Below are positions 1 to 64,000 of a stretch of 64,000 nucleotides of DNA, piece by piece. The position numbers and the translations under genes were made by a program. Each line of letters opens with the position of its first letter. The first letter of the stretch is position 1. Origin of the DNA: a bacterium (lineage in GTDB: Bacteria; Arandabacterota; Arandabacteria; Arandabacterales; Arandabacteraceae); the NCBI GenBank assembly GCA_025774845.1, contig JALGZP010000001.1, positions 25,519-89,518 of the forward strand, in the 5' to 3' direction. The notes under the pieces are model-generated. The model was not told the DNA's origin. It ran no database searches and saw only the letters and a program-made list of their open reading frames with translations.

Positions 1-97
1 AATAAGATGTGGTATGTCGTGTTCCTTGAGGACCCCCTCGAGAATCTTGGCCTCAATCTGGCTGTTGACAACGACGATCTTCTCGAACTTAGGCATG
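1..97 (-). CDS. DUF2007-like small protein, N-terminal fragment only; the gene continues beyond the window start
   Basis: Minus-strand ATG at 95-97 with a GGAGG Shine-Dalgarno sequence (complement of 101-108). Reads MPKFEKIVVVNSQIEAKILEGVLKEHDIPHLI, which resembles the N-terminus of DUF2007 proteins. Confidence 0.35.
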
Positions 98-198
98 TAC
101 CGCCTCCTGCGATTTCACTACCTACTTTATCTCAAATCAACGCCTCAAATGCAATTCTTTAGATGCCTTATTGTTCCGATGGCTTTATACTCCCAAGC

Positions 199-1552
199 AT
201 GGGTTCGGCAAACAAGGCTGTGCTGGTCGAGGGTTCGGTTGGAAAGACGCTGATCCGGCTCACGATTCCCATGATATTTGGCATGATCGGTATCGTCGCC
301 TTCAACCTGGTCGATACCTTTTTTGTAGGGAGACTGGGCACGAATGAGCTGGCCGCCCTCAGTTTCACCTTCCCCGTGGTGATCGTGATTAACAGCCTGG
401 CACTCGGACTCGGAACCGGTGCTTCGGCCGTCATATCACGTGCGATAGGGGAGGGCGACCATTACAGAGTGAAACGGCTGACCACCGATAGCCTCATACT
501 CTCGGTCCTCGTCGTCATGTGCTTTGTCGTTCTCGGGCTTCTTACCATTGATCCAGTCTTTCGCATGCTCGGCGCAACATCACGCACACTTCCCCTTATC
601 CGGCAATACATGAGGATCTGGTATCTCGGGGTAGGATTTGTTGTGATTCCCATGGTGGGAAACAACGCGATTCGTGCGACGGGTGATACCAAGACGCCGA
701 GTATCATCATGCTTATTGCCGTTGCGGTTAATACCACGCTGGACCCACTCCTTATCTTCGGGCTCGGTCCTTTTCCCAGACTCGAGATCGCCGGTGCGGC
801 GCTTGCGACCGTCTTTGCCAGGGCAACCACCTTCACTGTTGCGGTGTGGGTCCTTGGGTACAGGGACAAGATGTTGACACGGGTGATCCCCACACTGCGG
901 ACAGTGGTCGATTCGTGGAAGTGCATTCTCTTTATAGGTATCCCCACTGCCGCAACACGGATCATACTCCCCATCGCGATGGGCGTAGTGACAAGGCTTG
1001 TGGCATCCTACGGGGCGGAGGCCGTTGCAGGTTTCGGTGTGGCGACACGTATTGAGTTCTTCGCCCTCACCGTGGTGAGAGCTCTTTCGAGCGTTCTCAT
1101 GCCCTTCATCGGGCAGAACTGGGGAGCGGGAAAGCACGATCGCGTTACTTCAGGGGTGAGTGTAAGCAACAAGATCTCACTTCTCTGGGGGGCGTTGATG
1201 TTTGCGGTTCTGGCCGTTGCGGCCGCACCCATCGCACGTATCTTTAACTCCGACCCGTCGGTGGTCTCAACGACCACGCTTTACCTCAGGATTGTACCTA
1301 CGGGTTATGGCGTCTACGGAGTGATAATACTCGCGGCCGCCGTGCTCAATGTGCTTCACAAGCCTCTCCATGCCGCGGGGCTTACGATCGCACACACACA
1401 TGTTCGTGCTCTACATCCCGCTTGCACTGGCCGGCTCATTCTTCTTCGGCCTCCCCGGCATGTTCACCGGCCTGGCTCTTTCCTTCTTCCTCGCCGCCCT
1501 GGCCACAGTTCTCCTGATGAAAAGAATCCTCGGGGTAAGGTCTGGGGATTGA
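199..1552 (+). CDS. MATE family efflux transporter with an apparent frameshift inside a (CA)5 tract at 1391-1400, possibly a pseudogene or an assembly error
   Basis: The N-terminal ~400 aa (LIRLTIPMIFGMIGIVAFNLVDTFFVGRLG...) are typical of MATE/NorM proteins. Downstream of the CA repeat the hydrophobic C-terminus continues in another frame (FVLYIPLALAGSFFFGLPGMFTGLALSFFLAALATVLL, ORF 1349-1552). The combined length of ~450 aa fits a MATE transporter. Confidence 0.6.
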
Positions 1553-1569
1553 GCGTTTCGCCCCTTCTG

Positions 1570-1601
1570 CGCGGTGTCCCAATCGTCTTGGTGTTGGGAA
1601 C
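1570..1601. repeat. Copy A of a conserved palindromic intergenic element (GTCCCAATCGTCTTGGTGTTGGGAAC)
   Basis: Near-identical to 5418-5443 and related to 7431-7460. GTCCCAA pairs with TTGGGAC as an inverted repeat. Confidence 0.5.
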
Positions 1602-1803
1602 GCCGCCGTCGGCTGTGGTGACTGGTCCCCCAAGTGGGTCACCATGTCTCTTCTTAATACCAGTGGTAGTCCTTTTCGGACTTGACTGCTCCGTGATTCA
1701 GTGATAGGGTCATCGAGAGTAGCGTGGAGTTTCTCGGCCAGCATGACGAAGAAGCCATGTAGTCTATGGCTAATTGCTTGGCAGGGTAAGGAGGTGATTC
1801 ATC

Positions 1804-2277
1804 ATGAAGCCTTGCGCTCGTCTGTTTTCCTGTGCCATAGCGGTGGCTGCCGCGCTTGCCGGTTTCGCGATGGCATCTGCACAGGATTCGGTTATCCTTG
1901 AAACCTCAGAGTATTGCTACACAGTGGGGGACACTGTATCGTTCACCCTCACAAACAACCGTGACTCCACAATCCATATACCGCATTCTCCAGAATGGTC
2001 AGTATGGGACGCATCAGGAGATACGCTGATCTTCCCCTCCACTGTCTTCTGGGTTATTGTGTCACTCCCGGCTGATTCTTCGGACACCTACTATTGGCCG
2101 CAGATTGACTATCACCTGAATCAGGTCGCTCAGGGGACCTACTGGGTGGAGGTAACTTACAGCCCACAGCTTGTACCCTGGGATCCGAGCTTCACGGTGA
2201 CGGACACATTCTACATCGGAGGAGCAAGCGCTACAGATCTGAGTACATGGGGAAATATCAAAGGGCTTTACAGGTAG
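1804..2277 (+). CDS. Secreted hypothetical protein with a signal peptide; predicted N-terminal Gln after ASA|QDS cleavage
   Basis: AAGGAGG ribosome-binding site at 1789-1795. The N-terminus (MKPCARLFSCAIAVAAALAGFAMASA) is a typical Sec signal peptide. Confidence 0.6.
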   Translation: MKPCARLFSCAIAVAAALAGFAMASAQDSVILETSEYCYTVGDTVSFTLTNNRDSTIHIPHSPEWSVWDASGDTLIFPSTVFWVIVSLPADSSDTYYWPQIDYHLNQVAQGTYWVEVTYSPQLVPWDPSFTVTDTFYIGGASATDLSTWGNIKGLYR

Positions 2278-2522
2278 TGACTAATGCGGTAATCACGAGG
2301 GGCGCCATCCGGTGCTCCTCTCTATATCGCTATACCTCTTGGACCTCTCAATCTCACCTTCAATTTCTCGGTTACATATAGTTGGTAGATAGTATATTTC
2401 TGTTTGCCGTCAGAGCAATTCGGACACGTAGGGGTTATACTCTAAGCTGCACTTCGTGGGGTCGCCTTGTCTTTCGGTAACCCTATACGTCTGCTTTCTG
2501 CTTCCAACAACGCCCACGTTTG

Positions 2523-2531
2523 TGGTATAAT
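2523..2531 (+). promoter_or_regulatory. Putative extended -10 promoter element (TGgTATAAT) upstream of the LVIVD-repeat gene
   Basis: TGGTATAAT lies about 140 nt upstream of ATG 2672. The -35 element is weak. Confidence 0.3.
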
Positions 2532-2671
2532 GCACGCCATACTGTCAAAGGAACCTTGAGAGGTGGCATAGACCTGTGTTGAGGGCTTCCGTTAGCTCTC
2601 GGGGATGATTGAGTATGAACCACCAATGACGTTGTCCCGCCTTGGGGGCGACCTGCGAAGTGGGAGGCATC

Positions 2672-5215
2672 ATGCTTGAACGAAGAAGCCTTATCTGCGG
2701 AGTGATTTCCACTCTGTCCCTGATTCTGTGTCTTGGCTTGACGGGAGCAACCGCCGGCACGTACGTTGAGAATTTCACAAGTATGCAAAATTGTGACACC
2801 TTAAACACCACGGCGCTGTGGGATACCCTTGCAGGTGAGCTCCACCTCCGCACACTGCCCAGACTGGCGGGAAGCTACGCGATCCCTGGCTACTCGTACG
2901 GGGTGGCTGTATCCGGCAACTATGCCTATGTGGCCAACGGCTTCGATGGGGTTCAGGTAATGGACATAAGCGACCCTACCAATCCCACTCCTGTCGGGAG
3001 CTGCGACACGCCCGATCACGCCTATGATGTTGTCGTGAGCGGTGAATGTGCGTATGTGGCAGACCGAAATGAGGGGCTCCAGGTGATTGACATAAGCGAC
3101 CCCTCAAATCCTGTGATTGTGGGAAGCCGCGATACACCTGACTTCGCCTACCGCCTGGCAGTGAGTGGTGAATATGCATATGTCGCGGACCGTAGCGGCG
3201 GAGTCAGAATCATGAACATCACCGACCCCACGACTCCTTCACTCAGAGGCACCTACACTACACCGGGCCAGGCCCGGGGCATTGCCATAAGTGGTACCTA
3301 TGCTTATGTGGGTGACAACACGAACGGTCTTGTGATACTGGACATCACTAATCGTATAAGCCCTGTGCATGTAGCAACCTGCCCGACACGCCATCAGGCC
3401 CGCCAGGTTGTTGTGAGTGGTGATTATGTCTACGTCGCAGACGTGGATTCAGGGATGCAGGTGATAGATGTCAGCGACCCTGCAACCCCGGTGCTTGTTG
3501 GAAGCTTTAACACACCGGGATCCACCTGGGGACTTGCCGTAGATGGTAACCGGGCCTACCTGGCAGACTGGCTGGAGGGTCTCCAGATTGTGGACATAAC
3601 AGACCCAACAAACCCTACTCTCACAGCAAACTATGACACGCCCGGGGGAGCTTGGGGTATGGCCGTAAGCGGATGCTATGCGTATGTCGGAGATGAAATT
3701 GCTGGACTCCAGGTGGTAGAGGTGCTGAGTCCAGTTCCCTACCCGACGCTGGCTGGAAGTGACCCTTCGATATCGTATCCATGTGGCGTCGAGGTAGTGG
3801 GCGAATATGCTTATGTGGCTGACTACTCCTGTCTCACCATCATAGATATAAGCGATCCCACCGATCCCGTGTATGTGGGGGCAACTGAACCCATCTTCTA
3901 CGTGACCGATGTGGCGGTCACGGGTGACTATGCTTATGCACTGAATAACCTCCAGGGTGAATGGGCTTACCGTCTGATAGACATAAGCGATCCTTCAGAT
4001 CCCGTCGTGGTGACAAGCGGCGGCCCGGAGCAAGCCTGCAACGGAATGGCCATTTCCGGGGATCGCGCATATGTGTCTTATTCACGAGCCTTGCATTACT
4101 TCGACGTGTGGCATATTGCCGACCCCCTTGCTCCTGGATCTACCGGAGAGTGCGGGCCGTTTGACCGTAGGGGGCATGGTGTGGCAGTGTCGGGGAACTA
4201 TGCTTACATGGCCAATGGTTTGGATGGGCTTCAGGTGATCGATGTAATCGAACCGCTAAGTCCTGTACCCGCGGCAACCTGCAGCCTTCCGGGTTGGGCT
4301 ACTGATGTGACAGTTGACGGGGACTATGCGTATGTGACCAGCGGGTACCTTGAAGTAGTAGATATCAGTGATCCTCTCAGCCCGATACATGTGGCCACAT
4401 ACGCGACGCCGGGAATATCCCGCAAGATTGCCATCTCCGGTGATTGGGCATTCGCTGCGGCCGGCGGCTCGGGTCTTCACTTGATCGATATCAGTGACCC
4501 CACCAACCCGACCTTTGTCCGCGCAATGGGATCTCCCGTGGACGATCCCTACGCGGTTTCCGTTGCGGGATGCCATGCCTATGCGGCAGACCGCGGCCAT
4601 GCACTCAATGTGGTTGAGGTTTTTGAACAGGGCTTTCACCGCGAGGATAATGTTGCATTCTCGCTCAATGTCCAGCCTGAAGGCAGTGTCGATAGCGTCA
4701 GGATCACCACCAGCCAGACCGATTCCATTCGATGGGAAGTACACACCCATTGTACAGTGTGGAAAGATGTGCGGCCCGGCCAGGGCTGGGTCCCATTAGG
4801 TCTGGGATCCGGTGACGATGGGTTGTACTGGAGAGCCACTCTTGTTTGTGCACATCCTGGCGTTAACCCAACGTGCAGTTATCTTGAGATCGAAACCTCT
4901 ACTGGTAATTCAGCCGTGGAGGGCGGTCCGTCACACCGCGTCTTCTCGCTCTCAGCCTGCACACCCAACCCGTTCCGGGTAAGTACGGCAGTCAGCTTCA
5001 CACTACCGAAACCAAGCAGGGTGAAGATCACCGTCAACGATGTCCTGGGCCGGGAGGTCGCTGTGCTGGTCGAGGACGAACTTGGCCCGGGAGAGTACAC
5101 CGAGCCGTGGGATGGCAGGAATACGATCGGGGAAATGGCCAGCCCCGGGGTCTATTTCGTTCGCATGACGGCGGGCAGTTTCGAAGCCAAGAAGAAAGTG
5201 GCTCTCATGCGCTGA
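2672..5215 (+). CDS. LVIVD-repeat beta-propeller surface protein with a T9SS-type C-terminal sorting domain
   Basis: Signal peptide, then about 14 tandem ~43-aa repeats of the form YAYVAD..GLQVIDISDP.NP..VG (LVIVD repeat, PF08309). The C-terminus ends in a T9SS-type CTD (VKITVNDVLGREV...GVYFVRMTAGSFEAKKKVALMR). GGGAGG ribosome-binding site at 2662-2667. Confidence 0.8.
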   Translation: MLERRSLICGVISTLSLILCLGLTGATAGTYVENFTSMQNCDTLNTTALWDTLAGELHLRTLPRLAGSYAIPGYSYGVAVSGNYAYVANGFDGVQVMDISDPTNPTPVGSCDTPDHAYDVVVSGECAYVADRNEGLQVIDISDPSNPVIVGSRDTPDFAYRLAVSGEYAYVADRSGGVRIMNITDPTTPSLRGTYTTPGQARGIAISGTYAYVGDNTNGLVILDITNRISPVHVATCPTRHQARQVVVSGDYVYVADVDSGMQVIDVSDPATPVLVGSFNTPGSTWGLAVDGNRAYLADWLEGLQIVDITDPTNPTLTANYDTPGGAWGMAVSGCYAYVGDEIAGLQVVEVLSPVPYPTLAGSDPSISYPCGVEVVGEYAYVADYSCLTIIDISDPTDPVYVGATEPIFYVTDVAVTGDYAYALNNLQGEWAYRLIDISDPSDPVVVTSGGPEQACNGMAISGDRAYVSYSRALHYFDVWHIADPLAPGSTGECGPFDRRGHGVAVSGNYAYMANGLDGLQVIDVIEPLSPVPAATCSLPGWATDVTVDGDYAYVTSGYLEVVDISDPLSPIHVATYATPGISRKIAISGDWAFAAAGGSGLHLIDISDPTNPTFVRAMGSPVDDPYAVSVAGCHAYAADRGHALNVVEVFEQGFHREDNVAFSLNVQPEGSVDSVRITTSQTDSIRWEVHTHCTVWKDVRPGQGWVPLGLGSGDDGLYWRATLVCAHPGVNPTCSYLEIETSTGNSAVEGGPSHRVFSLSACTPNPFRVSTAVSFTLPKPSRVKITVNDVLGREVAVLVEDELGPGEYTEPWDGRNTIGEMASPGVYFVRMTAGSFEAKKKVALMR
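2890..4650 (+). repeat. Intragenic tandem coding repeats (~129-nt units encoding LVIVD repeats)
   Basis: Repeated nucleotide blocks, for example ...tatgc(t/g)tatgt(g/c)gc(a/g)gac... and ...ctccaggtg(a/g)t(t/a)gacat(a/c)agcgacc..., recur every ~129 nt. Confidence 0.7.
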
Positions 5216-5382
5216 AGCTGTTGAGCCGGAGGGCCCGATGCTGCGGACGCTACTCCTTCGTAGGACGGTCGAACCTTAAATAGAGGTCATCAAAACCGGC
5301 GTCATCCACCGCAGAGGGAACCCAACCTTTAACCGATACCTTGCTCGTGGCCTTGAGAGTGATAGGGCTCTCACGGCAGTCT

Positions 5383-5480
5383 AGTCAGCAGCTCGAACTC
5401 AAAGGATGTTGTACTGCGTCCCAATCGTTTTGGTGTTGGGACCACCACGCGATGTGAGAATGACACGTGGTCTCACAAGG
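5383..5480. repeat. Copy B of the conserved intergenic element (core GTCCCAATCGTTTTGGTGTTGGGACC at 5418-5443) plus a second hairpin (GTGAGA...TCTCAC) and a CAAGGTCACCCAT tail
   Basis: Shares the 26-nt palindromic core with 1576-1601 and the flanking segment AGCTCGAACTCAAAGGA...GCGTCC with 7405-7440. Confidence 0.5.
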
Positions 5481-5868
5481 TCACCCATCACACACAGTCT
5501 CCCGCTGTCCCCAAACAGGCTCATCTGAGTGTCTGTGCTGAACACTGGCGCGGACAGGCACGGCTCTTGCTCTTTTGAACCTTACCGGATGGATTAAGTG
5601 CTCAAGGACTCCACAGCAGACAGTCCGGGGACCGGTGATAACATGGTGTCCCAAGCGTGCGACCCGCTGGAATTCAGATTTGCTATGCCTGCACTATCCC
5701 ACCGAAGATCAGTGCAAGCTGCAAGGCAGGTTGTTGTCTATGGCACGATTGGTCGGCGAGTGATCTCAATCCAACGATCGTGTGCGATACCTTCTGAGCC
5801 ACAACCCGTTCCGCTTATTCTTGCGTCAGCTGCCGTCGTCAGCGACGAGCTAAAGGAGATGATTTGCG

Positions 5869-7377
5869 ATGAGACGTCTAACTCTCATCATGGTAACAGC
5901 AGTCTTGGTGTTGTCCACTACGGCCTTGGGCCGCACCTGGTATATTAGGCCGGACGGCACAGGGGATGCCCCGGACATCAGCACGGGAATCACCCATTCT
6001 GCCAATGGGGACACGTTATTGCTCGCAGATGGTGTCTACAGAGGTGCGGGCAATACTGCCCTTCCATACCAGGGTAAGGCCATTGTAATCAGGTCGCAAA
6101 GCGGGGACCCTCATGCATGTGTGATCGATTGTGCGGGGAGTGACTCCAACCATGTGCGCGGTTTCACATTCAATCAGAGGGAAAGATCGCGGTCAGTATT
6201 GGAGGGGGTGACCATAAGGAACGGTTACGCCAACGAGGGTGGTGGAGTGTACTGTTGGGCGGCGTCACCCACCATCTCGAATGTGATTCTCTCCGGAAAC
6301 GTTGCGGTGTACTCGGGTGGAGGTCTCTACTGCGGGCGAGGGTCTGCCCCCGTGCTCACGAATGTCACCCTTGACGACAATTCTGCTGCTCAAGGCGGTG
6401 GCATTTACTGCACCTACTATTCCGCTCCCGTAATTCAACAGAGCATCCTCTCTTACAGCAGACACGGAGGCGCTGTGGTCCTGGGTGGACCGGGAAACAG
6501 TCCTGTGTTCACGTGTTGTGACATCTATGGAAACACTGGTGGAGATTGGAATGGGGAAATTTCGATCCAGTTCAGTCAATCAGGCAACATCTGCGAGGAC
6601 CCACTCTTCTGTATGGAGGCGAACCCGGACGAGCCCTACGGTCTTCACAGCAGTTCCCCTTGTATCTCGACTACGGAGTCGGGGTGCGGGATCATGGGTG
6701 CCGTGGGGATAGGGTGCGCGAGCGGGCACGAGGCGACCGTGGATATCGATCCCAATGTATTGAATCCGAAAAGCCGTAGGCGGTGGTTGACCTGCTACCT
6801 CGAGCTTCCGGAAGGTCACGATCCTCATGAGATCGACGTGTCTACTGTTGTACTCAACGGTGAGGTAAGTGCGGAGATGCGTCCCACGGCAGTCGGGGAC
6901 CACGACGCAGATGGTATCAGGGACCGGATGGTGAAATTCTCTTGGCCCGATGTACTTGCAAGCCTTGAAAGCTACGGTGATGTGGAGTTTGAGGTTAGCG
7001 GCCAGGCAGGGACCGAAGCGTTCTCAGGAACCGACACAGTGCGGGTGCTCACCAAGAAATGGGATTCGAAACACTTCACCTACGGCACCGACAGTGATGT
7101 GACAGGCGAGCTAAGAGTTATCAATCCTGGGGAAGATGGTCACGGTTCTGCCATCCGGCTGGATGTGCTGGTGCCTGCGCATGTGAAGCTCACAATCCAC
7201 GACGTGCGCGGCAGGGTGATCCGGACGCTGCTTGATGAGGTGAAACACCCGGATTCCTATGTGATCTACTGGGATGCGAAGGACACATCAGATGCCGGTG
7301 TGGCCCCGGGAGTGTATTTCGTTCATTTCGAAACTCAGAAATACAGAGCAATCAACAAGATTGTGGTAGTCCGGTAG
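5869..7377 (+). CDS. Secreted right-handed parallel beta-helix (pectate-lyase fold) protein with a T9SS-type CTD
   Basis: Signal peptide, then parallel beta-helix repeats (NGYANEGGGVYCWAASPTISNVILSGNVAVYSGGGLYCGRGSAPVLTNVTLDDNSAAQGGGIYC). C-terminal CTD reads VKLTIHDVRGRVIRTL...GVYFVHFETQKYRAINKIVVVR. AAAGGAG ribosome-binding site at 5852-5858. Confidence 0.75.
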   Translation: MRRLTLIMVTAVLVLSTTALGRTWYIRPDGTGDAPDISTGITHSANGDTLLLADGVYRGAGNTALPYQGKAIVIRSQSGDPHACVIDCAGSDSNHVRGFTFNQRERSRSVLEGVTIRNGYANEGGGVYCWAASPTISNVILSGNVAVYSGGGLYCGRGSAPVLTNVTLDDNSAAQGGGIYCTYYSAPVIQQSILSYSRHGGAVVLGGPGNSPVFTCCDIYGNTGGDWNGEISIQFSQSGNICEDPLFCMEANPDEPYGLHSSSPCISTTESGCGIMGAVGIGCASGHEATVDIDPNVLNPKSRRRWLTCYLELPEGHDPHEIDVSTVVLNGEVSAEMRPTAVGDHDADGIRDRMVKFSWPDVLASLESYGDVEFEVSGQAGTEAFSGTDTVRVLTKKWDSKHFTYGTDSDVTGELRVINPGEDGHGSAIRLDVLVPAHVKLTIHDVRGRVIRTLLDEVKHPDSYVIYWDAKDTSDAGVAPGVYFVHFETQKYRAINKIVVVR

Positions 7378-7404
7378 GGTGTACTCTCATTACAGGTCTG
7401 CCAC

Positions 7405-7460
7405 TAGCTCAAACTCGAAGGAAGCTGCATTGCGTCCATAGCATCTCGATGTTAGGGAAG
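7405..7460. repeat. Copy C (diverged) of the conserved element found downstream of secreted-protein genes
   Basis: AGCTCAAACTCGAAGGAAGCTGCATTGCGTCCATAGCATCTCGATGTTAGGGAAG aligns to 5387-5445. Confidence 0.4.
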
Positions 7461-7622
7461 CCGCCAGTTTGCCCGCTGCGCTCAATTCAGTACTGGTTAT
7501 TACAGTTGTCGCGTGTTAGAATTCTTTTGGCAGGGAGGTGAGTCACAGGACCTGCAATCAGGGTGTGACCGCTGCGCCTGCTGACTTGTTTCGGGATTAC
7601 AGGAGATAGGTGGGAGGGTATT

Positions 7623-8153
7623 GTGAATAGGACAGTGTCATTGAGCCTGCTGGTACTTCTCACCATGGCTTACTTCACGGTTGCCGGCGTGAATGCGCAG
7701 GAGCCCGGGTCACCGGAACCTGCGGAGCAACCCGACACGAGCAGGGTCAATCTCATTGTATCGGCGGATGATTCGGTCACGGCCAGTATTGTCCGGGATG
7801 TGATGTCTTCTGATCTATTTCCGGGCTATGTGATCGTGGAGGACGATTGGGACTACCTTATAGACGTAGTTGCTTTCCAGATAGACCCGGAGGTTGGACC
7901 CAATGCCGGAATTGCGATGTCGGTACTCACACTTCAGCCGAGCACAAACAAGATGCTCACTCCCAAGGCAGAGCTCTTGCCCGACACAGTCTACACCGTC
8001 GTGAATCACTGCTCATTCCAGATGGTACCGGAGTCTGACCAATTCGCCGGAAGGTGTGAATCAGCAGATCCTAATCTCCGTCAGGATTTTAACCTGATCG
8101 GAGTGGATCTGATGAAATGGAAGTACTCGCCACCTGAAAAGCACGAGGACTGA
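7623..8153 (+). CDS. Secreted hypothetical protein; predicted signal cleavage VNA|QEP exposes an N-terminal Gln
   Basis: Signal-peptide-like N-terminus MNRTVSLSLLVLLTMAYFTVAGVNA. No recognisable domain. Confidence 0.5.
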   Translation: MNRTVSLSLLVLLTMAYFTVAGVNAQEPGSPEPAEQPDTSRVNLIVSADDSVTASIVRDVMSSDLFPGYVIVEDDWDYLIDVVAFQIDPEVGPNAGIAMSVLTLQPSTNKMLTPKAELLPDTVYTVVNHCSFQMVPESDQFAGRCESADPNLRQDFNLIGVDLMKWKYSPPEKHED

Positions 8154-8201
8154 GAAAGACCCGGCAGCGTCGGCGGGTGCAAACGGTAAGGGAGGTCAAA
8201 C

Positions 8202-8816
8202 ATGGCAAGATGGCTAATGATCATCGCAGTGTGTGTTATGATTCCGTGCATGGCGGATGCGGGTATGATGGTTTGGGCCTATAGCGGCACCTATATGTGG
8301 TACTCGGGCCGGGGCATGAACCTCAACAACACCTTGTCTCAGGAATTCCCCATTCCTGCGGGTGGCGCCACCCTTACGTTTAATACATGGTATGACATCC
8401 AGCCTCATTGGGACTACGGCTACGTGGAGGTTTCGACAGATGGCGGTTCCACCTGGGCCACTGTATCAGGAAATATCACTACAATGGGTAATCCTAACGG
8501 CAACAACCCGGAGGGGAACGGCATCACAGGCAACAGCGGCGGTTGGTCATCCGCCTCTTTTGACCTTACCGGCTACGCCGGCCAGACCGTGATTCTGAAG
8601 TTCCGCTATGAGACCGATGGCACGGTCAATTGGGCCGGGTGGGCGATCGATGACATATCGATCTCGGAGATTGGCTTCTTCGATGACGTGGAGGCCGGCG
8701 ACGGTGATTGGTCAAGCCACCGTTGGAACGTAGTCGACGGCTTCATGAAAGGTCGAACCAAACACAAGAAGCTGGGACCGGGGCCAGCACCGAGGCGCGG
8801 TAAGATCGGCCGCTGA
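8202..8816 (+). CDS. Secreted beta-sandwich domain protein (MAM / choice-of-anchor-J-like) with no CTD
   Basis: Signal peptide. Motifs YGYVEVSTDGGSTWATVSGN and GWAIDDISI resemble the beta-sandwich modules found fused to surface anchors. AAGGGAGG ribosome-binding site upstream. Confidence 0.4.
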   Translation: MARWLMIIAVCVMIPCMADAGMMVWAYSGTYMWYSGRGMNLNNTLSQEFPIPAGGATLTFNTWYDIQPHWDYGYVEVSTDGGSTWATVSGNITTMGNPNGNNPEGNGITGNSGGWSSASFDLTGYAGQTVILKFRYETDGTVNWAGWAIDDISISEIGFFDDVEAGDGDWSSHRWNVVDGFMKGRTKHKKLGPGPAPRRGKIGR

Positions 8817-8862
8817 ACTCCGTGCGGTTTGACGTGATGCGGAATATCTGGTAAAATAAGGT

Positions 8863-9984
8863 ATGGTGGGGTGTGCAGTAGACGAGCGTATCGTGCCCAT
8901 AGCCGCTGTAATGGCCGTGGCAATCTTATCAGTTGTAAGTCTGGCTTCGGCGGATAGCATCCCGGTGTATGACTATGTGCTGATCAACACCTTTCCTCAT
9001 GACGTAAACGCATTCACCCAGGGACTTGTGTATCACAACGGCTTCCTTTATGAGGGGACCGGTCTCTTCAGCGGTTCTTCACTCCGTAAGGTCGTACTGG
9101 AGACCGGTGAGGTCCTGTTTCGCTACAATCTGGTGAGCGTCTACTTCGGCGAGGGTGTGACCATCTATGATGATCTCATCTATCAGCTCACCTGGCTCAA
9201 TAACGTGGGATTCGTTTACGTCGAGACCGATTCATTCGAGCTCATAGATACCTTCAGCTATCCCACGCAGGGTTGGGGTCTGACACACGATGATACGAGC
9301 CTCATCATGAGCGACGGCACCGACAAACTCTACTTTCTGGATCCTGTGACCTTTGAAGAGATCAACCGGGTCCATGTTACGGCCGACGGTTCCCCGATAG
9401 ATCAGATTAACGAGCTTGAGTACATCCACGGGCATATCTATGCGAACATCCTTAATTCGGATTTCATCGCGATAATCAAACCCGAGACTGGTGTTGTGGT
9501 CGCCTGGCTTGACCTGACGGGTATACTGTCTGCCGAACATCCTGCCGCTCCACCGGGACCCTTAAACGGCATAGCGTTCGATCCGGACAGCGTCCGGCTG
9601 TTTGTCACGGGCAAGCGGTGGCCGAGTCTATTTGAAATCTACGTCGATCCGCTTAACTGCGGAGTCGATGGGCCTTGTGATGGAGAAGATGACCGGCCTG
9701 AAGCAGCCACCCTGTCTCAGAGTCGTCCCAACCCATTTACACTGGCCAGCAGCTTCACCTACACCATCTCGTCTGATGCTACCTCACCTGTGCATGTTAC
9801 GGTTCACGATGCAACGGGTCGGCTGGTGCGGACTCTGGTTAATCAAGTGCAGGGTCCGGGGAGTTACAATGCTACGTGGGATGGAACGGACCGCGAAGGT
9901 AATCCAGTTGCGAGCGGGGTCTACTTCTATCACCTGAAGTGGAACGGTCAGAGCGTGACGCGCCGGACGGTGCTGCTAAGATAG
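8863..9984 (+). CDS. Plant/bacterial-type (type I) glutaminyl-peptide cyclotransferase fused to a T9SS-type CTD
   Basis: FPHDVNAFTQGLVYHNGFLYEGTGLFSGSSLRKVVLETGEVL...FGEGVTIYDDLIYQLTW...QGWGLTHDDTSLIMSDGTDKLYFLDP...NELEYIHGHIYANI matches the five-bladed-propeller glutaminyl cyclase family (PF05096). The C-terminal 75 aa form a T9SS CTD (VHVTVHDATGRLVRTL...GVYFYHLKWNGQSVTRRTVLLR). An alternative start is ATG 8911. Confidence 0.8.
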   Translation: MVGCAVDERIVPIAAVMAVAILSVVSLASADSIPVYDYVLINTFPHDVNAFTQGLVYHNGFLYEGTGLFSGSSLRKVVLETGEVLFRYNLVSVYFGEGVTIYDDLIYQLTWLNNVGFVYVETDSFELIDTFSYPTQGWGLTHDDTSLIMSDGTDKLYFLDPVTFEEINRVHVTADGSPIDQINELEYIHGHIYANILNSDFIAIIKPETGVVVAWLDLTGILSAEHPAAPPGPLNGIAFDPDSVRLFVTGKRWPSLFEIYVDPLNCGVDGPCDGEDDRPEAATLSQSRPNPFTLASSFTYTISSDATSPVHVTVHDATGRLVRTLVNQVQGPGSYNATWDGTDREGNPVASGVYFYHLKWNGQSVTRRTVLLR

Positions 9985-10167
9985 AACGAATTCCATAATA
10001 CAGGCATGAGACGACTCCGGTTGTCTCGCTCGTGTTCCTTGCCATCACTGGCATCTCCTCCATCTTGTTAATAGTCTCTGAGTAACCCGGGTTGCGTTTT
10101 TTCCTCAAGTTTTGCTCCCGTGCCCGCCGATAGATAAGGCTGTGGCATCAAAAACAGGGGGATTTGC

Positions 10168-10662
10168 ATGGCGCGCATGAGGCAGTTGTCTCCAAAGGGA
10201 GCATATCTCTCCCAAACGATTATTGGTTACAAGGGTTATTCCACCACAGGAACGGCCCGTGAAACGGATCAGGTTTTCTCCGAGGAGATCCTCGAGAAGC
10301 TCAGCGAGACCGTGTCGATGGTCACGAGAATGAAAAGGCTTGTGGCCGGTAACGCGGACCCGGAGGTAGTACCAACCCTGGACATTATCACAGACAAGGC
10401 CGACAAGCTTGCGAAAGACATTGCCGATGCGGTGCCGACGGAAGCCACACTGCTCGAAGCACTGGAAAACGGCAAGGCCGAAGAGATCATAGATCTCGAC
10501 TCCGCGATCCTGGAAAAGGTAGGCAACATCAACCAGGCGCTCTCGATGATGGATCTTGAGAGCGGAGCCGGTGTCACTCCCGACGATCTCGATTCGGCAT
10601 GCGAGCTACTCGACGATCTGGGCAACTACCTGAGGGAAAGAGCTTTTCTACTTGCGGGCTAG
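10168..10662 (+). CDS. Acidic hypothetical protein
   Basis: 164-aa ORF with no recognisable domain. GGGGGA ribosome-binding site upstream. Confidence 0.4.
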   Translation: MARMRQLSPKGAYLSQTIIGYKGYSTTGTARETDQVFSEEILEKLSETVSMVTRMKRLVAGNADPEVVPTLDIITDKADKLAKDIADAVPTEATLLEALENGKAEEIIDLDSAILEKVGNINQALSMMDLESGAGVTPDDLDSACELLDDLGNYLRERAFLLAG

Positions 10663-10673
10663 GCTGAGTCCGC

Positions 10674-11831
10674 TCACGCAGTAGATTCCTTTATCAGGGC
10701 AAGGGCGATCTCATTTCGCTGTATCTGGTTCGTCCCCTCGTAGATCTGGGTGATCTTGGCATCCCTCATCATCTTCTCAACGGGGTAGTCGTGCATGTAT
10801 CCCCGGCCTCCGAAGACCTGGATGGCCTTGGTCGTCACCCGCATCGCAACATCCGACGCATAGAGCTTGGCCATCGCCGATTCCTTCGTGGTTCGTGACC
10901 TGGTGCAATCGACCGTCCTCGCCGTCGCATAAAGAAGTGCTCTCGCCGCCTCCACCTCGGTTGCCATATCGGCCAGCATGTATTGAATCGCCTGAAGCGA
11001 TGCTACGGTCTTACCGAACTGGATGCGTTTAGTCGCATAGGCGACTGCCTCATCAAGGGCGCCGGCGGCTATACCCAGGGCCTGTGCGGCCACACCCGGT
11101 CTTGTCGCATCAAACGTACGCAGCCCCAGAATCAAACCCATGCCTTCACGACTCAGGAGGTTGGCTTTGGGGACACGGCAGTTTTCGAAGACAAGCTCGC
11201 GCGTTGCCGAAGCACGTATACCGAGTTTGTTCTCTTTCTTGCCGAACTCGAAACCGGGTGTGCCTTTCTCAACAACAAAGGCCGATACGCCACGCGGTCC
11301 CTTGTTCTTGTCCGTCACTACCATAACGGTATAGATATCCGCCTCACCACCATTCGTGATTAAGCACTTGGTACCGTTTAAGATGTAGTCATCCCCATCC
11401 TTGTCCGCGGTGGTGCGAAGAGCAGTGGCGTCGCTACCGGCCTCGTGCTCGGTGAGCGCAAATGCGGCCAGCTTCTCGCCTGTTGCCAGTGGAGACAGAA
11501 ACCTCTTCTTTTGTTCGTCGTTTGCCCCGAGGAGAATCGGATAGGCACCAAGAGCTGTCGCCGCCAGACAGAGCGCGATCCCGCCATCGACCTTTGAGAG
11601 CTCCTCAGTAACCAGTACGAGTTCGAAAACACCCAAGCCCCGGCCGCCATATTCTTCCGGGATATAGACACCAAAGAGCCCGGCCTCTCCCAGGATCTTT
11701 ACGATGTCCCACGGAAAGATCTCTTCGCGGTCGTATTTCTGTCTTACCGGTTTGATGTTTTCGATTGCGATCTTTCGGGTTCTTGAAACGATATCTTTCT
11801 GTTCGTCAGTCAGATTGTATTCCAAGGTCAT
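10674..11831 (-). CDS. Short-chain (butyryl-CoA-type) acyl-CoA dehydrogenase
   Basis: Full-length match to the acyl-CoA dehydrogenase family (GLFGVYIPEEYGGRGLG...YILNGTKCLITNGGEADIY...IQVFGGRGYMHDYPVEKMMRDAKITQIYEGTNQIQR). Confidence 0.9.
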   Translation of the reverse strand: MTLEYNLTDEQKDIVSRTRKIAIENIKPVRQKYDREEIFPWDIVKILGEAGLFGVYIPEEYGGRGLGVFELVLVTEELSKVDGGIALCLAATALGAYPILLGANDEQKKRFLSPLATGEKLAAFALTEHEAGSDATALRTTADKDGDDYILNGTKCLITNGGEADIYTVMVVTDKNKGPRGVSAFVVEKGTPGFEFGKKENKLGIRASATRELVFENCRVPKANLLSREGMGLILGLRTFDATRPGVAAQALGIAAGALDEAVAYATKRIQFGKTVASLQAIQYMLADMATEVEAARALLYATARTVDCTRSRTTKESAMAKLYASDVAMRVTTKAIQVFGGRGYMHDYPVEKMMRDAKITQIYEGTNQIQRNEIALALIKESTA

Positions 11832-11955
11832 ACCTCCTTGTCGGTCTGGAGTGGACAGATACTACCCCACCCTGCATAGGGAGTCAAGCAAAGCCGCGTG
11901 TTATCGTATTGACGCGTCGGGAGGCGGCCTGATAGATTGGGCGGTGGTGCTTGCT

Positions 11956-12849
11956 ATGCGTCTATCCGCAGAAGCTTCCGAGGCCGTTACCCGGCTTGCC
12001 AGGGAAATCCCCGATGTCCGGGAAGAGCGGAAGGCATTTGCTCTTATCCTCGACACCCTGGCTTCACTTTTCAATTGCACCAATGGTGCGCTCTTCCTCC
12101 ACAGGCGGCGCAGCGACACGCTGTATAAAGTGAGATCGGTAAAGGATGCCGAATCGTTGGACATGAAAACCGTGATCGCGTTTTACCGGAATGAGAAGCC
12201 GGATCTCGAAGAGGATACAATCATGGCACCGGTCCGTGTGGGTGGAGAGGTAGCCGGTGTCGTCGCTCTTACACGGGACGCGGGTTTTGAGCGCGGAGCA
12301 GGAAAGATCGCAACCGAGATACTCCGGATCGCGGGCAAACTTGTGGGAGGCCGGAGACACGCGGCGGTCCTTGAAGCGGAAACGGGTATCGCGGGGGCAA
12401 TACTTAAGGGTGTGGCACCGACGGATGTCATCTACCGGGTGTTCCATGTCCTCAGGCGTTTTATTGACTACGATCTGGGTGCGACACTGCTTGGGCGGGT
12501 TGATGACAACACGTGTCGTGTGGTTGCGCGGCAGGTCGCCTGGACTGAGGGTAAGAGTGATATTGTGGGTCTCACCGCATCATTTCCCTGGCAGGAACTT
12601 CCCCGGGAACAGCACGGATTCGTTGTACCCGCTGACACGATGATGTTGCGAGAGGCGCTCTGCCCCATAAAGGAAGAAGCCTTACCGGACAGGCTCTCAA
12701 CAATGCTTGGCCCGCTTGGGCACCATGAACATCCCATCGGCTGTGTTGAAGTATCGAGCAGAAGAGCCAACTTTTTTGTGGACAAAGACACCCACATTCT
12801 TTCAAGATTTCTACCGTATCTATGCTGGTGCCTCGCGGAACTGGCTTAA
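11956..12849 (+). CDS. GAF-domain protein (stand-alone sensor domain)
   Basis: GAF-like stretches (GEVAGVVALTRDAGFERGAG..., DIVGLTASFPWQELPREQHGFVVPAD). The start is chosen at the first ATG after the divergent acyl-CoA dehydrogenase gene, because the upstream part of the ORF overlaps that gene. Confidence 0.45.
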   Translation: MRLSAEASEAVTRLAREIPDVREERKAFALILDTLASLFNCTNGALFLHRRRSDTLYKVRSVKDAESLDMKTVIAFYRNEKPDLEEDTIMAPVRVGGEVAGVVALTRDAGFERGAGKIATEILRIAGKLVGGRRHAAVLEAETGIAGAILKGVAPTDVIYRVFHVLRRFIDYDLGATLLGRVDDNTCRVVARQVAWTEGKSDIVGLTASFPWQELPREQHGFVVPADTMMLREALCPIKEEALPDRLSTMLGPLGHHEHPIGCVEVSSRRANFFVDKDTHILSRFLPYLCWCLAELA

Positions 12850-12866
12850 GAGCACTGGAGGTTGTC

Positions 12867-12974
12867 ATGGACGAGGTCATGCCGCTCAGTACGATACTTG
12901 CTTTCGGTCTTCCACCCGTCGGTTTCATTATCGCGATAGTATGCTACTACATCTTTACATCCGAGGAGGATTAG
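12867..12974 (+). CDS. Small (35 aa) membrane protein, a symporter accessory subunit candidate (YhdT/DUF997-like)
   Basis: MDEVMPLSTILAFGLPPVGFIIAIVCYYIFTSEED, one transmembrane helix. Its stop codon lies 1 nt before the symporter ATG at 12976. Not in the ORF track because it is shorter than 60 aa. Confidence 0.5.
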   Translation: MDEVMPLSTILAFGLPPVGFIIAIVCYYIFTSEED

Positions 12975-12975
12975 A

Positions 12976-14454
12976 ATGGATACCACCCTGGCCGTCGCCT
13001 TCCTGATCTACCTGGCAATCCTTATCGGAGTGGGGTTCGCCGCCTTCAGGCGTACGAGGACCTTTGATGACTACTATCTTGCAGGACGTAGTCTAAGCCC
13101 GACGGCGGCCGCGCTGAGTGCGGAGGCAAGCTCCGAGAGCGGCTGGCTCCTCCTGGGATTGCCCGGGCAGGCCTTCAGCCAGGGGATCGGAGCTTTCTGG
13201 GTTGCTCTCGGCTGCGTCTGCGGGACCTTCTTTAACTGGACCGTACTGGCCACCCGGCTTAGGCGCATCACGGGTTTCTTCCGTGTGATTACGATACCCG
13301 GTTACCTCGAGGAGAGGTTTAAGGATACGAGCCACTCGGTCCGGGTGATAGCTGCGATCCTGATCGCAGTTTTCATGACGGCCTACGTGGCCGCCCAGTT
13401 CGTTGCTTCGGGAAAGGCGTTAAGCGTTACCTTCGGGATGGACTATACGGTTGCGGTTCTTATAAGCGCGGTGGTTATACTTTTCTACACAATGATGGGT
13501 GGCTTTTTCGCTGTCGCCTGGACGGATGTGATCCAGGCTATGATCATGATTTTCGGGCTTGTCGTGCTACCGGTGGTGGGGACAATCAAACTCGGTGGAC
13601 CGGTGGCGCTCTGGACAAAACTTGCGGCGGTCACTCCACCGGACGGTGGTTACCTGAGTCTCCGGGTGGGGAAGGAGGGTATCGCGCTGGCGACCTTCCT
13701 TATCGGCATGATCGGGATAGGTCTCGGCTATCCGGGTCAGCCTCACATAATGGTCCGCTTCATGGCCATCAAGAAGGCGAAGCTCGTGAGGAGAGGTGCC
13801 CTGATCGGTGTTACCTGGGCGGTGATAGCCCTTTACGGGGCGGTCTTTATCGGCCTGGTCGCCAGGGCGGTCCTTACAGGTGATCCGGGTGATCCTGAGC
13901 GGGTCATGCCGCTCCTTGCGATGCAACTCATGCCTTCGTGGCTTGCAGGGGTGATGATCGCTGCAGCAATGGCGGCGATGATGTCCACTGCGGACAGCCA
14001 GCTCCTTGTTGCATCGTCATCGTTTGTGCAGGACTTCTATCACAAGACTTTCGGGCGTGAGCCCAACCCCAAAATGCTTGTACGCTTGAGCCGGATCGTC
14101 ACGCTCGTGATCGGTCTTGTTGCAATGGTGGTGGCGCTACGCCAGGATCCGGAGAACCCTGTCGGAGTGGTATTCTGGCTCGTGCTTTACGCATGGGGAG
14201 GTCTCGCATCGAGTTTCGGTCCGCTGCTAGTGCTTTCGCTCTACTGGAAGCGGGTGACCAAAGCGGGTGCGATCGCCGGGATGGTCTCGGGCTCGGTTGT
14301 GGTGATTATCTGGAAAAACATTCCGACACTTTCGGGGTTCCTCTATGAGCTCGTACCGGGTTTCATCGTGAGTCTCATCGTGATCGTTGTCGTGAGCCTG
14401 CTTACCAGGCCGCCTGAAATGTCCGAGGAGGCTGCATCCGCCACTGGACTGTGA
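12976..14454 (+). CDS. Sodium:solute symporter (SSS family, PutP/PanF-like)
   Basis: 12-13 transmembrane helices. The N-terminus (AFLIYLAILIGVGFAAFRRTRTFDDYYLAGRSL) is typical of SSS transporters. Confidence 0.85.
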   Translation: MDTTLAVAFLIYLAILIGVGFAAFRRTRTFDDYYLAGRSLSPTAAALSAEASSESGWLLLGLPGQAFSQGIGAFWVALGCVCGTFFNWTVLATRLRRITGFFRVITIPGYLEERFKDTSHSVRVIAAILIAVFMTAYVAAQFVASGKALSVTFGMDYTVAVLISAVVILFYTMMGGFFAVAWTDVIQAMIMIFGLVVLPVVGTIKLGGPVALWTKLAAVTPPDGGYLSLRVGKEGIALATFLIGMIGIGLGYPGQPHIMVRFMAIKKAKLVRRGALIGVTWAVIALYGAVFIGLVARAVLTGDPGDPERVMPLLAMQLMPSWLAGVMIAAAMAAMMSTADSQLLVASSSFVQDFYHKTFGREPNPKMLVRLSRIVTLVIGLVAMVVALRQDPENPVGVVFWLVLYAWGGLASSFGPLLVLSLYWKRVTKAGAIAGMVSGSVVVIIWKNIPTLSGFLYELVPGFIVSLIVIVVVSLLTRPPEMSEEAASATGL

Positions 14455-14525
14455 CCGGCGGGTCCATTGACTTGCGGTGGGGTCTGTGGTAGAATCCGGG
14501 CCAGCTATATTGATGGGGGTAAGAC

Positions 14526-14909
14526 GTGAAAATCGGCAGGGATGAATTACGATGTACAGGGTGCAAGACGTGTCAGCTGATATGCTCGCTCGACCACTTC
14601 AAGGAACACAATCCCAAGAAGGCGGCTATCGGCATAACGGGTAAGTTTCCTGCTCCGGGCAAGTACAAGATCAGTCTCTGTACCCAATGCGAGAAGTGTA
14701 TCGAGGTCTGTCCGACTGACGCGATCACTAACGAGGCAGGCATTATTAAGATCGATGCCGACAAGTGCAACTACTGTCTTGTCTGTGTTGATGAATGTCC
14801 TTTCGGTGCGGTCTTCACTCACAGAGATTTCGAGAAACCCTTTATCTGTGATGTATGTGGAGAGTGCGTAGAGATCTGCCCGACGAAGGCGCTCTACTGG
14901 AAAGAGTAG
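14526..14909 (+). CDS. Polyferredoxin carrying four CxxCxxCxxxC(P) [4Fe-4S] motifs
   Basis: Motifs CTGCKTCQLIC, CTQCEKCIEVCP, CNYCLVCVDECP and CDVCGECVEICP. GTG start. Sits immediately upstream of the aldehyde:ferredoxin oxidoreductase gene. Confidence 0.8.
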   Translation: MKIGRDELRCTGCKTCQLICSLDHFKEHNPKKAAIGITGKFPAPGKYKISLCTQCEKCIEVCPTDAITNEAGIIKIDADKCNYCLVCVDECPFGAVFTHRDFEKPFICDVCGECVEICPTKALYWKE

Positions 14910-14924
14910 AGATGGAGGAGCAAA

Positions 14925-16757
14925 GTGACAGGCGGCTATGGCGGTAGTATCTTAAGAATCAATCTGACTGATAAGAAGGTCGTGAAGGAACCTACACCGG
15001 ACGATCTCATCAGAGACTACATTGGTGCCAGGGGATTTATAATCCGCACGCTGTTTAAAGAGCTGGCACCGGGTACGGATCCGCTCGGCCCCGACGCGAA
15101 GTTCATAATGGCGGCAGGACCGCTCACCGGACTCTTTGTGCCGTCCTCGGGTAAGATCCAGACCGGCGGCAAGTCACCCCTTACCGGTGGCTACGGGGAG
15201 GCAAACTCCGGCGGTCACTTCCCGGAAGAACTCAAGCTTGCCGGTTACGACATGATAATACTCGACGGGCAGAGCGAGAAGCCCTGCTACATCGTCATAG
15301 ATGATGATGAGGTGAAGATAGAGGACGCCGGTGAACTCTGGGGCAAAGGCTCTTTCGCCGTCGAAGAGACGCTTAAGAAGAATCTCGGCGAGGACTTCCA
15401 GATTGCTTCGATCGGCCCGGCGGGGGAGAAGCTCGTAAAGATTGCATGCATAACCCATGATTTCGGCCGCCAGGCGGGACGGACGGGTCTGGGTGCTGTC
15501 CTGGGTTCCAAGAAGGTCAAGGCGATATGCCTGAGGGGTACCAAGGCGATTCCCGTACACGATCTTGAAGGTCTGATGAAGGTCGGAAGACGTATGTACG
15601 AGCAGTGCTTCACCAACCCGGCGTTTGAGCTCTGGCAAACCTACGGAACGTCCGCGGTCGTAAACTGGGCGAACCGGATCGGTGCATTCCCTACACGGAA
15701 CTTCCGGGGTGGCTACTTCGAGCAGTTCACGAATATAAGCGGTCCCCGCATGCGTAAGGATATCGTTGTCATAAACAAGGCGTGCTATTCCTGTGCGATG
15801 TGCTGCGGGAAGTACTCGCATGCCAAGACAGATAAGTATGATGTTTACGTCGAGGGCCCCGAGTATGAAACCACCGCGATGATCGGTGGTGACTGCGCTC
15901 TGGGAAATATCAAGGACGTCGCCTACGGCAACCACCTGTGTGACGACTACGGTATCGATACGATATCGGGCGGAAGCATCATAGCCTTTGCGATTGAGTG
16001 CTTCGAGAAGGGCATCATCACGGAGAAGGATACCGGCGGACTCGTGCTTAAGTTCGGTGATCCCGAAAGCGTCTTCAGTCTCATAAAGATGATAGCGATG
16101 CGGGAAGGCATAGGCGATGTCTTAGCCGAGGGAAGCAAGGCTGCGGCCGAGCATTTTGGCGCGGACTCCATCAAGTTCGCGATGCAGGTTAAGGGGCTCG
16201 AGCAGAGCGGGTATGAATCGAGACGAGCGCCCGCGATGCTCCTTTCATATATGACCTCCGACATCGGAGCACAACACAGGCCGTCATGGGCCGTGACCCA
16301 TGACATTGCGACCGGAAGAGACAGTGCCGAGGGGAAGGCGGGTAAGGTGATCGAGCTTCAACACACGCGGCCGCTTTTCGATACGCTCGGGGTCTGCCGG
16401 CTCCCCTGGATTGAAATGCAGGTCCCGGTTGCCGACTATGCTGAGGCCTATAGGAAAGCCACCGGGATTGACTACAGCGAGCAGGATCTTATCTCGATAT
16501 CCGAGCGGATCTGGAACCTGACACGCATGTTCTGGGTGCGCGAGGTACCGGGGTTCGGGCGCGCCTCCGATATTCCACCGGCAAGAGTCTATGAAGAGAA
16601 ACTGACGGGTGGTTCAACGGATGGCGGCATCCTGGAGCGCGAGAAGATCGAAGCAATGCTCGATGATTACTATAACCTGAGAGGCTGGACGAACGATGGT
16701 ATCCCGACCGAGCAGAAGCTTAAGGAGCTCGGACTCGACTGGGTCAACCTTCCCTGA
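14925..16757 (+). CDS. Tungsten-type aldehyde:ferredoxin oxidoreductase (AOR family)
   Basis: N-terminus GGYGGSILRINLTDKKVVKEPTPDDLIRDYIGARGFIIRTLF...GKIQTGGKSPLTGGYGEANSGG is the hallmark of the AOR family. Length 610 aa. Confidence 0.9.
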   Translation: MTGGYGGSILRINLTDKKVVKEPTPDDLIRDYIGARGFIIRTLFKELAPGTDPLGPDAKFIMAAGPLTGLFVPSSGKIQTGGKSPLTGGYGEANSGGHFPEELKLAGYDMIILDGQSEKPCYIVIDDDEVKIEDAGELWGKGSFAVEETLKKNLGEDFQIASIGPAGEKLVKIACITHDFGRQAGRTGLGAVLGSKKVKAICLRGTKAIPVHDLEGLMKVGRRMYEQCFTNPAFELWQTYGTSAVVNWANRIGAFPTRNFRGGYFEQFTNISGPRMRKDIVVINKACYSCAMCCGKYSHAKTDKYDVYVEGPEYETTAMIGGDCALGNIKDVAYGNHLCDDYGIDTISGGSIIAFAIECFEKGIITEKDTGGLVLKFGDPESVFSLIKMIAMREGIGDVLAEGSKAAAEHFGADSIKFAMQVKGLEQSGYESRRAPAMLLSYMTSDIGAQHRPSWAVTHDIATGRDSAEGKAGKVIELQHTRPLFDTLGVCRLPWIEMQVPVADYAEAYRKATGIDYSEQDLISISERIWNLTRMFWVREVPGFGRASDIPPARVYEEKLTGGSTDGGILEREKIEAMLDDYYNLRGWTNDGIPTEQKLKELGLDWVNLP

Positions 16758-18035
16758 ATGAAAAACCGGGTCAGATTCACCTTCGTCCGTGATCGGCTGA
16801 ACCGGACCGCAATCGCCTGCCTTATAGCTGCGCTCGAACACGAAGTCGACGACGTAACCGGCTCGATACGTGTGGTAACCCTGAAGGATCTGCTCAATCT
16901 CGACTTTGATAGCTCGCAGCGGGCCGTTGAGGTCGTTTGTATCTCCGCGATGACCGTCAATTTCCCGTACGTAGTTCGCCTCGTCAAGGCCCTTAGGGCA
17001 CGGTGGGGCAGCGATGCATTCATAACAATTGCGGGTGGTGCACATCCGAGCGGAGATCCGTCGAATGCCCTTCGAGCCGGACTGGATTACTGTTGCGTTG
17101 GTGAGGGAGAGGATGTGATACGGGAGGTTGCCCGCAACCTCGCGGCCGGCGAGAGGCTTGAAACAATAGACGGTCTCTACCAGCTTGAAGATGACCGCCT
17201 CGTCGGCAGGCCGCGGAGGGTCCCCGTCGACTTGAGTTCCTTTCGAGCCCTGCCGACCCGGATGAGATTCCCCACTTATATCGAGATCGGAAGGGGCTGC
17301 CGGTGGGGGTGTGGATACTGCCAGACCCCGGGGATTCACGGCCGGGTAGAGCGGTTTAGAAGCGTCGAGGAGATTGAGGATATCGTCTCGGTCTATGCGG
17401 GCCTCGGTATGAAAGACTTTCGCTTCCTGCTACCGAACTCACTCGGCTACGCTTCAGTTGAAGACGGGAAGCCTAACTGTGAGGCACTTGAAGATTTGCT
17501 CGCTGCCAGCAGATCGGCGGCGAAGGGTGGCAGGCTTTATCTGGGTTCGTTCCCATCCGAGGTTAGACCTGACTACGTAACAGAAGATGCGATTCGTATC
17601 CTCAAGGCCTATGTCTCCAACACGAAATTGGTGATTGGAGGCCAGTCAGGCAGCGATCGAATGCTTGAGCTCATCGGCAGGGGACACGGGGTTGAAGATA
17701 TAAGATGTTCATGTGATATCATCTCATCCTGCGGGTTTGTGCCGGCGGTGGACCTGGTGCTGGGCTTTCCCGGTGAGACATCCGGTGACCGGCAGGCGAC
17801 GTTTAACCTTGTAGAAGAGCTGGGAGCGAAGGGCGCCATCTTCTACATCCATTTCTTCATGCCGCTTCGGGGCACACCCCTGGCAGGCGGTGAACCGGTA
17901 TTTCTCACAGACGACGAACGGAGAAACCTTGATCGGCTGGCCCAGGAAGGTATAGTCAGGGGCAGATGGCGGTCTCAAGAGGAGGTTGCAAGCGAGTGGC
18001 CGGGACAAGGGGAAGAACAAGACCCTCACAGATAA
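16758..18035 (+). CDS. B12-binding-domain radical SAM protein (TIGR04013-like)
   Basis: Radical-SAM cluster motif GRGCRWGCGYCQTP (Cx3Cx2C), with an N-terminal Rossmann-like B12-binding region. Confidence 0.75.
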   Translation: MKNRVRFTFVRDRLNRTAIACLIAALEHEVDDVTGSIRVVTLKDLLNLDFDSSQRAVEVVCISAMTVNFPYVVRLVKALRARWGSDAFITIAGGAHPSGDPSNALRAGLDYCCVGEGEDVIREVARNLAAGERLETIDGLYQLEDDRLVGRPRRVPVDLSSFRALPTRMRFPTYIEIGRGCRWGCGYCQTPGIHGRVERFRSVEEIEDIVSVYAGLGMKDFRFLLPNSLGYASVEDGKPNCEALEDLLAASRSAAKGGRLYLGSFPSEVRPDYVTEDAIRILKAYVSNTKLVIGGQSGSDRMLELIGRGHGVEDIRCSCDIISSCGFVPAVDLVLGFPGETSGDRQATFNLVEELGAKGAIFYIHFFMPLRGTPLAGGEPVFLTDDERRNLDRLAQEGIVRGRWRSQEEVASEWPGQGEEQDPHR

Positions 18036-18538
18036 AGATCTTCTGCGGGCTCATAGGCCGCGAGGAGTCTTTCGCACGGGCAACGAAGCTGCTCACCGGT
18101 CGGCTGGGCGACATCGATTGCGAGAGCCCGATCCTCCCCTTTGAATTCACCGACTACTACGCGGATGAGATGGGAGAGGGACTGCTCCGCAAGTGGATAG
18201 CTTTCCGGAACCTCCGCGAACGTGGGTTTCTCGCGCGGGCCAAGCACCTGGGGATCCATACCGAGCGGGATCTGGCTCAAGGCGGGAAGAGGACGATCAA
18301 CATCGATCCGGGTTACGTTGACGATGCCCAGGTGGTTCTTGCCACGGCCAAGAACTTCTCTCACCGTATCTACATAGGGATGGGATACTATGCCGAGGTA
18401 ACACTGATATATAAGGGTAAGGATTTCAGACCGGTGGAATGGACGTATCCCGATTATAAGAGCCCCGGGGGTCTTGAGTTTTTCAGGGAGGTAAGGAAGG
18501 CCTACCACACACAGGTGAGGTCGGACCGTGACTCCTGA
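17966..18538 (+). CDS. DUF4416 protein that partners the radical SAM protein
   Basis: KIFCGLIGREESFARATKLLTGRLGDIDCESPILPFEFTDYYADEMGEGLLRKWIAFRNL...INIDPGYV is the DUF4416 signature. Overlaps the radical-SAM ORF by 70 nt in a different frame, so the true start is uncertain. Confidence 0.65.
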   Translation: MAVSRGGCKRVAGTRGRTRPSQIKIFCGLIGREESFARATKLLTGRLGDIDCESPILPFEFTDYYADEMGEGLLRKWIAFRNLRERGFLARAKHLGIHTERDLAQGGKRTINIDPGYVDDAQVVLATAKNFSHRIYIGMGYYAEVTLIYKGKDFRPVEWTYPDYKSPGGLEFFREVRKAYHTQVRSDRDS

Positions 18539-19382
18539 GCGACGCGCGCCCGTTGTTGTTGCGTTTGCGATTGTGGTGGTCTCATTTGCGGCGATCCTCA
18601 TAAGACTGTGCACCGTGCCCACGGCTGTGATAGCGGCCTTCAGGCTTGCCTTTTCGTCACTCATCCTGCTGCCCTTCTTTGCGGGAAAGCGCAGAGGCCG
18701 CGGGATCACGAAGAGGCAGATGGGACTGTGTGCGGTATCGGGCATATTCCTCTCGCTGCATTTTCTACTCTGGATCGAATCGCTGAAGATCACCACGGTG
18801 GCAAGCTCGGTGGTTCTCGTGACGACGAGTCCCATTTTCGCCGCGATCTTCGCCTGGGTGGTGCTGAAGGAGGGGATAAGCCGGCGAACGCTCCTTGCAA
18901 CGGCCCTGTGTTTTCTCGGAAGTCTGACGATCGGCCGGGGAGATATCGATCTTGGTCCGGGGATGCTCAAGGGTGACCTCTTCGCCCTGGGCGGGGCGGC
19001 CGCGTTCGGGGCCTGCTTCGTAATCGGCCGGTCGCTTAGAAAGAGCCTGGGTTACATCGAGTATGCATTCATGACCTATACGGCGTCTGCTGTCATGCTG
19101 CTTGCGTGGATGACGTTCCGTGGGCATGGTTTCACGGGCTTCGAGCCCGTGAACTACCTCTGGTTCGCGCTCCTCGCACTCGGTCCCCAGGTTTTCGGTC
19201 ACACGTCGCTTAACTGGGCACTCAAGTATATTCCCGCCCCAAAGGTTGCGATCTCGGTCCTCGGTGAACCCGTGGGGTCCGCGCTCCTGGCGTGGCTCTT
19301 CTTCGCCGAAGTCCCGGGTTATACGCTTTTCATCGGCGGCGCCCTGATCCTCTACGGCGTCTACCTCGCCATGACCGACTAA
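18528..19382 (+). CDS. EamA/DMT-superfamily transporter
   Basis: 10 transmembrane helices forming two EamA-like halves. GTG start. Confidence 0.8.
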   Translation: MTPERRAPVVVAFAIVVVSFAAILIRLCTVPTAVIAAFRLAFSSLILLPFFAGKRRGRGITKRQMGLCAVSGIFLSLHFLLWIESLKITTVASSVVLVTTSPIFAAIFAWVVLKEGISRRTLLATALCFLGSLTIGRGDIDLGPGMLKGDLFALGGAAAFGACFVIGRSLRKSLGYIEYAFMTYTASAVMLLAWMTFRGHGFTGFEPVNYLWFALLALGPQVFGHTSLNWALKYIPAPKVAISVLGEPVGSALLAWLFFAEVPGYTLFIGGALILYGVYLAMTD

Positions 19383-19399
19383 CCCCCCAAAAACCCCCC

Positions 19400-19523
19400 G
19401 GGGTCAGAGCTCGAAATTTGCGCCGTGGGCTAAATCCACTTAATTCCTGCGTTCTGACCCTCTGTCGCGCAAATTTCGAGCTCTGACCCCACGAGGATTG
19501 CGCAAATTTCGAGCTCTGACCCC
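19400..19523. repeat. Cluster of REP-like 24-bp repeats: one copy GGGGTCAGAGCTCGAAATTTGCGC at 19400-19423, and two inverted tandem copies at 19467-19490 and 19500-19523
   Basis: Exact 24-mer matches. The first and second copies can form a 24-bp stem. The same family recurs at 29700, 39141, 39184, 40739 and, in degenerate form, 40822. Confidence 0.85.
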
Positions 19524-19536
19524 ACGGGGAATGTGG

Positions 19537-19565
19537 TTGAAACAGGCGTAGATTAGGTGTATAAT
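19537..19565 (+). promoter_or_regulatory. Sigma70-like promoter TTGAAA-17 nt-TATAAT
   Basis: -35 TTGAAA at 19537-42, 17-nt spacer with TG directly preceding the -10, -10 TATAAT at 19560-65. About 40 nt upstream of ATG 19607 (AAGGAGG ribosome-binding site at 19593-99). Confidence 0.45.
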
Positions 19566-19606
19566 GGGACTCGTTGAAGTGTGTTCGACCTCAAGGAGGT
19601 GTCTTT

Positions 19607-21022
19607 ATGAAGCGAGTGTTATTGATTGGTTTGATCTGTTGCATGTTCCCCGTTGCTGCATACGCGACACCTTATGTCCCACCTGAAGAGGGCATGAGAA
19701 TCGAGTCGCGTGAGGATGACTTCATACTCAGAACAGGTGCTCCGCAGCCACGCCCGTTTGACTATGAGTACGACCCGCTGGCCAGGCTTCTGTTGTGTGC
19801 GGACTTCATAGTAACTATGCAGGTGAGCGATACGCTGTTGGCGACCTATGGCGGGATGAGGGAAGGCGAGCACATGCTCGGTGTGATTCAGACCGACAAC
19901 ACAAGCGAGTCGATATGGCTCTGGTCCCGCTGCTACGACAGAAGTGGTGTGGATACCTACCACGACAACATCGATGCCGCCTGGGAATACTGTATGAACT
20001 TTCCTGCATATGCTGAGGAGGGTGGAGACGACCGGGTGACAGGATACTACAGGGTGTATAACTGCGGTTGGGCGCTGCGGGCCGAGATGGAATACCGGCG
20101 GGTATATGGCGATACCACCTATTCGGCTTACGCCGATTCGTGCGCGTCCTACCTTTGCCACAATCCGATGTACCTCTATGTCCCCGTCGGCATGTATAAG
20201 AGACTCAACGGCATGATAATGGGTTGGGCCATCGGGAACCTCTATGACTACGGTGTCGATGTCGGTAACGCGACCTACATGGCCAAAGCGCTTGATTACG
20301 CAGACTCGGTCAAGACATGGGCCGAGATCAACCCGAACAAGTTCCACTGGAAGGAATGGGCCATGGGGGGTGGGGCCGTGATGTGGGGTCTGGTCAACTC
20401 CCATTTCAAGGACGATCCGACGGGAGTTGAAACCTGGCTTGAGACCTACGTTCCTTATCTCGATACGGAAGTCGATTCGTCACAGTACCAGAATGCCTGG
20501 CGCGGATGGGCGGCACTCGGCCACAGTTCGGCGATCGAGATAGTGGCCAGCGATATCTGGTGCGCCAATTTCAAGCACCTGGCCGACACGCTCGTGCTGA
20601 ACGACGGCGACTTGGACGGGGGGATCCCCGTAACCGATCCGGAACCCGATGACCAGGATCAGTCCTGGGTGACGAATTACCTTGGCTTCATGTGTATGGA
20701 CAAACTTATCGAGAATGCCGGTATGGCCACGCGTGGCACGAATTACGAACCCACACTCGAAGTGTCCGTGGTACCCATGCCATCTGGGGAGCTTCCCAAT
20801 CTGATGTTCAGGCTGGCCGAGCCATCACGGGTATCGTTTACGGTCTATGACGTTGCAGGACGGAGTGTCTCAAGCAGGGATGCTGGAATCCTCAGACAGG
20901 GATTCCACTCAATCGATCTGAACGAGGGGCTCGCCGGTGGCGAGGTCTCTCCGGGGATCTACTTCTATAACCTGCATCACGGGACAGGGCTTGCCAACGG
21001 CAAGGTCGTTGTGCTAAGGTAG
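19607..21022 (+). CDS. Secreted protein of unknown function with a T9SS-type CTD
   Basis: Signal peptide MKRVLLIGLICCMFPVAAYA. C-terminal CTD reads VSFTVYDVAGRSV...GIYFYNLHHGTGLANGKVVVLR. Confidence 0.7.
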   Translation: MKRVLLIGLICCMFPVAAYATPYVPPEEGMRIESREDDFILRTGAPQPRPFDYEYDPLARLLLCADFIVTMQVSDTLLATYGGMREGEHMLGVIQTDNTSESIWLWSRCYDRSGVDTYHDNIDAAWEYCMNFPAYAEEGGDDRVTGYYRVYNCGWALRAEMEYRRVYGDTTYSAYADSCASYLCHNPMYLYVPVGMYKRLNGMIMGWAIGNLYDYGVDVGNATYMAKALDYADSVKTWAEINPNKFHWKEWAMGGGAVMWGLVNSHFKDDPTGVETWLETYVPYLDTEVDSSQYQNAWRGWAALGHSSAIEIVASDIWCANFKHLADTLVLNDGDLDGGIPVTDPEPDDQDQSWVTNYLGFMCMDKLIENAGMATRGTNYEPTLEVSVVPMPSGELPNLMFRLAEPSRVSFTVYDVAGRSVSSRDAGILRQGFHSIDLNEGLAGGEVSPGIYFYNLHHGTGLANGKVVVLR

Positions 21023-21241
21023 AACCTGCACCGGGCGCAGGATGTGATACAGGCGGTGTGACCCTGCGGCTCCCGGTATGGAAGCCGAATTGAGTGGAGC
21101 CAGCTGATTTGGTAGACTCATTAGTGGTCTGTACAGGTGGCCCGACCCTGTCACGATCTGAAACCTTCCAAGCAACTCCCCTTATGCCGGAGGTGATGCT
21201 CCATAGAGAATAAGAGCGGAGCGGCCCTTCTCGTCGTAGAC

Positions 21242-21730
21242 ATGCTCAACGACTTCGTGCTGCCCGGGGCCCCGCTCGAAATCCCGCTTGCCCGGGTCAT
21301 CATCCCGGCTGTCCGCACAAGAATAGAAAGAGCCAGACAGGAGGGTATCCCGGTGATCTACCTTTGCGATGCCCACGCAGAGGATGACAGGGAGTTTGAG
21401 ATCTGGCCGAGACACGCAGTCAGCGGTACGGAGGGAAGCAAGGTAGTAAAGGAGCTTGCTCCCCGTCCCGACGACATAGTGCTTGCCAAAACCACGTATT
21501 CAGCTTTTTATAAGACACAGCTTGAGGATACTCTTAAGCGTATGAAGATAGAGAGGCTGACAATAGTCGGCGTTGTCACCAATATATGCGTCTTCTTCAC
21601 GGCTGCCGATGCCGTGATGCGAGGATACGACGTGGAGGTTCCACGGGACGGTGTTGCGGCCCTAAGTCCGGACGAAAACGAGTTCGCACTCAACCAGATG
21701 GCCAGTGTTCTCAAGGTGAGGCTCACATGA
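21242..21730 (+). CDS. pncA: Nicotinamidase / isochorismatase-family hydrolase; the N-terminus is unresolved (see findings)
   Basis: Cysteine-hydrolase fold motifs (IPVIYLCDAH..., LTIVGVVTNICV). The conserved ALLVVD strand with the catalytic Asp lies just upstream of the first ATG, in a frame that has no canonical start codon. Confidence 0.6.
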   Translation: MLNDFVLPGAPLEIPLARVIIPAVRTRIERARQEGIPVIYLCDAHAEDDREFEIWPRHAVSGTEGSKVVKELAPRPDDIVLAKTTYSAFYKTQLEDTLKRMKIERLTIVGVVTNICVFFTAADAVMRGYDVEVPRDGVAALSPDENEFALNQMASVLKVRLT

Positions 21731-22917
21731 AGAAGCAGTCTTTTCATATCGCGAGCGAGCGGGAAATAAAGCGCGGGCGTACAACCGACGTCTACTTCAG
21801 CAGGACGGTCGAGATACTCAAGCGGTCGAAGTCCTCCAGACGGGTAAAGGCGGAGTTTACGGCAAAGAGCCTGCCCCCCGAATACGGTTGGGCTATCCTG
21901 GCCGGTCTTGAGGAATGCCTGACCCTCCTCGAAGGGCTCGATATCGATCTCAGGGCGGTTGATGAGGGGACCGTAATAAGACCCGACGAACCTGTGATGA
22001 CGATAGAGGGCAACTACATCGATTTCGGAGTCTTCGAGACCCCGCTGCTTGGTTTTCTGTGCCAGGCTTCAGGTGTTGCCACGAAGGCGGCACGGCTGAG
22101 AATCGCAGCGGGTGAGCATATGCTTATAAGTTTCGGCGCCCGGCGGATGCACCCGGCCGTGTCACCAATGATTGAGCGGAATGCGTTTGTGGGTGGTTGT
22201 GACGGCGTCGCAACGGTCAAGGCAGGTGAGATGCTGGGGATCGAGCCATCGGGTACGATACCACACTCACTTGTTATCCTGAGTGGCGGGATCGATGACG
22301 CGCTTGCCGGCTTCGACAAGTATATGGCCAAGGGTATTAAGCGAATCGCTCTCGTAGACACATTCGGAGATGAGAAGTTCGAAGCACTGGCCGCATGCGA
22401 TACGCTGGGGCGTGGGCTTTACGGCGTCAGGCTGGATACACCACGGTCGAGACGGGGTGATATGTACGATATCGTCAGGGAACTCAGGTGGGAACTTGAT
22501 CTTCGGGGCTACTCGCATGTCAAGATTCTCGTAAGCGGCGGACTGGACGAGGCAGAGATCGAGGATCTCTGTGAGGTGGTCGATGGTTTCGGTGTCGGCA
22601 CATGCTTGAGTAATGCACATGTGATTGACTTTGCAATGGACATCGTTGAGGTCGACGGGGAGCCCCGTGCCAAGAGGGGTAAGATGAGCGGTGAGAAGAA
22701 GCTCCTGAGATGCGCAGTGTGTCACAGCGATTTCGTCATACCGGCCGGGAGCAGCGGACGCACGGAGTGCGAATGTGGGGGAAAGGTTGAGAACCTGAGT
22801 CGCAACTATATCAAGGCCGGCCGGATCATGAGGAAACTGCCGGCACCCGGGGACATAAGAAGACGTGTGCTCAAGAACCTGAGATGGCTTGACGGGAGGA
22901 CCGAGTGTCCAGACTGA
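21727..22917 (+). CDS. pncB: Nicotinate phosphoribosyltransferase (archaeal-like type) with a C-terminal Cys4 zinc-ribbon extension
   Basis: IDFGVFETPLLGFLCQASGVATKAARLRIAAG...HSLVILSGGIDDALAGF...RLDTP. The ATG overlaps the pncA stop codon (ATGA). The C-terminus carries CAVCHSD...CECGG. Confidence 0.8.
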   Translation: MKKQSFHIASEREIKRGRTTDVYFSRTVEILKRSKSSRRVKAEFTAKSLPPEYGWAILAGLEECLTLLEGLDIDLRAVDEGTVIRPDEPVMTIEGNYIDFGVFETPLLGFLCQASGVATKAARLRIAAGEHMLISFGARRMHPAVSPMIERNAFVGGCDGVATVKAGEMLGIEPSGTIPHSLVILSGGIDDALAGFDKYMAKGIKRIALVDTFGDEKFEALAACDTLGRGLYGVRLDTPRSRRGDMYDIVRELRWELDLRGYSHVKILVSGGLDEAEIEDLCEVVDGFGVGTCLSNAHVIDFAMDIVEVDGEPRAKRGKMSGEKKLLRCAVCHSDFVIPAGSSGRTECECGGKVENLSRNYIKAGRIMRKLPAPGDIRRRVLKNLRWLDGRTECPD

Positions 22918-23921
22918 GACAGGATCTTGCAACAAGGACCTGGAGCATAATCGCGAAGGAACGCGGGAAGCGCCCGGACGACTTCGCCAAGACAAAAGCG
23001 AAGGAGAAGCCAAAGCCATCATATGATGCGAAGTGTCCCTTTTGCCGCGGCAACGAGGATAAGACCCCCGAGGCGGTGTTCTCGATTCCTGCTCCCGGGG
23101 CAGGTAATGACAAGGACTGGGTCGTACGGGTCGTACCCAACAAGTTTGCGGCGCTTGCTCCTCCGGAGCCTGGGACGGACACCGGAAGGGAGAAGACGGG
23201 TATCTATCTTGAGATGGGCGGATGCGGTGCGCATGAGGTCGTGATCGAGGTTCCGGACCACTCCCAGACGATCGCAACCATGAGCGAGGAAGAAGTTGCA
23301 AGGATCGTCCACACGTATAGAGAGAGATTCCTCGAGTTGGACCGGTCCGACTGGAACCAGCTGATCATAATCTTCCGAAACCAGGGGAAAGAGGCAGGCA
23401 CGTCGCTTGAACATCCGCACTCGCAGATAATCGGTACCCCGGTCGTTCCTCAGGAGATCAGACGCAGGCTCGAGGAGGCACAGAGGTATTACGACGATCA
23501 CGGTACCTGTGTCCACTGTGACATACTCCACCATGAGCTGGCCGAAAAGACGAGGCTGGTCTGCTCCAACGCGGGGTTCGTTGCCCTGTGCCCATTCGCA
23601 TCCACGGTACCTTATGAGACATGGATCCTGCCGCGACGACATGCGTCGTCATTCGGTGTCCTGACGGAGGAGGGTGCCGATCTGCTCGCCAAGCTGTTAA
23701 GAGAGACTCTCTTGAGATTGCATCACCTGCTGGGTAATCCAGACTATAACTACGTCGTGCGATCGGCCCCTCACCACTCGGCCGGCGAGCCGCACTTCCA
23801 CTGGTATATCGAGATTCTACCCAGACTTACCACGCGTGCCGGTTTTGAGATCGGTAGCGGTATGAACATAAACATAGTCGCCCCTGAAGACGCTGCCGCT
23901 CAGCTTAGAGAGGCACTCTGA
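22905..23921 (+). CDS. GalT-like HIT-family nucleotidyltransferase (galactose-1-phosphate uridylyltransferase / ADP-glucose phosphorylase family)
   Basis: Zinc-site motif CPFCRGNE and the HPHSQ active-site motif in a GalT-like arrangement. Confidence 0.65.
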   Translation: MSRLRQDLATRTWSIIAKERGKRPDDFAKTKAKEKPKPSYDAKCPFCRGNEDKTPEAVFSIPAPGAGNDKDWVVRVVPNKFAALAPPEPGTDTGREKTGIYLEMGGCGAHEVVIEVPDHSQTIATMSEEEVARIVHTYRERFLELDRSDWNQLIIIFRNQGKEAGTSLEHPHSQIIGTPVVPQEIRRRLEEAQRYYDDHGTCVHCDILHHELAEKTRLVCSNAGFVALCPFASTVPYETWILPRRHASSFGVLTEEGADLLAKLLRETLLRLHHLLGNPDYNYVVRSAPHHSAGEPHFHWYIEILPRLTTRAGFEIGSGMNINIVAPEDAAAQLREAL

Positions 23922-23922
23922 A

Positions 23923-24585
23923 ATGAACCAGGGAAACCGTGAGGCGAAGCGGAGCCAGATGGTGGAGCACCAGATACAGTCACGTGGTGTTCAGGACCGG
24001 CTCGTTCTCGATGCCATGAGAAAGGTCCCGAGGCATCTGTTTGTGCCGGACGAGCGAGTGGACTCCGCCTACGCGGACAGGCCCCTTCCGATAGGTTGCG
24101 GTCAAACGATCTCGCAACCCTATATGGTGGCGGTGATGACTGAGGCCCTTGCCCTTGAAGGACATGAGAATGTGCTTGAAATAGGCACTGGCTCAGGCTA
24201 CCAGGCTGCGATACTCGCAGAGATTGCGGATCATGTCGTATCGCTTGAGCGACAGCCCGACCTTGCAGGTGCGGCGGCGGAGACCCTGAAGGACCTGGGT
24301 TACGTCAACGTTGAGATCCTGGTCGGTGACGGATCGAAAGGATATCCTGAGAGAGCTCCCTATGACGGTATCGTCGTCACGGCCGGGGCGCCGGACATGC
24401 CGCATGTTCTGATCGAGCAGCTTGCCGATGGAGGGAGGCTCGTGATCCCGGTCGGCAACAGTTTCCACCAGACATTGACGAGGGTGACGCGAAGGGGCGA
24501 TGCCCGCGAGATTGAAAAACTGGAGGGATGCGTGTTTGTCCCTCTTATAGGTGAATACGGATGGAAAGAGAGCGAGGTCGAGTAG
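23923..24585 (+). CDS. pcm: Protein-L-isoaspartate O-methyltransferase
   Basis: GQTISQPYMVAVMTEAL...VLEIGTGSGYQAAILAEIA...DGGRLVIPVG. Confidence 0.9.
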   Translation: MNQGNREAKRSQMVEHQIQSRGVQDRLVLDAMRKVPRHLFVPDERVDSAYADRPLPIGCGQTISQPYMVAVMTEALALEGHENVLEIGTGSGYQAAILAEIADHVVSLERQPDLAGAAAETLKDLGYVNVEILVGDGSKGYPERAPYDGIVVTAGAPDMPHVLIEQLADGGRLVIPVGNSFHQTLTRVTRRGDAREIEKLEGCVFVPLIGEYGWKESEVE

Positions 24586-24607
24586 CGGCAGGAGGGAATT
24601 TCCGCAG

Positions 24608-25723
24608 ATGATAAACCGCAAGCAGATAATCGACTTGCTTCACTTCAGGTCCGGCTCGCATCAGGTGCTGAGCTTTTACATGGGGATCGGTGTTTACAAG
24701 GCCCAGCGCAAGGCCTACGAGATCGAGGCGAAGGATATAATGAAGAAGGCGGTCGCCGAAGCCGGTCTATCGGGGGAAGAGCGGGAACATGTGGAGGAGG
24801 ATGTCCACCGGATCCAGAACTTCCTCACGATGGATTTCAAAGGGCGGGCAAAGGGTCTTGCGATATTCGCCTCAAAGCCTGCAGGGCTCTGGCAGGTCTT
24901 CAGGCTCCCGGTGACCGTACCCGACAGATGTGTCGTCGATCAGATGCCTTTTGTCCTGCCTGTTCTCAAGATTGTCGATGAAGGCCGGCGCTACTGTGTG
25001 GTTATCGCCGATAAGGAAAAGGCACGGTTGTTCACGGTCTACCTGGGAGAGATACTTGAGAGGGAGGACATACTCGACGATGTTCCCGGGTGGCACAAGC
25101 AGGGGGGGCTGGCACAGGCAAGGTTCCAGAGGCATATCGAGGATCATGTCAACAGGCACCTCAAGCATGTGGCGGATACCATGTTCGGGTTCTACAAGGC
25201 CGAGGGTTTCGGTCATGTGATCATAGGGGGCTCGCAGGAAGTGCGGACACGGCTCAACCGTGTCCTGCATTCGTACCTCCAGAGCATAGTGGCAGGCTAC
25301 ATATCCGCCGATGTGACATCGAACATAAATGATATTACAGACGCCGCGAGAAAGATCGAACAGGAGACCGAAGAGCGAAAGGCCAAAGAAATAGCAGAGA
25401 GACTGCTTGCACGGTCGGGCCGGGGCGATATGACGGTGACGGGCCTTAAGAACACTGTTGCCGCGCTCCAGGAGGGACGGGTCCATACGCTTGTGCTGGT
25501 TGACAACTTCGAGATCGGCGGTTGTCTATGCGGTGACTGTGGCAGTGTTGAGGTAATGGGATCCAAGGATTGCGCGTACTGTAAAAAGAAGCTGAGCAAG
25601 ATCGGTGATGTCTCAGAACACCTTGCGGTGCTGGCCGTCGAGCATGATGCTGAGGTAAAATACGTACAACCCAAGTCCGGCCTTGAAGAGGTTGACGGTG
25701 TCGGTGCCATCTTAAGATGGTAA
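24608..25723 (+). CDS. eRF1/Pelota-fold (bacterial baeRF-like) protein with a C-terminal Cys4 zinc ribbon
   Basis: [29 protein letters not shown] aligns with the eRF1 GGQ-loop region [42 protein letters not shown] aligns with the eRF1 segment LVLAGSADFKTEL. The C-terminus carries CLCGDCG...CAYCKKK. Confidence 0.6.
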   Translation: [371 protein letters not shown]

Positions 25724-25781
25724 GATAAAGGGGTGGGAACACGGGCCGGGTGATTCGATGAGAGAGGAGGGTGGCGCTAAG

Positions 25782-26471
25782 ATGGGACTCATCCGCATGA
25801 CGGGTATCGTCAAAGAATATGAAATGGGCGAAGCTATGGTTCATGCTTTGCAGGGGATAGAACTTGAAGTCAAGAGTGGTGAGTTCCTGGCCATCGTCGG
25901 ACCCTCGGGTTCGGGCAAGTCCACGCTCATGAATCTCATCGGATGCCTGGATAGACCTACCTCTGGCGAGTATTACCTCGACGGCCGCAAGGTTGACGAT
26001 CTGAGTGACGACGAACTCGCACGCATAAGAAACAAGAGCATCGGCTTTGTCTTTCAGACATTCAATCTTCTTCCCAGGACGAACTGCCTTCATAACGTGG
26101 AGCTGCCGCTCCTCTACTCTAATATCAGCAGGAAGAACAGGGAGAAGACGGCCCTTGAGATCCTCGAGCGGGTCGGGCTTGGCGACCGTGTGTATCACAA
26201 TCCAAATGAGCTCTCAGGTGGAGAGAGACAACGGGTCGCAATTGCCAGGGCCCTTGTCAACGATCCCACAATCGTTCTTGCCGACGAGCCCACAGGTAAT
26301 CTCGACAGCCGGACCGGGTCTGAGATCATGGCCATCTTGGAGGAGCTTAACAAAGAAGGTAAGACGATCGTGCTCGTCACCCACGAGAAGTACATCGCGG
26401 AATACTCGGCAAGAGTGATTTACCTCAAAGATGGCAGGGTGGTCAAGGAGGACGCCGAAATCCTACGCTGA
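25782..26471 (+). CDS. ABC transporter ATP-binding protein (MacB/LolD/FtsE-like), with no adjacent permease
   Basis: Walker [13 protein letters not shown] signature [15 protein letters not shown], Walker B IVLADEPT. Confidence 0.85.
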
Positions 26472-27704
26472 TTTGGCGCCCTCAGGTTTATCGAGTCCCA
26501 GATCGGTGTGCAGCTTCTGTATCGCGCGAACGGCCTCCGTCTCTTTGACCGCGATGGTCATGGTGATCCCCGACGTTGAGATCATCTCCGGTTGGAGATC
26601 AAGCGATGCAAGTGAGGCAAGGATCTTCTTCGCTATGCCCGGCTTGCTGCAGAGACCGTGACCGACAACCGAAATCGTCGCTATCCCTTCGTCGGTATCG
26701 AGGTCTGCATCGGGGAGCACTTCTGAGATGCGGCCGAGTGCCGGTTCCTTTTGATCGCGCTGGAGCATCATGGAGATGATCCCCTTCCCAATGCTGCTGG
26801 CTGAGATCTGGAAAAACCTCACTCCGATGTCCGCGCCTTCAAGAGCTTCGAGCATACGTTCCGCAACACCTGCAGCGTCTCCGACATCTCTGACGCTTAT
26901 TCTGACAAGGTTTGAATCATGGGTGATTCCTCTTATCCCGGCAGTTTCGATTTCTTCCCTTGCTGTCACGATTGTCCCCATCTCCTTCCTGAAGGAGGAG
27001 CGCACATGCACTCTCACTCCGAATCGCCTTGCAACCTCGACACTCCTCCAATGAAGAACCTCCGCTCCGCAAAATGATAGTTCGAGCATCTCGTCATAGG
27101 ATATGATGTCGATCTTTTTAGCCCCGGGCACGAGACGCGGGTCGGCCGTGTAGATCCCATCCACATCTGTGAATATGTCGCACTCCTCTGCGTCAAAAGC
27201 CGCTGCGAGCGCTACGCAGGTTGTGTCGGACCCGCCCCTGCCAAGCGTTGTGACCTCTTTTGCGGGGCTTACACCCTGGAATCCGGCCACAATGACGATT
27301 CTCCCTTTCTTGAGTTCCTCCCCGACCCGGTGGGCTCTTACATCCAGTATTTTGGCCCGGGTATGGCTCGTATCGGTCACGATCCCGCTCTGGGAACCGG
27401 TGAAGGATATCGCCTCATATCCGAGATCGCTTATGGCCATTGAAAGAAGGGCCATAGATATCCTTTCCCCGGCGGTGAGCAGCATGTCGAGCTCCCGCTT
27501 CGGTGGTGTGGGGGATACCGTCGTTGCCAACTCGAAGAGCTTGTCGGTGGTGTCTCCCATGGCGGATACCACCACAATAACGTGCTTATCCTGTTTCTTC
27601 TCCCCGACCACATGCGCGGCGACCATCTTGATCCGGTCGGGTGAGGCAAGGGAAGTCCCCCCGAACTTCTGAACAACCAGCGCGCCCGATTTCAATTTCG
27701 CCAC
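26463..27704 (-). CDS. lysC: Aspartate kinase (monofunctional, with ACT domains)
   Basis: [16 protein letters not shown]...[11 protein letters not shown]...two C-terminal ACT domains. Confidence 0.9.
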
Positions 27705-27809
27705 GTTTCTCCTCGCTTTACTTCTTAGACGACGTTATGTTAAAGTGCTGGTTCAACGATTTGCAAGCGATATATAGTCCACGGTCGTGGCAGTAAGAAG
27801 GAGGCGAAC

Positions 27810-28448
27810 ATGTCGAGAACACTATGGCTGGTTGTTGCGGCCCTACTTGCACTTACTCTCGTGTTAGGTTGCGGTGGCCGTGCGGTCAAGCGTGCCCCGC
27901 TTGACTCGGTTACCCGGGATCTGGATGCCGAAACGAGAGTCGAGATGCTCGAGCAGTTGGCCGTCAGCTTTCCCGAGGATGCCAACGTATACTACGAGCT
28001 CGGCAATACCTACTATGAACAGACGCAGCCCGATGATGCCAGACGGAGCTATGAGAAAGCCCTTACTCTCGATCCCCAGTTGAACCCCGCCAGGGTAAAT
28101 CTGGCGATGCTCCTCGCCGAATCGGATGAGAGCGACAGTGCAAAGATCCTGCTCAAGAAAGCAATTGAAATCAATCCGAACGATGCCAAGGCCTATACCA
28201 ATCTCGGCGTCGTCTATTATACTGAGATGAACATCGATGCGGCCGTGAAGCAATTCACCAGGGCGCTTGAGATCGAACCGGGTAATCTCGAAGCACACTA
28301 TAACCTGGGACTTGCATTCGCGGAGTCCGGGCTGCTTGTCGAGGCGATAACCGAGTGGAGGCGGATCCTGGAGTTGGACGAGACCAGCGAGACCGCGGAG
28401 CGGGCAAGGCTTTCACTCGATCGCGCCGAGAGGGATCTAAAAAAGTAA
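27810..28448 (+). CDS. TPR-repeat lipoprotein
   Basis: Lipobox LVLGC, then TPR repeats (YYELGNTYYEQ..., AKAYTNLGVVYY...). AAGGAGG ribosome-binding site upstream. Confidence 0.75.
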   Translation: MSRTLWLVVAALLALTLVLGCGGRAVKRAPLDSVTRDLDAETRVEMLEQLAVSFPEDANVYYELGNTYYEQTQPDDARRSYEKALTLDPQLNPARVNLAMLLAESDESDSAKILLKKAIEINPNDAKAYTNLGVVYYTEMNIDAAVKQFTRALEIEPGNLEAHYNLGLAFAESGLLVEAITEWRRILELDETSETAERARLSLDRAERDLKK

Positions 28449-28453
28449 CGGAT

Positions 28454-28482
28454 TGACACCGATTGGCCGATTTGTTAATGTC
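28454..28482 (+). promoter_or_regulatory. Putative promoter with a perfect -35 TTGACA
   Basis: TTGACA at 28454-59. The -10 is weak (TTAATG / AATGTC region). Sits upstream of the TPR gene starting at 28537. Confidence 0.3.
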
Positions 28483-28536
28483 TGGCGTCAAGAATCATAT
28501 TGTACCCTTAAGAGCGTATTGAAAGGAGCGGAATCA

Positions 28537-29679
28537 ATGGCGGTGAGAATCGCAACGGTTTCCTTTCTGGTTGCTGCACTGGCACTGGTGATCGGATGCG
28601 TAAGCCAGCAGGCATCCGACACACCTAGGCCATCTCCGGATAGAGACGACGTGGAGGTCAGCGAGGTCGACAAGCATTACTACCTGGGGGCAGAGTACCT
28701 GAGAAACGACATGTTCGGGGAAGCCACGAGGGAGTTCCTGGCTGTACTGGAGATCGATCCCAATTATCAGAAGGCTTACACGAACCTGGGTTTCATATAC
28801 CTTCAGCAGGGACGGCTTACCGAGTCGATCAAGGCGTATTATAAGGCCGTCGAGTTGTCGCCGAACGACGCCGAGGGACATGCGGGATTGGCCTGGTCCC
28901 TCATGGCCGACGGCCAGTTCAAGGAGGCGACAGAGGAATACAGGATCGCCACCAAACTGGCGCCGAAGGATCCCGACAACTTCCTCAATCTCGGGGCTGC
29001 ATTTGACAAACAGGGGCTTCTGCCCGAGTCGATCGAGGCCTACCGGAAGGCCGTGGAACTCGCTCCCGACAATCTCAGCAACGTGTTGACCCTGGGCAAC
29101 CTGCTTTATGAGAACGAGCTATTCGTGGATGCAATAAGCGTTTACACGCAGGCCGTCACACTGGCCCCTGACGACTTCAATGTCGTAAAGACACTCGGCT
29201 GGCTGTATCTCAAGGTAGAGGACTACGAGTCCTCCATCGGGTTCTACGAGAAGGCCGCAGCGATGAAGCCTGAAGATGGCCAACTGAGGTACTGGCTTGC
29301 TGCCTCATACGACAAGATCGGGAACGCCTCGAAGTCCATAGAGCATATGGAGAAGGCGCTTGAGCTCAATCCGGACAACCCCGACTTCTACTGGCTTCTG
29401 GCCGACCAGTATGTAAGGGCAAAGAGGTACAGTGACGCGATATCGGTTGTCCGGCGGGAACTTGAAATCAGACCGAACAGTGCGGCCGCATACTGCATCT
29501 GGGGCAAGGCTCTGGAGAAGCAGGGTGACTACGAAGGGGCCATCATCAAGTTCCAGAAGGGTGTGGATTGTAACGATCCTGCCTGGCATGACTATGGCAT
29601 CAAGGAAATAGAACGCCAGAAGAAACTGATTGAACGGCGTGACCTCATCAAGGAACAGGAAGAGCTCGACGCGGAATAA
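28537..29679 (+). CDS. TPR-repeat lipoprotein
   Basis: AAAGGAG ribosome-binding site at 28522-28, lipobox LVIGC, eight or more TPR repeats. Confidence 0.75.
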   Translation: MAVRIATVSFLVAALALVIGCVSQQASDTPRPSPDRDDVEVSEVDKHYYLGAEYLRNDMFGEATREFLAVLEIDPNYQKAYTNLGFIYLQQGRLTESIKAYYKAVELSPNDAEGHAGLAWSLMADGQFKEATEEYRIATKLAPKDPDNFLNLGAAFDKQGLLPESIEAYRKAVELAPDNLSNVLTLGNLLYENELFVDAISVYTQAVTLAPDDFNVVKTLGWLYLKVEDYESSIGFYEKAAAMKPEDGQLRYWLAASYDKIGNASKSIEHMEKALELNPDNPDFYWLLADQYVRAKRYSDAISVVRRELEIRPNSAAAYCIWGKALEKQGDYEGAIIKFQKGVDCNDPAWHDYGIKEIERQKKLIERRDLIKEQEELDAE

Positions 29680-29699
29680 ATCCCTGGGGTCGACCCGCT

Positions 29700-29764
29700 G
29701 GGGTCAGAGCTCGAAAATTGCGCGTGCCGAAACCTGGCACGCGCAATTTTCGAGCTCTGCCCCC
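29700..29764. repeat. Near-perfect 29-bp-stem hairpin built from an inverted pair of REP-like repeats (GGGGTCAGAGCTCGAAAATTGCGCGTGCC / gaaacct / GGCACGCGCAATTTTCGAGCTCTGCCCCC)
   Basis: One mismatch in 29 bp. Lies 20 nt after the TPR gene stop and 75 nt before tRNA-Ser(TGA). Could serve as a terminator or insulator. Confidence 0.85.
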
Positions 29765-29838
29765 ACTTGACCCCTTTGTTCTTGACACTCCCGTAACCTG
29801 TTATTATACAATAGATGTAGCCGGATTCCCCGATTTGT

Positions 29839-29925
29839 GGAGGGATGGGCGAGCGGTCGAAGGCGGCGGTCTTGAAAACCGTTGACCGATAAGGTCCGTG
29901 GGTTCGAATCCTACTCCCTCCGCCA
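29839..29925 (+). tRNA. tRNA-Ser (anticodon TGA)
   Basis: GGAGGGA acceptor stem pairing with TCCCTCC, anticodon loop CTTGAAA, long variable arm, CCA encoded. Confidence 0.85.
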
Positions 29926-29947
29926 TCTGCGTTTCCGGAGGAACCGG

Positions 29948-30041
<94 letters not shown>

Positions 30042-30078
30042 CTAAACATGGTAACGGAGGAAGATTGGCATGGAGAAT

Positions 30079-30152
30079 GCGCCTGTAGCTCAATTGGATA
30101 GAGCGCGTGGCTACGGACCACGAGGTTGCGGGTTCGAGTCCTGCCGGGCGCG
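30079..30152 (+). tRNA. tRNA-Arg (anticodon ACG)
   Basis: GCGCCTGTAGCTCAATTGGATAGAGC..., anticodon loop CTACGGA, T-loop GGTTCGAGTCC. CCA is not encoded. Confidence 0.85.
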
Positions 30153-30185
30153 CTCCTTATACTAAGTGATGTGGGGGGTAAGAAG

Positions 30186-31064
30186 ATGAGAATCGCTGTG
30201 GTGACTTTGACTGCCGTATTGGTTTTGCTGGCCGTTGGCCAGGGGGGACCCGAAGCGAGAACGTTGCGTGTGCCGGGAGACTTCAAGGGTGTTCAGGAGG
30301 CGGTCTATGAGGCAACGTACGGCGACACGATACTGGTGTCTCCGGGAACTTACAAGGTACAGGCCAGACTGAGAAGCGGGGTTAAGATCCTCTCATCAGA
30401 GGGGCCTGACTCCACCTTCTTGTGGAACAGGCGCTGGCATATCCTCCAGTTGTCCGGTTGCGATCTGGAGACCGAGGTCTCGGGCTTCACCTTCGAGGGC
30501 AAAGGCTGCAACATTTGTCTCCCCTGTACCACGGGGGCGCCGGCGATCACTGGTAACGTGATCAGGGACTCCTGGGACGGCATCAATCTGTTCAGGTGCA
30601 ATGCTCTTATCAGTGGCAACACGATAACCGGCTGTAACCGGGGCATTCACCTTGAATACAGCGACCCGGAGCTGATAGAGAACCGGTTCTCCCAAAACGG
30701 CGACGGGGTGTCAATGATCGCCGGTGCGCCCGTGATCGCCAGGTGCACGTTCGAGAACAATAGCAGAGCAGTCCTTATCTTCGGGCACTCCTATCCGACA
30801 ATCGGAGGCTCACTGACTACCGCAAACGACATTCTTATGAACGGCTACACCATCTACAATAAGGGTCTTCGCACAGAAGGTCCCCTGTATACCGATGAGA
30901 ACGAAGTCGCTGTTGCGACTCACAACTACTGGGGAAGCGATTGCCCGGATGGCAAGCGAAACCGGGGAGAGGTCGCTTACACTCCATGGACCAACGCGGC
31001 GCATGATTCAGTGTTTTACGATTGTCCGGAGGCGCCGGTCTCAGAAGAGGATGCACCTGAGTGA
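30186..31064 (+). CDS. Secreted right-handed beta-helix protein (NosD/pectate-lyase-like repeats)
   Basis: Signal peptide, then parallel beta-helix repeats (ITGNVIRDSWDGINLFRCNALISGNTITGCNRGIHLEYS...). The ORF-track start at 30126 lies inside tRNA-Arg, so ATG 30186 is used. Confidence 0.65.
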   Translation: MRIAVVTLTAVLVLLAVGQGGPEARTLRVPGDFKGVQEAVYEATYGDTILVSPGTYKVQARLRSGVKILSSEGPDSTFLWNRRWHILQLSGCDLETEVSGFTFEGKGCNICLPCTTGAPAITGNVIRDSWDGINLFRCNALISGNTITGCNRGIHLEYSDPELIENRFSQNGDGVSMIAGAPVIARCTFENNSRAVLIFGHSYPTIGGSLTTANDILMNGYTIYNKGLRTEGPLYTDENEVAVATHNYWGSDCPDGKRNRGEVAYTPWTNAAHDSVFYDCPEAPVSEEDAPE

Positions 31065-31109
31065 TCCGGTTCCGGCCTTTATCCCGGAGCCACACCAGTG
31101 TAGCTGTCC

Positions 31110-33161
31110 GTGTCCGGAGGTGGGATATTGCCTGAGATCTCCAGAGGGGATCGCAGGCTTCTACTTCTGATAGTCCTGATAGCCCTTGCTGTAAGGGTTG
31201 CCTACCTTATCGACATACGGGACTCACCCTATTTCGAGTATCCTGTTCTCGATTCCTTCTGGTATGACGCCAAGGCCGAAGATGTCTTGGCTGGAGACAC
31301 GCTCGCAAGCAGCGGATCTTTCAGGGTCCCGCTCTACACGTATTTCATCGCAGCGTGCTATTCGGTGTTCGGCCATGGATTCATGGCGCCCCTTGTGATC
31401 CAGGCCGTACTCGGAGCTCTGACCTGTGGGCTGTGTTTCCTTATAGCCCGGCGGCTCTTCGGGCGGTTGGCCGGGGTGGTCGCAGGTCTGGGATTTGCGT
31501 TTTACCGGATGGCCGTGTATTCCGACGGTGAGCTGCTGCCTACAACCCTCTTTATGTTCTTCATGTTACTGGCAGTGTACTTTATTCTGGCAGGGGCGCG
31601 CGCACGCCCCGCGTTAAACGGTCTGATGGCCGGGCTGCTTCTCGGCCTGGCGTTTCTGACGAGGCCGGACATACTGCCATTCGCTGTTTTCGCTGCCGTG
31701 GTCGTACTGGTCCTGCTGGGGTTTCGGAAGGGTATCCAGCTCGTTGTTCCGATGTGCGTGCTGATGATAGCCTTCATGCTGCTACTGGGCTACAGAAACC
31801 ATCTGGCGTTCGGTGAATTCCACGTGTTCTCGCCCCAGGGTGCCGTGAACTTCTATATCGGAAATGCCGGTTTCGCAGATGGCAAGACACCGGTGGCGCC
31901 TCCAACCAAGTATCCCTATCATGTCACTTCGGACCCGTCCGAGGATTCGATCACACTCGCATGTAAGCAGGCTGCCAAAGAGGTAGTGGGCAGGGAGCTC
32001 ACCGACAGGGAACTTTCGGGATACTACGTCCGGAAGACTTTCGGTGAGATAGGGAACGACTTCCCCCGCTGGCTTGGCCTGATTTCAAAAAAGGTCTACT
32101 ACTTCCTGAACTCCTACGAGCGCAGTGATATAAAGCTGATACCACGCTTTGTCGAGAGACATTCGGCAGTTCTGAGACTTCCGCTCGTCCCGTACGCGGT
32201 GATCATGCCCCTTGGAGTCGTGGGACTGGGCCTCTCAATCCTGCGAAGAAGGAAACGTGTCTGGATCATAATAGCAGGTCTCCTTGCCTTTGCGGCAAAC
32301 GCGCTTCTGTTCTTCGTGATCTGGAGATACCGTCTCCCCGTTGTCCCGTTCCTGGCTGTTCTTGCGGGTTACGCCGTCGCGGAAACCTGGACTGCATTAA
32401 GGGAACGGGCCTTCAGATCGGTCATATGGGTAGTCGGTATCGCACTTGTACTCGGTCTGATCTCGATATCAAGCTTCTGGCGGGTCGCTGAGGAGGACTG
32501 GGTGAGCCAGTACATAGCCAACGAGGGTGCACTCTTCATGAAGGCCGAAAGATACGAGGAGGCGACCGAGCTTTACAAGGAAGCGATAGAGGCCAATCCA
32601 TCGAATCCGGCAACATACTTCTATTTGGGCAAAGCCTATGCAACGCGTGGACTGATCAGCGAATCGAAAGAGATGATGGAAAAAGCCGTGATGCTGAATA
32701 CCGGCTACGCGCCGTTTGCCCATCTGACCCTCGGTGTGGCGCTTGCCAACAGCGGGGATTTCGGACCGGCAGCGTCAGAGTTCGAAATGGCGCTTGCTGC
32801 GGATAGCGAGCTCGGACTGGCCGCTTTCAATCTCGGCCTGTGTTTGATGAACCTCGGCCGTAACGACGAAGCAGAAAAAGCCTTCACACGTGCTGAGTTT
32901 CTTTGTAAAGATGATAGTGGGGTGTTGGTGGCCATTGCCCGGGCATTCGTCAACATGGGCCGGCAGGAGAAGGGGATCATGCTTGCGCAGACCGTGCTTC
33001 GGGACGATCCTCACAATCCGGAGGCCCTCTATACAGTCGGTCTTGGGCTGGAAGGGCAGGGAAGAGTTCCCGAGGCGATTGCCTACTTCGAAAGAGCGCT
33101 CAGGTACCTTCCATCATCTCCGGAGATAAGACAGAAGATACTCGACCTCAAGAGGCGGTAG
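31110..33161 (+). CDS. GT39/ArnT/PMT-like membrane glycosyltransferase fused to C-terminal TPR repeats
   Basis: About 11 N-terminal transmembrane helices with GT-C-fold features, then five or more C-terminal TPR repeats. GTG start. Confidence 0.6.
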   Translation: MSGGGILPEISRGDRRLLLLIVLIALAVRVAYLIDIRDSPYFEYPVLDSFWYDAKAEDVLAGDTLASSGSFRVPLYTYFIAACYSVFGHGFMAPLVIQAVLGALTCGLCFLIARRLFGRLAGVVAGLGFAFYRMAVYSDGELLPTTLFMFFMLLAVYFILAGARARPALNGLMAGLLLGLAFLTRPDILPFAVFAAVVVLVLLGFRKGIQLVVPMCVLMIAFMLLLGYRNHLAFGEFHVFSPQGAVNFYIGNAGFADGKTPVAPPTKYPYHVTSDPSEDSITLACKQAAKEVVGRELTDRELSGYYVRKTFGEIGNDFPRWLGLISKKVYYFLNSYERSDIKLIPRFVERHSAVLRLPLVPYAVIMPLGVVGLGLSILRRRKRVWIIIAGLLAFAANALLFFVIWRYRLPVVPFLAVLAGYAVAETWTALRERAFRSVIWVVGIALVLGLISISSFWRVAEEDWVSQYIANEGALFMKAERYEEATELYKEAIEANPSNPATYFYLGKAYATRGLISESKEMMEKAVMLNTGYAPFAHLTLGVALANSGDFGPAASEFEMALAADSELGLAAFNLGLCLMNLGRNDEAEKAFTRAEFLCKDDSGVLVAIARAFVNMGRQEKGIMLAQTVLRDDPHNPEALYTVGLGLEGQGRVPEAIAYFERALRYLPSSPEIRQKILDLKRR

Positions 33162-33169
33162 ACTTTGCG

Positions 33170-36100
33170 ATGAAGCGTCGGCCGGCAATTGGACTACTGG
33201 TTTTGCTTGCGATCCTCTTTGCGGGGAGACCTGTGAATTCAGTGCCCCTGAGACCGGACATGCTCGAAAGGCTGCATAGCGAGGGCCAGGTGGACCGGGT
33301 CAGGCAGATGCTGGAGCTTGAACGGGCCGAGGAACCCATCGATCGAAATGTCATGACGGCCGGTTCGCTCAGGGCCCTGGTGCTGATGATCGACTTCGAC
33401 GACATGCCCGCCGATACGATCCTCCATTCCAAGCAGCACTTTCACGATATGCTCTTCAGCCTCGACAACGAGCTGAGCATGCGAAACTACTACCTCTGGA
33501 GTTCCTACGGGTCACTTGATATCACGGGCGAGATATACGGGTGGTTCAGAGTGAAAGAGCCACTCTCATACTACGCCAACAGCAATGCCGGTATGGATGT
33601 GTATCCCAGGAATGCTCAGAAGATGATTGAAGATGCCATCGATTCGGCAGATGCCTGGGTGGATTTCTCGCAGTATGACAATGACGGACCCGATGGCCTT
33701 CCCAACAGCGGCGACGACGACGGCTATGTCGATTTCCTCATGGTCGTCCATGCCGGGCAGGGCTACGAGCAGACGATGAACCCGGGGCACATCCATTCGC
33801 ACGTCTCCACGATCAGGGCCAGGCCGGTGGATGGTATACACGCCAGAATGTATTCCACCGAGCCTGAGGACGGCCCGGTGGGGACGTTTGCGCATGAACT
33901 CGGTCACCTGCTGGGATTACCAGACCTGTATGACATAACACTTAACACTTACGGGCTTGGGATGTGGTCGCTGATGTCTTATGGCTCCTGGGGTGAAGGG
34001 GGGCGCCGCCCGGTAGGATTTGACCCATGGTCGAAGACCCAACTGGGTTTCATCGAACCGGTTGTGATCGACAGCAACTACGTGGGGTACGAGCTCCCTT
34101 GTATTGAAGATGGACCGCACGCGCTGAAGATGTGGAGCGAAGGCGAGATGGGGCAGCAGTACTTCATGGTTGAGAACAGGAGAATGAAGGACTGGGATTC
34201 CTGGCTGAGTTGGTTTGATGAGGGGCTGCTTGTCTACCACGTTGATGAGAGATACAGAGACAATTCGAGCGATTCCAAGCACCTGATAAGTCTCGAGCAG
34301 GCGGATGGAAGGTTCGATCTTGAGCAGAGGAGGTTCTGGGGTTTCGGGTCGGATGGAGGAGATCCCTATCCGGGAGAGACCGGCAACAGAACATTCAGCT
34401 GGTGGACAACCCCGGACAATCAATCAAATGAGGGTAGCCCTACTCAGGTAAGTCTGCGGAACATCAGCGACCCCGGCGATGTTATGACATTCGATGTCGA
34501 AGTCTGGTCGCCTGTGATCCTCTTTGAAGATCACCAGATCGATGACGAATCGGGAGATGATGACGGTGAGCTCGACCCCGGTGAGGATATAAACCTGGGT
34601 CTAAGATTCAGGAACCGCGGCATAGCCTGTGAGGATATCACGGTCACTCTGCGGACGGATGATCCTCACATAAGCCCCGGTGAGGCTGTGGTTTCGCTTG
34701 AACTGATTCCGGGTGGTTCCGTCTCTGAGTTCTCGAGCGTATCCATACACATAGACGAAGACGTTCCCGAGCCCTACGATGTTGAGTTCGAGGTTTCAAT
34801 CGAGGGCGCTCATGCCTACGGGAGCTACCAATCCACGGATGGGTTCGTGCTTGGGGTCCCGGTGAGAAGATTGCAGGGCTGGCCAGTGACCGCCGGCGGC
34901 GGTATGACCGCTTCGCCGGCAGTGGCCGATCTGGATGACGACGGTGTTAAGGATATCATCGTCGGTAGCAATGACGGGTTGGTCTATGCCTGGAAGCGGG
35001 ATGGAACGCCTGTCCCCGGCTGGCCGGCGGTTGTCGGGGGTGCCGTGCAATCGAAACCTGCCGTCTGTGACATCGATCTGGATTTCAGATCCGAAGTGGT
35101 TGTGACCTCAAGAAACGGAACCGTACATGCGTTCGAGGATGACGGTACCCGGTGTCCGGGATGGCCCCGGTCTACCGGAGGCCAGATCCTGGCTTCCGCG
35201 ATGCTTGCCGACATTGATGACGACGGTATCGTGGAGATAATCTGTGGTTCGACGGACGGCCTTGTGTATGCATGGAACGAGAATGGTGATCTGGTCAATG
35301 GCTGGCCTGTCCATCTGGGCGGGTTCGAGATATGGATGTCCGCTGCTGCCGCCGATGTCGATGGCGATCACCTTGAAGAAGTCGTAATCGGTGCCTACGG
35401 TGGACCGCTGTATGTCATAGACGGGAACGGCCAAGTTCTCGACGGTTGGCCCTCACCGGTGGGGCGAGGTTGTGGCGACGGTTCGCCGTCCATCGCGGAC
35501 TTCGACGGCGACGGTAAACTCGAGATAGCGATTTCGGGTCTGTTCTCAAACTCGATCTACCTGGTTAGTCTGGAGGGCAAGGTGAGGCCCGGTTGGCCCA
35601 GATGGCCGTTCAACTGCCATGAACTCAGCAGCCCGGTTCCCGCAGACATCGACGACGATGGCCTGCCCGAGGTCGCGGTGTCGACTTCGTGCGGTACCAT
35701 AGTTGCATGGAATGCGAACGCTACCCAGTGCAACGTCATAGAGGCGGATGCTCCGGATCCCATCCTTCGATGTGAACCCATCTTCCTTGATATTGACGGC
35801 AATGGCAGCATCGAAGGACTGGTCGGTACTTCAGACTTCGGTGACGGCGAGGTATATGTTTTCGGAAGCGAAGGTGTGCTCACAGGATTTCCGATTGACG
35901 TCGGCGGGGAGATCGCGGCCACACCTGTGGTTGATGATCTCGATGGCGACGGCAATGCTGAGATAGTGGCTGCCACAAAGACTGGCCAGGTCTACGTATG
36001 GCGTTTCGTAGGTCCGAAGCAGACGGGAAGGATCGAGTACTCGCAGTCGAGGTCCAACATCTGGAATACAGGTCACTATGGTTTTGTTCCTCATGACAAC

Positions 36101-38290
36101 ATTCCGCTTGCCGATCTTGCCCTGACTGCAGATGACATATCGCTTGAGCCAGGTGAGCCGAAGGTAGGGGAGTTGACTCTCGTTCAGGTGAAGGTGGTAA
36201 ATGGGGGCCATGCCGTAGCTGAGGATTTCGTGGTCAGCGCCTACGACGGAATGGTGGCGGAATCTCATCTGATCGGATCGACCGTGGTGGCCGATCTGGC
36301 AGCGAAGTCTGACACCGTGATCGCTTTCGCATGGGAGATCCCGGGGGGTAAGGCGACACGTCTGGTCTACGCAACGCTTGATCCTGGGAATGTTGTGCTG
36401 GAGCGGTTCGAGCTCAATAACCAGGCGGACCAGCGGTTCTACCTGTCACTTGCCGATCTCGAAGTGACCATGGGCGATATACGGCCGTTCCCGGTGGTCA
36501 TTGGTGAGTCCCTGACTGTGGACGCTTACGTGGAGAACGTCGGTTCTGATGTTGCGAGGGACTTCGAGCTGGTGTTCTATGACAGCATCAGAATAGACTC
36601 CCGGCGCTTTGCAGGCTTTCAGGTGGACTCTCTTGGCCCGGGTGAAAGAATGGATTTCAGCGCCCGCCACAGTATCGATTCATTCAGGGGTGACTTCGTG
36701 CGACTCTGGGCCGCTGTCGATCCTGCCCAGAGGGTGCTGGAGTACCATACGAGCAACAACAACTCATCCGAAGACATCAACTCCGGAATCGGGGGCAGGC
36801 TGCTGATCACGCCGTATGAGATAGATGTCGCGGTCCTGAAGTCTTCGAGGACATGTATTGTGTTCGAGTCTCAGGCCTGTCAGTGTCTCGTTGCCTTGGG
36901 GACGGTTCATCCTTACAACGTGATGTTTGAGACCATTGGATCGGACATAGACGTATCGCGGAACACCATAGTCTTCAGCTCGGGGGGTGATATTGCCGGA
37001 TTCGATCTCAGGGACAGCCTCCTGTTCGTGATCAGTTCGTCTGAAGAATACGAAACACAGCCCGCGGTCTGGGGTGAGAACGTGGCGTGGATATCGGAAA
37101 GTCCTGAATCCACAAGTCTGAGGCTGAGGAAAGCCTCCGGCAACGTGGAGACCGTACGCAGCATAACGTCGGGCAGCATATGGAACCCTGATCTTTCAAA
37201 CGCTTTGATCGTCTGGGAAGAACACAATGGGGAAGGATCTGACATTCTGGGTTACGATCTTGAAGCCGACACCGTCGTGGTACTTTGTGATGACGATGGT
37301 GATCAGGTGAATCCTGCAGTGTGGGGTAACATGCTGGTCTGGGAGGATCAATCCGGCGACGGGGGTGATATCCGGGCACTCGATTTCGGATCGGCGTCGA
37401 GGCTGGATGTGGCTGCCGGAGATGGCTTGCAGCGACACCCGGTTGTGTACGGTGACATGGTGGTCTGGCAGGACTCCAGGAACGGCAACTGGGATATATA
37501 CGGTTACAGTTTCTTCAGCGGCAGCGAGTTTCCCATATCACGCCAGGTGGATGACCAGATACTTCCGTCCTTGAGTGACAGCACAGTGTTGTGGGTTGAC
37601 CGGCGGAACCCGACCGAGATCGTACTGGGTCTCAGATTCGGAGATGACCGCAGGGTCGCAAGCGTGAGGGAATTCGAGGCTCTCTCGCAGGATGGCATGA
37701 TCAAGGTTCGCTCAAATGTTGAACAGTGGGATGACGGCCTCATGTTCAACATCTATCGTTACCCGGATGATCGTCCGATGTCTGAGGACAGGTACACTCA
37801 CCTGCGTTACCAGTTCGAACTCGGCACCGACTCGGTCCATGTCTATGCCGACACGCTGGTCGCTGCCAGGAGATCATTTTACTATACCCTCGGTATAGTA
37901 GACGGTTACGGAGTGGAGACCTATTATGGACCTGTCGAGGGTAGGGCTCACGACCCGACTCCGTCCGACTTTGCAATCGGGGCTCCTCACCCGAATCCTT
38001 TCAGACACAATGTTACCGTAACTTTCGGCTTACCCAGGATGCTCAAGCGTTCCGGCGACTCATCATGGCCCGATCCCACCGAGGAGACAAGCAACGTTGA
38101 AATGGCGGTGTATTCCGCGGACGGTCGTCTTGTCAGGACAATCCAGGGGGGCCATCTTACTCCGGGTTACTACAGGCTCTCATGGGATGGCAGGAATGAA
38201 AGCGGCCGGCCCGTCAGTTCCGGAGTTTACTTCATCGCGGCCTCTGCCGGTGACGTTGTCTCCTCCCGTAAGGTCATCCTGGCCAAGTAG
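33170..38290 (+). CDS. Giant (1706 aa) multidomain surface protein: M6 (InhA-like) metalloprotease domain, FG-GAP/VCBS repeats, CARDB domains, beta-propeller, T9SS-type CTD
   Basis: Signal peptide. HELGHLLGLPDLYD zinc motif of the M6 family. Repeated DxDGDG...VVGS...G.VYAW FG-GAP repeats. CARDB-like segments (LVQVKVVNGGHAVAEDFVV). C-terminal CTD (MAVYSADGRLVRTIQ...GVYFIAASAGDVVSSRKVILAK). Confidence 0.75.
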   Translation: MKRRPAIGLLVLLAILFAGRPVNSVPLRPDMLERLHSEGQVDRVRQMLELERAEEPIDRNVMTAGSLRALVLMIDFDDMPADTILHSKQHFHDMLFSLDNELSMRNYYLWSSYGSLDITGEIYGWFRVKEPLSYYANSNAGMDVYPRNAQKMIEDAIDSADAWVDFSQYDNDGPDGLPNSGDDDGYVDFLMVVHAGQGYEQTMNPGHIHSHVSTIRARPVDGIHARMYSTEPEDGPVGTFAHELGHLLGLPDLYDITLNTYGLGMWSLMSYGSWGEGGRRPVGFDPWSKTQLGFIEPVVIDSNYVGYELPCIEDGPHALKMWSEGEMGQQYFMVENRRMKDWDSWLSWFDEGLLVYHVDERYRDNSSDSKHLISLEQADGRFDLEQRRFWGFGSDGGDPYPGETGNRTFSWWTTPDNQSNEGSPTQVSLRNISDPGDVMTFDVEVWSPVILFEDHQIDDESGDDDGELDPGEDINLGLRFRNRGIACEDITVTLRTDDPHISPGEAVVSLELIPGGSVSEFSSVSIHIDEDVPEPYDVEFEVSIEGAHAYGSYQSTDGFVLGVPVRRLQGWPVTAGGGMTASPAVADLDDDGVKDIIVGSNDGLVYAWKRDGTPVPGWPAVVGGAVQSKPAVCDIDLDFRSEVVVTSRNGTVHAFEDDGTRCPGWPRSTGGQILASAMLADIDDDGIVEIICGSTDGLVYAWNENGDLVNGWPVHLGGFEIWMSAAAADVDGDHLEEVVIGAYGGPLYVIDGNGQVLDGWPSPVGRGCGDGSPSIADFDGDGKLEIAISGLFSNSIYLVSLEGKVRPGWPRWPFNCHELSSPVPADIDDDGLPEVAVSTSCGTIVAWNANATQCNVIEADAPDPILRCEPIFLDIDGNGSIEGLVGTSDFGDGEVYVFGSEGVLTGFPIDVGGEIAATPVVDDLDGDGNAEIVAATKTGQVYVWRFVGPKQTGRIEYSQSRSNIWNTGHYGFVPHDNIPLADLALTADDISLEPGEPKVGELTLVQVKVVNGGHAVAEDFVVSAYDGMVAESHLIGSTVVADLAAKSDTVIAFAWEIPGGKATRLVYATLDPGNVVLERFELNNQADQRFYLSLADLEVTMGDIRPFPVVIGESLTVDAYVENVGSDVARDFELVFYDSIRIDSRRFAGFQVDSLGPGERMDFSARHSIDSFRGDFVRLWAAVDPAQRVLEYHTSNNNSSEDINSGIGGRLLITPYEIDVAVLKSSRTCIVFESQACQCLVALGTVHPYNVMFETIGSDIDVSRNTIVFSSGGDIAGFDLRDSLLFVISSSEEYETQPAVWGENVAWISESPESTSLRLRKASGNVETVRSITSGSIWNPDLSNALIVWEEHNGEGSDILGYDLEADTVVVLCDDDGDQVNPAVWGNMLVWEDQSGDGGDIRALDFGSASRLDVAAGDGLQRHPVVYGDMVVWQDSRNGNWDIYGYSFFSGSEFPISRQVDDQILPSLSDSTVLWVDRRNPTEIVLGLRFGDDRRVASVREFEALSQDGMIKVRSNVEQWDDGLMFNIYRYPDDRPMSEDRYTHLRYQFELGTDSVHVYADTLVAARRSFYYTLGIVDGYGVETYYGPVEGRAHDPTPSDFAIGAPHPNPFRHNVTVTFGLPRMLKRSGDSSWPDPTEETSNVEMAVYSADGRLVRTIQGGHLTPGYYRLSWDGRNESGRPVSSGVYFIAASAGDVVSSRKVILAK

Positions 38291-38305
38291 ACCGGCCCCG
38301 GTCTC

Positions 38306-38334
38306 TTGACGAGCGCACCCCCGTCTGATAACTT
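38306..38334 (+). promoter_or_regulatory. Putative promoter TTGACG-17 nt-TAACTT immediately upstream of tadA
   Basis: -35 at 38306-11 and -10 at 38329-34. ATG at 38344, implying a very short leader. Confidence 0.3.
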
Positions 38335-38343
38335 GCTGATGAT

Positions 38344-38814
38344 ATGGACTTGGGACACGACAGCATCTGGATGACGGAAGCCATAAAAGAGGCAAGGCAG
38401 GCCTTCGAGGAAGGCGAGGTTCCAGTTGGTGCGGTCATCGTTTCAGGCGGAAAGATAATAGGCAGGGGCCACAATCGTGTCGAGAACCTCAAGGATGCGA
38501 CTGCTCATGCCGAGATAATCGCACTCGGGGCGGCCTCAACCGGCGTCGGCGACTGGAGACTTGAAGATTCGACAATGTATGTCACGCTCGAACCGTGCGT
38601 GATGTGTCTGGGGGCGATGTTCCTGTCCCGGGTCGCCAGGCTGGTGTTCGGTTCCGTGGACAGGCGAGGGGGTGCCTGTGGCGGTGCGGTCGACCTTGGA
38701 AGGTTGAAATACATGGACAGGGAGATTACGATAGATGGAGGTATACTCGAGGAAGAGTGCAAGGGGCTGCTCCTCGAGTTCTTCTCAAAGGTGAGAAAGT
38801 CGGAGGAAACATGA
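38344..38814 (+). CDS. tadA: tRNA-specific adenosine-34 deaminase
   Basis: HAEIIAL...TLEPCVMCLGAM CDA-fold zinc motifs. Length 156 aa. Confidence 0.9.
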   Translation: MDLGHDSIWMTEAIKEARQAFEEGEVPVGAVIVSGGKIIGRGHNRVENLKDATAHAEIIALGAASTGVGDWRLEDSTMYVTLEPCVMCLGAMFLSRVARLVFGSVDRRGGACGGAVDLGRLKYMDREITIDGGILEEECKGLLLEFFSKVRKSEET

Positions 38815-38819
38815 AGCGC

Positions 38820-38909
38820 GGAGAGATGCCAGAGCGGTTTAATGGGGCGGTCTCGAAAACCGTTGGGCAGGCAACTGCCCCGGGGGTTCGAATCCCTCTC
38901 TCTCCGCCA
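38820..38909 (+). tRNA. tRNA-Ser (anticodon CGA)
   Basis: Starts 5 nt after the tadA stop. Anticodon loop CTCGAAA, long variable arm, CCA encoded. Confidence 0.85.
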
Positions 38910-39025
38910 TCCCCTAACCCGGTGCCGGAGCCAGGAAATTGCACCGCCCTTGGGGCCAGGTCTTGAAATTAAGCGTCGGGTTCCCGTACCCGTCGGGTAG
39001 CACTGAATGTGCGCTTCCACAAGGT

Positions 39026-39115
39026 GGAGAGATGCGAGAGCGGCTTAATCGGCGTGACTGGAAATCACGTGGACGGGCAACCGTCCCGAGGGTTCGAATC
39101 CCTCTCTCTCCGCCA
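39026..39115 (+). tRNA. tRNA-Ser (anticodon GGA)
   Basis: Anticodon loop CTGGAAA. Same acceptor stem and T-arm as the preceding tRNA-Ser. CCA encoded. Confidence 0.85.
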
Positions 39116-39128
39116 CTAAGATTCCCCC

Positions 39129-39212
39129 ACGCAAATGCTCGGGGTCAGAGCTCGAAAATTGCGGTGCCCCTACGCAAATGCTCGGGGTCAGAGCTCGAAA
39201 ATTGCGGTGCCT
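39129..39212. repeat. Two direct tandem ~42-nt units (ACGCAAATGCTC-GGGGTCAGAGCTCGAAAATTGCG-GTGCC) of the REP-like family
   Basis: Core copies at 39141-39163 and 39184-39206. Confidence 0.85.
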
Positions 39213-39244
39213 GTGGCTGGGGCCCGGTTTGCTAAGGAGACAAG

Positions 39245-39616
39245 TTGAGATCGATAACGATCAAGATCGGTGAGACCACACTCGAGGGAGAGCTCGGTCA
39301 GTCAAAGACGGCCCGGATGATTTGGGACGCGTTGCCTTTTGCCGGAACCGGGCAGACGTGGGGAGATGAGATCTACTTCAGAGTGCCTGTTGCGGCGGAA
39401 CTCGAGAACCCAAGAGAGACTGTCGAAATCGGAGACATCGGGTACTGGCCAACAGGCCACGCGTTCTGTATATTCTATGGAAGGACCCCGGCAAGCAGCG
39501 GTGATGATATAGTACCGGCAAGCCCGGTTGATGTAATCGGCCGCGTGACGTCTGATGTTTCGGTCCTCAAGGGCATCACTGATCCGGGAAGGGTTACGGT
39601 GGAAAAGGGGATGTAG
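39245..39616 (+). CDS. Cyclophilin-like fold protein (TM1367/DUF369-like)
   Basis: 123 aa with the motif GDIGYWPTGHAFCIFYGRTP characteristic of TM1367-like cyclophilin-fold proteins. TTG start. Confidence 0.5.
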   Translation: MRSITIKIGETTLEGELGQSKTARMIWDALPFAGTGQTWGDEIYFRVPVAAELENPRETVEIGDIGYWPTGHAFCIFYGRTPASSGDDIVPASPVDVIGRVTSDVSVLKGITDPGRVTVEKGM

Positions 39617-39682
39617 CTCAGATGGGAGAGCGCTGCCTTCGCAAGGCAGAGGTCGGCGGTTCGAATCCGCTCATCTCCACCA
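39607..39682 (+). tRNA. tRNA-Ala (anticodon CGC)
   Basis: GGGGATGTAGCTCAGATGGGAGAGC..., G3:U70 identity pair, anticodon loop TTCGCAA, CCA encoded. The 5' end overlaps the last 10 nt of the preceding CDS. Confidence 0.85.
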
Positions 39683-39813
39683 TAGATGCGGCGGGCCTTC
39701 GGGCTCGCCGCTCTTGTATTTTGAGACTCCAAAAACATCTTGTAAGCACCGGCGATCGAGTGTAAACATATTGCAGGTCAATCGTGACTCCATGCCAGGA
39801 GGTTGATTCCACT

Positions 39814-40620
39814 ATGAAGCGTCTATTCGGAAGGTCGAGCATTGTATCACGCAGACTGATCCTCGGTGCGGTATGTCTTGCTTTTGTCATTGCGGCCTGC
39901 AGTTACGTCCCGCTCACGGGGCGCAAGCGGTTCATGCTTGTCGATGAAGGGACCGAACTCGAGCTTGGAATCCAGACATATAAGGAAGTGCTTGAGGAGT
40001 CGAAGCTCTCGAAAGACGGCCGGGCCGTGCGGCAAATCCGGACGATAGGCGGCCGGATAGCAGAGGTCACGGACAAAACAGACTATGAATGGGAATTCAA
40101 CCTGATAGAAGCCGACACAGTGTTCAACGCCTTCTGCCTGCCCGGCGGCAAGGTGGCAGTTTATACAGGGATCCTCGAGCTAGCCGCTTCCGATGCCGAG
40201 GTGGCGACAGTGATGGCTCACGAGATAGCTCATGCCATCGCGAGGCATGGTGGTGAGCGGATGTCCCAGATGCTCGCTCTCCAGCTTGGCAGCATAGCTC
40301 TTGAGGAAGCGATGAAGACCAAGAGTGAAAAGACAATCGAGATCGCGCGGGCGGCCTACGGCGTCGGCGCCGGTCTGCTCTATGTCCTTCCCTACAGCAG
40401 GACTCATGAGAGCGAAGCCGACTACATGGGGCTCATATACATGGCCCAGGCAGGTTACGATCCGAGAGGGGCAGTACAATTCTGGGAGAAGATGCAGAAG
40501 GAACATGCCGGTCAGGAGCCGCCTGAATTTCTCTCAACCCACCCCAACAGCGGAACACGGATCGCGGATCTCCAGCGCTGGATGCCCGAGGCCCTTGGTC
40601 ACTACGAAAAGACCCGCTAG
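39814..40620 (+). CDS. M48-family zinc metalloprotease lipoprotein (BepA/YfgC-like)
   Basis: Lipobox VIAAC, HEIAHAIARH zinc motif, then a downstream ExxxD. Confidence 0.8.
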   Translation: MKRLFGRSSIVSRRLILGAVCLAFVIAACSYVPLTGRKRFMLVDEGTELELGIQTYKEVLEESKLSKDGRAVRQIRTIGGRIAEVTDKTDYEWEFNLIEADTVFNAFCLPGGKVAVYTGILELAASDAEVATVMAHEIAHAIARHGGERMSQMLALQLGSIALEEAMKTKSEKTIEIARAAYGVGAGLLYVLPYSRTHESEADYMGLIYMAQAGYDPRGAVQFWEKMQKEHAGQEPPEFLSTHPNSGTRIADLQRWMPEALGHYEKTR

Positions 40621-40738
40621 CCGGGGCTGGCGCAGAACCCCTGCACGCAGAGCCCCTCGCGACTGCGGGGTTATTGTACTTGACCACCCCTTCTTTTGCT
40701 GGTATCGTCTTGGAGCAATAATCAGCAGTCGCAAATTT

Positions 40739-40845
40739 CGAGCTCTGACCCCCGGGAATCGAGGGATATCCCGGCGGGATCGCGCTTAAAACAGATGGGG
40801 ACAGACCCGGAGAGAAGGGCTACATTTCAAGATCTGACCCCGAGG
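40739..40845. repeat. REP-like repeat copy (CGCAAATTTCGAGCTCTGACCCCC at 40739-40762) plus a degenerate copy (ACATTTCAAGATCTGACCCC at 40822-40841) directly upstream of the SRP RNA gene
   Basis: Sequence identity to the 19467 copy. The second copy has about six mismatches. Confidence 0.7.
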
Positions 40846-40854
40846 GTTCTTTGT

Positions 40855-41126
40855 GGGTCGTGCTAGATGGGGAGGTAGCGGTGCCCTGTAACCCGCAAAC
40901 CGCTATAGCGGGATCGAACTCCCTTCTGCGGTCTTGTCTTCTTGGGAACGCGGCCGGGTAAGCGGTGTTGAAGATCAGGTCCTACGCAATGGAAACTTGT
41001 GAACCCCGTCAGGACCGGAAGGTAGCAGCGGTAAACGAGAAACTCCATGTGCCGTAGGGTCACCTGGTTGGAGCTGGCTGCCCGGGAGGCACCCGGGGAG
41101 CAGGAACAAGGAAGGGTGCACGACCT
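40855..41126 (+). ncRNA. ffs: Signal recognition particle RNA, long Bacillus-type form (with Alu domain)
   Basis: GTGCTAGATGGGGAGGTAGCGGTGCCCTGTAACC...GGTCCTACGCAATGGAAAC...GTCAGGACCGGAAGGTAGCAGC...CATGTGCCGTAGGGT matches the B. subtilis scRNA along its length. The 5' GGTCGTGC pairs with the 3' GCACGACC. Sits directly upstream of dnaX, as in Firmicutes and many other bacteria. Confidence 0.75.
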
Positions 41127-41153
41127 GTCAATCGTGTTAAGACAGAGGACGTC

Positions 41154-42860
41154 ATGACACCGGATACGAGTGGCTACATAGTCATCGCAAGGAAGTGGAG
41201 ACCCGCCACCTTTGATGAGGTGATCGGCCAGGAGCATGTGAGCAGGACTCTCAAGAACGCCATAACAAGCGGACGGGTTGCACACGCCTACCTGTTCACC
41301 GGCCCCCGTGGTGTCGGCAAGACGACGGTTGCAAGAGTGCTGGCAAAATCGCTCAACTGTGTTGACGGCCCCACCACCAATCCCTGCGGCAAGTGTCCTG
41401 CCTGTGTGGAGATTGCCCAGGGGACCAGCATGGACGTGATGGAAATCGACGGCGCTTCAAACAGGGGTATAGATGAGATAAGAAACCTGAGAGAAAGCGT
41501 ACGGTATGCATCGGTCGGGGGGAAGAAGAAGGTCTACATAATAGACGAAGTTCACATGCTGACCCAGGAGGCCTTCAACGCACTTCTTAAGACGCTTGAG
41601 GAGCCGCCGTCCCATGTCGTGTTTGTATTCGCGACCACGCAACCGCTGAAGGTCCCCCGGACGATCGTTTCGAGATGCCAGCGTTTCGATTTCAGACGGA
41701 TACCTGCCGACCAGATCTCGGCGAGGCTCAAGCAAATCTGTGAGACCGAGGGGTTCACGTGTGAGCCCAATGCACTTGCGATGATCTCCCAGCGGTCCGA
41801 GGGTAGCATGCGTGACGCCCAGAGCATGCTCGAGCAGGTACTCGCCTTCAGCGGAGGATCGGCGACCGAGGTTGACATCAGACCGATCATGGGTTTGAGG
41901 GGAAGCGAAACCGTATCGTCTATCGCCAAAGCGATCATGAGCGGTGATGAGGCAGGGGTCCTCAATCTCACGGGAGAAGCGTTCGACGGTGGGGTCGACC
42001 CGCTTGATCTAGTCGTGTCGCTTACCGAGTGGATCCGCTATCTCCTTATCGCGTCGATAGACGCTCAGTCGCGGGAGCTTCAGTCCCTGACCGATGAAAC
42101 AAGACAGGAGCTGGCCGGTGAGGTCGAGGGTGTGACCACCGAGCACCTGCTCAGCTTGCTGTCGATGATCGCCGATGCCGAGGACTCGGTCAAACGGGCC
42201 GGCCATCAGCGATACCTGCTTGAAGCGGTGCTGCTTAGGATGACGCATGTCAGATCGATCGCAAAGATATCCACGCTGGTCGACATGCTCAAGAAGATGG
42301 AAAGCGGAGGACCTCCGGGGGATAAGGGGATAAAAGCGGCGAAGACGCCGCCCCGCGAGGCAGCTGCGCCCAAGAAGACACCTAAGAAGAAGACCGCCGG
42401 GACCGGACAGGTCCCCCCGCCGGTCGCAGGCGTGGTCACAGGCTGGCAGGACATCGTTGAAGGTCTGCGGGAGACAAAGACCGCTCTTGCCTCCATACTC
42501 GATCTCTGTGAGCCGCCGAAGTTGTCCGAGGGGGTATACTGGCTCCACGTACCGAGCTCTTTCCATGAGAGCATGGTTCTGAAGGGCCAGAATCTCCGCA
42601 TATTGACACAGGAGTTCCAGAAGCTTACCAATACTACGGCGGTCATACGGACCAGGGTAAGAGACGGCGCCGGAGAAGCAGACGCGGACCCGGTAAGGGC
42701 AGACACGGTAAGACCCAAAGAGGAACCGACGACGGAAGATCTTGTCGCGCTCGTAAACAAGGATCCGGTAGTGAAATCTTTGATCGAGAATCTGGGCGGC
42801 AAGGTCGTGGGAATAAGACAACAGAAGAAGGACAGTTCTCAGGGAGAACCGGCCTCGTGA
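41154..42860 (+). CDS. dnaX: DNA polymerase III subunits gamma/tau
   Basis: ARKWRPATFDEVIGQEHV...FTGPRGVGKTT...zinc module CGKCPAC...SRCQRFDF. A Pro/Lys-rich linker (PPREAAAPKKTPKKK) marks the tau extension. Confidence 0.95.
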   Translation: MTPDTSGYIVIARKWRPATFDEVIGQEHVSRTLKNAITSGRVAHAYLFTGPRGVGKTTVARVLAKSLNCVDGPTTNPCGKCPACVEIAQGTSMDVMEIDGASNRGIDEIRNLRESVRYASVGGKKKVYIIDEVHMLTQEAFNALLKTLEEPPSHVVFVFATTQPLKVPRTIVSRCQRFDFRRIPADQISARLKQICETEGFTCEPNALAMISQRSEGSMRDAQSMLEQVLAFSGGSATEVDIRPIMGLRGSETVSSIAKAIMSGDEAGVLNLTGEAFDGGVDPLDLVVSLTEWIRYLLIASIDAQSRELQSLTDETRQELAGEVEGVTTEHLLSLLSMIADAEDSVKRAGHQRYLLEAVLLRMTHVRSIAKISTLVDMLKKMESGGPPGDKGIKAAKTPPREAAAPKKTPKKKTAGTGQVPPPVAGVVTGWQDIVEGLRETKTALASILDLCEPPKLSEGVYWLHVPSSFHESMVLKGQNLRILTQEFQKLTNTTAVIRTRVRDGAGEADADPVRADTVRPKEEPTTEDLVALVNKDPVVKSLIENLGGKVVGIRQQKKDSSQGEPAS

Positions 42861-42874
42861 GGAGGTGACGTCCG

Positions 42875-43192
42875 GTGAGTAAGAAGTTAGGGGATATCAT
42901 GCGGCAGGCGCAGAAGCTGCAGACCCAGATGAAGAAGATCCAAGATGAGCTTGGAGAAAAGACCGTGGAAGCCTCGGCCGGAGGAGGCATGGTCACGGTA
43001 GTGGCAAACGGAAAACAGGATATCATCAGCATCAAAATCGATCCTGAAGTCGTCAGCAAGGACGATGTGGAGATGCTTGAGGACCTGATAGTCGCTGCGG
43101 TTAACGAATCCAGAAAACGGGCCCAGGAGCTGATGATGGGCGAGATGGCGAAGGTGACGGGTGGAATGGGGTTGCCTCCTGGGATGTTCTGA
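42875..43192 (+). CDS. ybaB: YbaB/EbfC nucleoid-associated protein
   Basis: MRQAQKLQTQMKKIQDEL...GGGMVTVVANGKQDIISIKIDPEV. GTG start. Confidence 0.9.
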   Translation: MSKKLGDIMRQAQKLQTQMKKIQDELGEKTVEASAGGGMVTVVANGKQDIISIKIDPEVVSKDDVEMLEDLIVAAVNESRKRAQELMMGEMAKVTGGMGLPPGMF

Positions 43193-43203
43193 TGAGGTAA
43201 ACT

Positions 43204-43806
43204 TTGCTTGGCAGTTCCGATAGAATTGAACGACTGATTCAAGAGCTCACCAAGATGCCGACGATAGGCAGACGTACGGCGCAGCGGCTTGCGCTTTATC
43301 TGCTCAAGGCACCTCTTGAGGAGGTCACGGCGCTCGCACGGGCCATGATCGAGATGAAGAAGAGGGTCAAGTACTGCTCGGAGTGCGGTGGGATCACTGA
43401 GCAGGATCCGTGCGTGATTTGCTGCGATCCTAAACGCGACCGGTCGGTGATCTGCGTTGTCGAGGAACCCGGCAATGTGATCGGAGTGGAAAAGACAGGT
43501 GAATTCAGAGGTCTTTATCATGTTCTCCACGGCAGGCTATCGCCGCTTGACGGTGTCGGGCCCGAGGATCTGTCGGTGGACAGCCTTCTCGACCGCGTAA
43601 AGACACTTGGAATCGGTGAGATCATAATAGCGACCAATCCGAATGTCGAAGGTGAGGCGACATGCAACTATGTCGCGGGACTGGTCAAACCGCTTGGTGT
43701 CAAGGTTACGACGATAGCACGGGGCGTCCCGATGGGCAGCGACCTTGATCTTGCAGATGAGGTTACGCTTGCCAGGGCTATTGAGGGACGCGGGGAGATC
43801 AAGTAG
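43204..43806 (+). CDS. recR: Recombination protein RecR
   Basis: Helix-hairpin-helix N-terminus, C4 zinc finger CSECGGITEQDPCVIC, then a Toprim domain. TTG start. Confidence 0.9.
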   Translation: MLGSSDRIERLIQELTKMPTIGRRTAQRLALYLLKAPLEEVTALARAMIEMKKRVKYCSECGGITEQDPCVICCDPKRDRSVICVVEEPGNVIGVEKTGEFRGLYHVLHGRLSPLDGVGPEDLSVDSLLDRVKTLGIGEIIIATNPNVEGEATCNYVAGLVKPLGVKVTTIARGVPMGSDLDLADEVTLARAIEGRGEIK

Positions 43807-43826
43807 ATTCCTATGAGGAGGATGCT

Positions 43827-44402
43827 ATGGGTGCATTGACTGAAATAAGATGGCATGGAAGAGGAGGGCAGGGTGCCAAGACCGCTTCATTCCTGCTTGC
43901 CGAGTCGCTCATAGACCAGGGCAAGTTCGCACAGGGCTTCCCTGACTACGGACCGGAGCGCATGGGTGCCCCTATAAGGGGATACAACAGGATAAGCGAC
44001 GAACCCGTGAGTCTCCACTGTGACGTGGCTGCTCCCGGGATCGTGGTTGTCCTGGATCCGACCCTGATCGGTTCTGATGACATCACGGGTGGATTGCTCA
44101 AAGACGGTACGGTGCTGGTCAACTCACCGAGTGGTGCGCGGGAGATCAGGAAAGAGCTCGGTCTTGAGGGTGGCAGAGTGTTTACGGTGGATGCGACGGG
44201 GATCGCTCTTGATGAGATCGGCAGACCCATACCGAACCTCCCCATGATAGGTGCGCTCTTAAAGGTCACCGATCTGGCGGACATAGAAAGCATGACGTCA
44301 ATTGTACGCAAGAAGTTTGAAGGTAAATTCACAAAGCCGATTATCGACGGCAACGTCAAAGCTATGAAAAGAGCCTATGAGGAGGTAAAAGCAGAGAAAT
44401 GA
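43827..44402 (+). CDS. porG: 2-oxoacid (pyruvate):ferredoxin oxidoreductase, gamma subunit
   Basis: IRWHGRGGQGAKTASFLLAE...GAREIRKEL. GAGGAGG ribosome-binding site upstream. Confidence 0.85.
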   Translation: MGALTEIRWHGRGGQGAKTASFLLAESLIDQGKFAQGFPDYGPERMGAPIRGYNRISDEPVSLHCDVAAPGIVVVLDPTLIGSDDITGGLLKDGTVLVNSPSGAREIRKELGLEGGRVFTVDATGIALDEIGRPIPNLPMIGALLKVTDLADIESMTSIVRKKFEGKFTKPIIDGNVKAMKRAYEEVKAEK

Positions 44403-44707
44403 AGAAGAAGGGGTGGAAGGAACTAGCGATTGGCGGACGAATAGATGAGGCGGGTTGCGCCGCACAGTATGAAACCGGTTCGTGGCGCACCTTCAGACCC
44501 GTCAGGGACGAGGAAAAATGTACCGACTGTCTCAGGTGCTGGATCTACTGCCCTGATTCTGCGATAAAGGTTGAGGACGGCAAGATAGTCGGCCTCGATC
44601 TCGATCACTGCAAGGGCTGCGGCATTTGTGCCGAGGTCTGCCCACCGAAAATACACGCGATCGAGATGATCCAGGAAGCCGAATTGAAACAGAAGGAGCA
44701 TGAGTGA
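44399..44707 (+). CDS. porD: 2-oxoacid:ferredoxin oxidoreductase, delta (ferredoxin) subunit
   Basis: Two [4Fe-4S] motifs, CTDCLRCWIYCP and CKGCGICAEVCP. Confidence 0.85.
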   Translation: MKKKGWKELAIGGRIDEAGCAAQYETGSWRTFRPVRDEEKCTDCLRCWIYCPDSAIKVEDGKIVGLDLDHCKGCGICAEVCPPKIHAIEMIQEAELKQKEHE

Positions 44708-45900
44708 TGAAAACCATTGCCGAGAAGACGGTGATAGCACTCACCGGTAACGATGCCGTTGCGGAGGCGATGAGGCAGGTCAATCCGGATGTCGTAGCCG
44801 CCTATCCGATAACGCCCCAGACAGAGCTCATGCACAAGTTTGCCGACTTTGTTTCTGACGGCTGGGTCAAGACCGAGTTCGTGCTCGTGGAAAGCGAGCA
44901 CAGTGCGATGAGCGCCGCCGTAGGCGCCTCGGCCGCGGGCGCAAGGGTAATGACTGCCACATCGGCCAACGGGCTGGCCCTGATGTGGGAGATTCTCTAC
45001 ATAGCGGCTTCCACGCGTTGCCCGATAGTGATGGGGGTCGTAAACCGCGCTCTCAGCGCACCCATAAACATCCACTGCGACCACAGCGATTCGATGGGTG
45101 CGAGAGATGCGGGCTGGATACACCTGCATTCAGAGAACTCACAGGAAGCATACGATAACGCCGTGCAGGCTGTTAGAATCGCCGAGAACAGGGACATCCT
45201 GCTGCCGGTGATGGTCTGCCTCGACGGGTTCATCCTGAGCCATACGCTTGAGCCGGTTGAGCTCCTAAAAGACGCGACCGTCCAGAACTTCATCGGGGAT
45301 TATAAGCCCGTACACGAGCTTTTGAATACCGACAAACCGATGACGTTCGGACCCCTGGATTTCCATGATTTCTACTTCGAACACAAGATACCCCAGATAG
45401 AAGCAATGAAGAAAGCACCGGAGGTGATCAAAAGCGTTGCCGCCGAATTCGGCGAGCTTTCCGGACGGCACTACGGCCTGATTGAGCGTTACTTCACCGA
45501 TGATGCCGAGCGCATTATAGTCGCAATCGGCTCAACATGCGGGACGACTAAGGCGGTCGTCGACAAGCTCAGAGCCGGGGGCGAGAAAGTGGGGCTCTTG
45601 AAGATAAGGAGCTTCAGACCGTTTCCGTATGCTGAGGTCAGAGAGGCGCTTTCGGGTGCACGAGCGGTCGGGGTGCTCGACAGATCACATTCGTTCGGTG
45701 CGCAGGGCGGGCCGGTGCTGATCGAGATAAGGGCTGCCCTTTACCATCACGCCGATGTCCCCATCAAAGGGTATATCTATGGTCTCGGTGGACGTGATAT
45801 GGGCACAGCACATATCGAGCATGCATTCGAACAATTAAAGGTACTGGTCTCCAGCGGCAAGAGCTCGGATGAGATCGGTTTTCTGGGTGTGAGGGAATAG
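44704..45900 (+). CDS. porA: 2-oxoacid:ferredoxin oxidoreductase, alpha subunit
   Basis: LTGNDAVAEAMRQVNPDVVAAYPITPQTE... over 398 aa. Confidence 0.85.
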   Translation: MMKTIAEKTVIALTGNDAVAEAMRQVNPDVVAAYPITPQTELMHKFADFVSDGWVKTEFVLVESEHSAMSAAVGASAAGARVMTATSANGLALMWEILYIAASTRCPIVMGVVNRALSAPINIHCDHSDSMGARDAGWIHLHSENSQEAYDNAVQAVRIAENRDILLPVMVCLDGFILSHTLEPVELLKDATVQNFIGDYKPVHELLNTDKPMTFGPLDFHDFYFEHKIPQIEAMKKAPEVIKSVAAEFGELSGRHYGLIERYFTDDAERIIVAIGSTCGTTKAVVDKLRAGGEKVGLLKIRSFRPFPYAEVREALSGARAVGVLDRSHSFGAQGGPVLIEIRAALYHHADVPIKGYIYGLGGRDMGTAHIEHAFEQLKVLVSSGKSSDEIGFLGVRE

Positions 45901-45912
45901 GAGGTTTTTCAA

Positions 45913-46872
45913 GTGGCAAGTCTAAAAGAGCTTTCCAAGCGAGAAGATCTTCTCACCGGGGGTCACAGGGCCTGTGCGGGGTGTGCCGCGACCATCGTCG
46001 CGCGCCAGGTGTTGCTGGCTGCGGGAAAAGACGTGGTCGTTGGCTGTGCCACCGGGTGTCTCGAAGTTGTCACAACGATCTTTCCCTACACCGCGTGGAA
46101 GGTACCCTATATACACAATGCCTTCGAGAACGTGGCGTCCTCCGTCAGTGGAGTCGAGTCGGCCTACAAGTCGCTCAAGCGCCAGGGCAAGATCACCAAG
46201 GAGATGAAGTTCATCGCCTTCGCCGGTGACGGTGGTACATACGATATCGGGCTCCAGGCGCTTTCGGGGATGGCCGAGCGAGGACACCGGATACTATACA
46301 TCTGCTATGACAATGAAGCGTACATGAATACCGGTATCCAGCGTTCGAGCGCTACACCCATCGGGGCGGCGACATCCACATGCCCGGCGGGTGATGAGAT
46401 CCCCGGCAAGGCCCAGTATCACAAGGACATGACGAAGATCATGGCCGCCCACAGGATCCCTTACGTCGCTCAGGCTTCGCCGAGTAACTATGCGGATCTC
46501 ATGCGCAAGGTTGAGAAGGCCCTTTCAAAGGACGGTCCGAGCTTCATCAACATCATGTCGCCCTGCCACAGGGGCTGGCGTTACCCGATGGAAAAGACGA
46601 TCGAAATCGCAAGGCTGGCCGTGGAGACCTGTTTCTGGCCGCTCTATGAGTGTGATGAAGGCGCTTGGAAGATAACCTATACGCCCAAAGAGAAACTTCC
46701 TCTGAGCGAATTCACGGACAAGCAGGGCAGGTTCGATCATCTCAAGAAGAACCCGGAGTTACTCCAGGCCGGACAGGATGAAATCGATCGGCGCTGGCGT
46801 GAACTCCAGGCGCTTTCGGGTATCGGCAATCTCTGTGAGGTTGCATGCGACGAGCGTAAGGATAACAATTGA
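45913..46872 (+). CDS. porB: 2-oxoacid:ferredoxin oxidoreductase, beta (thiamine-pyrophosphate-binding) subunit
   Basis: GHRACAGCAATIVARQVL...AFAGDGGTYDIGLQALSG. GTG start. Confidence 0.85.
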   Translation: MASLKELSKREDLLTGGHRACAGCAATIVARQVLLAAGKDVVVGCATGCLEVVTTIFPYTAWKVPYIHNAFENVASSVSGVESAYKSLKRQGKITKEMKFIAFAGDGGTYDIGLQALSGMAERGHRILYICYDNEAYMNTGIQRSSATPIGAATSTCPAGDEIPGKAQYHKDMTKIMAAHRIPYVAQASPSNYADLMRKVEKALSKDGPSFINIMSPCHRGWRYPMEKTIEIARLAVETCFWPLYECDEGAWKITYTPKEKLPLSEFTDKQGRFDHLKKNPELLQAGQDEIDRRWRELQALSGIGNLCEVACDERKDNN

Positions 46873-47348
46873 GAAGGAGCCCCGCCGATAGTCTGGCTGT
46901 GGCGGTCGGCACCGGCGTCTATTCCGGTTACTTCCCTTTCTTTCCGGGCACTGTAGGCAGTGCTGTCGGGATCGTGCTATACCTCGTGCTCGTCCGGTCG
47001 GGTTTGCTCACGCAGAGTTTCTCAGCGGCCTGGGTTGTCACGCTGGGCGTCGTCTTCGTAGCGGGTGTTCTCTCCGCCCACCGGTGCGAGACCATCTTTG
47101 GTCACGACAACAAACGCATCGTGATCGATGAGGTGTGGGGCATGTTGATTTCACTCTTCATGCTGCCCGTATCCTGGTGGTGGATGCTATGGGCGTTCCT
47201 GATCTTCCGGTTTCTCGACATAGTCAAACCTTTTCCGGCGCGGCGGGTTGAGCGCACGGGCGGTGGCGTCGCGATCATGCTGGATGACGGCATAGCAGCG
47301 GCGTATACCGTTCTTATCCTCCAGATTCTAAGAACCGTTCTTGGGTGA
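46869..47348 (+). CDS. pgpA: Phosphatidylglycerophosphatase A
   Basis: GTGVYSGYFPFFPGTVGS...IVIDEVWGM...FRFLDIVKPFP. Confidence 0.85.
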   Translation: MRRSPADSLAVAVGTGVYSGYFPFFPGTVGSAVGIVLYLVLVRSGLLTQSFSAAWVVTLGVVFVAGVLSAHRCETIFGHDNKRIVIDEVWGMLISLFMLPVSWWWMLWAFLIFRFLDIVKPFPARRVERTGGGVAIMLDDGIAAAYTVLILQILRTVLG

Positions 47349-47354
47349 CGACCG

Positions 47355-48596
47355 ATGAGAGCGAGCATTATCACGATCGGCGATGAGCTAATCGGCGGTG
47401 AGACGGTCGACACCAATTCCGCATACCTTGCACGGCGGCTGGGCGAGCTCGGGATCGGTGTGGTCCGCATCGCGAGCGTCGCCGATGATATGGACGAGAT
47501 CTCGTCTGAGTTGATGCGTGCCGTGGAGGAGACGGATCTCGTTTTTGTAACCGGGGGCCTCGGCCCGACCGTTGATGATGTCACCAAGTGGGCGATAGCC
47601 CGGGCGACGCGACGGGAGCCCACGGTCGATGAGTCCCTGCTGATCGAACTCGGGGAGCGCTTCAAGGACTATAAGGGAGTACAGCCCGATGTGCTCGAGA
47701 GTCTGGCGACGGTACCCAAGGGTTCGAGAGTACTTAACAACCCTGTCGGCGCCGCGCCCGGTCTTGCTGTGCCCCACAAGGATAGAACGATATACGTACT
47801 CCCGGGTGTGCCGCGCGAGATGGAAGCGATCTTCGAGACGGTGATTGCCGGGGAGCTCAAAACGCGTCCGCTTGACGAATTCAGGAAGACAAGACTCGTG
47901 AGGACGATAGGCCTTCGTGAATCCCGGATCGCCGAAAAGATCGAGCCGTTAATGCCACTGCCCGGTGTCATGCTGGGATACCTCCCGAGAACGACCGGTG
48001 TCGACTTAAGGCTTACAGTAACAACCAAGCACAAGGCCGATGCCGACAGTGAGCTTGATGCAGCAGTTGAGAAGATAACCGGTCCGCTCAAGCGTCATGT
48101 CTACTCTACCGCTGGGGAGGACCTGAACGTCGTCGTCGGGAAGATGCTTATTGAAAAGCAAAAGACGATCGCTGTTGCCGAGTCTTGCACAGGGGGGCTT
48201 GTGGCCCACCTTCTGACCGACGTGGCCGGTATCTCTGCGAGTCTCGAACGGGGAATAATCTCCTACAGCAACCGGGCCAAATCGGAGAACCTCCATGTCG
48301 ATGAGGCGCTTATCCGCGACCATGGGGCCGTCAGTCCCGAGGTTGCCGAAGCGATGGCTCGTGGTGTCAGACAACTGGCGGGAGCCGATATCGGAGTGTC
48401 CACGACCGGAATCGCAGGACCGGCGGGTGGGACCCGGGATAAACCCGTGGGGCTGGTATACACCGCACTTGCGTGCGAGGAGACATGCACGGTGAACGAG
48501 AACGTCTTCAGAGGCACGAGGACCATCGTCAAGCGGCGGGCCGCGGCCCATGTTCTCAACATGGTAAGATGTCACCTGCTTGATGCGGGAGCGTGA
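47355..48596 (+). CDS. cinA: CinA-family protein (MoCF-binding-like domain plus NMN amidohydrolase PncC domain)
   Basis: ASIITIGDELIGGETVDTNSAYLARRL...C-terminal CinA domain AVAESCTGGLVAHLLTDVAG. Confidence 0.9.
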   Translation: MRASIITIGDELIGGETVDTNSAYLARRLGELGIGVVRIASVADDMDEISSELMRAVEETDLVFVTGGLGPTVDDVTKWAIARATRREPTVDESLLIELGERFKDYKGVQPDVLESLATVPKGSRVLNNPVGAAPGLAVPHKDRTIYVLPGVPREMEAIFETVIAGELKTRPLDEFRKTRLVRTIGLRESRIAEKIEPLMPLPGVMLGYLPRTTGVDLRLTVTTKHKADADSELDAAVEKITGPLKRHVYSTAGEDLNVVVGKMLIEKQKTIAVAESCTGGLVAHLLTDVAGISASLERGIISYSNRAKSENLHVDEALIRDHGAVSPEVAEAMARGVRQLAGADIGVSTTGIAGPAGGTRDKPVGLVYTALACEETCTVNENVFRGTRTIVKRRAAAHVLNMVRCHLLDAGA

Positions 48597-48599
48597 GCA

Positions 48600-49175
48600 A
48601 TGGATAAGATAAGAGCCTTTATAGCCGTTTCGATACCCGATGAGGTGAAGAAGGTCGTGGGCGAGGTTGAAGACGATCTAAGACAAGCCGGCGCAGACGT
48701 TAAGTGGGTAACTCCCGGAAACGTTCACATCACGCTCAAGTTTCTGGGTGACATTCTCGTCGACAGTGTCGACGGGCTTGTGCGAGCTCTCGCCGACGGT
48801 CTGCGGGACGCCCGCTCTTTTGAGGTCATGCTTGCCGGAACGGGGACCTTTCCCCACGGGCGGCGGGCCCCGCGGGTGGTGTGGATCGGCATGGAAGAGG
48901 GGAAAGAACGCCTCGCCGAGATTGCCGGTAGTGTTGAAGAGACCTGCTTCCGGCTGGGCTATGAGAAGGAGGACAGGCCGTTCCGGCCCCACCTTACGAT
49001 CGGCAGGGTGCGACGTGGTTCCGGCAACCTCGAGCGTCTCAGAGAGCATGTGGAAAAGGTCGAATTTAAACCCTTGAAACTGGAGATCAATCGCGTTAAT
49101 CTCGTAAGAAGCAAGCTCAGCCCCCGAGGGCCTGCCTATACGGTTCTAGAGAGTTTTACTCTCGAGCAGTCATGA
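48600..49175 (+). CDS. thpR: RNA 2',3'-cyclic phosphodiesterase (2H family, LigT/ThpR)
   Basis: Two H-x-T/S-x motifs (HITLKF and HLTIGR). Length 191 aa. Confidence 0.85.
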
Positions 49176-49191
49176 GAAGGGAGGTTGGGGT

Positions 49192-50250
49192 ATGGTTCCG
49201 AAGCAGAAATCTGCACGGGTGGAAAAGACAGTCGATCGGTCCGGTAATAAGACCAAGGCACTTGAGGTCGCGATTACCCAGATAGAGCGGCAGTACGGTA
49301 AAGGATCCATAATGCGGCTCGGTGAGGGTGCGACATGCGAAGAGGTGGGTATTATCCCGACAGGTTCGATCGGGCTTGATACTGCACTCGGAATAGGGGG
49401 GATCCCCCGCGGAAGAGTGGTCGAGGTGTTCGGTCCGGAGTCCTCGGGTAAGACCACGCTCGTCCTTCACATCATTGCCCAGGCACAGAAGAGTGGCGGG
49501 CTCGCGGCATTCGTTGACGCCGAGCACGCGCTCGATCCGGCCTATGCGCGGAAGCTGGGTGTGGATGTCGATAATCTGCTCGTCTCCCAGCCCGATACGG
49601 GTGAGCAGGCACTTGAGATCACCGACATGCTCGTGAGGAGTGGGGCACTGGATCTCGTTGCCATCGACTCGGTGGCCGCACTGGTACCGCGGGCCGAGAT
49701 CGACGGCGAGATGGGTGAGTCCCAGATGGGACTCCAGGCGAGGCTGATGTCACAGGCACTGCGGAAGCTCACGGGAAGTATAAGTAAATCAAGAACTTGT
49801 GTGATTTTCGTAAACCAGATTCGAATGAACATCGGTGTGATGTTCGGTAACCCCGAGACCACCTCGGGAGGCCGGGCTCTTAAGTTCTACTCATCTGTGC
49901 GGATCGACATAAGAAGGATCGGCTCGATCAAGGACCGCGACCAGATGGTCGGCAACAGGACACGGGCCAAGGTGGTCAAGAACAAGGTTGCGCCCCCGTT
50001 TAAGGATGCCGAATTCGATATCATCTATGGTGAGGGTATCTCCCGGGAAGGCGAACTCATAGACCTGGGTATCATCCACAATCTGATCGAAAAGAGTGGA
50101 ACGTGGTACTCATTCGGTAAGGAACGGCTGGGCCAGGGCAGAGACAACGCAAGGAAGTACCTCATAGAGAATGCAGAACTTGCGAACAGTATCGAAACGA
50201 GAATCAGGGAGATACTGGAGCTGCCGGCGATACCAACGCCAAGTACGTGA
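49192..50250 (+). CDS. recA: Recombinase RecA
   Basis: [10 protein letters not shown]...[10 protein letters not shown]...[10 protein letters not shown]...full length. GGGAGG ribosome-binding site upstream. Confidence 0.95.
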
Positions 50251-50251
50251 C

Positions 50252-50917
50252 ATGACCCGGTGTCAGGCTACACCCACGGTGTCCGCGGTGGAGAAAGTCC
50301 CTCGCAAGAAGGAGTATCTTCTCAGGCTTTCGGACGGCTCCACGATAAGGGTTCTTGAAGAGCACCTGACGCGTTCTGGACTTGAAGAAGGATGTCCGGT
50401 AGATGAGGATACGAGACGGGAGGTCGCCGACTCGTATGAGTACGCCACTGCGAGGGGGATCGCGCTCCGGCTCTTGAAGACGCGGCCGCGAACAGAGGAG
50501 GAATTGAAGCGACGTTTCCGAAAGGCTGATCTGAGGGTGAAAATCTGTGAACGGGTGCTGGATGATCTCAAGGCCGATGGGCATGTGGACGATCGAGTGT
50601 TCGCGCAACTCTGGGTCAAGGAGAAGATCGGTAGGGGCGGCTCAGGCAGGCGGCGTATCTCAAGCGAATTGAGATCGAAGGGGATCGACAGGACAATAGT
50701 TGAAGAAGAGATCGCCAGGAATTACGATGACAGGCAGGAGGTCGAAATAGCGACGCGGCTTGCGCTCAGGCGACTGGGCAGGCTGAAATCTCTGCCCGCT
50801 GGTGTGGCAAGACGGCGGCTCTACGGTCTTCTCCTGAGGCGCGGTTTCCAGGCCGATGTTGCATCAGCCGCACTCGAGGCAGCTCTTGAATCGGTAAGCA
50901 GGGAAGAGACGACATGA
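50252..50917 (+). CDS. recX: RecA regulator RecX
   Basis: Three-helix repeats typical of RecX. The ATG lies 1 nt after the recA stop, and the stop overlaps the alaS start (ATGA). Confidence 0.8.
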   Translation: MTRCQATPTVSAVEKVPRKKEYLLRLSDGSTIRVLEEHLTRSGLEEGCPVDEDTRREVADSYEYATARGIALRLLKTRPRTEEELKRRFRKADLRVKICERVLDDLKADGHVDDRVFAQLWVKEKIGRGGSGRRRISSELRSKGIDRTIVEEEIARNYDDRQEVEIATRLALRRLGRLKSLPAGVARRRLYGLLLRRGFQADVASAALEAALESVSREETT

Positions 50918-53508
50918 AATCGGATGAGCTTCGCAGATTGTTTTTGGAGTTCTTCAAGGAACGGGGTCATACCGTTGTGCCGAGCGCCTCGCTCGTGCCT
51001 GAGGGCGATCCCACGCTTCTGTTCAATATTGCGGGCATGGTCCAGTTCAAACAGTTCTATGCGTCCAAGGGGGAGATCCCGTTTACAAGAACCGCTTCGG
51101 TCCAGAAGTGCTTGAGGGCTACGGATCTTGAAGAGGTCGGCCGCACGATCAAGCACCATACCTTTTTTGAGATGCTCGGGAATTTCTCCTTCGGCGACTA
51201 CTTCAAGGAAGAGGCGATCGACTGGGCATGGGAATTCCTCACGGTGGTACTCGGGATAGATCCGGAGCGGCTTCATGTCTCGGTCTTCCGGGATGATGAC
51301 GAGAGCGAGAAGTTGTGGGCAGGGCGGATCGGTGTACCGATGAATCGCATCTACCGTCTGGATGAGTGTGATAACTTCTGGGGTCCCGCGGGTCTTACGG
51401 GTGCATGCGGACCCTGTTCGGAGATCCACTACGATCTTGGCGAAGACATGGGCTGCGGGAAACCGGACTGCACGCCCGCATGTGACTGCGACCGCTTCGT
51501 AGAAGTCTGGAACCTCGTGTTCCCACAGTTCTACCAGGCAGAAGACGGCAGCCGCGGGCCGCTAGAGCGGAGGGGTGTCGATACCGGCATGGGGCTTGAG
51601 CGCCTGGCCATGGTTTGCCAGGGGGTTAAGTCTACCTATGAGACCGATCTCCTCAAGCCCATACGCGACTTTGTGCTGGAGGAAGCCGGTCTTGAGAGTG
51701 TGGATGCGATCCAGGAGGTCGGTGCCCGTGTGATCTCCGATCATGCGAGGGCGCTCTGCTTCGCCATATGCGAGGGAGTGCTCCCGTCCAATGAGGGCCG
51801 TGGATATGTCATCAGGCGCATCCTGCGCCGGGCCGTCGTAAAGGCGCTGGAGCTCGGTATCGAGGAAGCTTTCCTCTTTAAGGTGGTCGGCAGGGTGATT
51901 GACGCGATGCTCAACGCCTACCCCGAGATCGCCGAGAACCGCGAGAAAATCGCACTCATTGTCAAGAGGGATGAGCAGCGCTTCCAGAGGACGTTGGCGC
52001 GCGGGATGGCGATCTTTAAGGATACCCTGGGTGATATGGCAGCCAGGGGAGAAAAGACGATTTCGGGGGAGACGGTTTTTAAGCTCTACGATACGTATGG
52101 CTTCCCGGTTGAGATCACGCAGGAGCTCGCGGAGAATCACGGGCTTGCCGTCGATCTCGATGCTTTTGAAAGCGAGATGCAAAAACAGCGCGACCGTGCG
52201 AGGCAGGCGAGCCGGATCGGGGTGGAGGACGGGATCGCCGAAGAGGTGATACGGGCGCCCGATAACTTCGTCGGCTACGACAACCTCGAAGTCCCGACCG
52301 TTGTATCATCGGTAACCGGTGAGGGTGAGGAGTTCGTAGTCGAGCTCGAGCAGACACCGTTCTACCCCGAGGGTGGGGGGCAGGTCGGGGACGTCGGGAC
52401 CCTGGTCGGAAACACCGGCAGAGGTACGGTCAAGGAAGTCAGATGGCTGGGTGGAAGCAAGATCGCGCACCGCGTCGTCGTGACCAAAGGAAGTCTCAAA
52501 GCCGGTGAGGGTGTTGTTGCGAGAGTGGATATCGGAAGGAGAAAATCAAGCCAGCGGAACCACACGGCGACCCACCTTCTACATTCAGCACTTCGCTCCG
52601 TCCTCGGCGGGCACGTGCGGCAGTCGGGTTCGCTGGTTGCCCCGGATAGACTACGTTTCGATTTCACGCACTACGAACCGCTGTCCGAGGAGGATGTCTC
52701 TGCTATAGAGGATATCGTGAACAGCCGGGTTCTTGACAACATCCCCGTCAGGGCTTCCATGGAAGCATTTGAAGATGCAAAAGCAAGGGGCGCCATAGCG
52801 CTGTTCGGTGAGAAATACGGACAGCAGGTCAGGATGATAGATATCGAGCAGACGAGTTGCGAGCTCTGTGGCGGGACCCATGTCAGGTCAACGGGTGAGA
52901 TAGGTGGATTCAGGATACTGTCCGAATCCGGAATCGCGGCCGGTGTGCGGAGGATCGAGGCCGCAACAGGTGAGGCTGCGATCTCAATCGGCAGGGATGC
53001 AACAAGAGAGCTTGAACACATAGCGTCGATTCTCAAAGTACCGGTCCATGATCTTGGTGACGGGGCACGCAAGACCATAGAAAAGGTCAAAGCACTCGAG
53101 AAGGAGATCTCGGAGCTCAGGCAACGGCTGGCCGGAAGTGAGGTCGACGACATACTCGCTGGTGTCAAGGATATCGATGGCATCAAGGTTGTGGGTGCAA
53201 GGGTCGATGCTCCAAGCGTCGAGATCCTCAAGCACCTGACCGATAAGATAAAGGAACGGCTGCCGGATGGTGTCGTCTGCGTTGGCAGTGCGGTGGGGGA
53301 CAGGGCGATCATCGTCGTGGGAGTCGACCCTGCAATTGCCAGGGAGAAGGGCGTCAAGGCGTCGCTCATAGCCAAGAAGCTCGGGGAGATGGTGGGTGGA
53401 AAGGGTGGAGGCAAGGATACGTTCGCCCAAGCGGGCGGCAAGAACGTGGACAAGCTGAATGCCACGCTTGAGCAGTGTGCGGAGGTGGTAGCAGGTCTTG
53501 TCAAATAG
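50914..53508 (+). CDS. alaS: Alanine--tRNA ligase
   Basis: LRRLFLEFFKERGHTVVPSASLVPEGDPTLLFNIAGMVQFK...full 864-aa class II alanyl-tRNA synthetase with editing and C-Ala domains. Confidence 0.95.
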   Translation: MKSDELRRLFLEFFKERGHTVVPSASLVPEGDPTLLFNIAGMVQFKQFYASKGEIPFTRTASVQKCLRATDLEEVGRTIKHHTFFEMLGNFSFGDYFKEEAIDWAWEFLTVVLGIDPERLHVSVFRDDDESEKLWAGRIGVPMNRIYRLDECDNFWGPAGLTGACGPCSEIHYDLGEDMGCGKPDCTPACDCDRFVEVWNLVFPQFYQAEDGSRGPLERRGVDTGMGLERLAMVCQGVKSTYETDLLKPIRDFVLEEAGLESVDAIQEVGARVISDHARALCFAICEGVLPSNEGRGYVIRRILRRAVVKALELGIEEAFLFKVVGRVIDAMLNAYPEIAENREKIALIVKRDEQRFQRTLARGMAIFKDTLGDMAARGEKTISGETVFKLYDTYGFPVEITQELAENHGLAVDLDAFESEMQKQRDRARQASRIGVEDGIAEEVIRAPDNFVGYDNLEVPTVVSSVTGEGEEFVVELEQTPFYPEGGGQVGDVGTLVGNTGRGTVKEVRWLGGSKIAHRVVVTKGSLKAGEGVVARVDIGRRKSSQRNHTATHLLHSALRSVLGGHVRQSGSLVAPDRLRFDFTHYEPLSEEDVSAIEDIVNSRVLDNIPVRASMEAFEDAKARGAIALFGEKYGQQVRMIDIEQTSCELCGGTHVRSTGEIGGFRILSESGIAAGVRRIEAATGEAAISIGRDATRELEHIASILKVPVHDLGDGARKTIEKVKALEKEISELRQRLAGSEVDDILAGVKDIDGIKVVGARVDAPSVEILKHLTDKIKERLPDGVVCVGSAVGDRAIIVVGVDPAIAREKGVKASLIAKKLGEMVGGKGGGKDTFAQAGGKNVDKLNATLEQCAEVVAGLVK

Positions 53509-53698
53509 CGAGCCGCGAGACCGGGATATCAACATCAAGTGCGTCTGGACCTGCGGACTCTGCAGTGCCGTATGCCGCGACAGGGCGATTTCTTACATGC
53601 CGGAATCCGTAGAAGTGGATAGATCCATCTGCTCGGGTTGTCTTGTTTGTGTCAAGGTATGCCCGGCCGGCATCCTGGAGGACGAGACCTTTGCGTGA
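53498..53698 (+). CDS. Small (66 aa) 2x[4Fe-4S]-type ferredoxin, with an atypical first cluster motif
   Basis: CVWTCGLCSAVC (Cx3Cx2Cx3C) and CSGCLVCVKVCP. TTG start overlapping the alaS stop. The 3' end overlaps the TTG start of the reductase gene by 8 nt. Confidence 0.6.
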   Translation: MSNSEPRDRDINIKCVWTCGLCSAVCRDRAISYMPESVEVDRSICSGCLVCVKVCPAGILEDETFA

Positions 53699-54869
53699 TT
53701 TCGATGTCGTCGTAGTCGGTGGTGGCTGTTCGGGTCTGTGGGCGGCGAGGGCGGCAGCCATGAGTGGTGTAAGCACGCTGCTCATTGAGAGAACCGCACG
53801 CATCGGCGAGCATATCGTATGTGCGGAGGGTGTGGGAACCGACGGTATGACGGATCTGCTGGAACTTGAACCCGAATGGATAGCCACAACCATACACGGG
53901 GGGAAACTGTCTGCTCCCGGGGAGAAAATCGTAGAGTTCACGGAGCGGGGATGCGGTTACGTGCTCAACAAGAGGAACTTCCTTCACGGGCTTTCACGTA
54001 TGGCTGGAGAGGCCGGTGTCGAGATGTGGCTGGGGACCCGGGCGACCACTGTGAGGCCGCTCGACTCCGGTGGTGTCCGGATTGAGGTCGAAGCACCGGG
54101 CCGAACCCGGACCATCACGGCCGGAGCGGTGGTTGCTGCCGACGGTGTTGAATCTTTGATAGCAAGGCAGGTCGGGATACGTGACTGCCTCCGGCCTGAA
54201 GAACTCTTCTCTTGCGCACAATACACGGTAACCCGGATCGACGTTGACCCGCATACGGTAGAATTCCACTTTGGAAGGGAGATTTCTCCCGGTGGATATG
54301 CCTGGGTCTTCCCAAAGGGTGATTCAGTTGCCAACGTCGGTGTCGGTGTCATCCCGGGTGTGGCCGGTGACCGTAAGCCCATCGAATATCTTGAGACGTT
54401 CAAGCAGTGTCGCTGTCCCTCTTCGAATATAATCAGTCACGTGGTGGGAGGCGTACCGACGGTCAAGGACCCGTCCAGGGCGTCAAAGTCAGGAGTCTTC
54501 CTGGCCGGCGACGCCGCCGGGATCACCGATCCGGTCTCGGGTGCGGGAATCGTGCCGGGTATGGAGTCGGGAGCCGTGGCCGGTGAGTATGCGGCCAGGT
54601 ATGCGGCGAAGGAGAGCGATGGGCGTGCCCTGGAAAAGGAGTTCGCCGGGAGTCTCAAATCGCTTCTCAAGGACCGGCGTATCAGGTACGCTGTCAGAAA
54701 GGTGCTATCCAAAATGGATGATAAGGAACTCGCAAGGATGATCGATGCGACCGGTGAGTACCTTGCCGGTGGCAAAACGATAAGGGGCGATCCGTTCCGG
54801 CTTGTGAGATTCCTGGTCAAGGTCATGCCGAACACATTTGGGCTTATCAAACACATTGTGAGGGTCTGA
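53691..54869 (+). CDS. Geranylgeranyl reductase-family FAD-dependent oxidoreductase (digeranylgeranylglycerophospholipid reductase-like)
   Basis: FDVVVVGGGCSGLWAARAAA (FAD-binding)...GVFLAGDAAGITDPVSGAGI, the geranylgeranyl reductase family signature (TIGR02032-like). Confidence 0.8.
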   Translation: MRDFDVVVVGGGCSGLWAARAAAMSGVSTLLIERTARIGEHIVCAEGVGTDGMTDLLELEPEWIATTIHGGKLSAPGEKIVEFTERGCGYVLNKRNFLHGLSRMAGEAGVEMWLGTRATTVRPLDSGGVRIEVEAPGRTRTITAGAVVAADGVESLIARQVGIRDCLRPEELFSCAQYTVTRIDVDPHTVEFHFGREISPGGYAWVFPKGDSVANVGVGVIPGVAGDRKPIEYLETFKQCRCPSSNIISHVVGGVPTVKDPSRASKSGVFLAGDAAGITDPVSGAGIVPGMESGAVAGEYAARYAAKESDGRALEKEFAGSLKSLLKDRRIRYAVRKVLSKMDDKELARMIDATGEYLAGGKTIRGDPFRLVRFLVKVMPNTFGLIKHIVRV

Positions 54870-54870
54870 G

Positions 54871-55614
54871 GTGAACAGAGTATACGAGAGCATGCTGAAG
54901 ATGGCTGACGCCAAGGGGGCCGGATACGTGGTCCTTCTCGATCCGGACAAGTACTCTGCTTCGGAGCTGGCCGATCAGGCAGAGATGATAAGCACGTATG
55001 CAGATCTCATCTTTGTCGGCGGAAGTCTGTGCGTGAGACACGATTTCGGGGAAGCCGTCAGAAGTATCAAGGCCGCCTCGAGTGTGCCCGTCGTCATTTT
55101 CCCCGGCGATGCGACCCAGGTGTCCTCACATGCGGACGCACTACTCTTCCTTTCCCTGGTGAGCTCACGGAATCCCGATCTCCTGATAGGCGAACACGTG
55201 AAGGCAGCTCCGGTGATCCACCGTCACGGTCTCGAGGTAATCCCGGTAGCCTATATGCTGGTCGAATCCGGACAGACAACATCGGTCCAGTTCATGAGCC
55301 AGTCCCTTGCGATTCCGAGGGGCAAACCCGAGATAGCGATGGCCCATGCCCTGGCCGGTCAGTATCTGGGAATGAAGCTCGTGTTTCTTGAAGCGGGAAG
55401 CGGTGCGGACCGGCATGTACCTGTCGAGATGGTTCAGGCCGTAAGCGACTATGTCTCCATCCCGGTGATCGTAGGAGGGGGAATAAAGACTCCCGACGAT
55501 GCCAATCGGATTGCCCGGGCCGGTGCGTCCTTCGTTGTAACAGGTGATGTCATAGAGAAGAGCGGTAACGCTGAGACACTTAAAGGATTCACTGCTGCGG
55601 TTCATTCAGCATGA
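54871..55614 (+). CDS. Geranylgeranylglyceryl phosphate synthase (GGGPS) / PcrB-family prenyltransferase (G1P-specific TIM barrel)
   Basis: VVLLDPDK...FVGGSLCV...LSLVSSRNPDLLIGEH...VFLEAGSG...VGGGIKTPDDANRIARAGASFVVTGD aligns with conserved PcrB/GGGPS blocks. GTG start 1 nt after the geranylgeranyl reductase stop. Confidence 0.8.
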   Translation: MNRVYESMLKMADAKGAGYVVLLDPDKYSASELADQAEMISTYADLIFVGGSLCVRHDFGEAVRSIKAASSVPVVIFPGDATQVSSHADALLFLSLVSSRNPDLLIGEHVKAAPVIHRHGLEVIPVAYMLVESGQTTSVQFMSQSLAIPRGKPEIAMAHALAGQYLGMKLVFLEAGSGADRHVPVEMVQAVSDYVSIPVIVGGGIKTPDDANRIARAGASFVVTGDVIEKSGNAETLKGFTAAVHSA

Positions 55615-55627
55615 ACGTGGAAAGGAG

Positions 55628-56701
55628 TTGGTCGATACGAAAGCCCTAATCCTGAGCGGCGGCAAAGGTACCAGATTACGTCCCATAACTCACACGAGTG
55701 CCAAGCAGCTCGTGCCGGTTGCCAACAAACCCATTCTCTTCTACGGGATCGAGGCCATACGTGAGGCAGGCATAACCGACATCGGTATTATCGTCGGGGA
55801 CACTGCAGGCGAGATCAAGACTGCCGTCGGTGATGGCAGCAAGTTCGGGGTGACGACTACCTACATCCAGCAGGAAGCCCCGCTGGGACTTGCTCATGCG
55901 GTGAAGATAGCGCAGGATTTTGTTGGGAAGGACCGTTTCATAGTCTATCTCGGAGATAACCTCATAATCGACGGAATCAAGGACTTTGTTCACAGGTTCG
56001 AGGCCAATTCGCCCGACTGCCAGATACTGCTTGCGCATGTACCGAATCCCGAGAACTTCGGTGTGGCCGAGCTGTCGGGCGACAGGGTCGTGAAGCTTGT
56101 TGAGAAACCCAAACAACCCAAGACCGATCTCGCCCTGGTCGGAGTCTACATGTTCGATGAGAGCGTTTTCGAGGCGACCGATAATATAAAGCCGTCATGG
56201 CGTGATGAGCTTGAGATAACCGACGCCATCCAGTATCTGATCGAGAAAGGTTCCGATGTGCAGTTTCAGATAATAGGCGGTTGGTGGAAAGACACCGGAA
56301 AGCTCGAGGACATGCTTGAGGCGAACCGGATGCTGCTTGAGCGGCTTACGACCAGGATCGACGGCGAGGTCGACGACAAATGCAAGATGGATGGGGTCGT
56401 GATCGTGGAGAAGGGAGCTAAGATCACGAACTGCACGCTCCGGGGACCGCTCGTTATAGGTGAGGGTGCGACGATAACCGATTCATACATTGGTCCGTTT
56501 ACATCGATCAACTACGGCGTCGAGATCCGCGGTAGCGAGATCGAGCACAGCATAGTGCTTGAGAACAGCCGGATCGTCAACGTTGGTGGAAGAATCGAGA
56601 GCAGTCTTGTCGGCAAGAACGTTCTGATCGAGAAACGTGCGAAGCCACCCAGGGCATACAGGTTTATGGTGGGCGACTACGGTCAGATCGAGCTTCAATA
56701 G
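55628..56701 (+). CDS. rfbA: Glucose-1-phosphate thymidylyltransferase (long form with a C-terminal left-handed beta-helix)
   Basis: KALILSGGKGTRLRPITHTSAKQLVPVANKPIL...C-terminal hexapeptide-repeat region. AAAGGAG ribosome-binding site at 55621-27, TTG start. Confidence 0.85.
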   Translation: MVDTKALILSGGKGTRLRPITHTSAKQLVPVANKPILFYGIEAIREAGITDIGIIVGDTAGEIKTAVGDGSKFGVTTTYIQQEAPLGLAHAVKIAQDFVGKDRFIVYLGDNLIIDGIKDFVHRFEANSPDCQILLAHVPNPENFGVAELSGDRVVKLVEKPKQPKTDLALVGVYMFDESVFEATDNIKPSWRDELEITDAIQYLIEKGSDVQFQIIGGWWKDTGKLEDMLEANRMLLERLTTRIDGEVDDKCKMDGVVIVEKGAKITNCTLRGPLVIGEGATITDSYIGPFTSINYGVEIRGSEIEHSIVLENSRIVNVGGRIESSLVGKNVLIEKRAKPPRAYRFMVGDYGQIELQ

Positions 56702-56710
56702 GGAGGTTTG

Positions 56711-57577
56711 ATGCTGAGAATACTCGTCACCGGCGCCAGGGGCATGCTTGGGTCCGACATGTGCGAAGTGCTTGGATCCGACTACGAAGTCACACCATAC
56801 GACATTGAGGACTTCGACATTGTCGATCTGGAGCCCACACAAAAAGCAGTACGAGAGGTGTCCCCGCAGGTGATAATCCACCTCGCAGCTTTTACGGATG
56901 TGGAAGCGTGCGAAGACGAACTTGAAAGAGCTCTGGGTGTCAATTCCGTGGGTGCGATGAACATTGCGATGGCCGCGTCCGAGGCCGAAGCCTATCTTGT
57001 CTACCTCAGCACCGACTACGTGTTCGACGGCGCAAAGGGTGAGCCCTACATCGAGACCGATGTGCCCAGTCCCATCAATCATTACGGTCTTTCAAAGCTT
57101 CGGGGTGAGCGCCACGTCCAGGAGCTTGTCAGCAAACACCTCATCATAAGAACCTCGTGGCTTTTCGGTCCCAACGGCAAGAATTTCATCGATACCATAG
57201 TTGCACGAGCGTCCGGTGGTGCCGTGCTCAAGGTCGTAAATGATCAACGCGGCTCGCCCACCTATTCACTGGATCTGGCGCGGGGCATACGGCAGGCATT
57301 CGAGCGCAAGGTCGAGGGTGTGCTCCACATGACGAATACGGGTGTTGCCACGTGGTTTGACGTGGCGTCTTATGCCATCGGGCTCGCAGGTATCGAGACG
57401 GATATAACTGCCATACCCGGTTCGGAGTATCCGACCAGGGCGAAACGACCGCCATACTCGGTGCTCGGAAGCGCCGTGGCTGAGGCGGCCGGCATTGACG
57501 CTCTGCCTCATTGGCGGGAGGGTGTTAAGCATCATCTCCGGAGAAAGAACCTGCTTAAGGAAGGGGCGGCCAGGTGA
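56711..57577 (+). CDS. rfbD: dTDP-4-dehydrorhamnose reductase
   Basis: ILVTGARGMLG...YLSTDYVFDG...YGLSKLRGE. Confidence 0.85.
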   Translation: MLRILVTGARGMLGSDMCEVLGSDYEVTPYDIEDFDIVDLEPTQKAVREVSPQVIIHLAAFTDVEACEDELERALGVNSVGAMNIAMAASEAEAYLVYLSTDYVFDGAKGEPYIETDVPSPINHYGLSKLRGERHVQELVSKHLIIRTSWLFGPNGKNFIDTIVARASGGAVLKVVNDQRGSPTYSLDLARGIRQAFERKVEGVLHMTNTGVATWFDVASYAIGLAGIETDITAIPGSEYPTRAKRPPYSVLGSAVAEAAGIDALPHWREGVKHHLRRKNLLKEGAAR

Positions 57578-58149
57578 CAGACAGAGACTGGATCAGTGAT
57601 TCACTGAAAGCTGCAAGTGAGGTCTTCGCCGAAACCGCGGGGTCATGCCGGGATGAGATTGCGGCGGCGAGTGCCGCTGCGGCTGATTGCATAAAGGCCG
57701 GGGGGAAGCTCATGCTCTGCGGCAACGGGGGGAGCGCGGCCGATGCCCAGCACATCGCTGCTGAGATGACGGTCAAGATGAAGCGGGTGAGATCGCCGCT
57801 GGCGGCAATTGCTCTAACCACCAACACATCCCTTCTTACGGCGCAGGCGAATGATCTTGGCTTCGATACAGTCTTTTCTCGGCAGATTGAATCTCTCGGC
57901 CGTGAAGGCGACGTGCTTATCGCCATCAGCACAAGCGGGAACTCACCAAACATCCTGCGGGGGGCTCAAACAGCTAGAGGTATGGGAATCAAGGTTGTTG
58001 GTCTTACCGGCCGTGACGGAGGCAAACTGGCTCCTATGTCCGATATCGCAATCTCAGTTCCTTCAGACGACGTCCCCCGGATACAGGAGGCCCACATCGC
58101 AATCGGCCACCTCATCTGCGAATTCACCGAATCCCAGTGTGCCCGGTAG
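57574..58149 (+). CDS. gmhA: Phosphoheptose (sedoheptulose-7-phosphate) isomerase, SIS domain
   Basis: KLMLCGNGGSAADAQHIAAEM...VLIAISTSGNSPNIL. GTG start. Confidence 0.85.
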   Translation: MTDRDWISDSLKAASEVFAETAGSCRDEIAAASAAAADCIKAGGKLMLCGNGGSAADAQHIAAEMTVKMKRVRSPLAAIALTTNTSLLTAQANDLGFDTVFSRQIESLGREGDVLIAISTSGNSPNILRGAQTARGMGIKVVGLTGRDGGKLAPMSDIAISVPSDDVPRIQEAHIAIGHLICEFTESQCAR

Positions 58150-58217
58150 CGTTGGGACTCAGCTGACCCATGTCACTCCGTAACCCGCTCCTCGGCACCG
58201 AATGGGGCGACTACTTC

Positions 58218-59417
58218 ATGACCGCAGGTTCGAGGGTGGGCGTCCTCGTCTTCAGCTTCGCCGCCAATGTCATCATAACGCGCACCATCGGCGCCGAAGG
58301 TAGAGGGCTCTATGCTCTCGTCAATAACTCGATCCTCCTTGCAGCACTGCTGGCCAGTATCGGTGCTGCTGAGGCCGTGGCTTATTTTGTTGCGAGGGAA
58401 GAGGGTTCCAGACGGAAGACTGTCGGAAACGGACTCGTGATCGTCGCCGTGGGGACAGTAGTGGTCGTCACGGCCGGTGCTGCTTTACGTACCAGGCTCC
58501 CCGGATTGCTCGGCGGTATCTCACCCTCTACACTTGCCCTTATTCTCGCGTGTGTTCTGCCCGCGGGGCTTGCACGCGTCTTTAGAGCTACGCTACAGGG
58601 TCTTAAGGACTTCACCTCCTATAACGTGTGTATCGTCGCCCGACCCGTCACGACACTTGTATACAGTTGTGTCTTTCTGCTCCTGCTCAACAGGGGTATG
58701 GCTGTGGTACCCTACATGCTCCTCCTTGTGACGCTGACTGAGTGCGTGATCAACGGGGGACTCGCCCTCAGACACATACATCCTGATGTCATAGCCTCCA
58801 CCGAGCGGATCCGTAAACTCATGTCATACGGACTCAGGGCGAACGTGACCATGTTGCTTAACTTCGTTCATCTGAGAATCGGTATCTTCCTGCTCGGCTA
58901 TCTCATGACCAAGGAAGCCGTCGGCATCTATAGCGTCTCTGCCGCACTTGCTGAAATCCAGATGTACATACCTCTGGCCGTGGGATGGGTGTGGATGCCG
59001 AGGGTTGCCACACGCTCGCTTGACCGTTCGGTCAGCGGTACAAAGAAGCTCATGCTGCGGGTGCTGCCCGTGCTGCTTCTCATATCGGCGTTGCTTGTGA
59101 TCCTCGGACCGCGCTTCATCCCTGCTGTCTTCGGTCCTGAATTCACGGCTTCCTACATGCCGATGCTTCTGCTCCTTCCGGGTGGAGTTCTTCTCGGTAT
59201 GGTGCTCATCATATCGGGTTTCTTCGACGGACGGGGAAAGCCGCATCTCTCGGCGATCTTAAGCCTCTGCGCCGTCGTTGTTATAGTCGTCAGCGATATC
59301 TTCCTGATACCTGTGTTGGGCATCCGGGGAGCAGCCCTTGGGTCGAGCCTGGGGTACCTGTGTGCGTTTGTGGTAGCGGTGGCGCTCTTCTGGAGAGCAT
59401 CTCACCACCGTGAGTAG
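58218..59417 (+). CDS. Polysaccharide / O-antigen flippase (Wzx/MOP superfamily)
   Basis: About 12 transmembrane helices with a polysaccharide-biosynthesis-protein-like organisation. Confidence 0.65.
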   Translation: MTAGSRVGVLVFSFAANVIITRTIGAEGRGLYALVNNSILLAALLASIGAAEAVAYFVAREEGSRRKTVGNGLVIVAVGTVVVVTAGAALRTRLPGLLGGISPSTLALILACVLPAGLARVFRATLQGLKDFTSYNVCIVARPVTTLVYSCVFLLLLNRGMAVVPYMLLLVTLTECVINGGLALRHIHPDVIASTERIRKLMSYGLRANVTMLLNFVHLRIGIFLLGYLMTKEAVGIYSVSAALAEIQMYIPLAVGWVWMPRVATRSLDRSVSGTKKLMLRVLPVLLLISALLVILGPRFIPAVFGPEFTASYMPMLLLLPGGVLLGMVLIISGFFDGRGKPHLSAILSLCAVVVIVVSDIFLIPVLGIRGAALGSSLGYLCAFVVAVALFWRASHHRE

Positions 59418-60517
59418 TCTTCGCCTCGCATGAAATCCCAGAGGGCAAGGAGCGATGCCAGGTTGACGGTGACAAAAAACGTGGAGGCGGCTCCCAGCTT
59501 CCCGGCCCGTCCCGGTTTCGCCGCCGGCCCGGCGAGCAGCATCGCGACACCGACTACCAGGATAAATGCCGCCACAGCGCGGAGCACCCATCCCCCGAGA
59601 ATCATCGCGAGTATGAGTATCACAAGGGAGAGGGTACCGATGAAGCTTCTCGGAACCTTGTCCGAGACTAGATGAAACAGGAGCCCCGGTCTGCTTAAGA
59701 AACGCGCAACGTACCCTCCGGTGAGGAGCGTGATCATCGCGCGGCAGAAAATCCGTCTTCTCGTTGCCAGATTCTGGCGGAAGTCACCCCGCTCTGATAT
59801 TTCATGGACGCTTGCCCGTGGCTCGAAGCCAACCTGGCGACCCTTAAGCAGAATCTCAAGCGGGAGTGCAAGATCGGACAGCACCGAGCTTTCGAGCTCG
59901 ACAAAGTCTTCTCGTCTAACAGCATAACATGCGCCGTGCACACCGATCAGCACGCCGAGCTTGCCCTGCAGGGTTTTGAGTTTTGCCTCCAGCCTGTTAT
60001 AGACAGAATCGGGCGCATCCTCTTGCCCGTACTGCACGTTCGCACCGACGCAGGCATAACCTGTCTCAAGGGACTGGAGGAGTAACTCAACGGTATTATT
60101 GCCGAGGACGGTGTCGGCGTCGCTGAAGACGAGGACATCTCCGGTGGTCTCCTTGACCGCCCGGTTCTGTGCCGCGCTCTTTCCCATTCGCGGCACGTCC
60201 ATGACCGTCAATTGAGGGTGCTTCTCAGCAATGGCCCGTGCGATCTCGACGGTCCCGTCGGTGCAACCGTCACAGACGAGTACGATCTCCTGTTTTGGGC
60301 CTGCGCTCGCCTTGATGGCGTTCTCAAGTTTCCCTTCGACATGTTTCTCTTCGTTGTGCGCACAGATAATGTGGGTCACCCGCTCAACCTGCGGAGACTC
60401 ACCTCTGGACCCGTCCGGTCTCTGCCTGCAGAGGATGTGAAGCACCAGCGGGTAAATCAGATACGGATACACATATATCAGGCAGGTGACAACGAACAGA
60501 ACTGCGACAGTTCTCAT
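59402..60517 (-). CDS. GT2-family glycosyltransferase with N- and C-terminal transmembrane segments (processive/synthase-like)
   Basis: VTHIICAHNEEKHV...LVCDGCTDGT...VFSDADT (DxD region) plus C-terminal hydrophobic helices. The start is chosen at MRTVAV, which precedes the first transmembrane helix. Confidence 0.6.
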   Translation of the reverse strand: MRTVAVLFVVTCLIYVYPYLIYPLVLHILCRQRPDGSRGESPQVERVTHIICAHNEEKHVEGKLENAIKASAGPKQEIVLVCDGCTDGTVEIARAIAEKHPQLTVMDVPRMGKSAAQNRAVKETTGDVLVFSDADTVLGNNTVELLLQSLETGYACVGANVQYGQEDAPDSVYNRLEAKLKTLQGKLGVLIGVHGACYAVRREDFVELESSVLSDLALPLEILLKGRQVGFEPRASVHEISERGDFRQNLATRRRIFCRAMITLLTGGYVARFLSRPGLLFHLVSDKVPRSFIGTLSLVILILAMILGGWVLRAVAAFILVVGVAMLLAGPAAKPGRAGKLGAASTFFVTVNLASLLALWDFMRGEDYSRW

Positions 60518-61314
60518 ATCGTGTCCGGTTCCGGCTCCCGTCGAGGTTGTTTTTCTTCGAACACCAGACTGCAACATGTTACCCCGGCCTCGGCCTTGGC
60601 GAGCTCGGAGAGTTTGATGGGTAACACTCTGATGCCGGCGCACTTCAATCTTGCACGAGTATTAGCGAAGCGTGCCGGGTAGACCACGGTTTCTCCTATG
60701 AGCAATGCACCTGCCGCGCGCGGTTCCGTGGGATCGACATCCATCATATCGACATCCCGGAAGAGCTCCGCCTGAACCCAGTCCCGGTTGACAAGAAGAG
60801 CACGCGGTCCAATCAGGCCTACTGCCGACTTAAGATGGAGACATGCCTCCACGGGCACAGGAGTCACAGTATAGCCGAGGGGCTCAACAAGCGTCGTCAT
60901 CTGTTCCAGGCCTGACTTATTGGTGCGCTGCGAAAGGCCAACATAGATGTCGTTGTCGACGATCAGAACATCGCCGCCGTCCAGCGTACCCGGTGCCACA
61001 ATCCGGGCCAGAGGGCGATACGGGACCAGGGCGTCGGCCACGGTCGAAATCTCAGGCCGGCGGGATTCCGCACCAGGCCGGGTCACAATCGCGAGCTCGT
61101 CAAGCACCACTGCACAATCTTCGACGAAGACCGAATCGGGTAGCCTCGGTTCGGCAAGCAGACTGTGTACCTCGCAGCCGACACCTGCCAGACACTCCTC
61201 GTAATTCTGGTGCTGCGACTCTGCGATCTCGAGGTCGATATGCTCCCGCTTAAGATGCGTCAGCTCACCCTGTCCAATTTTCGGTCCGACCTGTCTTGTG
61301 ATTGCGATTTTCAT
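60514..61314 (-). CDS. Dimethylarginine dimethylaminohydrolase (DDAH) / amidinotransferase-superfamily hydrolase
   Basis: DDAH-like fold, with Cys in GVTCCSLVF near the C-terminus. Confidence 0.7.
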   Translation of the reverse strand: MKIAITRQVGPKIGQGELTHLKREHIDLEIAESQHQNYEECLAGVGCEVHSLLAEPRLPDSVFVEDCAVVLDELAIVTRPGAESRRPEISTVADALVPYRPLARIVAPGTLDGGDVLIVDNDIYVGLSQRTNKSGLEQMTTLVEPLGYTVTPVPVEACLHLKSAVGLIGPRALLVNRDWVQAELFRDVDMMDVDPTEPRAAGALLIGETVVYPARFANTRARLKCAGIRVLPIKLSELAKAEAGVTCCSLVFEEKQPRREPEPDTI

Positions 61315-61913
61315 TCTTGAAGCGGTTCCTCCAGTGTTTCCCTCACCTTTTCAAGCGTCATGGAGTAGCAGATGTCCGCGACCGTCTTCGTGTGTTCAGC
61401 ATCCGGGCTGATCAAAGCGTCTGCCACCATGAGTGTCGTGAATTCGCGTTCCATCGCCCCAAAGTACGTGGCGAGCACACACCCGGTTGCACTCAGCCCA
61501 CACAGAAAAACGACATTCCGATCGTTCTCTCTAAGCATCTCTTCAAGATCGGTCTTAACGAAAGAGCTCGGGTAGTTCTTGATGACTTTCTGATCCACAT
61601 CGGTTATCGCGATCGAATCATCAAACTCGAAGGGTTCGGTACCCGGCTCGGGGCCGCGCTCGGGATCGGTATGATAAACCGCGATAATGGGATATCCCAG
61701 TTCCCGAAACAAGGCGATCGACTCGTTGATCTTCTGTGGGGCAGAGGCTACGTCTTCCTCAGCCATCATCGGCATCCAGATGTTCTGGACATCAATCACC
61801 AGGAGAACCGGCTTGATCTCCTCGCTTTCACTCTCTTCCGCAACACAAGCAAGTGCCCAGATCACTAACAACATAGCCGACACAGCAACAAGCAATACAT
61901 TCCTGACTTTCAT
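61311..61913 (-). CDS. Secreted isochorismatase-family cysteine hydrolase
   Basis: Signal peptide, then PVLLVIDVQNIW...VVFLCGLSATGCV. Confidence 0.7.
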   Translation of the reverse strand: MKVRNVLLVAVSAMLLVIWALACVAEESESEEIKPVLLVIDVQNIWMPMMAEEDVASAPQKINESIALFRELGYPIIAVYHTDPERGPEPGTEPFEFDDSIAITDVDQKVIKNYPSSFVKTDLEEMLRENDRNVVFLCGLSATGCVLATYFGAMEREFTTLMVADALISPDAEHTKTVADICYSMTLEKVRETLEEPLQE

Positions 61914-61930
61914 TCTATCCTCCTTGCAGG

Positions 61931-62566
61931 CTACCTACCCTGATCCGGCGGTCCTAGCCCAGCGGTAGCGGCCAGCCAGTCCGCAATCCTGTCCGCGGCA
62001 GCCCCGACATCGCCGCTCGAGACGTCCAGTTCCATAGACGGGATGCTTGACCCGGTGATGAGTTCCCGCATGAGTTCCTGTTCCTCGATGAACTCCGAGA
62101 TGTCTTTATACTGGCTGGGCTTACCGGAGACTCTGAGCCGCTCGGCAAGCGCGGCTTCGAATGTGTCCCGCTGCCGGACGCAGAATACCAACCGGAAGCC
62201 CAGGGGGACGATCCGCTCCTCCAGCCAGGTGAAGTCGATGTCGCGCATGTGGACTCTCTTCTGGTAGAGGCGCGTCGATAGGTGGAAGCGGTCTACGATC
62301 CACGAGTAATACCTTAAGAGCTCAAACAGGCGAACCCAGGTCCGGTAGGTCTCCAGCGCCAGATCGTCTTCCTCGGGCAGGAAATTGATGAGTCCACGGC
62401 CCCAGGGCGTATCGGTGAACCCGCACCATTCAGCGGAGATGATGGGGGAGTGGTACCTGTACGACCGCCTCCCAACGATTCGAGAGTGCTCGTTGAGTGC
62501 AAATGCGATCTCGGTCTTGAGAGTCAGACGTGTGCCCTCGAGTATGATCTTTGGACAGAGCTTCAT
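61931..62566 (-). CDS. Hypothetical protein with a degenerate P-loop-like N-terminus
   Basis: IILEGTRLTLKTEIAFAL resembles a kinase/NTPase fold but lacks GKS/T. Confidence 0.4.
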   Translation of the reverse strand: MKLCPKIILEGTRLTLKTEIAFALNEHSRIVGRRSYRYHSPIISAEWCGFTDTPWGRGLINFLPEEDDLALETYRTWVRLFELLRYYSWIVDRFHLSTRLYQKRVHMRDIDFTWLEERIVPLGFRLVFCVRQRDTFEAALAERLRVSGKPSQYKDISEFIEEQELMRELITGSSIPSMELDVSSGDVGAAADRIADWLAATAGLGPPDQGR

Positions 62567-62576
62567 AACGGATCAC

Positions 62577-64000
62577 CTACTTAAGATATCTATCAAACCA
62601 ACGCAGCATATGTTTGAGCCGCTCGATGCGGCGATCGGTCCGGCCTCCCCGGGACAGGCCATGGGGCTCGTCGGGAAAACGCACCATCTCGGTATCGACA
62701 CCGAGCCTCTTGAGCGCTACGAACACCTGCTCACCCTGTTCGATCGGGCACCGGAGATCCTGCTCGCTGTGGATTATGAGCGTCGGTGTTTTCACATTTC
62801 CGAAGTACTTCATGGGCGATTGCTTCCAGTAGTCTTCAAAGGCTTCCCAGGGGGTTTTCCCCTTAAACCTGTATTCCAGTGCCCAGTTATAGTCTCCCGA
62901 ACCGTACTTGCTTGTCATGTTGCTTATGGAGCGTTGCGTAACCGCGGCGCGGAACCGGTCGGTATGTCCGATGATCCAGTTGGTCATGAACCCACCGTAG
63001 CTCCCCCCGGTTACACCCATGCGCTTACGGTTGATGTAAGACTTGCCGGCAACGTAATCCGTCCAGGCCATGAGATCTGCGTAATCGGCCGTGCCCCACT
63101 TGCCCCAGATCGCTTTGCAGTGCTTCTCACCGTAGCCCTGGCCGCCACGCGGGTTCGAGAAAAAGACGACATAGCCGCTCGCGGCGAGGTAGTAAAACTC
63201 ATGCATGAAGAGATTCCCGTATTGCACCGCGGGTCCGCCGTGAATCTCAAGGATGGACGGGTACTTGCGTCTGGGATTGAAACCCGGTGGTTTTAATATC
63301 CACCCATGGAGATCGTTGCCATCGGGCCCTTTTACCCAGACCTCTTCGGTGGTGCCGAGATCACAGCCTTTAAGAACAGGCCGGTTGACTTCAGTAAGCC
63401 GCCGGGTCTTGCCCGAGCTGAGGTCTTGTACATAAAGATCGACAGGATGGTGCATATCACCGTAGAGATAGGCAACTTTCGTCCGGGAACTATCCATACT
63501 GAACTGAAGGACAGCGCCCTTTTCATCCACGACATGGTCAAGCTCGCGGGCCTTCCCGTTCACCCCAACTGACAAAAGAACACCGCGTCCGTGACGTCCG
63601 ACGGTGAAACAGACCGTGGCGCTGTCTTCAGACCACGCCGGTGGCCGGCGGGGTGGTTCCACCGTGAGGTCGTTAATCGTGGACCTGATGGCATCGACAT
63701 CGAAGTGTCCGGTGAGATCCCGGGCGTCACTCTTACCGTTTGCGGGAACGACCCAGACCGTGACGTTTCGCCACCACTCACCCTTGCCCCTGGTGCCATA
63801 GTAGGCAATCAGTCTACCGTCGGGTGAGAAGCCGGGTGCGAACTTATCTCCATACGGCGTCTTGATCTTGCGGAAGCGGCCGCCATTTACCGGGATGGTG
63901 AACAGGTCCACGTTATCAAACTCAAGATCGGGATCCTGACTGCGGTTCGAGGCGAAGACTATCCGGCTGCTGTCAGGTGACCATGAGGGGAAAATCTCGT
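62577..64000 (-). CDS. S9-family serine peptidase (prolyl oligopeptidase / acylaminoacyl peptidase type) with an N-terminal beta-propeller; 5'-truncated by the window end
   Basis: GGSYGG catalytic Ser motif and a C-terminal alpha/beta hydrolase domain. The reading frame stays open upstream of 63911 to the window edge (..SPDSSRIVFASNR..). Confidence 0.8.
   Translation of the reverse strand, partial: EIFPSWSPDSSRIVFASNRSQDPDLEFDNVDLFTIPVNGGRFRKIKTPYGDKFAPGFSPDGRLIAYYGTRGKGEWWRNVTVWVVPANGKSDARDLTGHFDVDAIRSTINDLTVEPPRRPPAWSEDSATVCFTVGRHGRGVLLSVGVNGKARELDHVVDEKGAVLQFSMDSSRTKVAYLYGDMHHPVDLYVQDLSSGKTRRLTEVNRPVLKGCDLGTTEEVWVKGPDGNDLHGWILKPPGFNPRRKYPSILEIHGGPAVQYGNLFMHEFYYLAASGYVVFFSNPRGGQGYGEKHCKAIWGKWGTADYADLMAWTDYVAGKSYINRKRMGVTGGSYGGFMTNWIIGHTDRFRAAVTQRSISNMTSKYGSGDYNWALEYRFKGKTPWEAFEDYWKQSPMKYFGNVKTPTLIIHSEQDLRCPIEQGEQVFVALKRLGVDTEMVRFPDEPHGLSRGGRTDRRIERLKHMLRWFDRYLK

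Follow-up and report, generated by a model that had tools for sequence, protein, structure and literature searches.

By sequence comparison, the closest characterised relatives of the 371-aa protein encoded by the gene studied here are ribosome hibernation factors (Msmeg1130/Balon) and not rescue factors, and the protein itself is an ordinary member of the already catalogued baeRF-1 family 10. Most likely, it is a stress-linked factor that would bind the ribosomal A site. Balon-type occupancy of this site, to which we give an even chance, has a slight edge over active hydrolysis of peptidyl-tRNA, which appears somewhat improbable; given the retained GG-x-u-Q loop, hydrolysis is the main rival and not the default. 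Family 10 has been described before, including its conserved Gln and its ancestral zinc-ribbon insert, which lies in the Pelota domain and can be reduced to a degenerate two-strand form (Burroughs & Aravind 2019, PMC6514570). The protein is qualitatively the same, with Leu at position 168 where the family has Trp. Neither the shifted Gln nor the zinc ribbon is peculiar to this gene; they are features of the subgroup or family.

Within the window, by which we mean the whole 64,000-nucleotide stretch of DNA that was analysed, the mechanically called open reading frame spans 24551-25723 (+) and opens at a GTG. The supported start is the ATG at 24608, based on the end of the upstream pcm gene at 24585, the spacing to an AGGAGG and the starts of orthologues (Table 1). 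The same Met opens a 100% identical 371-aa protein, found in NCBI and JGI, as well as some 60 orthologues that are 370-372 aa long. The AF2 model of the protein comprises three domains (pLDDT 83.7). A second family-10 copy was not found within the 64-kb window, and a PADLOC match of the protein, as looked for with regard to a role in anti-phage defence, was absent.

Table 1 Positions of the family-10 gene, its domains and motifs, and its neighbouring genes within the window.
Feature	Position	Strand	Basis or remark
Isochorismatase-family hydrolase, nicotinamidase-like	21242..21730	+	Pfam Isochorismatase E=4e-40
Nicotinate phosphoribosyltransferase (NAPRT)	21727..22917	+	NF006415 491 bits, cut-off 243
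GalT-like HIT-family nucleotidyltransferase	22905..23921	+	Pfam GalP_UDP_transf N and C; TIGR00209 129 bits, cut-off 102
pcm, protein-L-isoaspartate O-methyltransferase	23923..24585	+	Pfam PCMT E=8e-65; 22-nt gap to family-10 gene
Shine-Dalgarno-like AGGAGG	24590..24595	+	12 nt 5' of ATG; read from sequence
Gene for 371-aa bacterial aeRF1 homologue, baeRF-1 family 10	24608..25723	+	Stop codon 25721-25723
N-terminal domain, residues 1-125, eRF1 stop-codon-binding equivalent	24608..24982	+	Full-length alignment to aRF1 4af1
Middle domain, RNase-H-like, eRF1_2-type, residues 114-250	24947..25357	+	Pfam baeRF_family10 114-250
Catalytic-loop equivalent, residues P160-176	25085..25135	+	Conservation tables, aRF1/eRF1 alignments
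C-terminal Pelota/eRF1_3-type domain, residues 251-371	25358..25720	+	Alignments to Msmeg1130 and aRF1 C termini
Zinc ribbon inserted in C-terminal domain, residues 306-328	25523..25591	+	CLCGDCG...CAYCKKK
Single-NBD ABC ATPase, MacB/LolD type	25758..26471	+	34 nt downstream of family-10 gene

The family assignment is based on profile and structure searches. Among aeRF1-type models, Pfam PF18854 (baeRF_family10) ranked first (E=1e-29), its 104 bits lying above the gathering score of 27.1, and the runner-up Pfam models, acVLRF1 (32.7 bits, matching the loop region) and eRF1_2 (31.7 bits, E=2e-7), also exceeded their gathering scores. Msmeg1130, the mycobacterial Balon-type protein, belongs to the same Pfam family, with a fragment of it scoring 126 bits on PF18854. 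The top NCBIfam model was likewise the MSMEG_1130-family hibernation factor, aligned over its full length. However, the cut-offs of the hibernation-factor models NF052288, NF052289 and NF052287 were far from reached (98/480, 80/320 and 64/330 bits), and identity to Balon-type proteins is only 20-21%. The cut-offs of TIGR03676 aRF1_eRF1 (69 bits against 234.7, E=2.7e-19) and TIGR00111 Pelota/Dom34 (15.6 bits against 177.65) were missed as well. Among PDB sequences, Msmeg1130 was the top match both with the single sequence (E=7e-13) and with the family profile (E=5.4e-25, 92 bits); the profile also matched Halobacterium aRF1 over its full length including the zinc ribbon (E=2.7e-20, 76 bits) and human eRF1 (E=1e-14), and P. 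urativorans Balon only marginally (E=5e-4).

The structural comparison is congruent with this placement. In a Foldseek search with the AF2 model, ribosome-bound Msmeg1130 was the best match over the whole chain (TM 0.85/0.84), followed among the top matches by aRF1 and eRF1, with TM values of only 0.54-0.59 for accommodated eRF1; Pelota structures ranked below Balon and eRF1. The three-domain aeRF1 fold is thus shared with Msmeg1130, Rv2629 and Balon (Helena-Bueno et al., Nature 2024; PDB 8v9j, 8v9l, 8v9k, 8rd8). The sequence-only reading had proposed a baeRF-like protein of the eRF1/Pelota fold. This proposal agrees with the Pfam and Foldseek results, in which the best structural matches are ribosomal factors and not non-ribosomal folds, and the alignment to the eRF1 GGQ region survives profile comparison in both eRF1_2 and TIGR03676.

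All three aeRF-1 domains that were tested for are present, namely the N-terminal, the RNase-H-like middle and the Pelota-type C-terminal domain. In the N-terminal domain, the 'SNIKSKQ' of aRF1 4af1 falls opposite residues ~50-57 (AEAGLSGE), and no NIKS-like conservation was found at the equivalent hairpin tip across 258 relatives; stop-codon reading was rejected on the ground that a conserved NIKS-like motif is missing. At the junction to the middle domain, the motif P114-[YFH]-[VLI]-x-P118-[LM] is conserved, with P-F-V-L-P-V lying opposite P-F-I-H-P-L of Msmeg1130. The C-terminal end ...G-A-I-L-R-W is near-invariant (L369 and R370 invariant), and Msmeg1130 likewise ends in ...AxLRW. The Cys4 zinc ribbon noticed in the sequence-only reading is well supported, as C308, C311, C322 and C325 are invariant across 113 homologues and CxxC...CxxC occurs in 129/150 cluster representatives; a further Cys, C306, is confined to the close clade. 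In the alignments, the ribbon pairs with a Cys-bearing insert of aRF1 4af1 and with a Cys-less insert of Msmeg1130. Balon-type proteins resemble the 371-aa protein in the lack of NIKS and in the site of the C-domain insert, which is, however, a Cys-less beta-hairpin in Balon-type factors; the zinc ribbon occupies the site of Balon's EF-Tu-contacting beta-hairpin. Balon-type factors also have an HP motif in the N domain and a bL27 trap.

The middle domain, matched by eRF1_2 over residues 129-218 and by acVLRF1 over residues 147-217, carries the equivalent of the catalytic loop. In the profile alignment to aRF1/eRF1, G166 and G167 pair with the two glycines of GGQ, residue 168, which is L here and W in the family, stands opposite the eRF1 catalytic Gln, and Q170, directly preceded by the tiny A169, falls opposite eRF1 A187, so that the Gln sits two positions downstream of the GGQ Gln. 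A literal GGQ tripeptide is absent (GGL instead), and the GG with a Gln at +2 is embedded in a loop that, apart from the hydrophobic residue 168 and the shifted Gln, almost equals that of archaeal aRF1, the family consensus being close to A. pernix aRF1 VPGKHKMGGQSQRRYERIIE. The retained Gly-Gly and the displacement of the Gln by two positions had both been recognised from the bare sequence in a segment that corresponds to residues 162-190. The second segment compared there with eRF1 (residues 202-211) is also recovered in the profile alignments, in which 'dhlilGgseevraele' pairs with eRF1 'LVLAGSADFKTEL'. The protein shares further features with aRF1/eRF1 (PDB 4af1, 3agk, 1dt9), that is, the PG-x-H-K-x-GG loop context, the basic helix R..R, the GS..F segment, a full-length profile alignment and a zinc-ribbon-type insert in domain 3. 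Unlike aRF1/eRF1, it has L/W in place of the catalytic Gln, a Gln at +2 and no NIKS, in addition to the lower global structural match and the missed TIGR03676 cut-off. The basic helix after the loop is kept (R172, R175, H176). The loop forms the lowest-confidence block of the AF2 model (pLDDT 58), and the helix 168-199 comes next. L168 is encoded by CTG and is replaced by M in the nearest relatives and by W in more distant ones; a sequencing error was dismissed on account of the identical protein with the same CTG codon in a second assembly and the M of the nearest relatives.

Two known loop types are relevant for comparison. G167-L-A-Q170 fits the G-x-tiny-Q loop of VLRF-1 families as defined in PMC6514570, where the GxuQ/GGxSQ pattern is reported for Vms1-like families and serves as the basis for predicting active hydrolases, with family 10 singled out. 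In contrast, the GG-L-A-Q of the 371-aa protein differs from ...GQAPQERAGQ... in Msmeg1130, and neither GG nor Gln is present in any of the three structurally solved Balon-type proteins (PMC10901736), a type in which a lasso loop replaces the GGQ motif.

We further analysed how the loop is distributed among relatives. Gln occupies position 170 in 93/113 homologues, in 141/258 wider relatives and in 141/183 in-register loops, and a large subgroup (141/258 relatives) shares GG-x-[A/S]-Q as its consensus. Within these 141 Gln-bearing relatives, A/S precedes the Gln in 138 and the loop length is fixed in 134; no other segment of the subgroup is as conserved as this loop, and the GG is essentially invariant. 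On an NJ tree, the state of the Gln changes ~18 times by a rough NJ/parsimony count, including Q->A/S/M in otherwise intact loops, and two small Gln-changed clades lie inside the 63-67%-identical orthologue group. Judged from these patterns, the Gln is dispensable in some lineages and was replaced repeatedly within family 10. That the Gln is not universal in family 10 (141/258, with repeated losses) is an addition to the 2019 family description.

The gene is located in a tight same-strand cluster of a Candidatus Eisenbacteria genome, with the order nicotinamidase-like gene, NAPRT, GalT, pcm, family-10 gene and ABC ATPase. With gaps of <=34 nt the packing is operon-like; no terminator-like site was found on the + strand in the cluster, and the promoter/terminator scan of the cluster gave counts at chance level. 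The pcm, ABC ATPase and NAD-salvage neighbours had been named in the sequence-only reading and are matched by Pfam/NCBIfam models, whereas the GalT-like HIT gene had gone unmentioned. Against the nicotinamidase model NF008623, the isochorismatase-family product scores weakly (59 bits, cut-off 174). The ABC ATPase had been described as an orphan. An ATPase it is, with MacB (271 bits) and LolD (252 bits) as best NCBIfam matches, both under their cut-offs, and its gene lies between or beside those for an MFP adaptor and a MacB_PCD/FtsX permease in three related loci (L002, L004 and L005); MFP and permease homologues were not found in the 64-kb window. On the basis of the NBD type and of these flanking genes in relatives, a role as ABCE1- or ABC-F-like translation partner was rejected: the protein is a MacB/LolD-type efflux subunit, and there is no support for a link to translation.

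To assess conservation of the neighbourhood, ORFs within 4 kb of 66 loci were clustered and cluster representatives were annotated with Pfam. The survey revealed lineage-specific synteny only, and a common conserved neighbour across phyla was therefore dismissed. The pcm gene adjoins the family-10 gene in 11/11 Eisenbacteria-clade loci and also in L002-L005, but in 0/55 more distant loci, so that neighbour conservation, suggested as a check in the sequence-only reading, holds for pcm within this clade and fails outside it. As a family-wide functional partner, pcm is excluded by the latter count, and its adjacency, limited to one phylum-level clade, is weak evidence for functional coupling. A GalT-like gene is also found directly downstream of distant family-10 genes (L006 and L040). 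Other loci show stress-related contexts, for example DnaJ-HtrA-HtrA-MerR-NfeD...ClpB in L007/L008 and ArsA_HSP20 near family-10 genes in ~13 Actinomycetota loci. Balon genes have been reported in stress contexts with Hsp20 and DnaJ (PMC10901736), and Balon-type and family-10 genes are alike in their stress and maintenance gene neighbourhoods. Unlike for Balon-type genes, adjacent RaiA/HPF genes were not seen among the annotated family-10 neighbours, nor were rqcH, smpB, arfB or pth.

Based on these data, we propose that the 371-aa protein would dock in the ribosomal A site in a codon-independent manner, with the N domain placed at the decoding centre, the GG loop together with the basic helix at the peptidyl-transferase centre's entrance, and the C domain with its zinc ribbon turned towards EF-Tu. 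During stress or in stationary phase, such a Balon-type A-site occupant would silence and protect ribosomes, and its gene is probably co-transcribed with maintenance genes for NAD salvage and protein repair (pcm). The family, the fold (TM 0.85), the missing stop-codon reader, the losses of Gln, the stress contexts and the operon-like packing all speak for this reading, which we regard as evenly balanced between true and false. Counting against it are the retained GG and Gln and the strong conservation of the subgroup loop with its predicted-hydrolase signature, together with the missed NCBIfam cut-offs, the marginal match to P. urativorans Balon and the fact that no HPF/RaiA gene was seen among annotated neighbours. 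The ribosome-rescue or tRNA-processing function put forward in the sequence-only reading may hold but has less support than the hibernation reading.

One alternative explanation, which we consider a serious contender though on balance doubtful, is that the protein is an active codon-independent peptidyl-tRNA hydrolase serving in ribosome rescue or chain release. Its GG-x-u-Q loop would then enter the peptidyl-transferase centre, where Q170 and/or the loop backbone would position water, in the manner of eRF1/aRF1 and of the proposal made for Vms1-like families. Nascent chains would be freed on 70S ribosomes that have stalled or stand idle, to which EF-Tu might deliver the protein via the C domain and zinc ribbon; the subgroup would be a still-catalytic, ancestor-like form and the source of Balon-type factors. 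Within the aeRF1 superfamily, the loop Gln has so far tracked with catalysis (eRF1, aRF1 and Vms1 versus Pelota and Balon), which favours a hydrolase. The same holds for the essentially invariant GG, the prevalence of Q in in-register loops (141/183) with A/S before it (138/141) and fixed length (134/141), the consensus close to aRF1, the aRF1 profile score including the zinc ribbon (76 bits), which nearly equals that of Msmeg1130 (92 bits), the acVLRF1 match above gathering score at the loop, and the NCBI product name of close relatives, 'Vms1/Ankzf1 family peptidyl-tRNA hydrolase'. On the other hand, a bulky hydrophobic residue (W, here L) occupies the exact eRF1 catalytic position, and the Gln has been replaced many times in otherwise intact, conserved proteins, for which we know of no parallel in bona fide release factors. 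Gln-to-Ala mutants of release factors retain partial activity, and Q->A orthologues therefore need not be inactive. The closest solved relative is, moreover, a non-catalytic hibernation factor, rescue genes were not seen among the annotated neighbours, and a codon-independent hydrolase without a conserved empty-mRNA-channel sensor would risk releasing chains from normal ribosomes. The literature searched contained no report of experiments on a family-10 protein that carries the Gln. The motif equals the VLRF-1 GxuQ/GGxSQ, and family 10 has been named as potentially active (PMC6514570). Altogether, we would only tentatively suggest that the GG-x-u-Q/zinc-ribbon subgroup consists of active codon-independent peptidyl-tRNA hydrolases of archaeal ancestry working on the bacterial 70S, which might be delivered by EF-Tu via the zinc ribbon.

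The same motif, together with the Pfam acVLRF1 match (32.7 bits) and the product name of relatives, could also point to a Vms1/ANKZF1-type factor that acts with RqcH in bacterial RQC on obstructed 50S-peptidyl-tRNA, freeing the chain either hydrolytically or through cleavage of the tRNA's 3' CCA end. We consider this improbable. The G-x-tiny-Q/GGxSQ loop and the weak acVLRF1 match are shared with Vms1/ANKZF1 and with archaeal and actinobacterial VLRF-1, but these belong to another clade of the superfamily, and baeRF_family10 clearly outscores acVLRF1 (104 against 33 bits); the NCBIfam acVLRF1 model stays at 13.6 bits (cut-off 125). No Vms1/ANKZF1 structure occurs among the 50 best Foldseek PDB matches, where Balon, aRF1, eRF1 and Pelota are present, and the annotated neighbours include no rqcH-like gene. 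The 371-aa protein also lacks the VLRF-1-specific set of N-terminal extension, treble clef and ankyrin modules. The acVLRF-1 family has lost the N-terminal decoding-site domain (PMC6514570), whereas the 371-aa protein keeps it in full, which fits an A site on the 70S better than a free 50S. A class-I release factor that depends on stop codons and works beside RF1/RF2 or in their place is highly improbable, since the full-length homology to aRF1, including GG loop and zinc ribbon, is outweighed by the lack of a GGQ tripeptide and of a conserved NIKS-like motif, by the TIGR03676 score (69 bits, cut-off 235) and by the report that baeRF-1 proteins never displaced RF1/RF2 (PMC6514570).

With bacterial eRF1 homologues of the Balon type, a third hibernation-factor family has recently been established (Helena-Bueno et al., Nature 2024), and both that study and later surveys recognise homologues by the absence of NIKS and GGQ. 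The subgroup considered here is large and phylogenetically broad, with members in Eisenbacteria, Actinomycetota and Chloroflexota; it has no literal GGQ, yet the GG, a Gln two residues further on, the archaeal zinc ribbon and a fixed length of the loop are all kept. If the subgroup hydrolyses peptidyl-tRNA, 'Balon homologues' would be functionally heterogeneous, and the subgroup would represent a surviving link from aRF1 to the non-catalytic Balon factors. It would also constitute an unrecognised aeRF1-derived bacterial route of rescue or release besides tmRNA, ArfA, ArfB and RqcH, with a possible tie, in the Eisenbacteria lineage, to protein maintenance in stationary phase (pcm). If it does not, a release-factor loop would have been conserved for binding to the peptidyl-transferase centre without catalysis.

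The baeRF (bacterial aeRF1 homologue) protein of the window, encoded at 24608-25723 (+; 371 aa), was assigned to the Pfam family baeRF_family10 (PF18854; 104 bits, E=1e-29), while acVLRF1, eRF1_2 and baeRF_family2 also scored above gathering, but much weaker. In NCBIfam, the top places went to aRF1_eRF1 and to three equivalogs for a 'ribosome hibernation factor', centred on MSMEG_1130, Rv2629 and P. urativorans Balon; these alignments span nearly the whole protein, yet their scores lie far under the curated cut-offs. Among PDB sequences, the best match was the mycobacterial Balon protein Msmeg1130 (7e-13 with the single sequence, 5.4e-25 with a profile of 113 sequences), followed by Halobacterium aRF1 (2.7e-20, full length) and eRF1 (1e-14). 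An AlphaFold2 model built from the family alignment showed three domains (pLDDT 83.7). Foldseek ranked ribosome-bound Msmeg1130 first in the PDB (E=3.5e-25; whole-chain TM 0.85/0.84), with aRF1/eRF1 (TM 0.54-0.59), P. urativorans Balon, Rv2629 and Pelota/Dom34 at lower ranks and no non-ribosomal folds down to E ~0.01. Both the eRF1 fold and the alignment to the eRF1 GGQ region, which had been proposed in a sequence-only reading, survive these profile and structure comparisons. Furthermore, the Msmeg1130 fragment taken from the PDB-search alignment matches PF18854 with 126 bits, so that one Pfam family holds both the window protein and a hibernation factor proven by experiment.

When 1.84 billion cluster representatives were searched with the profile, 9,922 relatives passed E<=1e-3, of which 1,904 also passed E<=1e-30. 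Close relatives are named 'Vms1/Ankzf1 family peptidyl-tRNA hydrolase' at NCBI and 'peptide chain release factor subunit 1' at JGI. Both names are imprecise, because models and structures of the Vms1-like (VLRF-1) families match poorly and the protein falls below the release-factor equivalog cut-off and lacks the corresponding motifs. An identical (100%) 371-aa protein is already deposited in NCBI and JGI. The mechanical ORF is longer, and the start at ATG 24608 is supported by the end of the preceding pcm at 24585, a Shine-Dalgarno-like AGGAGG 12 nt upstream and the start Met shared by ~60 orthologues of 370-372 aa.

Next, we considered the catalytic loop. The motifs quoted from the sequence were all located, namely the eRF1-loop-like segment (residues 162-190), the LVLAGSADFK-like segment (202-211) and CLCGDCG...CAYCKKK (306-328). 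The reported displacement of the Gln by two positions was borne out by profile alignments, in which G166-G167 correspond to the GG of GGQ, residue 168 to the catalytic Gln site, and Q170 lies opposite eRF1 A187. The loop of A. pernix aRF1, VPGKHKMGGQSQRRYERIIE, is very similar in context, the essential difference being that the family has Trp in place of the catalytic Gln. Across 113 homologues, the consensus reads VPG-x-H-K-Q-G-G-W-[A/S]..., with G167, R175 and H176 invariant. The relatives with 91% and 88% identity carry Met (ATG) at residue 168, and more distant ones Trp; as a second assembly also shares the CTG codon, L168 is a genuine substitution and no error. At this position, the window protein keeps the hydrophobicity and has lost the aromatic ring of the family's conserved Trp.

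The GG stands in register in 183 of 258 non-redundant full-length relatives, and 141/258 carry GG-x-u-Q (u, tiny residue; here G166-G167-L168-A169-Q170). Ala or Ser directly precedes the Gln in 138 of these 141, and the segment D157..H176 comprises exactly 20 residues in 134 (16-59 residues in the remainder). As judged from these alignments, the displaced Gln is the hallmark of a subgroup and not a peculiarity of the window gene. Exactly this family-10 pattern was already described in 2019 by Burroughs & Aravind (PMC6514570), along with G-x-tiny-Q in VLRF-1 families, GGxSQ in archaeal and actinobacterial VLRF-1, and the loss of the Gln from most baeRF-1 families; family 10 was picked out in that work as a possible active hydrolase. 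New from this analysis is that a good part of baeRF-1 family 10 lacks the Gln. On a rough NJ tree, parsimony called for ~18 switches into or out of the GG-x-u-Q state, including Q->A, Q->S and Q->M with the remaining loop unaltered; two small Q->A clades are nested in a group of 63-67%-identical Eisenbacteria orthologues. A second large subgroup has the loop G[WF]GGY[ED]ERRIERH, three residues longer and without Gln, and takes in a ~34%-identical homologue of other Eisenbacteria genomes (loop ASGWGGYEERRIERH, zinc ribbon intact).

The proposed C-terminal Cys4 zinc ribbon was likewise confirmed, with C308, C311, C322 and C325 invariant among the 113 homologues and CxxC...CxxC found in 129/150 cluster representatives. 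It sits within the C-terminal Pelota-type domain and aligns with the Cys-bearing insert of aRF1 (4af1); Msmeg1130 has an insert at the homologous site, but a Cys-less one. The ribbon is ancestral and degenerate in most baeRF-1 families (PMC6514570), and the corresponding Balon element is a beta-hairpin contacting EF-Tu (PMC10901736). Therefore, it represents a retained ancestral aRF1 feature at the expected EF-Tu-facing site. In the N domain, the tip of the aRF1 NIKS hairpin falls opposite residues ~50-57 (AEAGLSGE), which are unconserved among relatives, and no stop-codon-reading motif was apparent from aRF1 alignment and family conservation. The N/M junction P114-[YFH]-[VLI]-x-P118-[LM] is strongly conserved (PFIHPL in Msmeg1130).

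The baeRF gene lies in a same-strand cluster of six genes, encoding an isochorismatase-family (nicotinamidase-like) protein, NAPRT, a GalT-like HIT protein, Pcm, baeRF and an ABC ATPase, with gaps of <=34 nt and no terminator-like site on the + strand within it. As had been noted, pcm and the ABC ATPase gene adjoin baeRF; the NAD-salvage-type genes (nicotinamidase-like, NAPRT) are found farther upstream. The block GalT-pcm-baeRF10-(MFP)-ABC-(FtsX), with a convergent aspartate kinase and a TPR gene behind it, is kept at every Eisenbacteria-clade locus examined, even at 54% identity. The 'orphan' ABC ATPase is a MacB/LolD-type NBD; its partners, a membrane-fusion protein (MFP) and an FtsX-type permease, both flank it in three relatives (L002, L004, L005) and have no homologues in the 64-kb window. 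This neighbour says nothing about translation. In the Eisenbacteria-clade relatives L002-L005, a pyruvate kinase gene precedes the family-10 gene by a few genes (about 1-3 kb); the 64-kb window has none. In E. coli, pcm is part of a stationary-phase survival operon, which would fit a dormancy-maintenance theme for the window cluster.

Besides that, NAPRT ends in a Cys-rich tail (CAVCHS...CECGG; C-terminal ~50 residues) resembling a small zinc-binding module. For a 482-aa protein whose N terminus is hydrophobic and signal-like, neither Pfam nor NCBIfam gave a match; genes of similar length without Pfam match on record occupy the corresponding upstream position in the Eisenbacteria-clade loci L003 and L004. 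Of the two tRNA clusters, the first encodes Ser-TGA, Ser-GCT and Arg-ACG and the second Ser-CGA, Ser-GGA and Ala-CGC. The serine isoacceptor types found (UCN/AGY), four in number, all lie within 10 kb of each other.

Positions of features in the window and at loci (L numbers) of family-10 relatives
Feature	Position	Strand	Remark
Mechanical ORF of baeRF gene	window 24551-25723	+	
Codon 168	window 25109-25111	+	Leu (CTG), at eRF1 catalytic Gln site
ABC ATPase	window 25758-26471		MacB/LolD-type NBD
GalT-like HIT nucleotidyltransferase	window 22905-23921		two genes upstream of baeRF gene
NAPRT	window 21727-22917		
482-aa protein	window 19574-21022		
Two tRNA clusters and bacterial large SRP RNA	window 29839-30153, 38820-39682, 40858-41123		SRP RNA 210 bits
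GalT-like genes of other lineages	L006 7158-8201; L040 4260-5324		directly 3' of family-10 gene
Actinomycetota block	L010 5754-5993; also L023, L028, L029, L032-L038, L042, L063, L071		stable, lineage-specific
~34%-identical Gln-less homologues	L026 467-1597; L027 134-1264; L030 8001-9131		unrelated contexts, e.g. beside RmuC

Outside the Eisenbacteria clade, pcm adjacency was found in 0/55 loci, and the neighbours of family-10 genes are lineage-specific. For example, one lineage shows DnaJ-HtrA-HtrA-MerR-NfeD ... ClpB nearby, whereas in ~13 Actinomycetota loci a 79-aa ORF (no Pfam match) and an ArsA_HSP20 fusion precede a Gln-type family-10 gene and a ROK-family gene follows. Three Firmicutes loci (L065, L066, L070) combine pyruvate kinase, aminotransferase, baeRF10 and beta-eliminating lyases, and Thermomicrobiaceae have CoaBC and a diacylglycerol-kinase-like gene nearby. 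Unlike pcm, GalT adjacency recurs across lineages, next to ~32-37%-identical family-10 genes on two unrelated contigs, one from a JGI metagenome and one from a KSB1 MAG (enolase next in the latter). The chaperone and Hsp20 contexts reported for Balon genes (PMC10901736) match the neighbourhoods of some family-10 relatives. No HPF/RaiA neighbour occurs among the annotated genes around family-10 loci, and PADLOC gave no defence match for the baeRF protein.

Altogether, the fold, the domain order, the aRF1-like GG-L-A-Q loop, a conserved basic helix and the zinc ribbon, at the insert expected to face EF-Tu, are established, no conserved codon reader is present, and the closest solved relative is an A-site hibernation factor. 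The baeRF protein would very probably bind the ribosomal A site codon-independently, the loop of its middle domain lying at the peptidyl-transferase centre and its C domain pointing towards EF-Tu. One could speculate that the conserved aromatic at the loop tip plugs the A-site cleft of this centre. To a Balon-type, non-hydrolytic A-site occupant we give about even weight: Msmeg1130 is close in both family and structure, the gene contexts are of the stress/maintenance type, a bulky hydrophobic residue occupies the catalytic position, and the Gln was lost repeatedly from otherwise conserved proteins. Release-factor Gln-to-Ala mutants keep partial activity, and the Q->A orthologues therefore do not decide the question of hydrolysis. 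An active hydrolase at the A site is possible, if on balance doubtful: the GG is invariant, the tiny residue plus Gln is common to Vms1-like families, the loop length is fixed, the similarity to true aRF1 is nearly equal, and exactly the GG/Gln residues are lost in every structurally characterised Balon.

Proteins of this kind, with the family-10 Gln and the ZnR insert, have been known computationally since 2019 and experimentally since 2024, the latter for Gln-less members only (Balon); our literature search turned up no experiments on a family-10 protein that carries the Gln. The Balon literature identifies homologues by missing NIKS and GGQ, and by this measure the GG-x-u-Q subgroup would count as 'Balon', its retained GG...Q unnoticed. 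The baeRF gene bears on a real but specialised question, namely the role of the Gln-bearing family-10 loop.

Follow-up and report, generated by a model that had tools for sequence, protein, structure and literature searches.

Three genes, encoding a small ferredoxin, a geranylgeranyl reductase (GGR) and a group II geranylgeranylglyceryl phosphate synthase (GGGPS), lie head to tail on the + strand of the 64-kb window (the whole stretch of DNA analysed), with an 8-nt overlap at the first junction and a 1-nt gap at the second. The closest named genome to the locus is a Candidatus Eisenbacteria MAG. As judged from sequence, the three genes probably constitute a functional sub-cluster of Candidatus Eisenbacteria for making a C20 isoprenoid ether of glyceryl phosphate whose chain is saturated fully or in part, and a saturated C20 glyceryl ether is the likely product. 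The cluster does not show that the membrane is a mixed archaeal/bacterial one; glycerol-1-phosphate (G1P) stereochemistry and a diether are unproven. All three ORFs of an earlier note on this DNA were found again on the + strand at the same coordinates, and the overlap and the gap given there agree with the ORF positions. Sequences resembling GGAGG or GAGGG are located 6-12 nt 5' of each of the three starts. The protein family of each product was assigned at scores well above chance level.

The GGGPS gene (54871..55614, + strand) begins with a GTG at 54871, ends at 55614 and encodes 247 aa. The product scored 145 bits on PF01884 (cut-off 23.9), 206 bits on TIGR01769 (cut-off 161.55) and 283.1 bits on NF003198 (cut-off 247), and was rejected as a heptaprenyl PcrB by its score of 27.4 bits on NF003197, for which the cut-off is 260. 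Comparison with PDB sequences likewise placed it in group II (4JEJ, 171.6 bits; 4MM1, 169.7 bits; 6JO3, 157.8 bits), far from the group I enzyme of A. fulgidus (2F6U, 34.9 bits) and from PcrB (3VZX/1VIZ, about 23.5 bits). By curated cut-offs and PDB scores the enzyme is thus a genuine group II GGGPS. It shares with the Bacillus PcrB enzymes the PF01884 family and a bacterial host; PcrB, however, is a group Ib enzyme with a C35 substrate, and its product is a monoether that is not a bulk membrane lipid. Bacterial group II GGGPS enzymes make geranylgeranylglyceryl phosphate (PMC7852524), and a C20 chain length for the window enzyme is something we infer only from characterised enzymes that are 45-50% identical to it. 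From its family and residues, the synthase would join geranylgeranyl diphosphate to glycerol phosphate through an ether bond.

The acceptor pocket of the synthase was compared with that of other family members. Glu174 and Tyr128 (AfE167 and AfY124), Asp24 of the DPD motif and the GSG and GGG phosphate loops (EAGSGA and VGGGI) are all kept, and Tyr128 is present in 152 of 153 family representatives. The second "strictly conserved" tyrosine (AfY165/MtY178), which has been implicated in G1P stereospecificity (PMC9385802), is replaced by Phe172 in the stretch VFLEAGSGA; this position is Tyr in 140 of the 153 representatives and Phe in 11. The beta8 phosphate loop (VVTGDV) carries Asp226 at the position of AfN216, where group II has Thr and group I Asn (75 N, 57 T, 8 S and 3 D among the representatives). 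The two positions covary: Phe was found with Asp or Glu in 22 sequences and Tyr with Asn, Ser, Thr or Gly in 63, with a single case of Tyr with Asp. Phe172 and Asp226 together occur only in the Eisenbacteria-type cluster among 150 family representatives. The best match of the window GGGPS is 4JEJ, the group IIb GGGPS of Flavobacterium johnsoniae (Peterhoff et al. 2014). Both enzymes are of the TIM-barrel family and have Tyr128 and Glu174, the DPD motif and the phosphate loops; the window enzyme differs in having Phe172 for Tyr and Asp226 for Thr. Because of Phe172 and the rare Asp226, the acceptor may not be G1P, or the activity could be altered. The earlier note had called the lipids G1P-based, a description that is not upheld given this pocket and a window that holds no G1P dehydrogenase. 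We regard it as rather improbable that the pocket reflects a shifted acceptor, either sn-glycerol-3-phosphate, the isomer that hosts lacking a G1P dehydrogenase make, or another, so that, with the help of the recruited ferredoxin-GGR cassette, saturated isoprenoid ethers would be built on a bacterial-type backbone. If true, this would be a natural lipid that crosses the "lipid divide" in chain chemistry and not in stereochemistry.

The GGR gene (53691..54869, + strand) encodes a 392-aa FAD enzyme of the euryarchaeal lipid-reductase type. The start assigned to it is an in-frame TTG (53691) that shortly precedes the GxGxxG FAD motif; the TGA stop is at 54867-54869. The longest ORF begins at 53643, and the 392-aa form is the one used by NCBI in the closest MAG; a 369-aa JGI call (P0121) was rejected as too short, the FAD motif being missing. 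The protein scored 203.8 bits on TIGR02032 (cut-off 158.8) and 83.1 bits on PF22578 (GGR_cat; cut-off 27), and its top PDB match was 3OZ2, the Thermoplasma digeranylgeranylglycerophospholipid reductase (163.8 bits). The motifs G10xGxxG15, C44, Y203xWxFP208 and G273D274 are invariant across 108 homologues. Scores on three archaeal equivalog models for digeranylgeranylglycerophospholipid reductase, all of them lineage-specific, fell below the cut-offs: NF041160, 172 bits (780); NF041080, 118 bits (580); NF041385, 54.7 bits (700). Assignment as ChlP/BchP or MenJ was rejected on TIGR02023 (99.5 bits; cut-off 343), TIGR02028 (62.5; 505) and NF045655 (52.7; 700), which leaves an archaeal-lipid-type GGR. 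Of the model searches that the earlier note had proposed, those with PF01884 and TIGR01769 for the synthase and TIGR02032 for the reductase passed their cut-offs, and its counter-case of a PcrB-clade synthase and a ChlP/MenJ-clade reductase did not materialise, judged by model and PDB scores. From its family and invariant catalytic motifs, the FAD-dependent GGR would hydrogenate double bonds of the isoprenoid chain. Members of the GGR family are promiscuous, and there are paralogues whose roles lie outside lipid metabolism (PMC10821996, PMC9385802); in the cell the enzyme could therefore act on a different prenyl compound. The adjacency to GGGPS would then be incidental, and the ferredoxin-GGR pair would saturate a menaquinone side chain, a polyprenol or phytyl-PP from within a dense gene array; we consider this very improbable, and the low MenJ and ChlP scores argue against it.

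The ferredoxin gene (53498..53698, + strand; TTG start at 53498, TGA stop at 53696-53698) encodes 66 aa with eight cysteines, predicted to be of the 2x[4Fe-4S] type (PF00037, Fer4, E = 4e-9; Fer4_7 over residues 14-59). Fourteen orthologues share all eight cysteines. C15, C19, C22 and C26 form a first motif, CxxxCxxCxxxC, that lacks the proline, whereas C45, C48, C51 and C55 make up a canonical CxxCxxCxxxCP. Along its whole length the protein can be aligned with the GGR-linked ferredoxin of Methanosarcinales (49% identity over 43 aa, E = 5e-12), in line with the methanogen parallel that the earlier note had drawn; the GGRs of the two systems are about 39-41% identical. The gene for a 57-aa ferredoxin at the Methanosarcinales locus (L085) shares 4 nt with the start of GGR, as against 8 nt in the window. 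The window therefore carries what characterises a ferredoxin-dependent GGR system of the M. acetivorans type at the gene level, a coupled di-cluster ferredoxin gene homologous to the archaeal partner. The GGR of M. acetivorans depends on ferredoxin (Isobe 2014, as summarised in PMC9385802). The window system differs in its bacterial host, in a first cluster motif that is one residue longer and lacks the proline, and in the position of GGGPS directly after GGR, which is not seen at L085; its ferredoxin dependence is predicted. Fer4::GGR fusions were found in Latescibacteria (P0233/L086) and on a Poribacteria-type contig (L039), and these fusions together with the Methanosarcinales homology indicate that ferredoxin and GGR are a functional unit. 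We infer that the ferredoxin is a dedicated electron donor to GGR, which would pass low-potential electrons to its flavin; the overlap of the two genes, the methanogen homology and the fusions in two other bacterial lineages all point this way.

The three genes are part of a larger array. Upstream, alaS (50914..53508, + strand; assigned from the ORF and from Pfam tRNA-synt_2c in orthologous loci) has its stop at 53506-53508 and shares 11 nt with the start of the ferredoxin gene. Downstream are rmlA-long, rmlD and a gmhA-like SIS protein gene (55628..58149, + strand), the products of which scored 489 bits on TIGR01208, 286 bits on TIGR01214 and 193.7 bits on TIGR00441, the last just below the cut-off of 209.45; from GGGPS onward the first two junctions of these co-directional genes have intervals of 13 nt and 6 nt, and the third is a 4-nt overlap. 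The flanks named earlier, alaS on one side and rfbAD/gmhA genes on the other, are thus correct. The description of the three genes as one operon does not hold in that form, as they are embedded in a tight, co-directional array of 16 genes that runs from a PFOR to gmhA over about 14 kb with no gap above 20 nt. Since every junction is tight, spacing alone says little about a dedicated three-gene operon, and incidental adjacency of the ferredoxin-GGR pair gains some room from this. A promoter and terminator scan gave nothing above chance. The head of the array is formed by a four-subunit 2-oxoacid:ferredoxin oxidoreductase (PFOR; gamma, delta, alpha and beta; 43827..46872, + strand; PF01558, PF01855/PF17147, PF02775), the delta subunit ORF of which (44399-44707) has two CxxCxxCxxxCP motifs. 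Low-potential electrons might come from the PFOR, which is better read as context than as a proven part of the module; speculatively, it could supply the reduced ferredoxin. Next to it lies pgpA (phosphatidylglycerophosphatase A; 46869..47348, + strand; PF04608, 126 bits), the sole other lipid-related gene in the window, which is kept in the same array in relatives.

Conservation of the arrangement was assessed across related loci. The order ferredoxin-GGR-GGGPS was found in every related locus with sufficient upstream sequence and a GGGPS of at least 62% identity (L001-L017), and is kept while identity drops to 39% for GGR and 62% for GGGPS. Of 66 FCB loci, 41 have alaS immediately before GGGPS and only 14 have GGR upstream, and among FCB phyla the pairing of alaS with GGGPS is the ancestral state. 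The window clade has the ferredoxin-GGR pair exactly between alaS and GGGPS. Most GGGPS-bearing FCB genomes have no GGR within 10 kb, which favours incidental adjacency; the exact position of the pair at the alaS/GGGPS junction speaks against it. Adjacency of GGR, with or without ferredoxin, to GGGPS was found in three genomic contexts: the window clade, a TA06 locus (L018) and the Poribacteria-type L039. The last is Gram-negative and repeats the gene order of the window (ferredoxin, GGR, GGGPS), but differs in the ferredoxin fused to GGR, in a DGGGPS-type UbiA gene immediately upstream, in the usual GGGPS tyrosine and in an unrelated context. Two unrelated contexts show the adjacency again, and in one a DGGGPS-like gene is present as well, which also argues against coincidence. 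No description of the ferredoxin-GGR-GGGPS arrangement was found in the searchable literature, in keeping with the earlier remark that it is not a textbook one.

The downstream neighbours raise the question of what becomes of the ether. Of 57 loci from several phyla, 37 have a gmhA-like gene at most 3 kb downstream of GGGPS and 18 have rmlA, and the TA06 locus retains GGR-GGGPS-rmlA-rmlD-gmhA despite a different upstream context. The rmlA, rmlD and gmhA-like genes are therefore conserved in the vicinity of GGGPS and may be linked to it in function. On this evidence a monoether might be the end product, a saturated phytanyl-glyceryl phosphate that is no bulk membrane lipid and is processed as is the heptaprenylglyceryl phosphate of Bacillus, or else an anchor or carrier for envelope glycans made by the rmlA, rmlD and gmhA-like products and a PRK12324-type UbiA. 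We hold such a fate to be unlikely. A bacterial precedent exists, as the product of PcrB is not a bulk lipid (PMC9385802), and a DGGGPS is lacking in the window; the neighbourhood may nevertheless be functionally meaningless, an inherited housekeeping synteny (recA, alaS, ispE, prs), and no glycosyltransferase is conserved beside GGGPS. The UbiA gene found in relatives about 4 kb downstream of the cluster has a bearing here. It is phosphoribosyltransferase-like, passing NF008977 ("decaprenyl-phosphate phosphoribosyltransferase") with 278 bits (cut-off 234), although the NCBIfam name of that model has probably been over-propagated; as a DGGGPS it was rejected, reaching merely 25-33 bits on DGGGPS models.

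The remaining genes of an archaeal-type pathway were sought in the window by comparing ORFs of at least 150 aa with Pfam and NCBIfam. No DGGGPS (UbiA), Fe-ADH-type G1P dehydrogenase, CarS or GGPP/polyprenyl synthase was found in the 64 kb, and two UbiA types used as tblastn queries matched nothing there. The best 120 homologues of a DGGGPS-like query included no Eisenbacteria-labelled protein, a weak result. Given the lack of DGGGPS, CarS and GGPP synthase genes in the window, and a UbiA in relatives that is not of the DGGGPS type, the mixed membrane proposed earlier is not supported. These observations weigh against a full archaeal-type pathway, in which a DGGGPS encoded elsewhere, followed by CdsA, PgsA and PgpA, would complete saturated G1P archaeol phospholipids beside fatty-acid lipids, and the Phe172/Asp226 pocket casts doubt on the G1P specificity that it needs. 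The presence of pgpA within the array, the action of 3OZ2 on diether phospholipids and the complete DGGGPS-like, Fd::GGR and GGGPS cassette of L039 are in its favour. So is the finding that GGGPS and DGGGPS of Ca. Cloacimonetes, where CarS and G1P dehydrogenase are also missing, gave PG-archaeol in E. coli (PMC7852524). A full pathway is conceivable but rather unlikely.

Ca. Cloacimonetes is among the closest comparisons for a sub-cluster that would make a saturated C20 ether (PMC7852524). Like the window organism, it belongs to the FCB superphylum and has a GGGPS of group II and a GGR resembling those of Euryarchaeota, in a normal bacterial background with no G1P dehydrogenase or CarS detected. 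Its GGGPS is co-localised with DGGGPS, a linkage reported only for that phylum, whereas the window GGGPS is joined to ferredoxin and GGR with no DGGGPS nearby. Linkage to GGR or to a ferredoxin is not mentioned for Cloacimonetes, and Eisenbacteria are absent from the authors' phylum list. Activity was shown experimentally for the Cloacimonetes system and is predicted for that of the window. The cluster adds a new phylum and a new gene arrangement to a known phenomenon, the occurrence of archaeal-type ether-lipid genes in bacteria (Villanueva et al. 2021, PMC7852524).

Three open reading frames were read from the window sequence on the plus strand between 53498 and 55614, in agreement with the earlier note. 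The first, which encodes a 66-aa ferredoxin, runs from a TTG at 53498 to a TGA at 53698, and its first 11 nt are shared with the end of alaS, whose stop codon is at 53506-53508. The second encodes a geranylgeranyl reductase (GGR) of 392 aa from an in-frame TTG (53691-54869), which gives an 8-nt overlap with the end of the ferredoxin gene and places the N-terminus just ahead of the FAD-binding GxGxxG motif; the 392-aa form is also the NCBI call in the closest metagenome-assembled genome (MAG). The JGI call of the same protein (P0121, 369 aa, 100% identical to the window GGR) begins at an internal methionine, with loss of the GxGxxG motif. It is too short, an annotation error that arose because the GGR start is a TTG. 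The third frame, from a GTG at 54871 to 55614, starts 1 nt past the GGR TGA and encodes a GGGP synthase (GGGPS) of 247 aa. A GGAGG/GAGGG-like sequence lies 6-12 nt upstream of each of the three starts.

Profile and structure comparisons were used to assign the synthase. The protein scored 145 bits on PF01884 and passed both TIGR01769, the GGGP equivalog (206 bits; cut-off 161.6), and NF003198 (283 bits; cut-off 247). Scores against solved group II structures were 171.6 bits (Flavobacterium 4JEJ), 169.7 bits (Methanothermobacter 4MM1) and 157.8 bits (Thermoplasma 6JO3), compared with 34.9 bits against the group I structure from A. fulgidus (2F6U) and approximately 23.5 bits against PcrB structures. 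Taken together, the profile and PDB scores were considered enough to predict a group II enzyme. A heptaprenyl PcrB identity was ruled out, at 27 bits on the PcrB model (cut-off 260).

The reductase passed TIGR02032 (203.8 bits; cut-off 158.8) as well as GGR_cat, and its top structural match was the Thermoplasma digeranylgeranylglycerophospholipid reductase 3OZ2 (163.8 bits). Its GxGxxG, Cys44, YxWxFP and GD elements were invariant in 108 homologues. Low scores on the ChlP/BchP and MenJ models ruled out those identities. The assignments that would have spoken against the earlier note, PcrB for the synthase and ChlP or MenJ for the reductase, were therefore not those indicated by the profile and structure scores.

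The ferredoxin contains eight cysteines, the second motif being canonical and the first reading CxxxCxxCxxxC. The GGR of M. acetivorans reportedly works in E. coli only with the ferredoxin encoded by its neighbouring gene, and ferredoxin-GGR synteny is widespread in Euryarchaeota (PMC9385802). Three independent observations identify the window ferredoxin as the partner of GGR. At a Methanosarcinales locus (L085), the gene for a 57-aa ferredoxin runs into the start of a GGR gene whose product shares 39% identity with the window GGR. The ferredoxins of L085 and the window can be aligned over their whole length and are 49% identical (E = 5e-12). A Latescibacteria MAG encodes a GGR with a di-cluster ferredoxin domain fused at its N-terminus (P0233, L086:6001-7464, 487 aa), in a gene with no adjoining GGGPS in that locus, and a second Fer4::GGR fusion of 474 aa occurs at a Poribacteria-type locus (L039). 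From these we infer that the ferredoxin passes electrons to GGR in the organism of the window.

To survey the linkage of these genes, tblastn was run over 84 loci. The nearest named genome, a Candidatus Eisenbacteria MAG (L005), encodes a GGGPS 94%, a GGR 83% and a ferredoxin 76% identical to those of the window; farther GGGPS homologues were found in TA06, Zixibacteria, Latescibacterota, Marinimicrobia, Gemmatimonadota and Edwardsbacteria. GGR immediately precedes GGGPS in all close relatives for which enough sequence ahead of GGGPS is available (L001-L017, GGGPS identity of 62% or more), and the linkage is kept while GGR identity among these loci drops to 39%. No GGR was detected by tblastn within 10 kb of GGGPS at more than 60 other FCB loci, including those of a second Eisenbacteria clade. 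In TA06 bacterium SM23_40 (L018), GGR and GGGPS are adjacent without an upstream alaS and without a ferredoxin; a ferredoxin upstream of this GGR was rejected, the N-terminal extension of the GGR reading frame lacking Cys motifs. GGR and GGGPS also adjoin at L039. Of the evidence at hand, this recurrence in unrelated contexts speaks most strongly for a shared pathway of GGR and GGGPS. That the adjacency is incidental, a reading with which the many FCB loci lacking a nearby GGR would be compatible, is considered very unlikely.

The array pgpA-cinA-ligT-recA-recX-alaS-GGGPS-(rmlA-rmlD)-gmhA is common to Eisenbacteria, Latescibacterota, Zixibacteria and Edwardsbacteria, with alaS immediately upstream of GGGPS at 41 of 66 loci. 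In the clade of the window, the ferredoxin-GGR pair occupies precisely the space that separates alaS from GGGPS, and the simplest reading is that a ferredoxin-GGR cassette was inserted at an ancestral alaS-GGGPS junction. The insertion was not recent, because GC content stays level at 0.55-0.60 over 49-60 kb; with the pair also shared across the clade, recent horizontal import was ruled out. The gmhA-like SIS-domain gene of the window (57574-58149) scores just under the gmhA equivalog cut-offs. Such a gene occurs within 3 kb downstream of GGGPS at 37 of 57 loci from several phyla, more persistently than expected if it were unrelated.

The earlier note had described the three genes as one operon. 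Sixteen co-directional genes, from the gamma subunit of a 2-oxoacid:ferredoxin oxidoreductase (PFOR; 43827) to gmhA (58149), follow one another with all gaps at 20 nt or less, and a scan of 48-60 kb for consensus promoters and terminators gave counts no higher than in shuffled sequence, with none inside the cluster. Co-transcription of the three genes is likely. The data do not single them out as an operon of their own, the cluster being embedded in this tight 16-gene array.

In the proposed mechanism, GGGPS would form the ether between a C20 prenyl diphosphate and glycerol phosphate, and GGR, reduced by its dedicated ferredoxin, would saturate the chain, with electrons possibly supplied by the PFOR of the same array. 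We consider this core reading, ether formation and ferredoxin-fed saturation in either order, to be probable.

The identity of the acceptor is less certain. A review of this family describes two tyrosines and one glutamate as strictly conserved, with G1P stereospecificity and catalysis dependent on them, and also names a threonine of the beta8 phosphate loop (asparagine in group I) (PMC9385802). Tyr128 and Glu174 are kept in the window synthase, whereas Phe172 replaces the second tyrosine and Asp226 occupies the Thr/Asn position, both in the glycerol-phosphate acceptor site. The two positions covary across 87 FCB sequences, 22 of which combine Phe with Asp or Glu, 63 Tyr with Asn, Ser, Thr or Gly, and one Tyr with Asp. 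Among approximately 150 representatives of the whole family, the second tyrosine position is Tyr in 140 and Phe in 11, so the change from Tyr to Phe alone, being recurrent in the family, is probably tolerated. Asp at position 226 was found in only three of these representatives, and the pair of Phe and Asp only in the window's own cluster. The combination is specific to Eisenbacteria-type sequences and one sequence from Zixibacteria. It is not tied to the gene cluster, because it is also present in the second Eisenbacteria clade, where GGGPS has no adjacent GGR. Phe172 and Asp226 make a strictly G1P acceptor less certain.

The window was scanned for further pathway genes with Pfam or NCBIfam profiles, applied to open reading frames of at least 150 aa, and by tblastn with two UbiA types. 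No UbiA, Fe-ADH-type G1P dehydrogenase (G1PDH), CarS or polyprenyl synthase was detected within its 64 kb, and the "mixed membrane" proposed in the earlier note is not justified by the evidence. In relatives, a UbiA gene flanked by the gmhA-like gene and ispE is found downstream, approximately 4 kb from GGGPS (L003:14347-15240, L004:13736-14608), with equivalents at L007, L010-L012, L014, L016, L019, L042 and L054. Its product scored 278 bits on NF008977 ("decaprenyl-phosphate phosphoribosyltransferase"; cut-off 234), an odd assignment for FCB bacteria, and 25-33 bits on models of DGGGPS, the UbiA-family enzyme of the pathway; by these scores it is predicted not to be DGGGPS-type. The window, L001 and L005 carry a polysaccharide cluster after gmhA in place of this gene.

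Two fates of the product were weighed. Villanueva et al. (2021, PMC7852524) showed that GGGPS and DGGGPS homologues occur in FCB bacteria and that E. coli with the two Cloacimonetes enzymes produces unsaturated PG-archaeol. Completion to a full diether in a mixed membrane is considered rather improbable here, and a monoether product, or a role as a glycolipid anchor, slightly more so.

The locus L039:7718-10750 (contig CAZMCH010000001.1, Poribacteria-type, non-FCB) holds a cassette for archaeal core lipids that is more complete than the window cluster: a DGGGPS-like UbiA, the Fer4::GGR fusion and GGGPS stand in a row adjoining a GspD secretin. This UbiA scored 245 bits on NF009521 (cut-off 296), far higher than on any other UbiA class. 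Its best 120 matches were Poribacteria-type, labelled Candidatus Poribacteria, and none was labelled Eisenbacteria. No literature on this cassette was found.

Other genes were recorded in the window. A four-gene run at 14925-19382 encodes an aldehyde:ferredoxin oxidoreductase, a B12-binding radical SAM enzyme, a DUF4416 protein and an EamA transporter, and a bacterial archaeo-eukaryotic release-factor-like domain protein (baeRF family 10; 24551-25723) is followed by an ABC ATPase. Three secreted-looking proteins (2642-5215, 8863-9984 and 33170-38290), an LVIVD-repeat protein, a glutaminyl cyclase and a 1706-aa M6 peptidase/FG-GAP/CARDB protein, carry a C-terminal FlgD_ig domain, possibly a shared sorting or anchoring domain. 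Frames at 11704-12849 (381 aa) and 19574-21022 (482 aa) had no Pfam match at E <= 1e-3; the former overlaps the end of an opposite-strand acyl-CoA dehydrogenase gene by approximately 130 nt and is possibly spurious.

In previous work, Cloacimonetes MAGs were found to encode Euryarchaeota-like GGRs without G1PDH and CarS, and co-localisation of GGGPS and DGGGPS was, according to the authors, confined to Cloacimonetes (PMC7852524). That article lists many phyla, Eisenbacteria not among them, and mentions neither a ferredoxin nor GGR linkage. Full-text searches of an incomplete collection turned up no paper that ties Eisenbacteria or Poribacteria to such a cluster, which does not prove novelty. 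Neither the components nor the idea is new. What is new is the phylum, together with the gene arrangement and the pocket signature, and this is the first physical linkage we found of a bacterial GGGPS to a chain-saturating enzyme and a dedicated electron donor.

The finding is of moderate specialist interest and directly testable. The compact three-gene unit lends itself to direct expression in E. coli strains that produce GGPP. A working GGR/ferredoxin pair is required in strains engineered for archaeal lipids, and a bacterial pair may perform better. Phe172 and Asp226 offer a concrete, mutable handle on which glycerol-phosphate isomer is used by these bacteria lacking G1PDH. A central issue in the "lipid divide" debate over early membrane evolution is whether any bacterium in nature produces lipids of archaeal type, for which the genetic case has so far come mainly from Ca. 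Cloacimonetes. To this case the locus adds another FCB phylum, Eisenbacteria, and a clear evolutionary pattern, a ferredoxin-GGR cassette inside an ancestral alaS-GGGPS junction.
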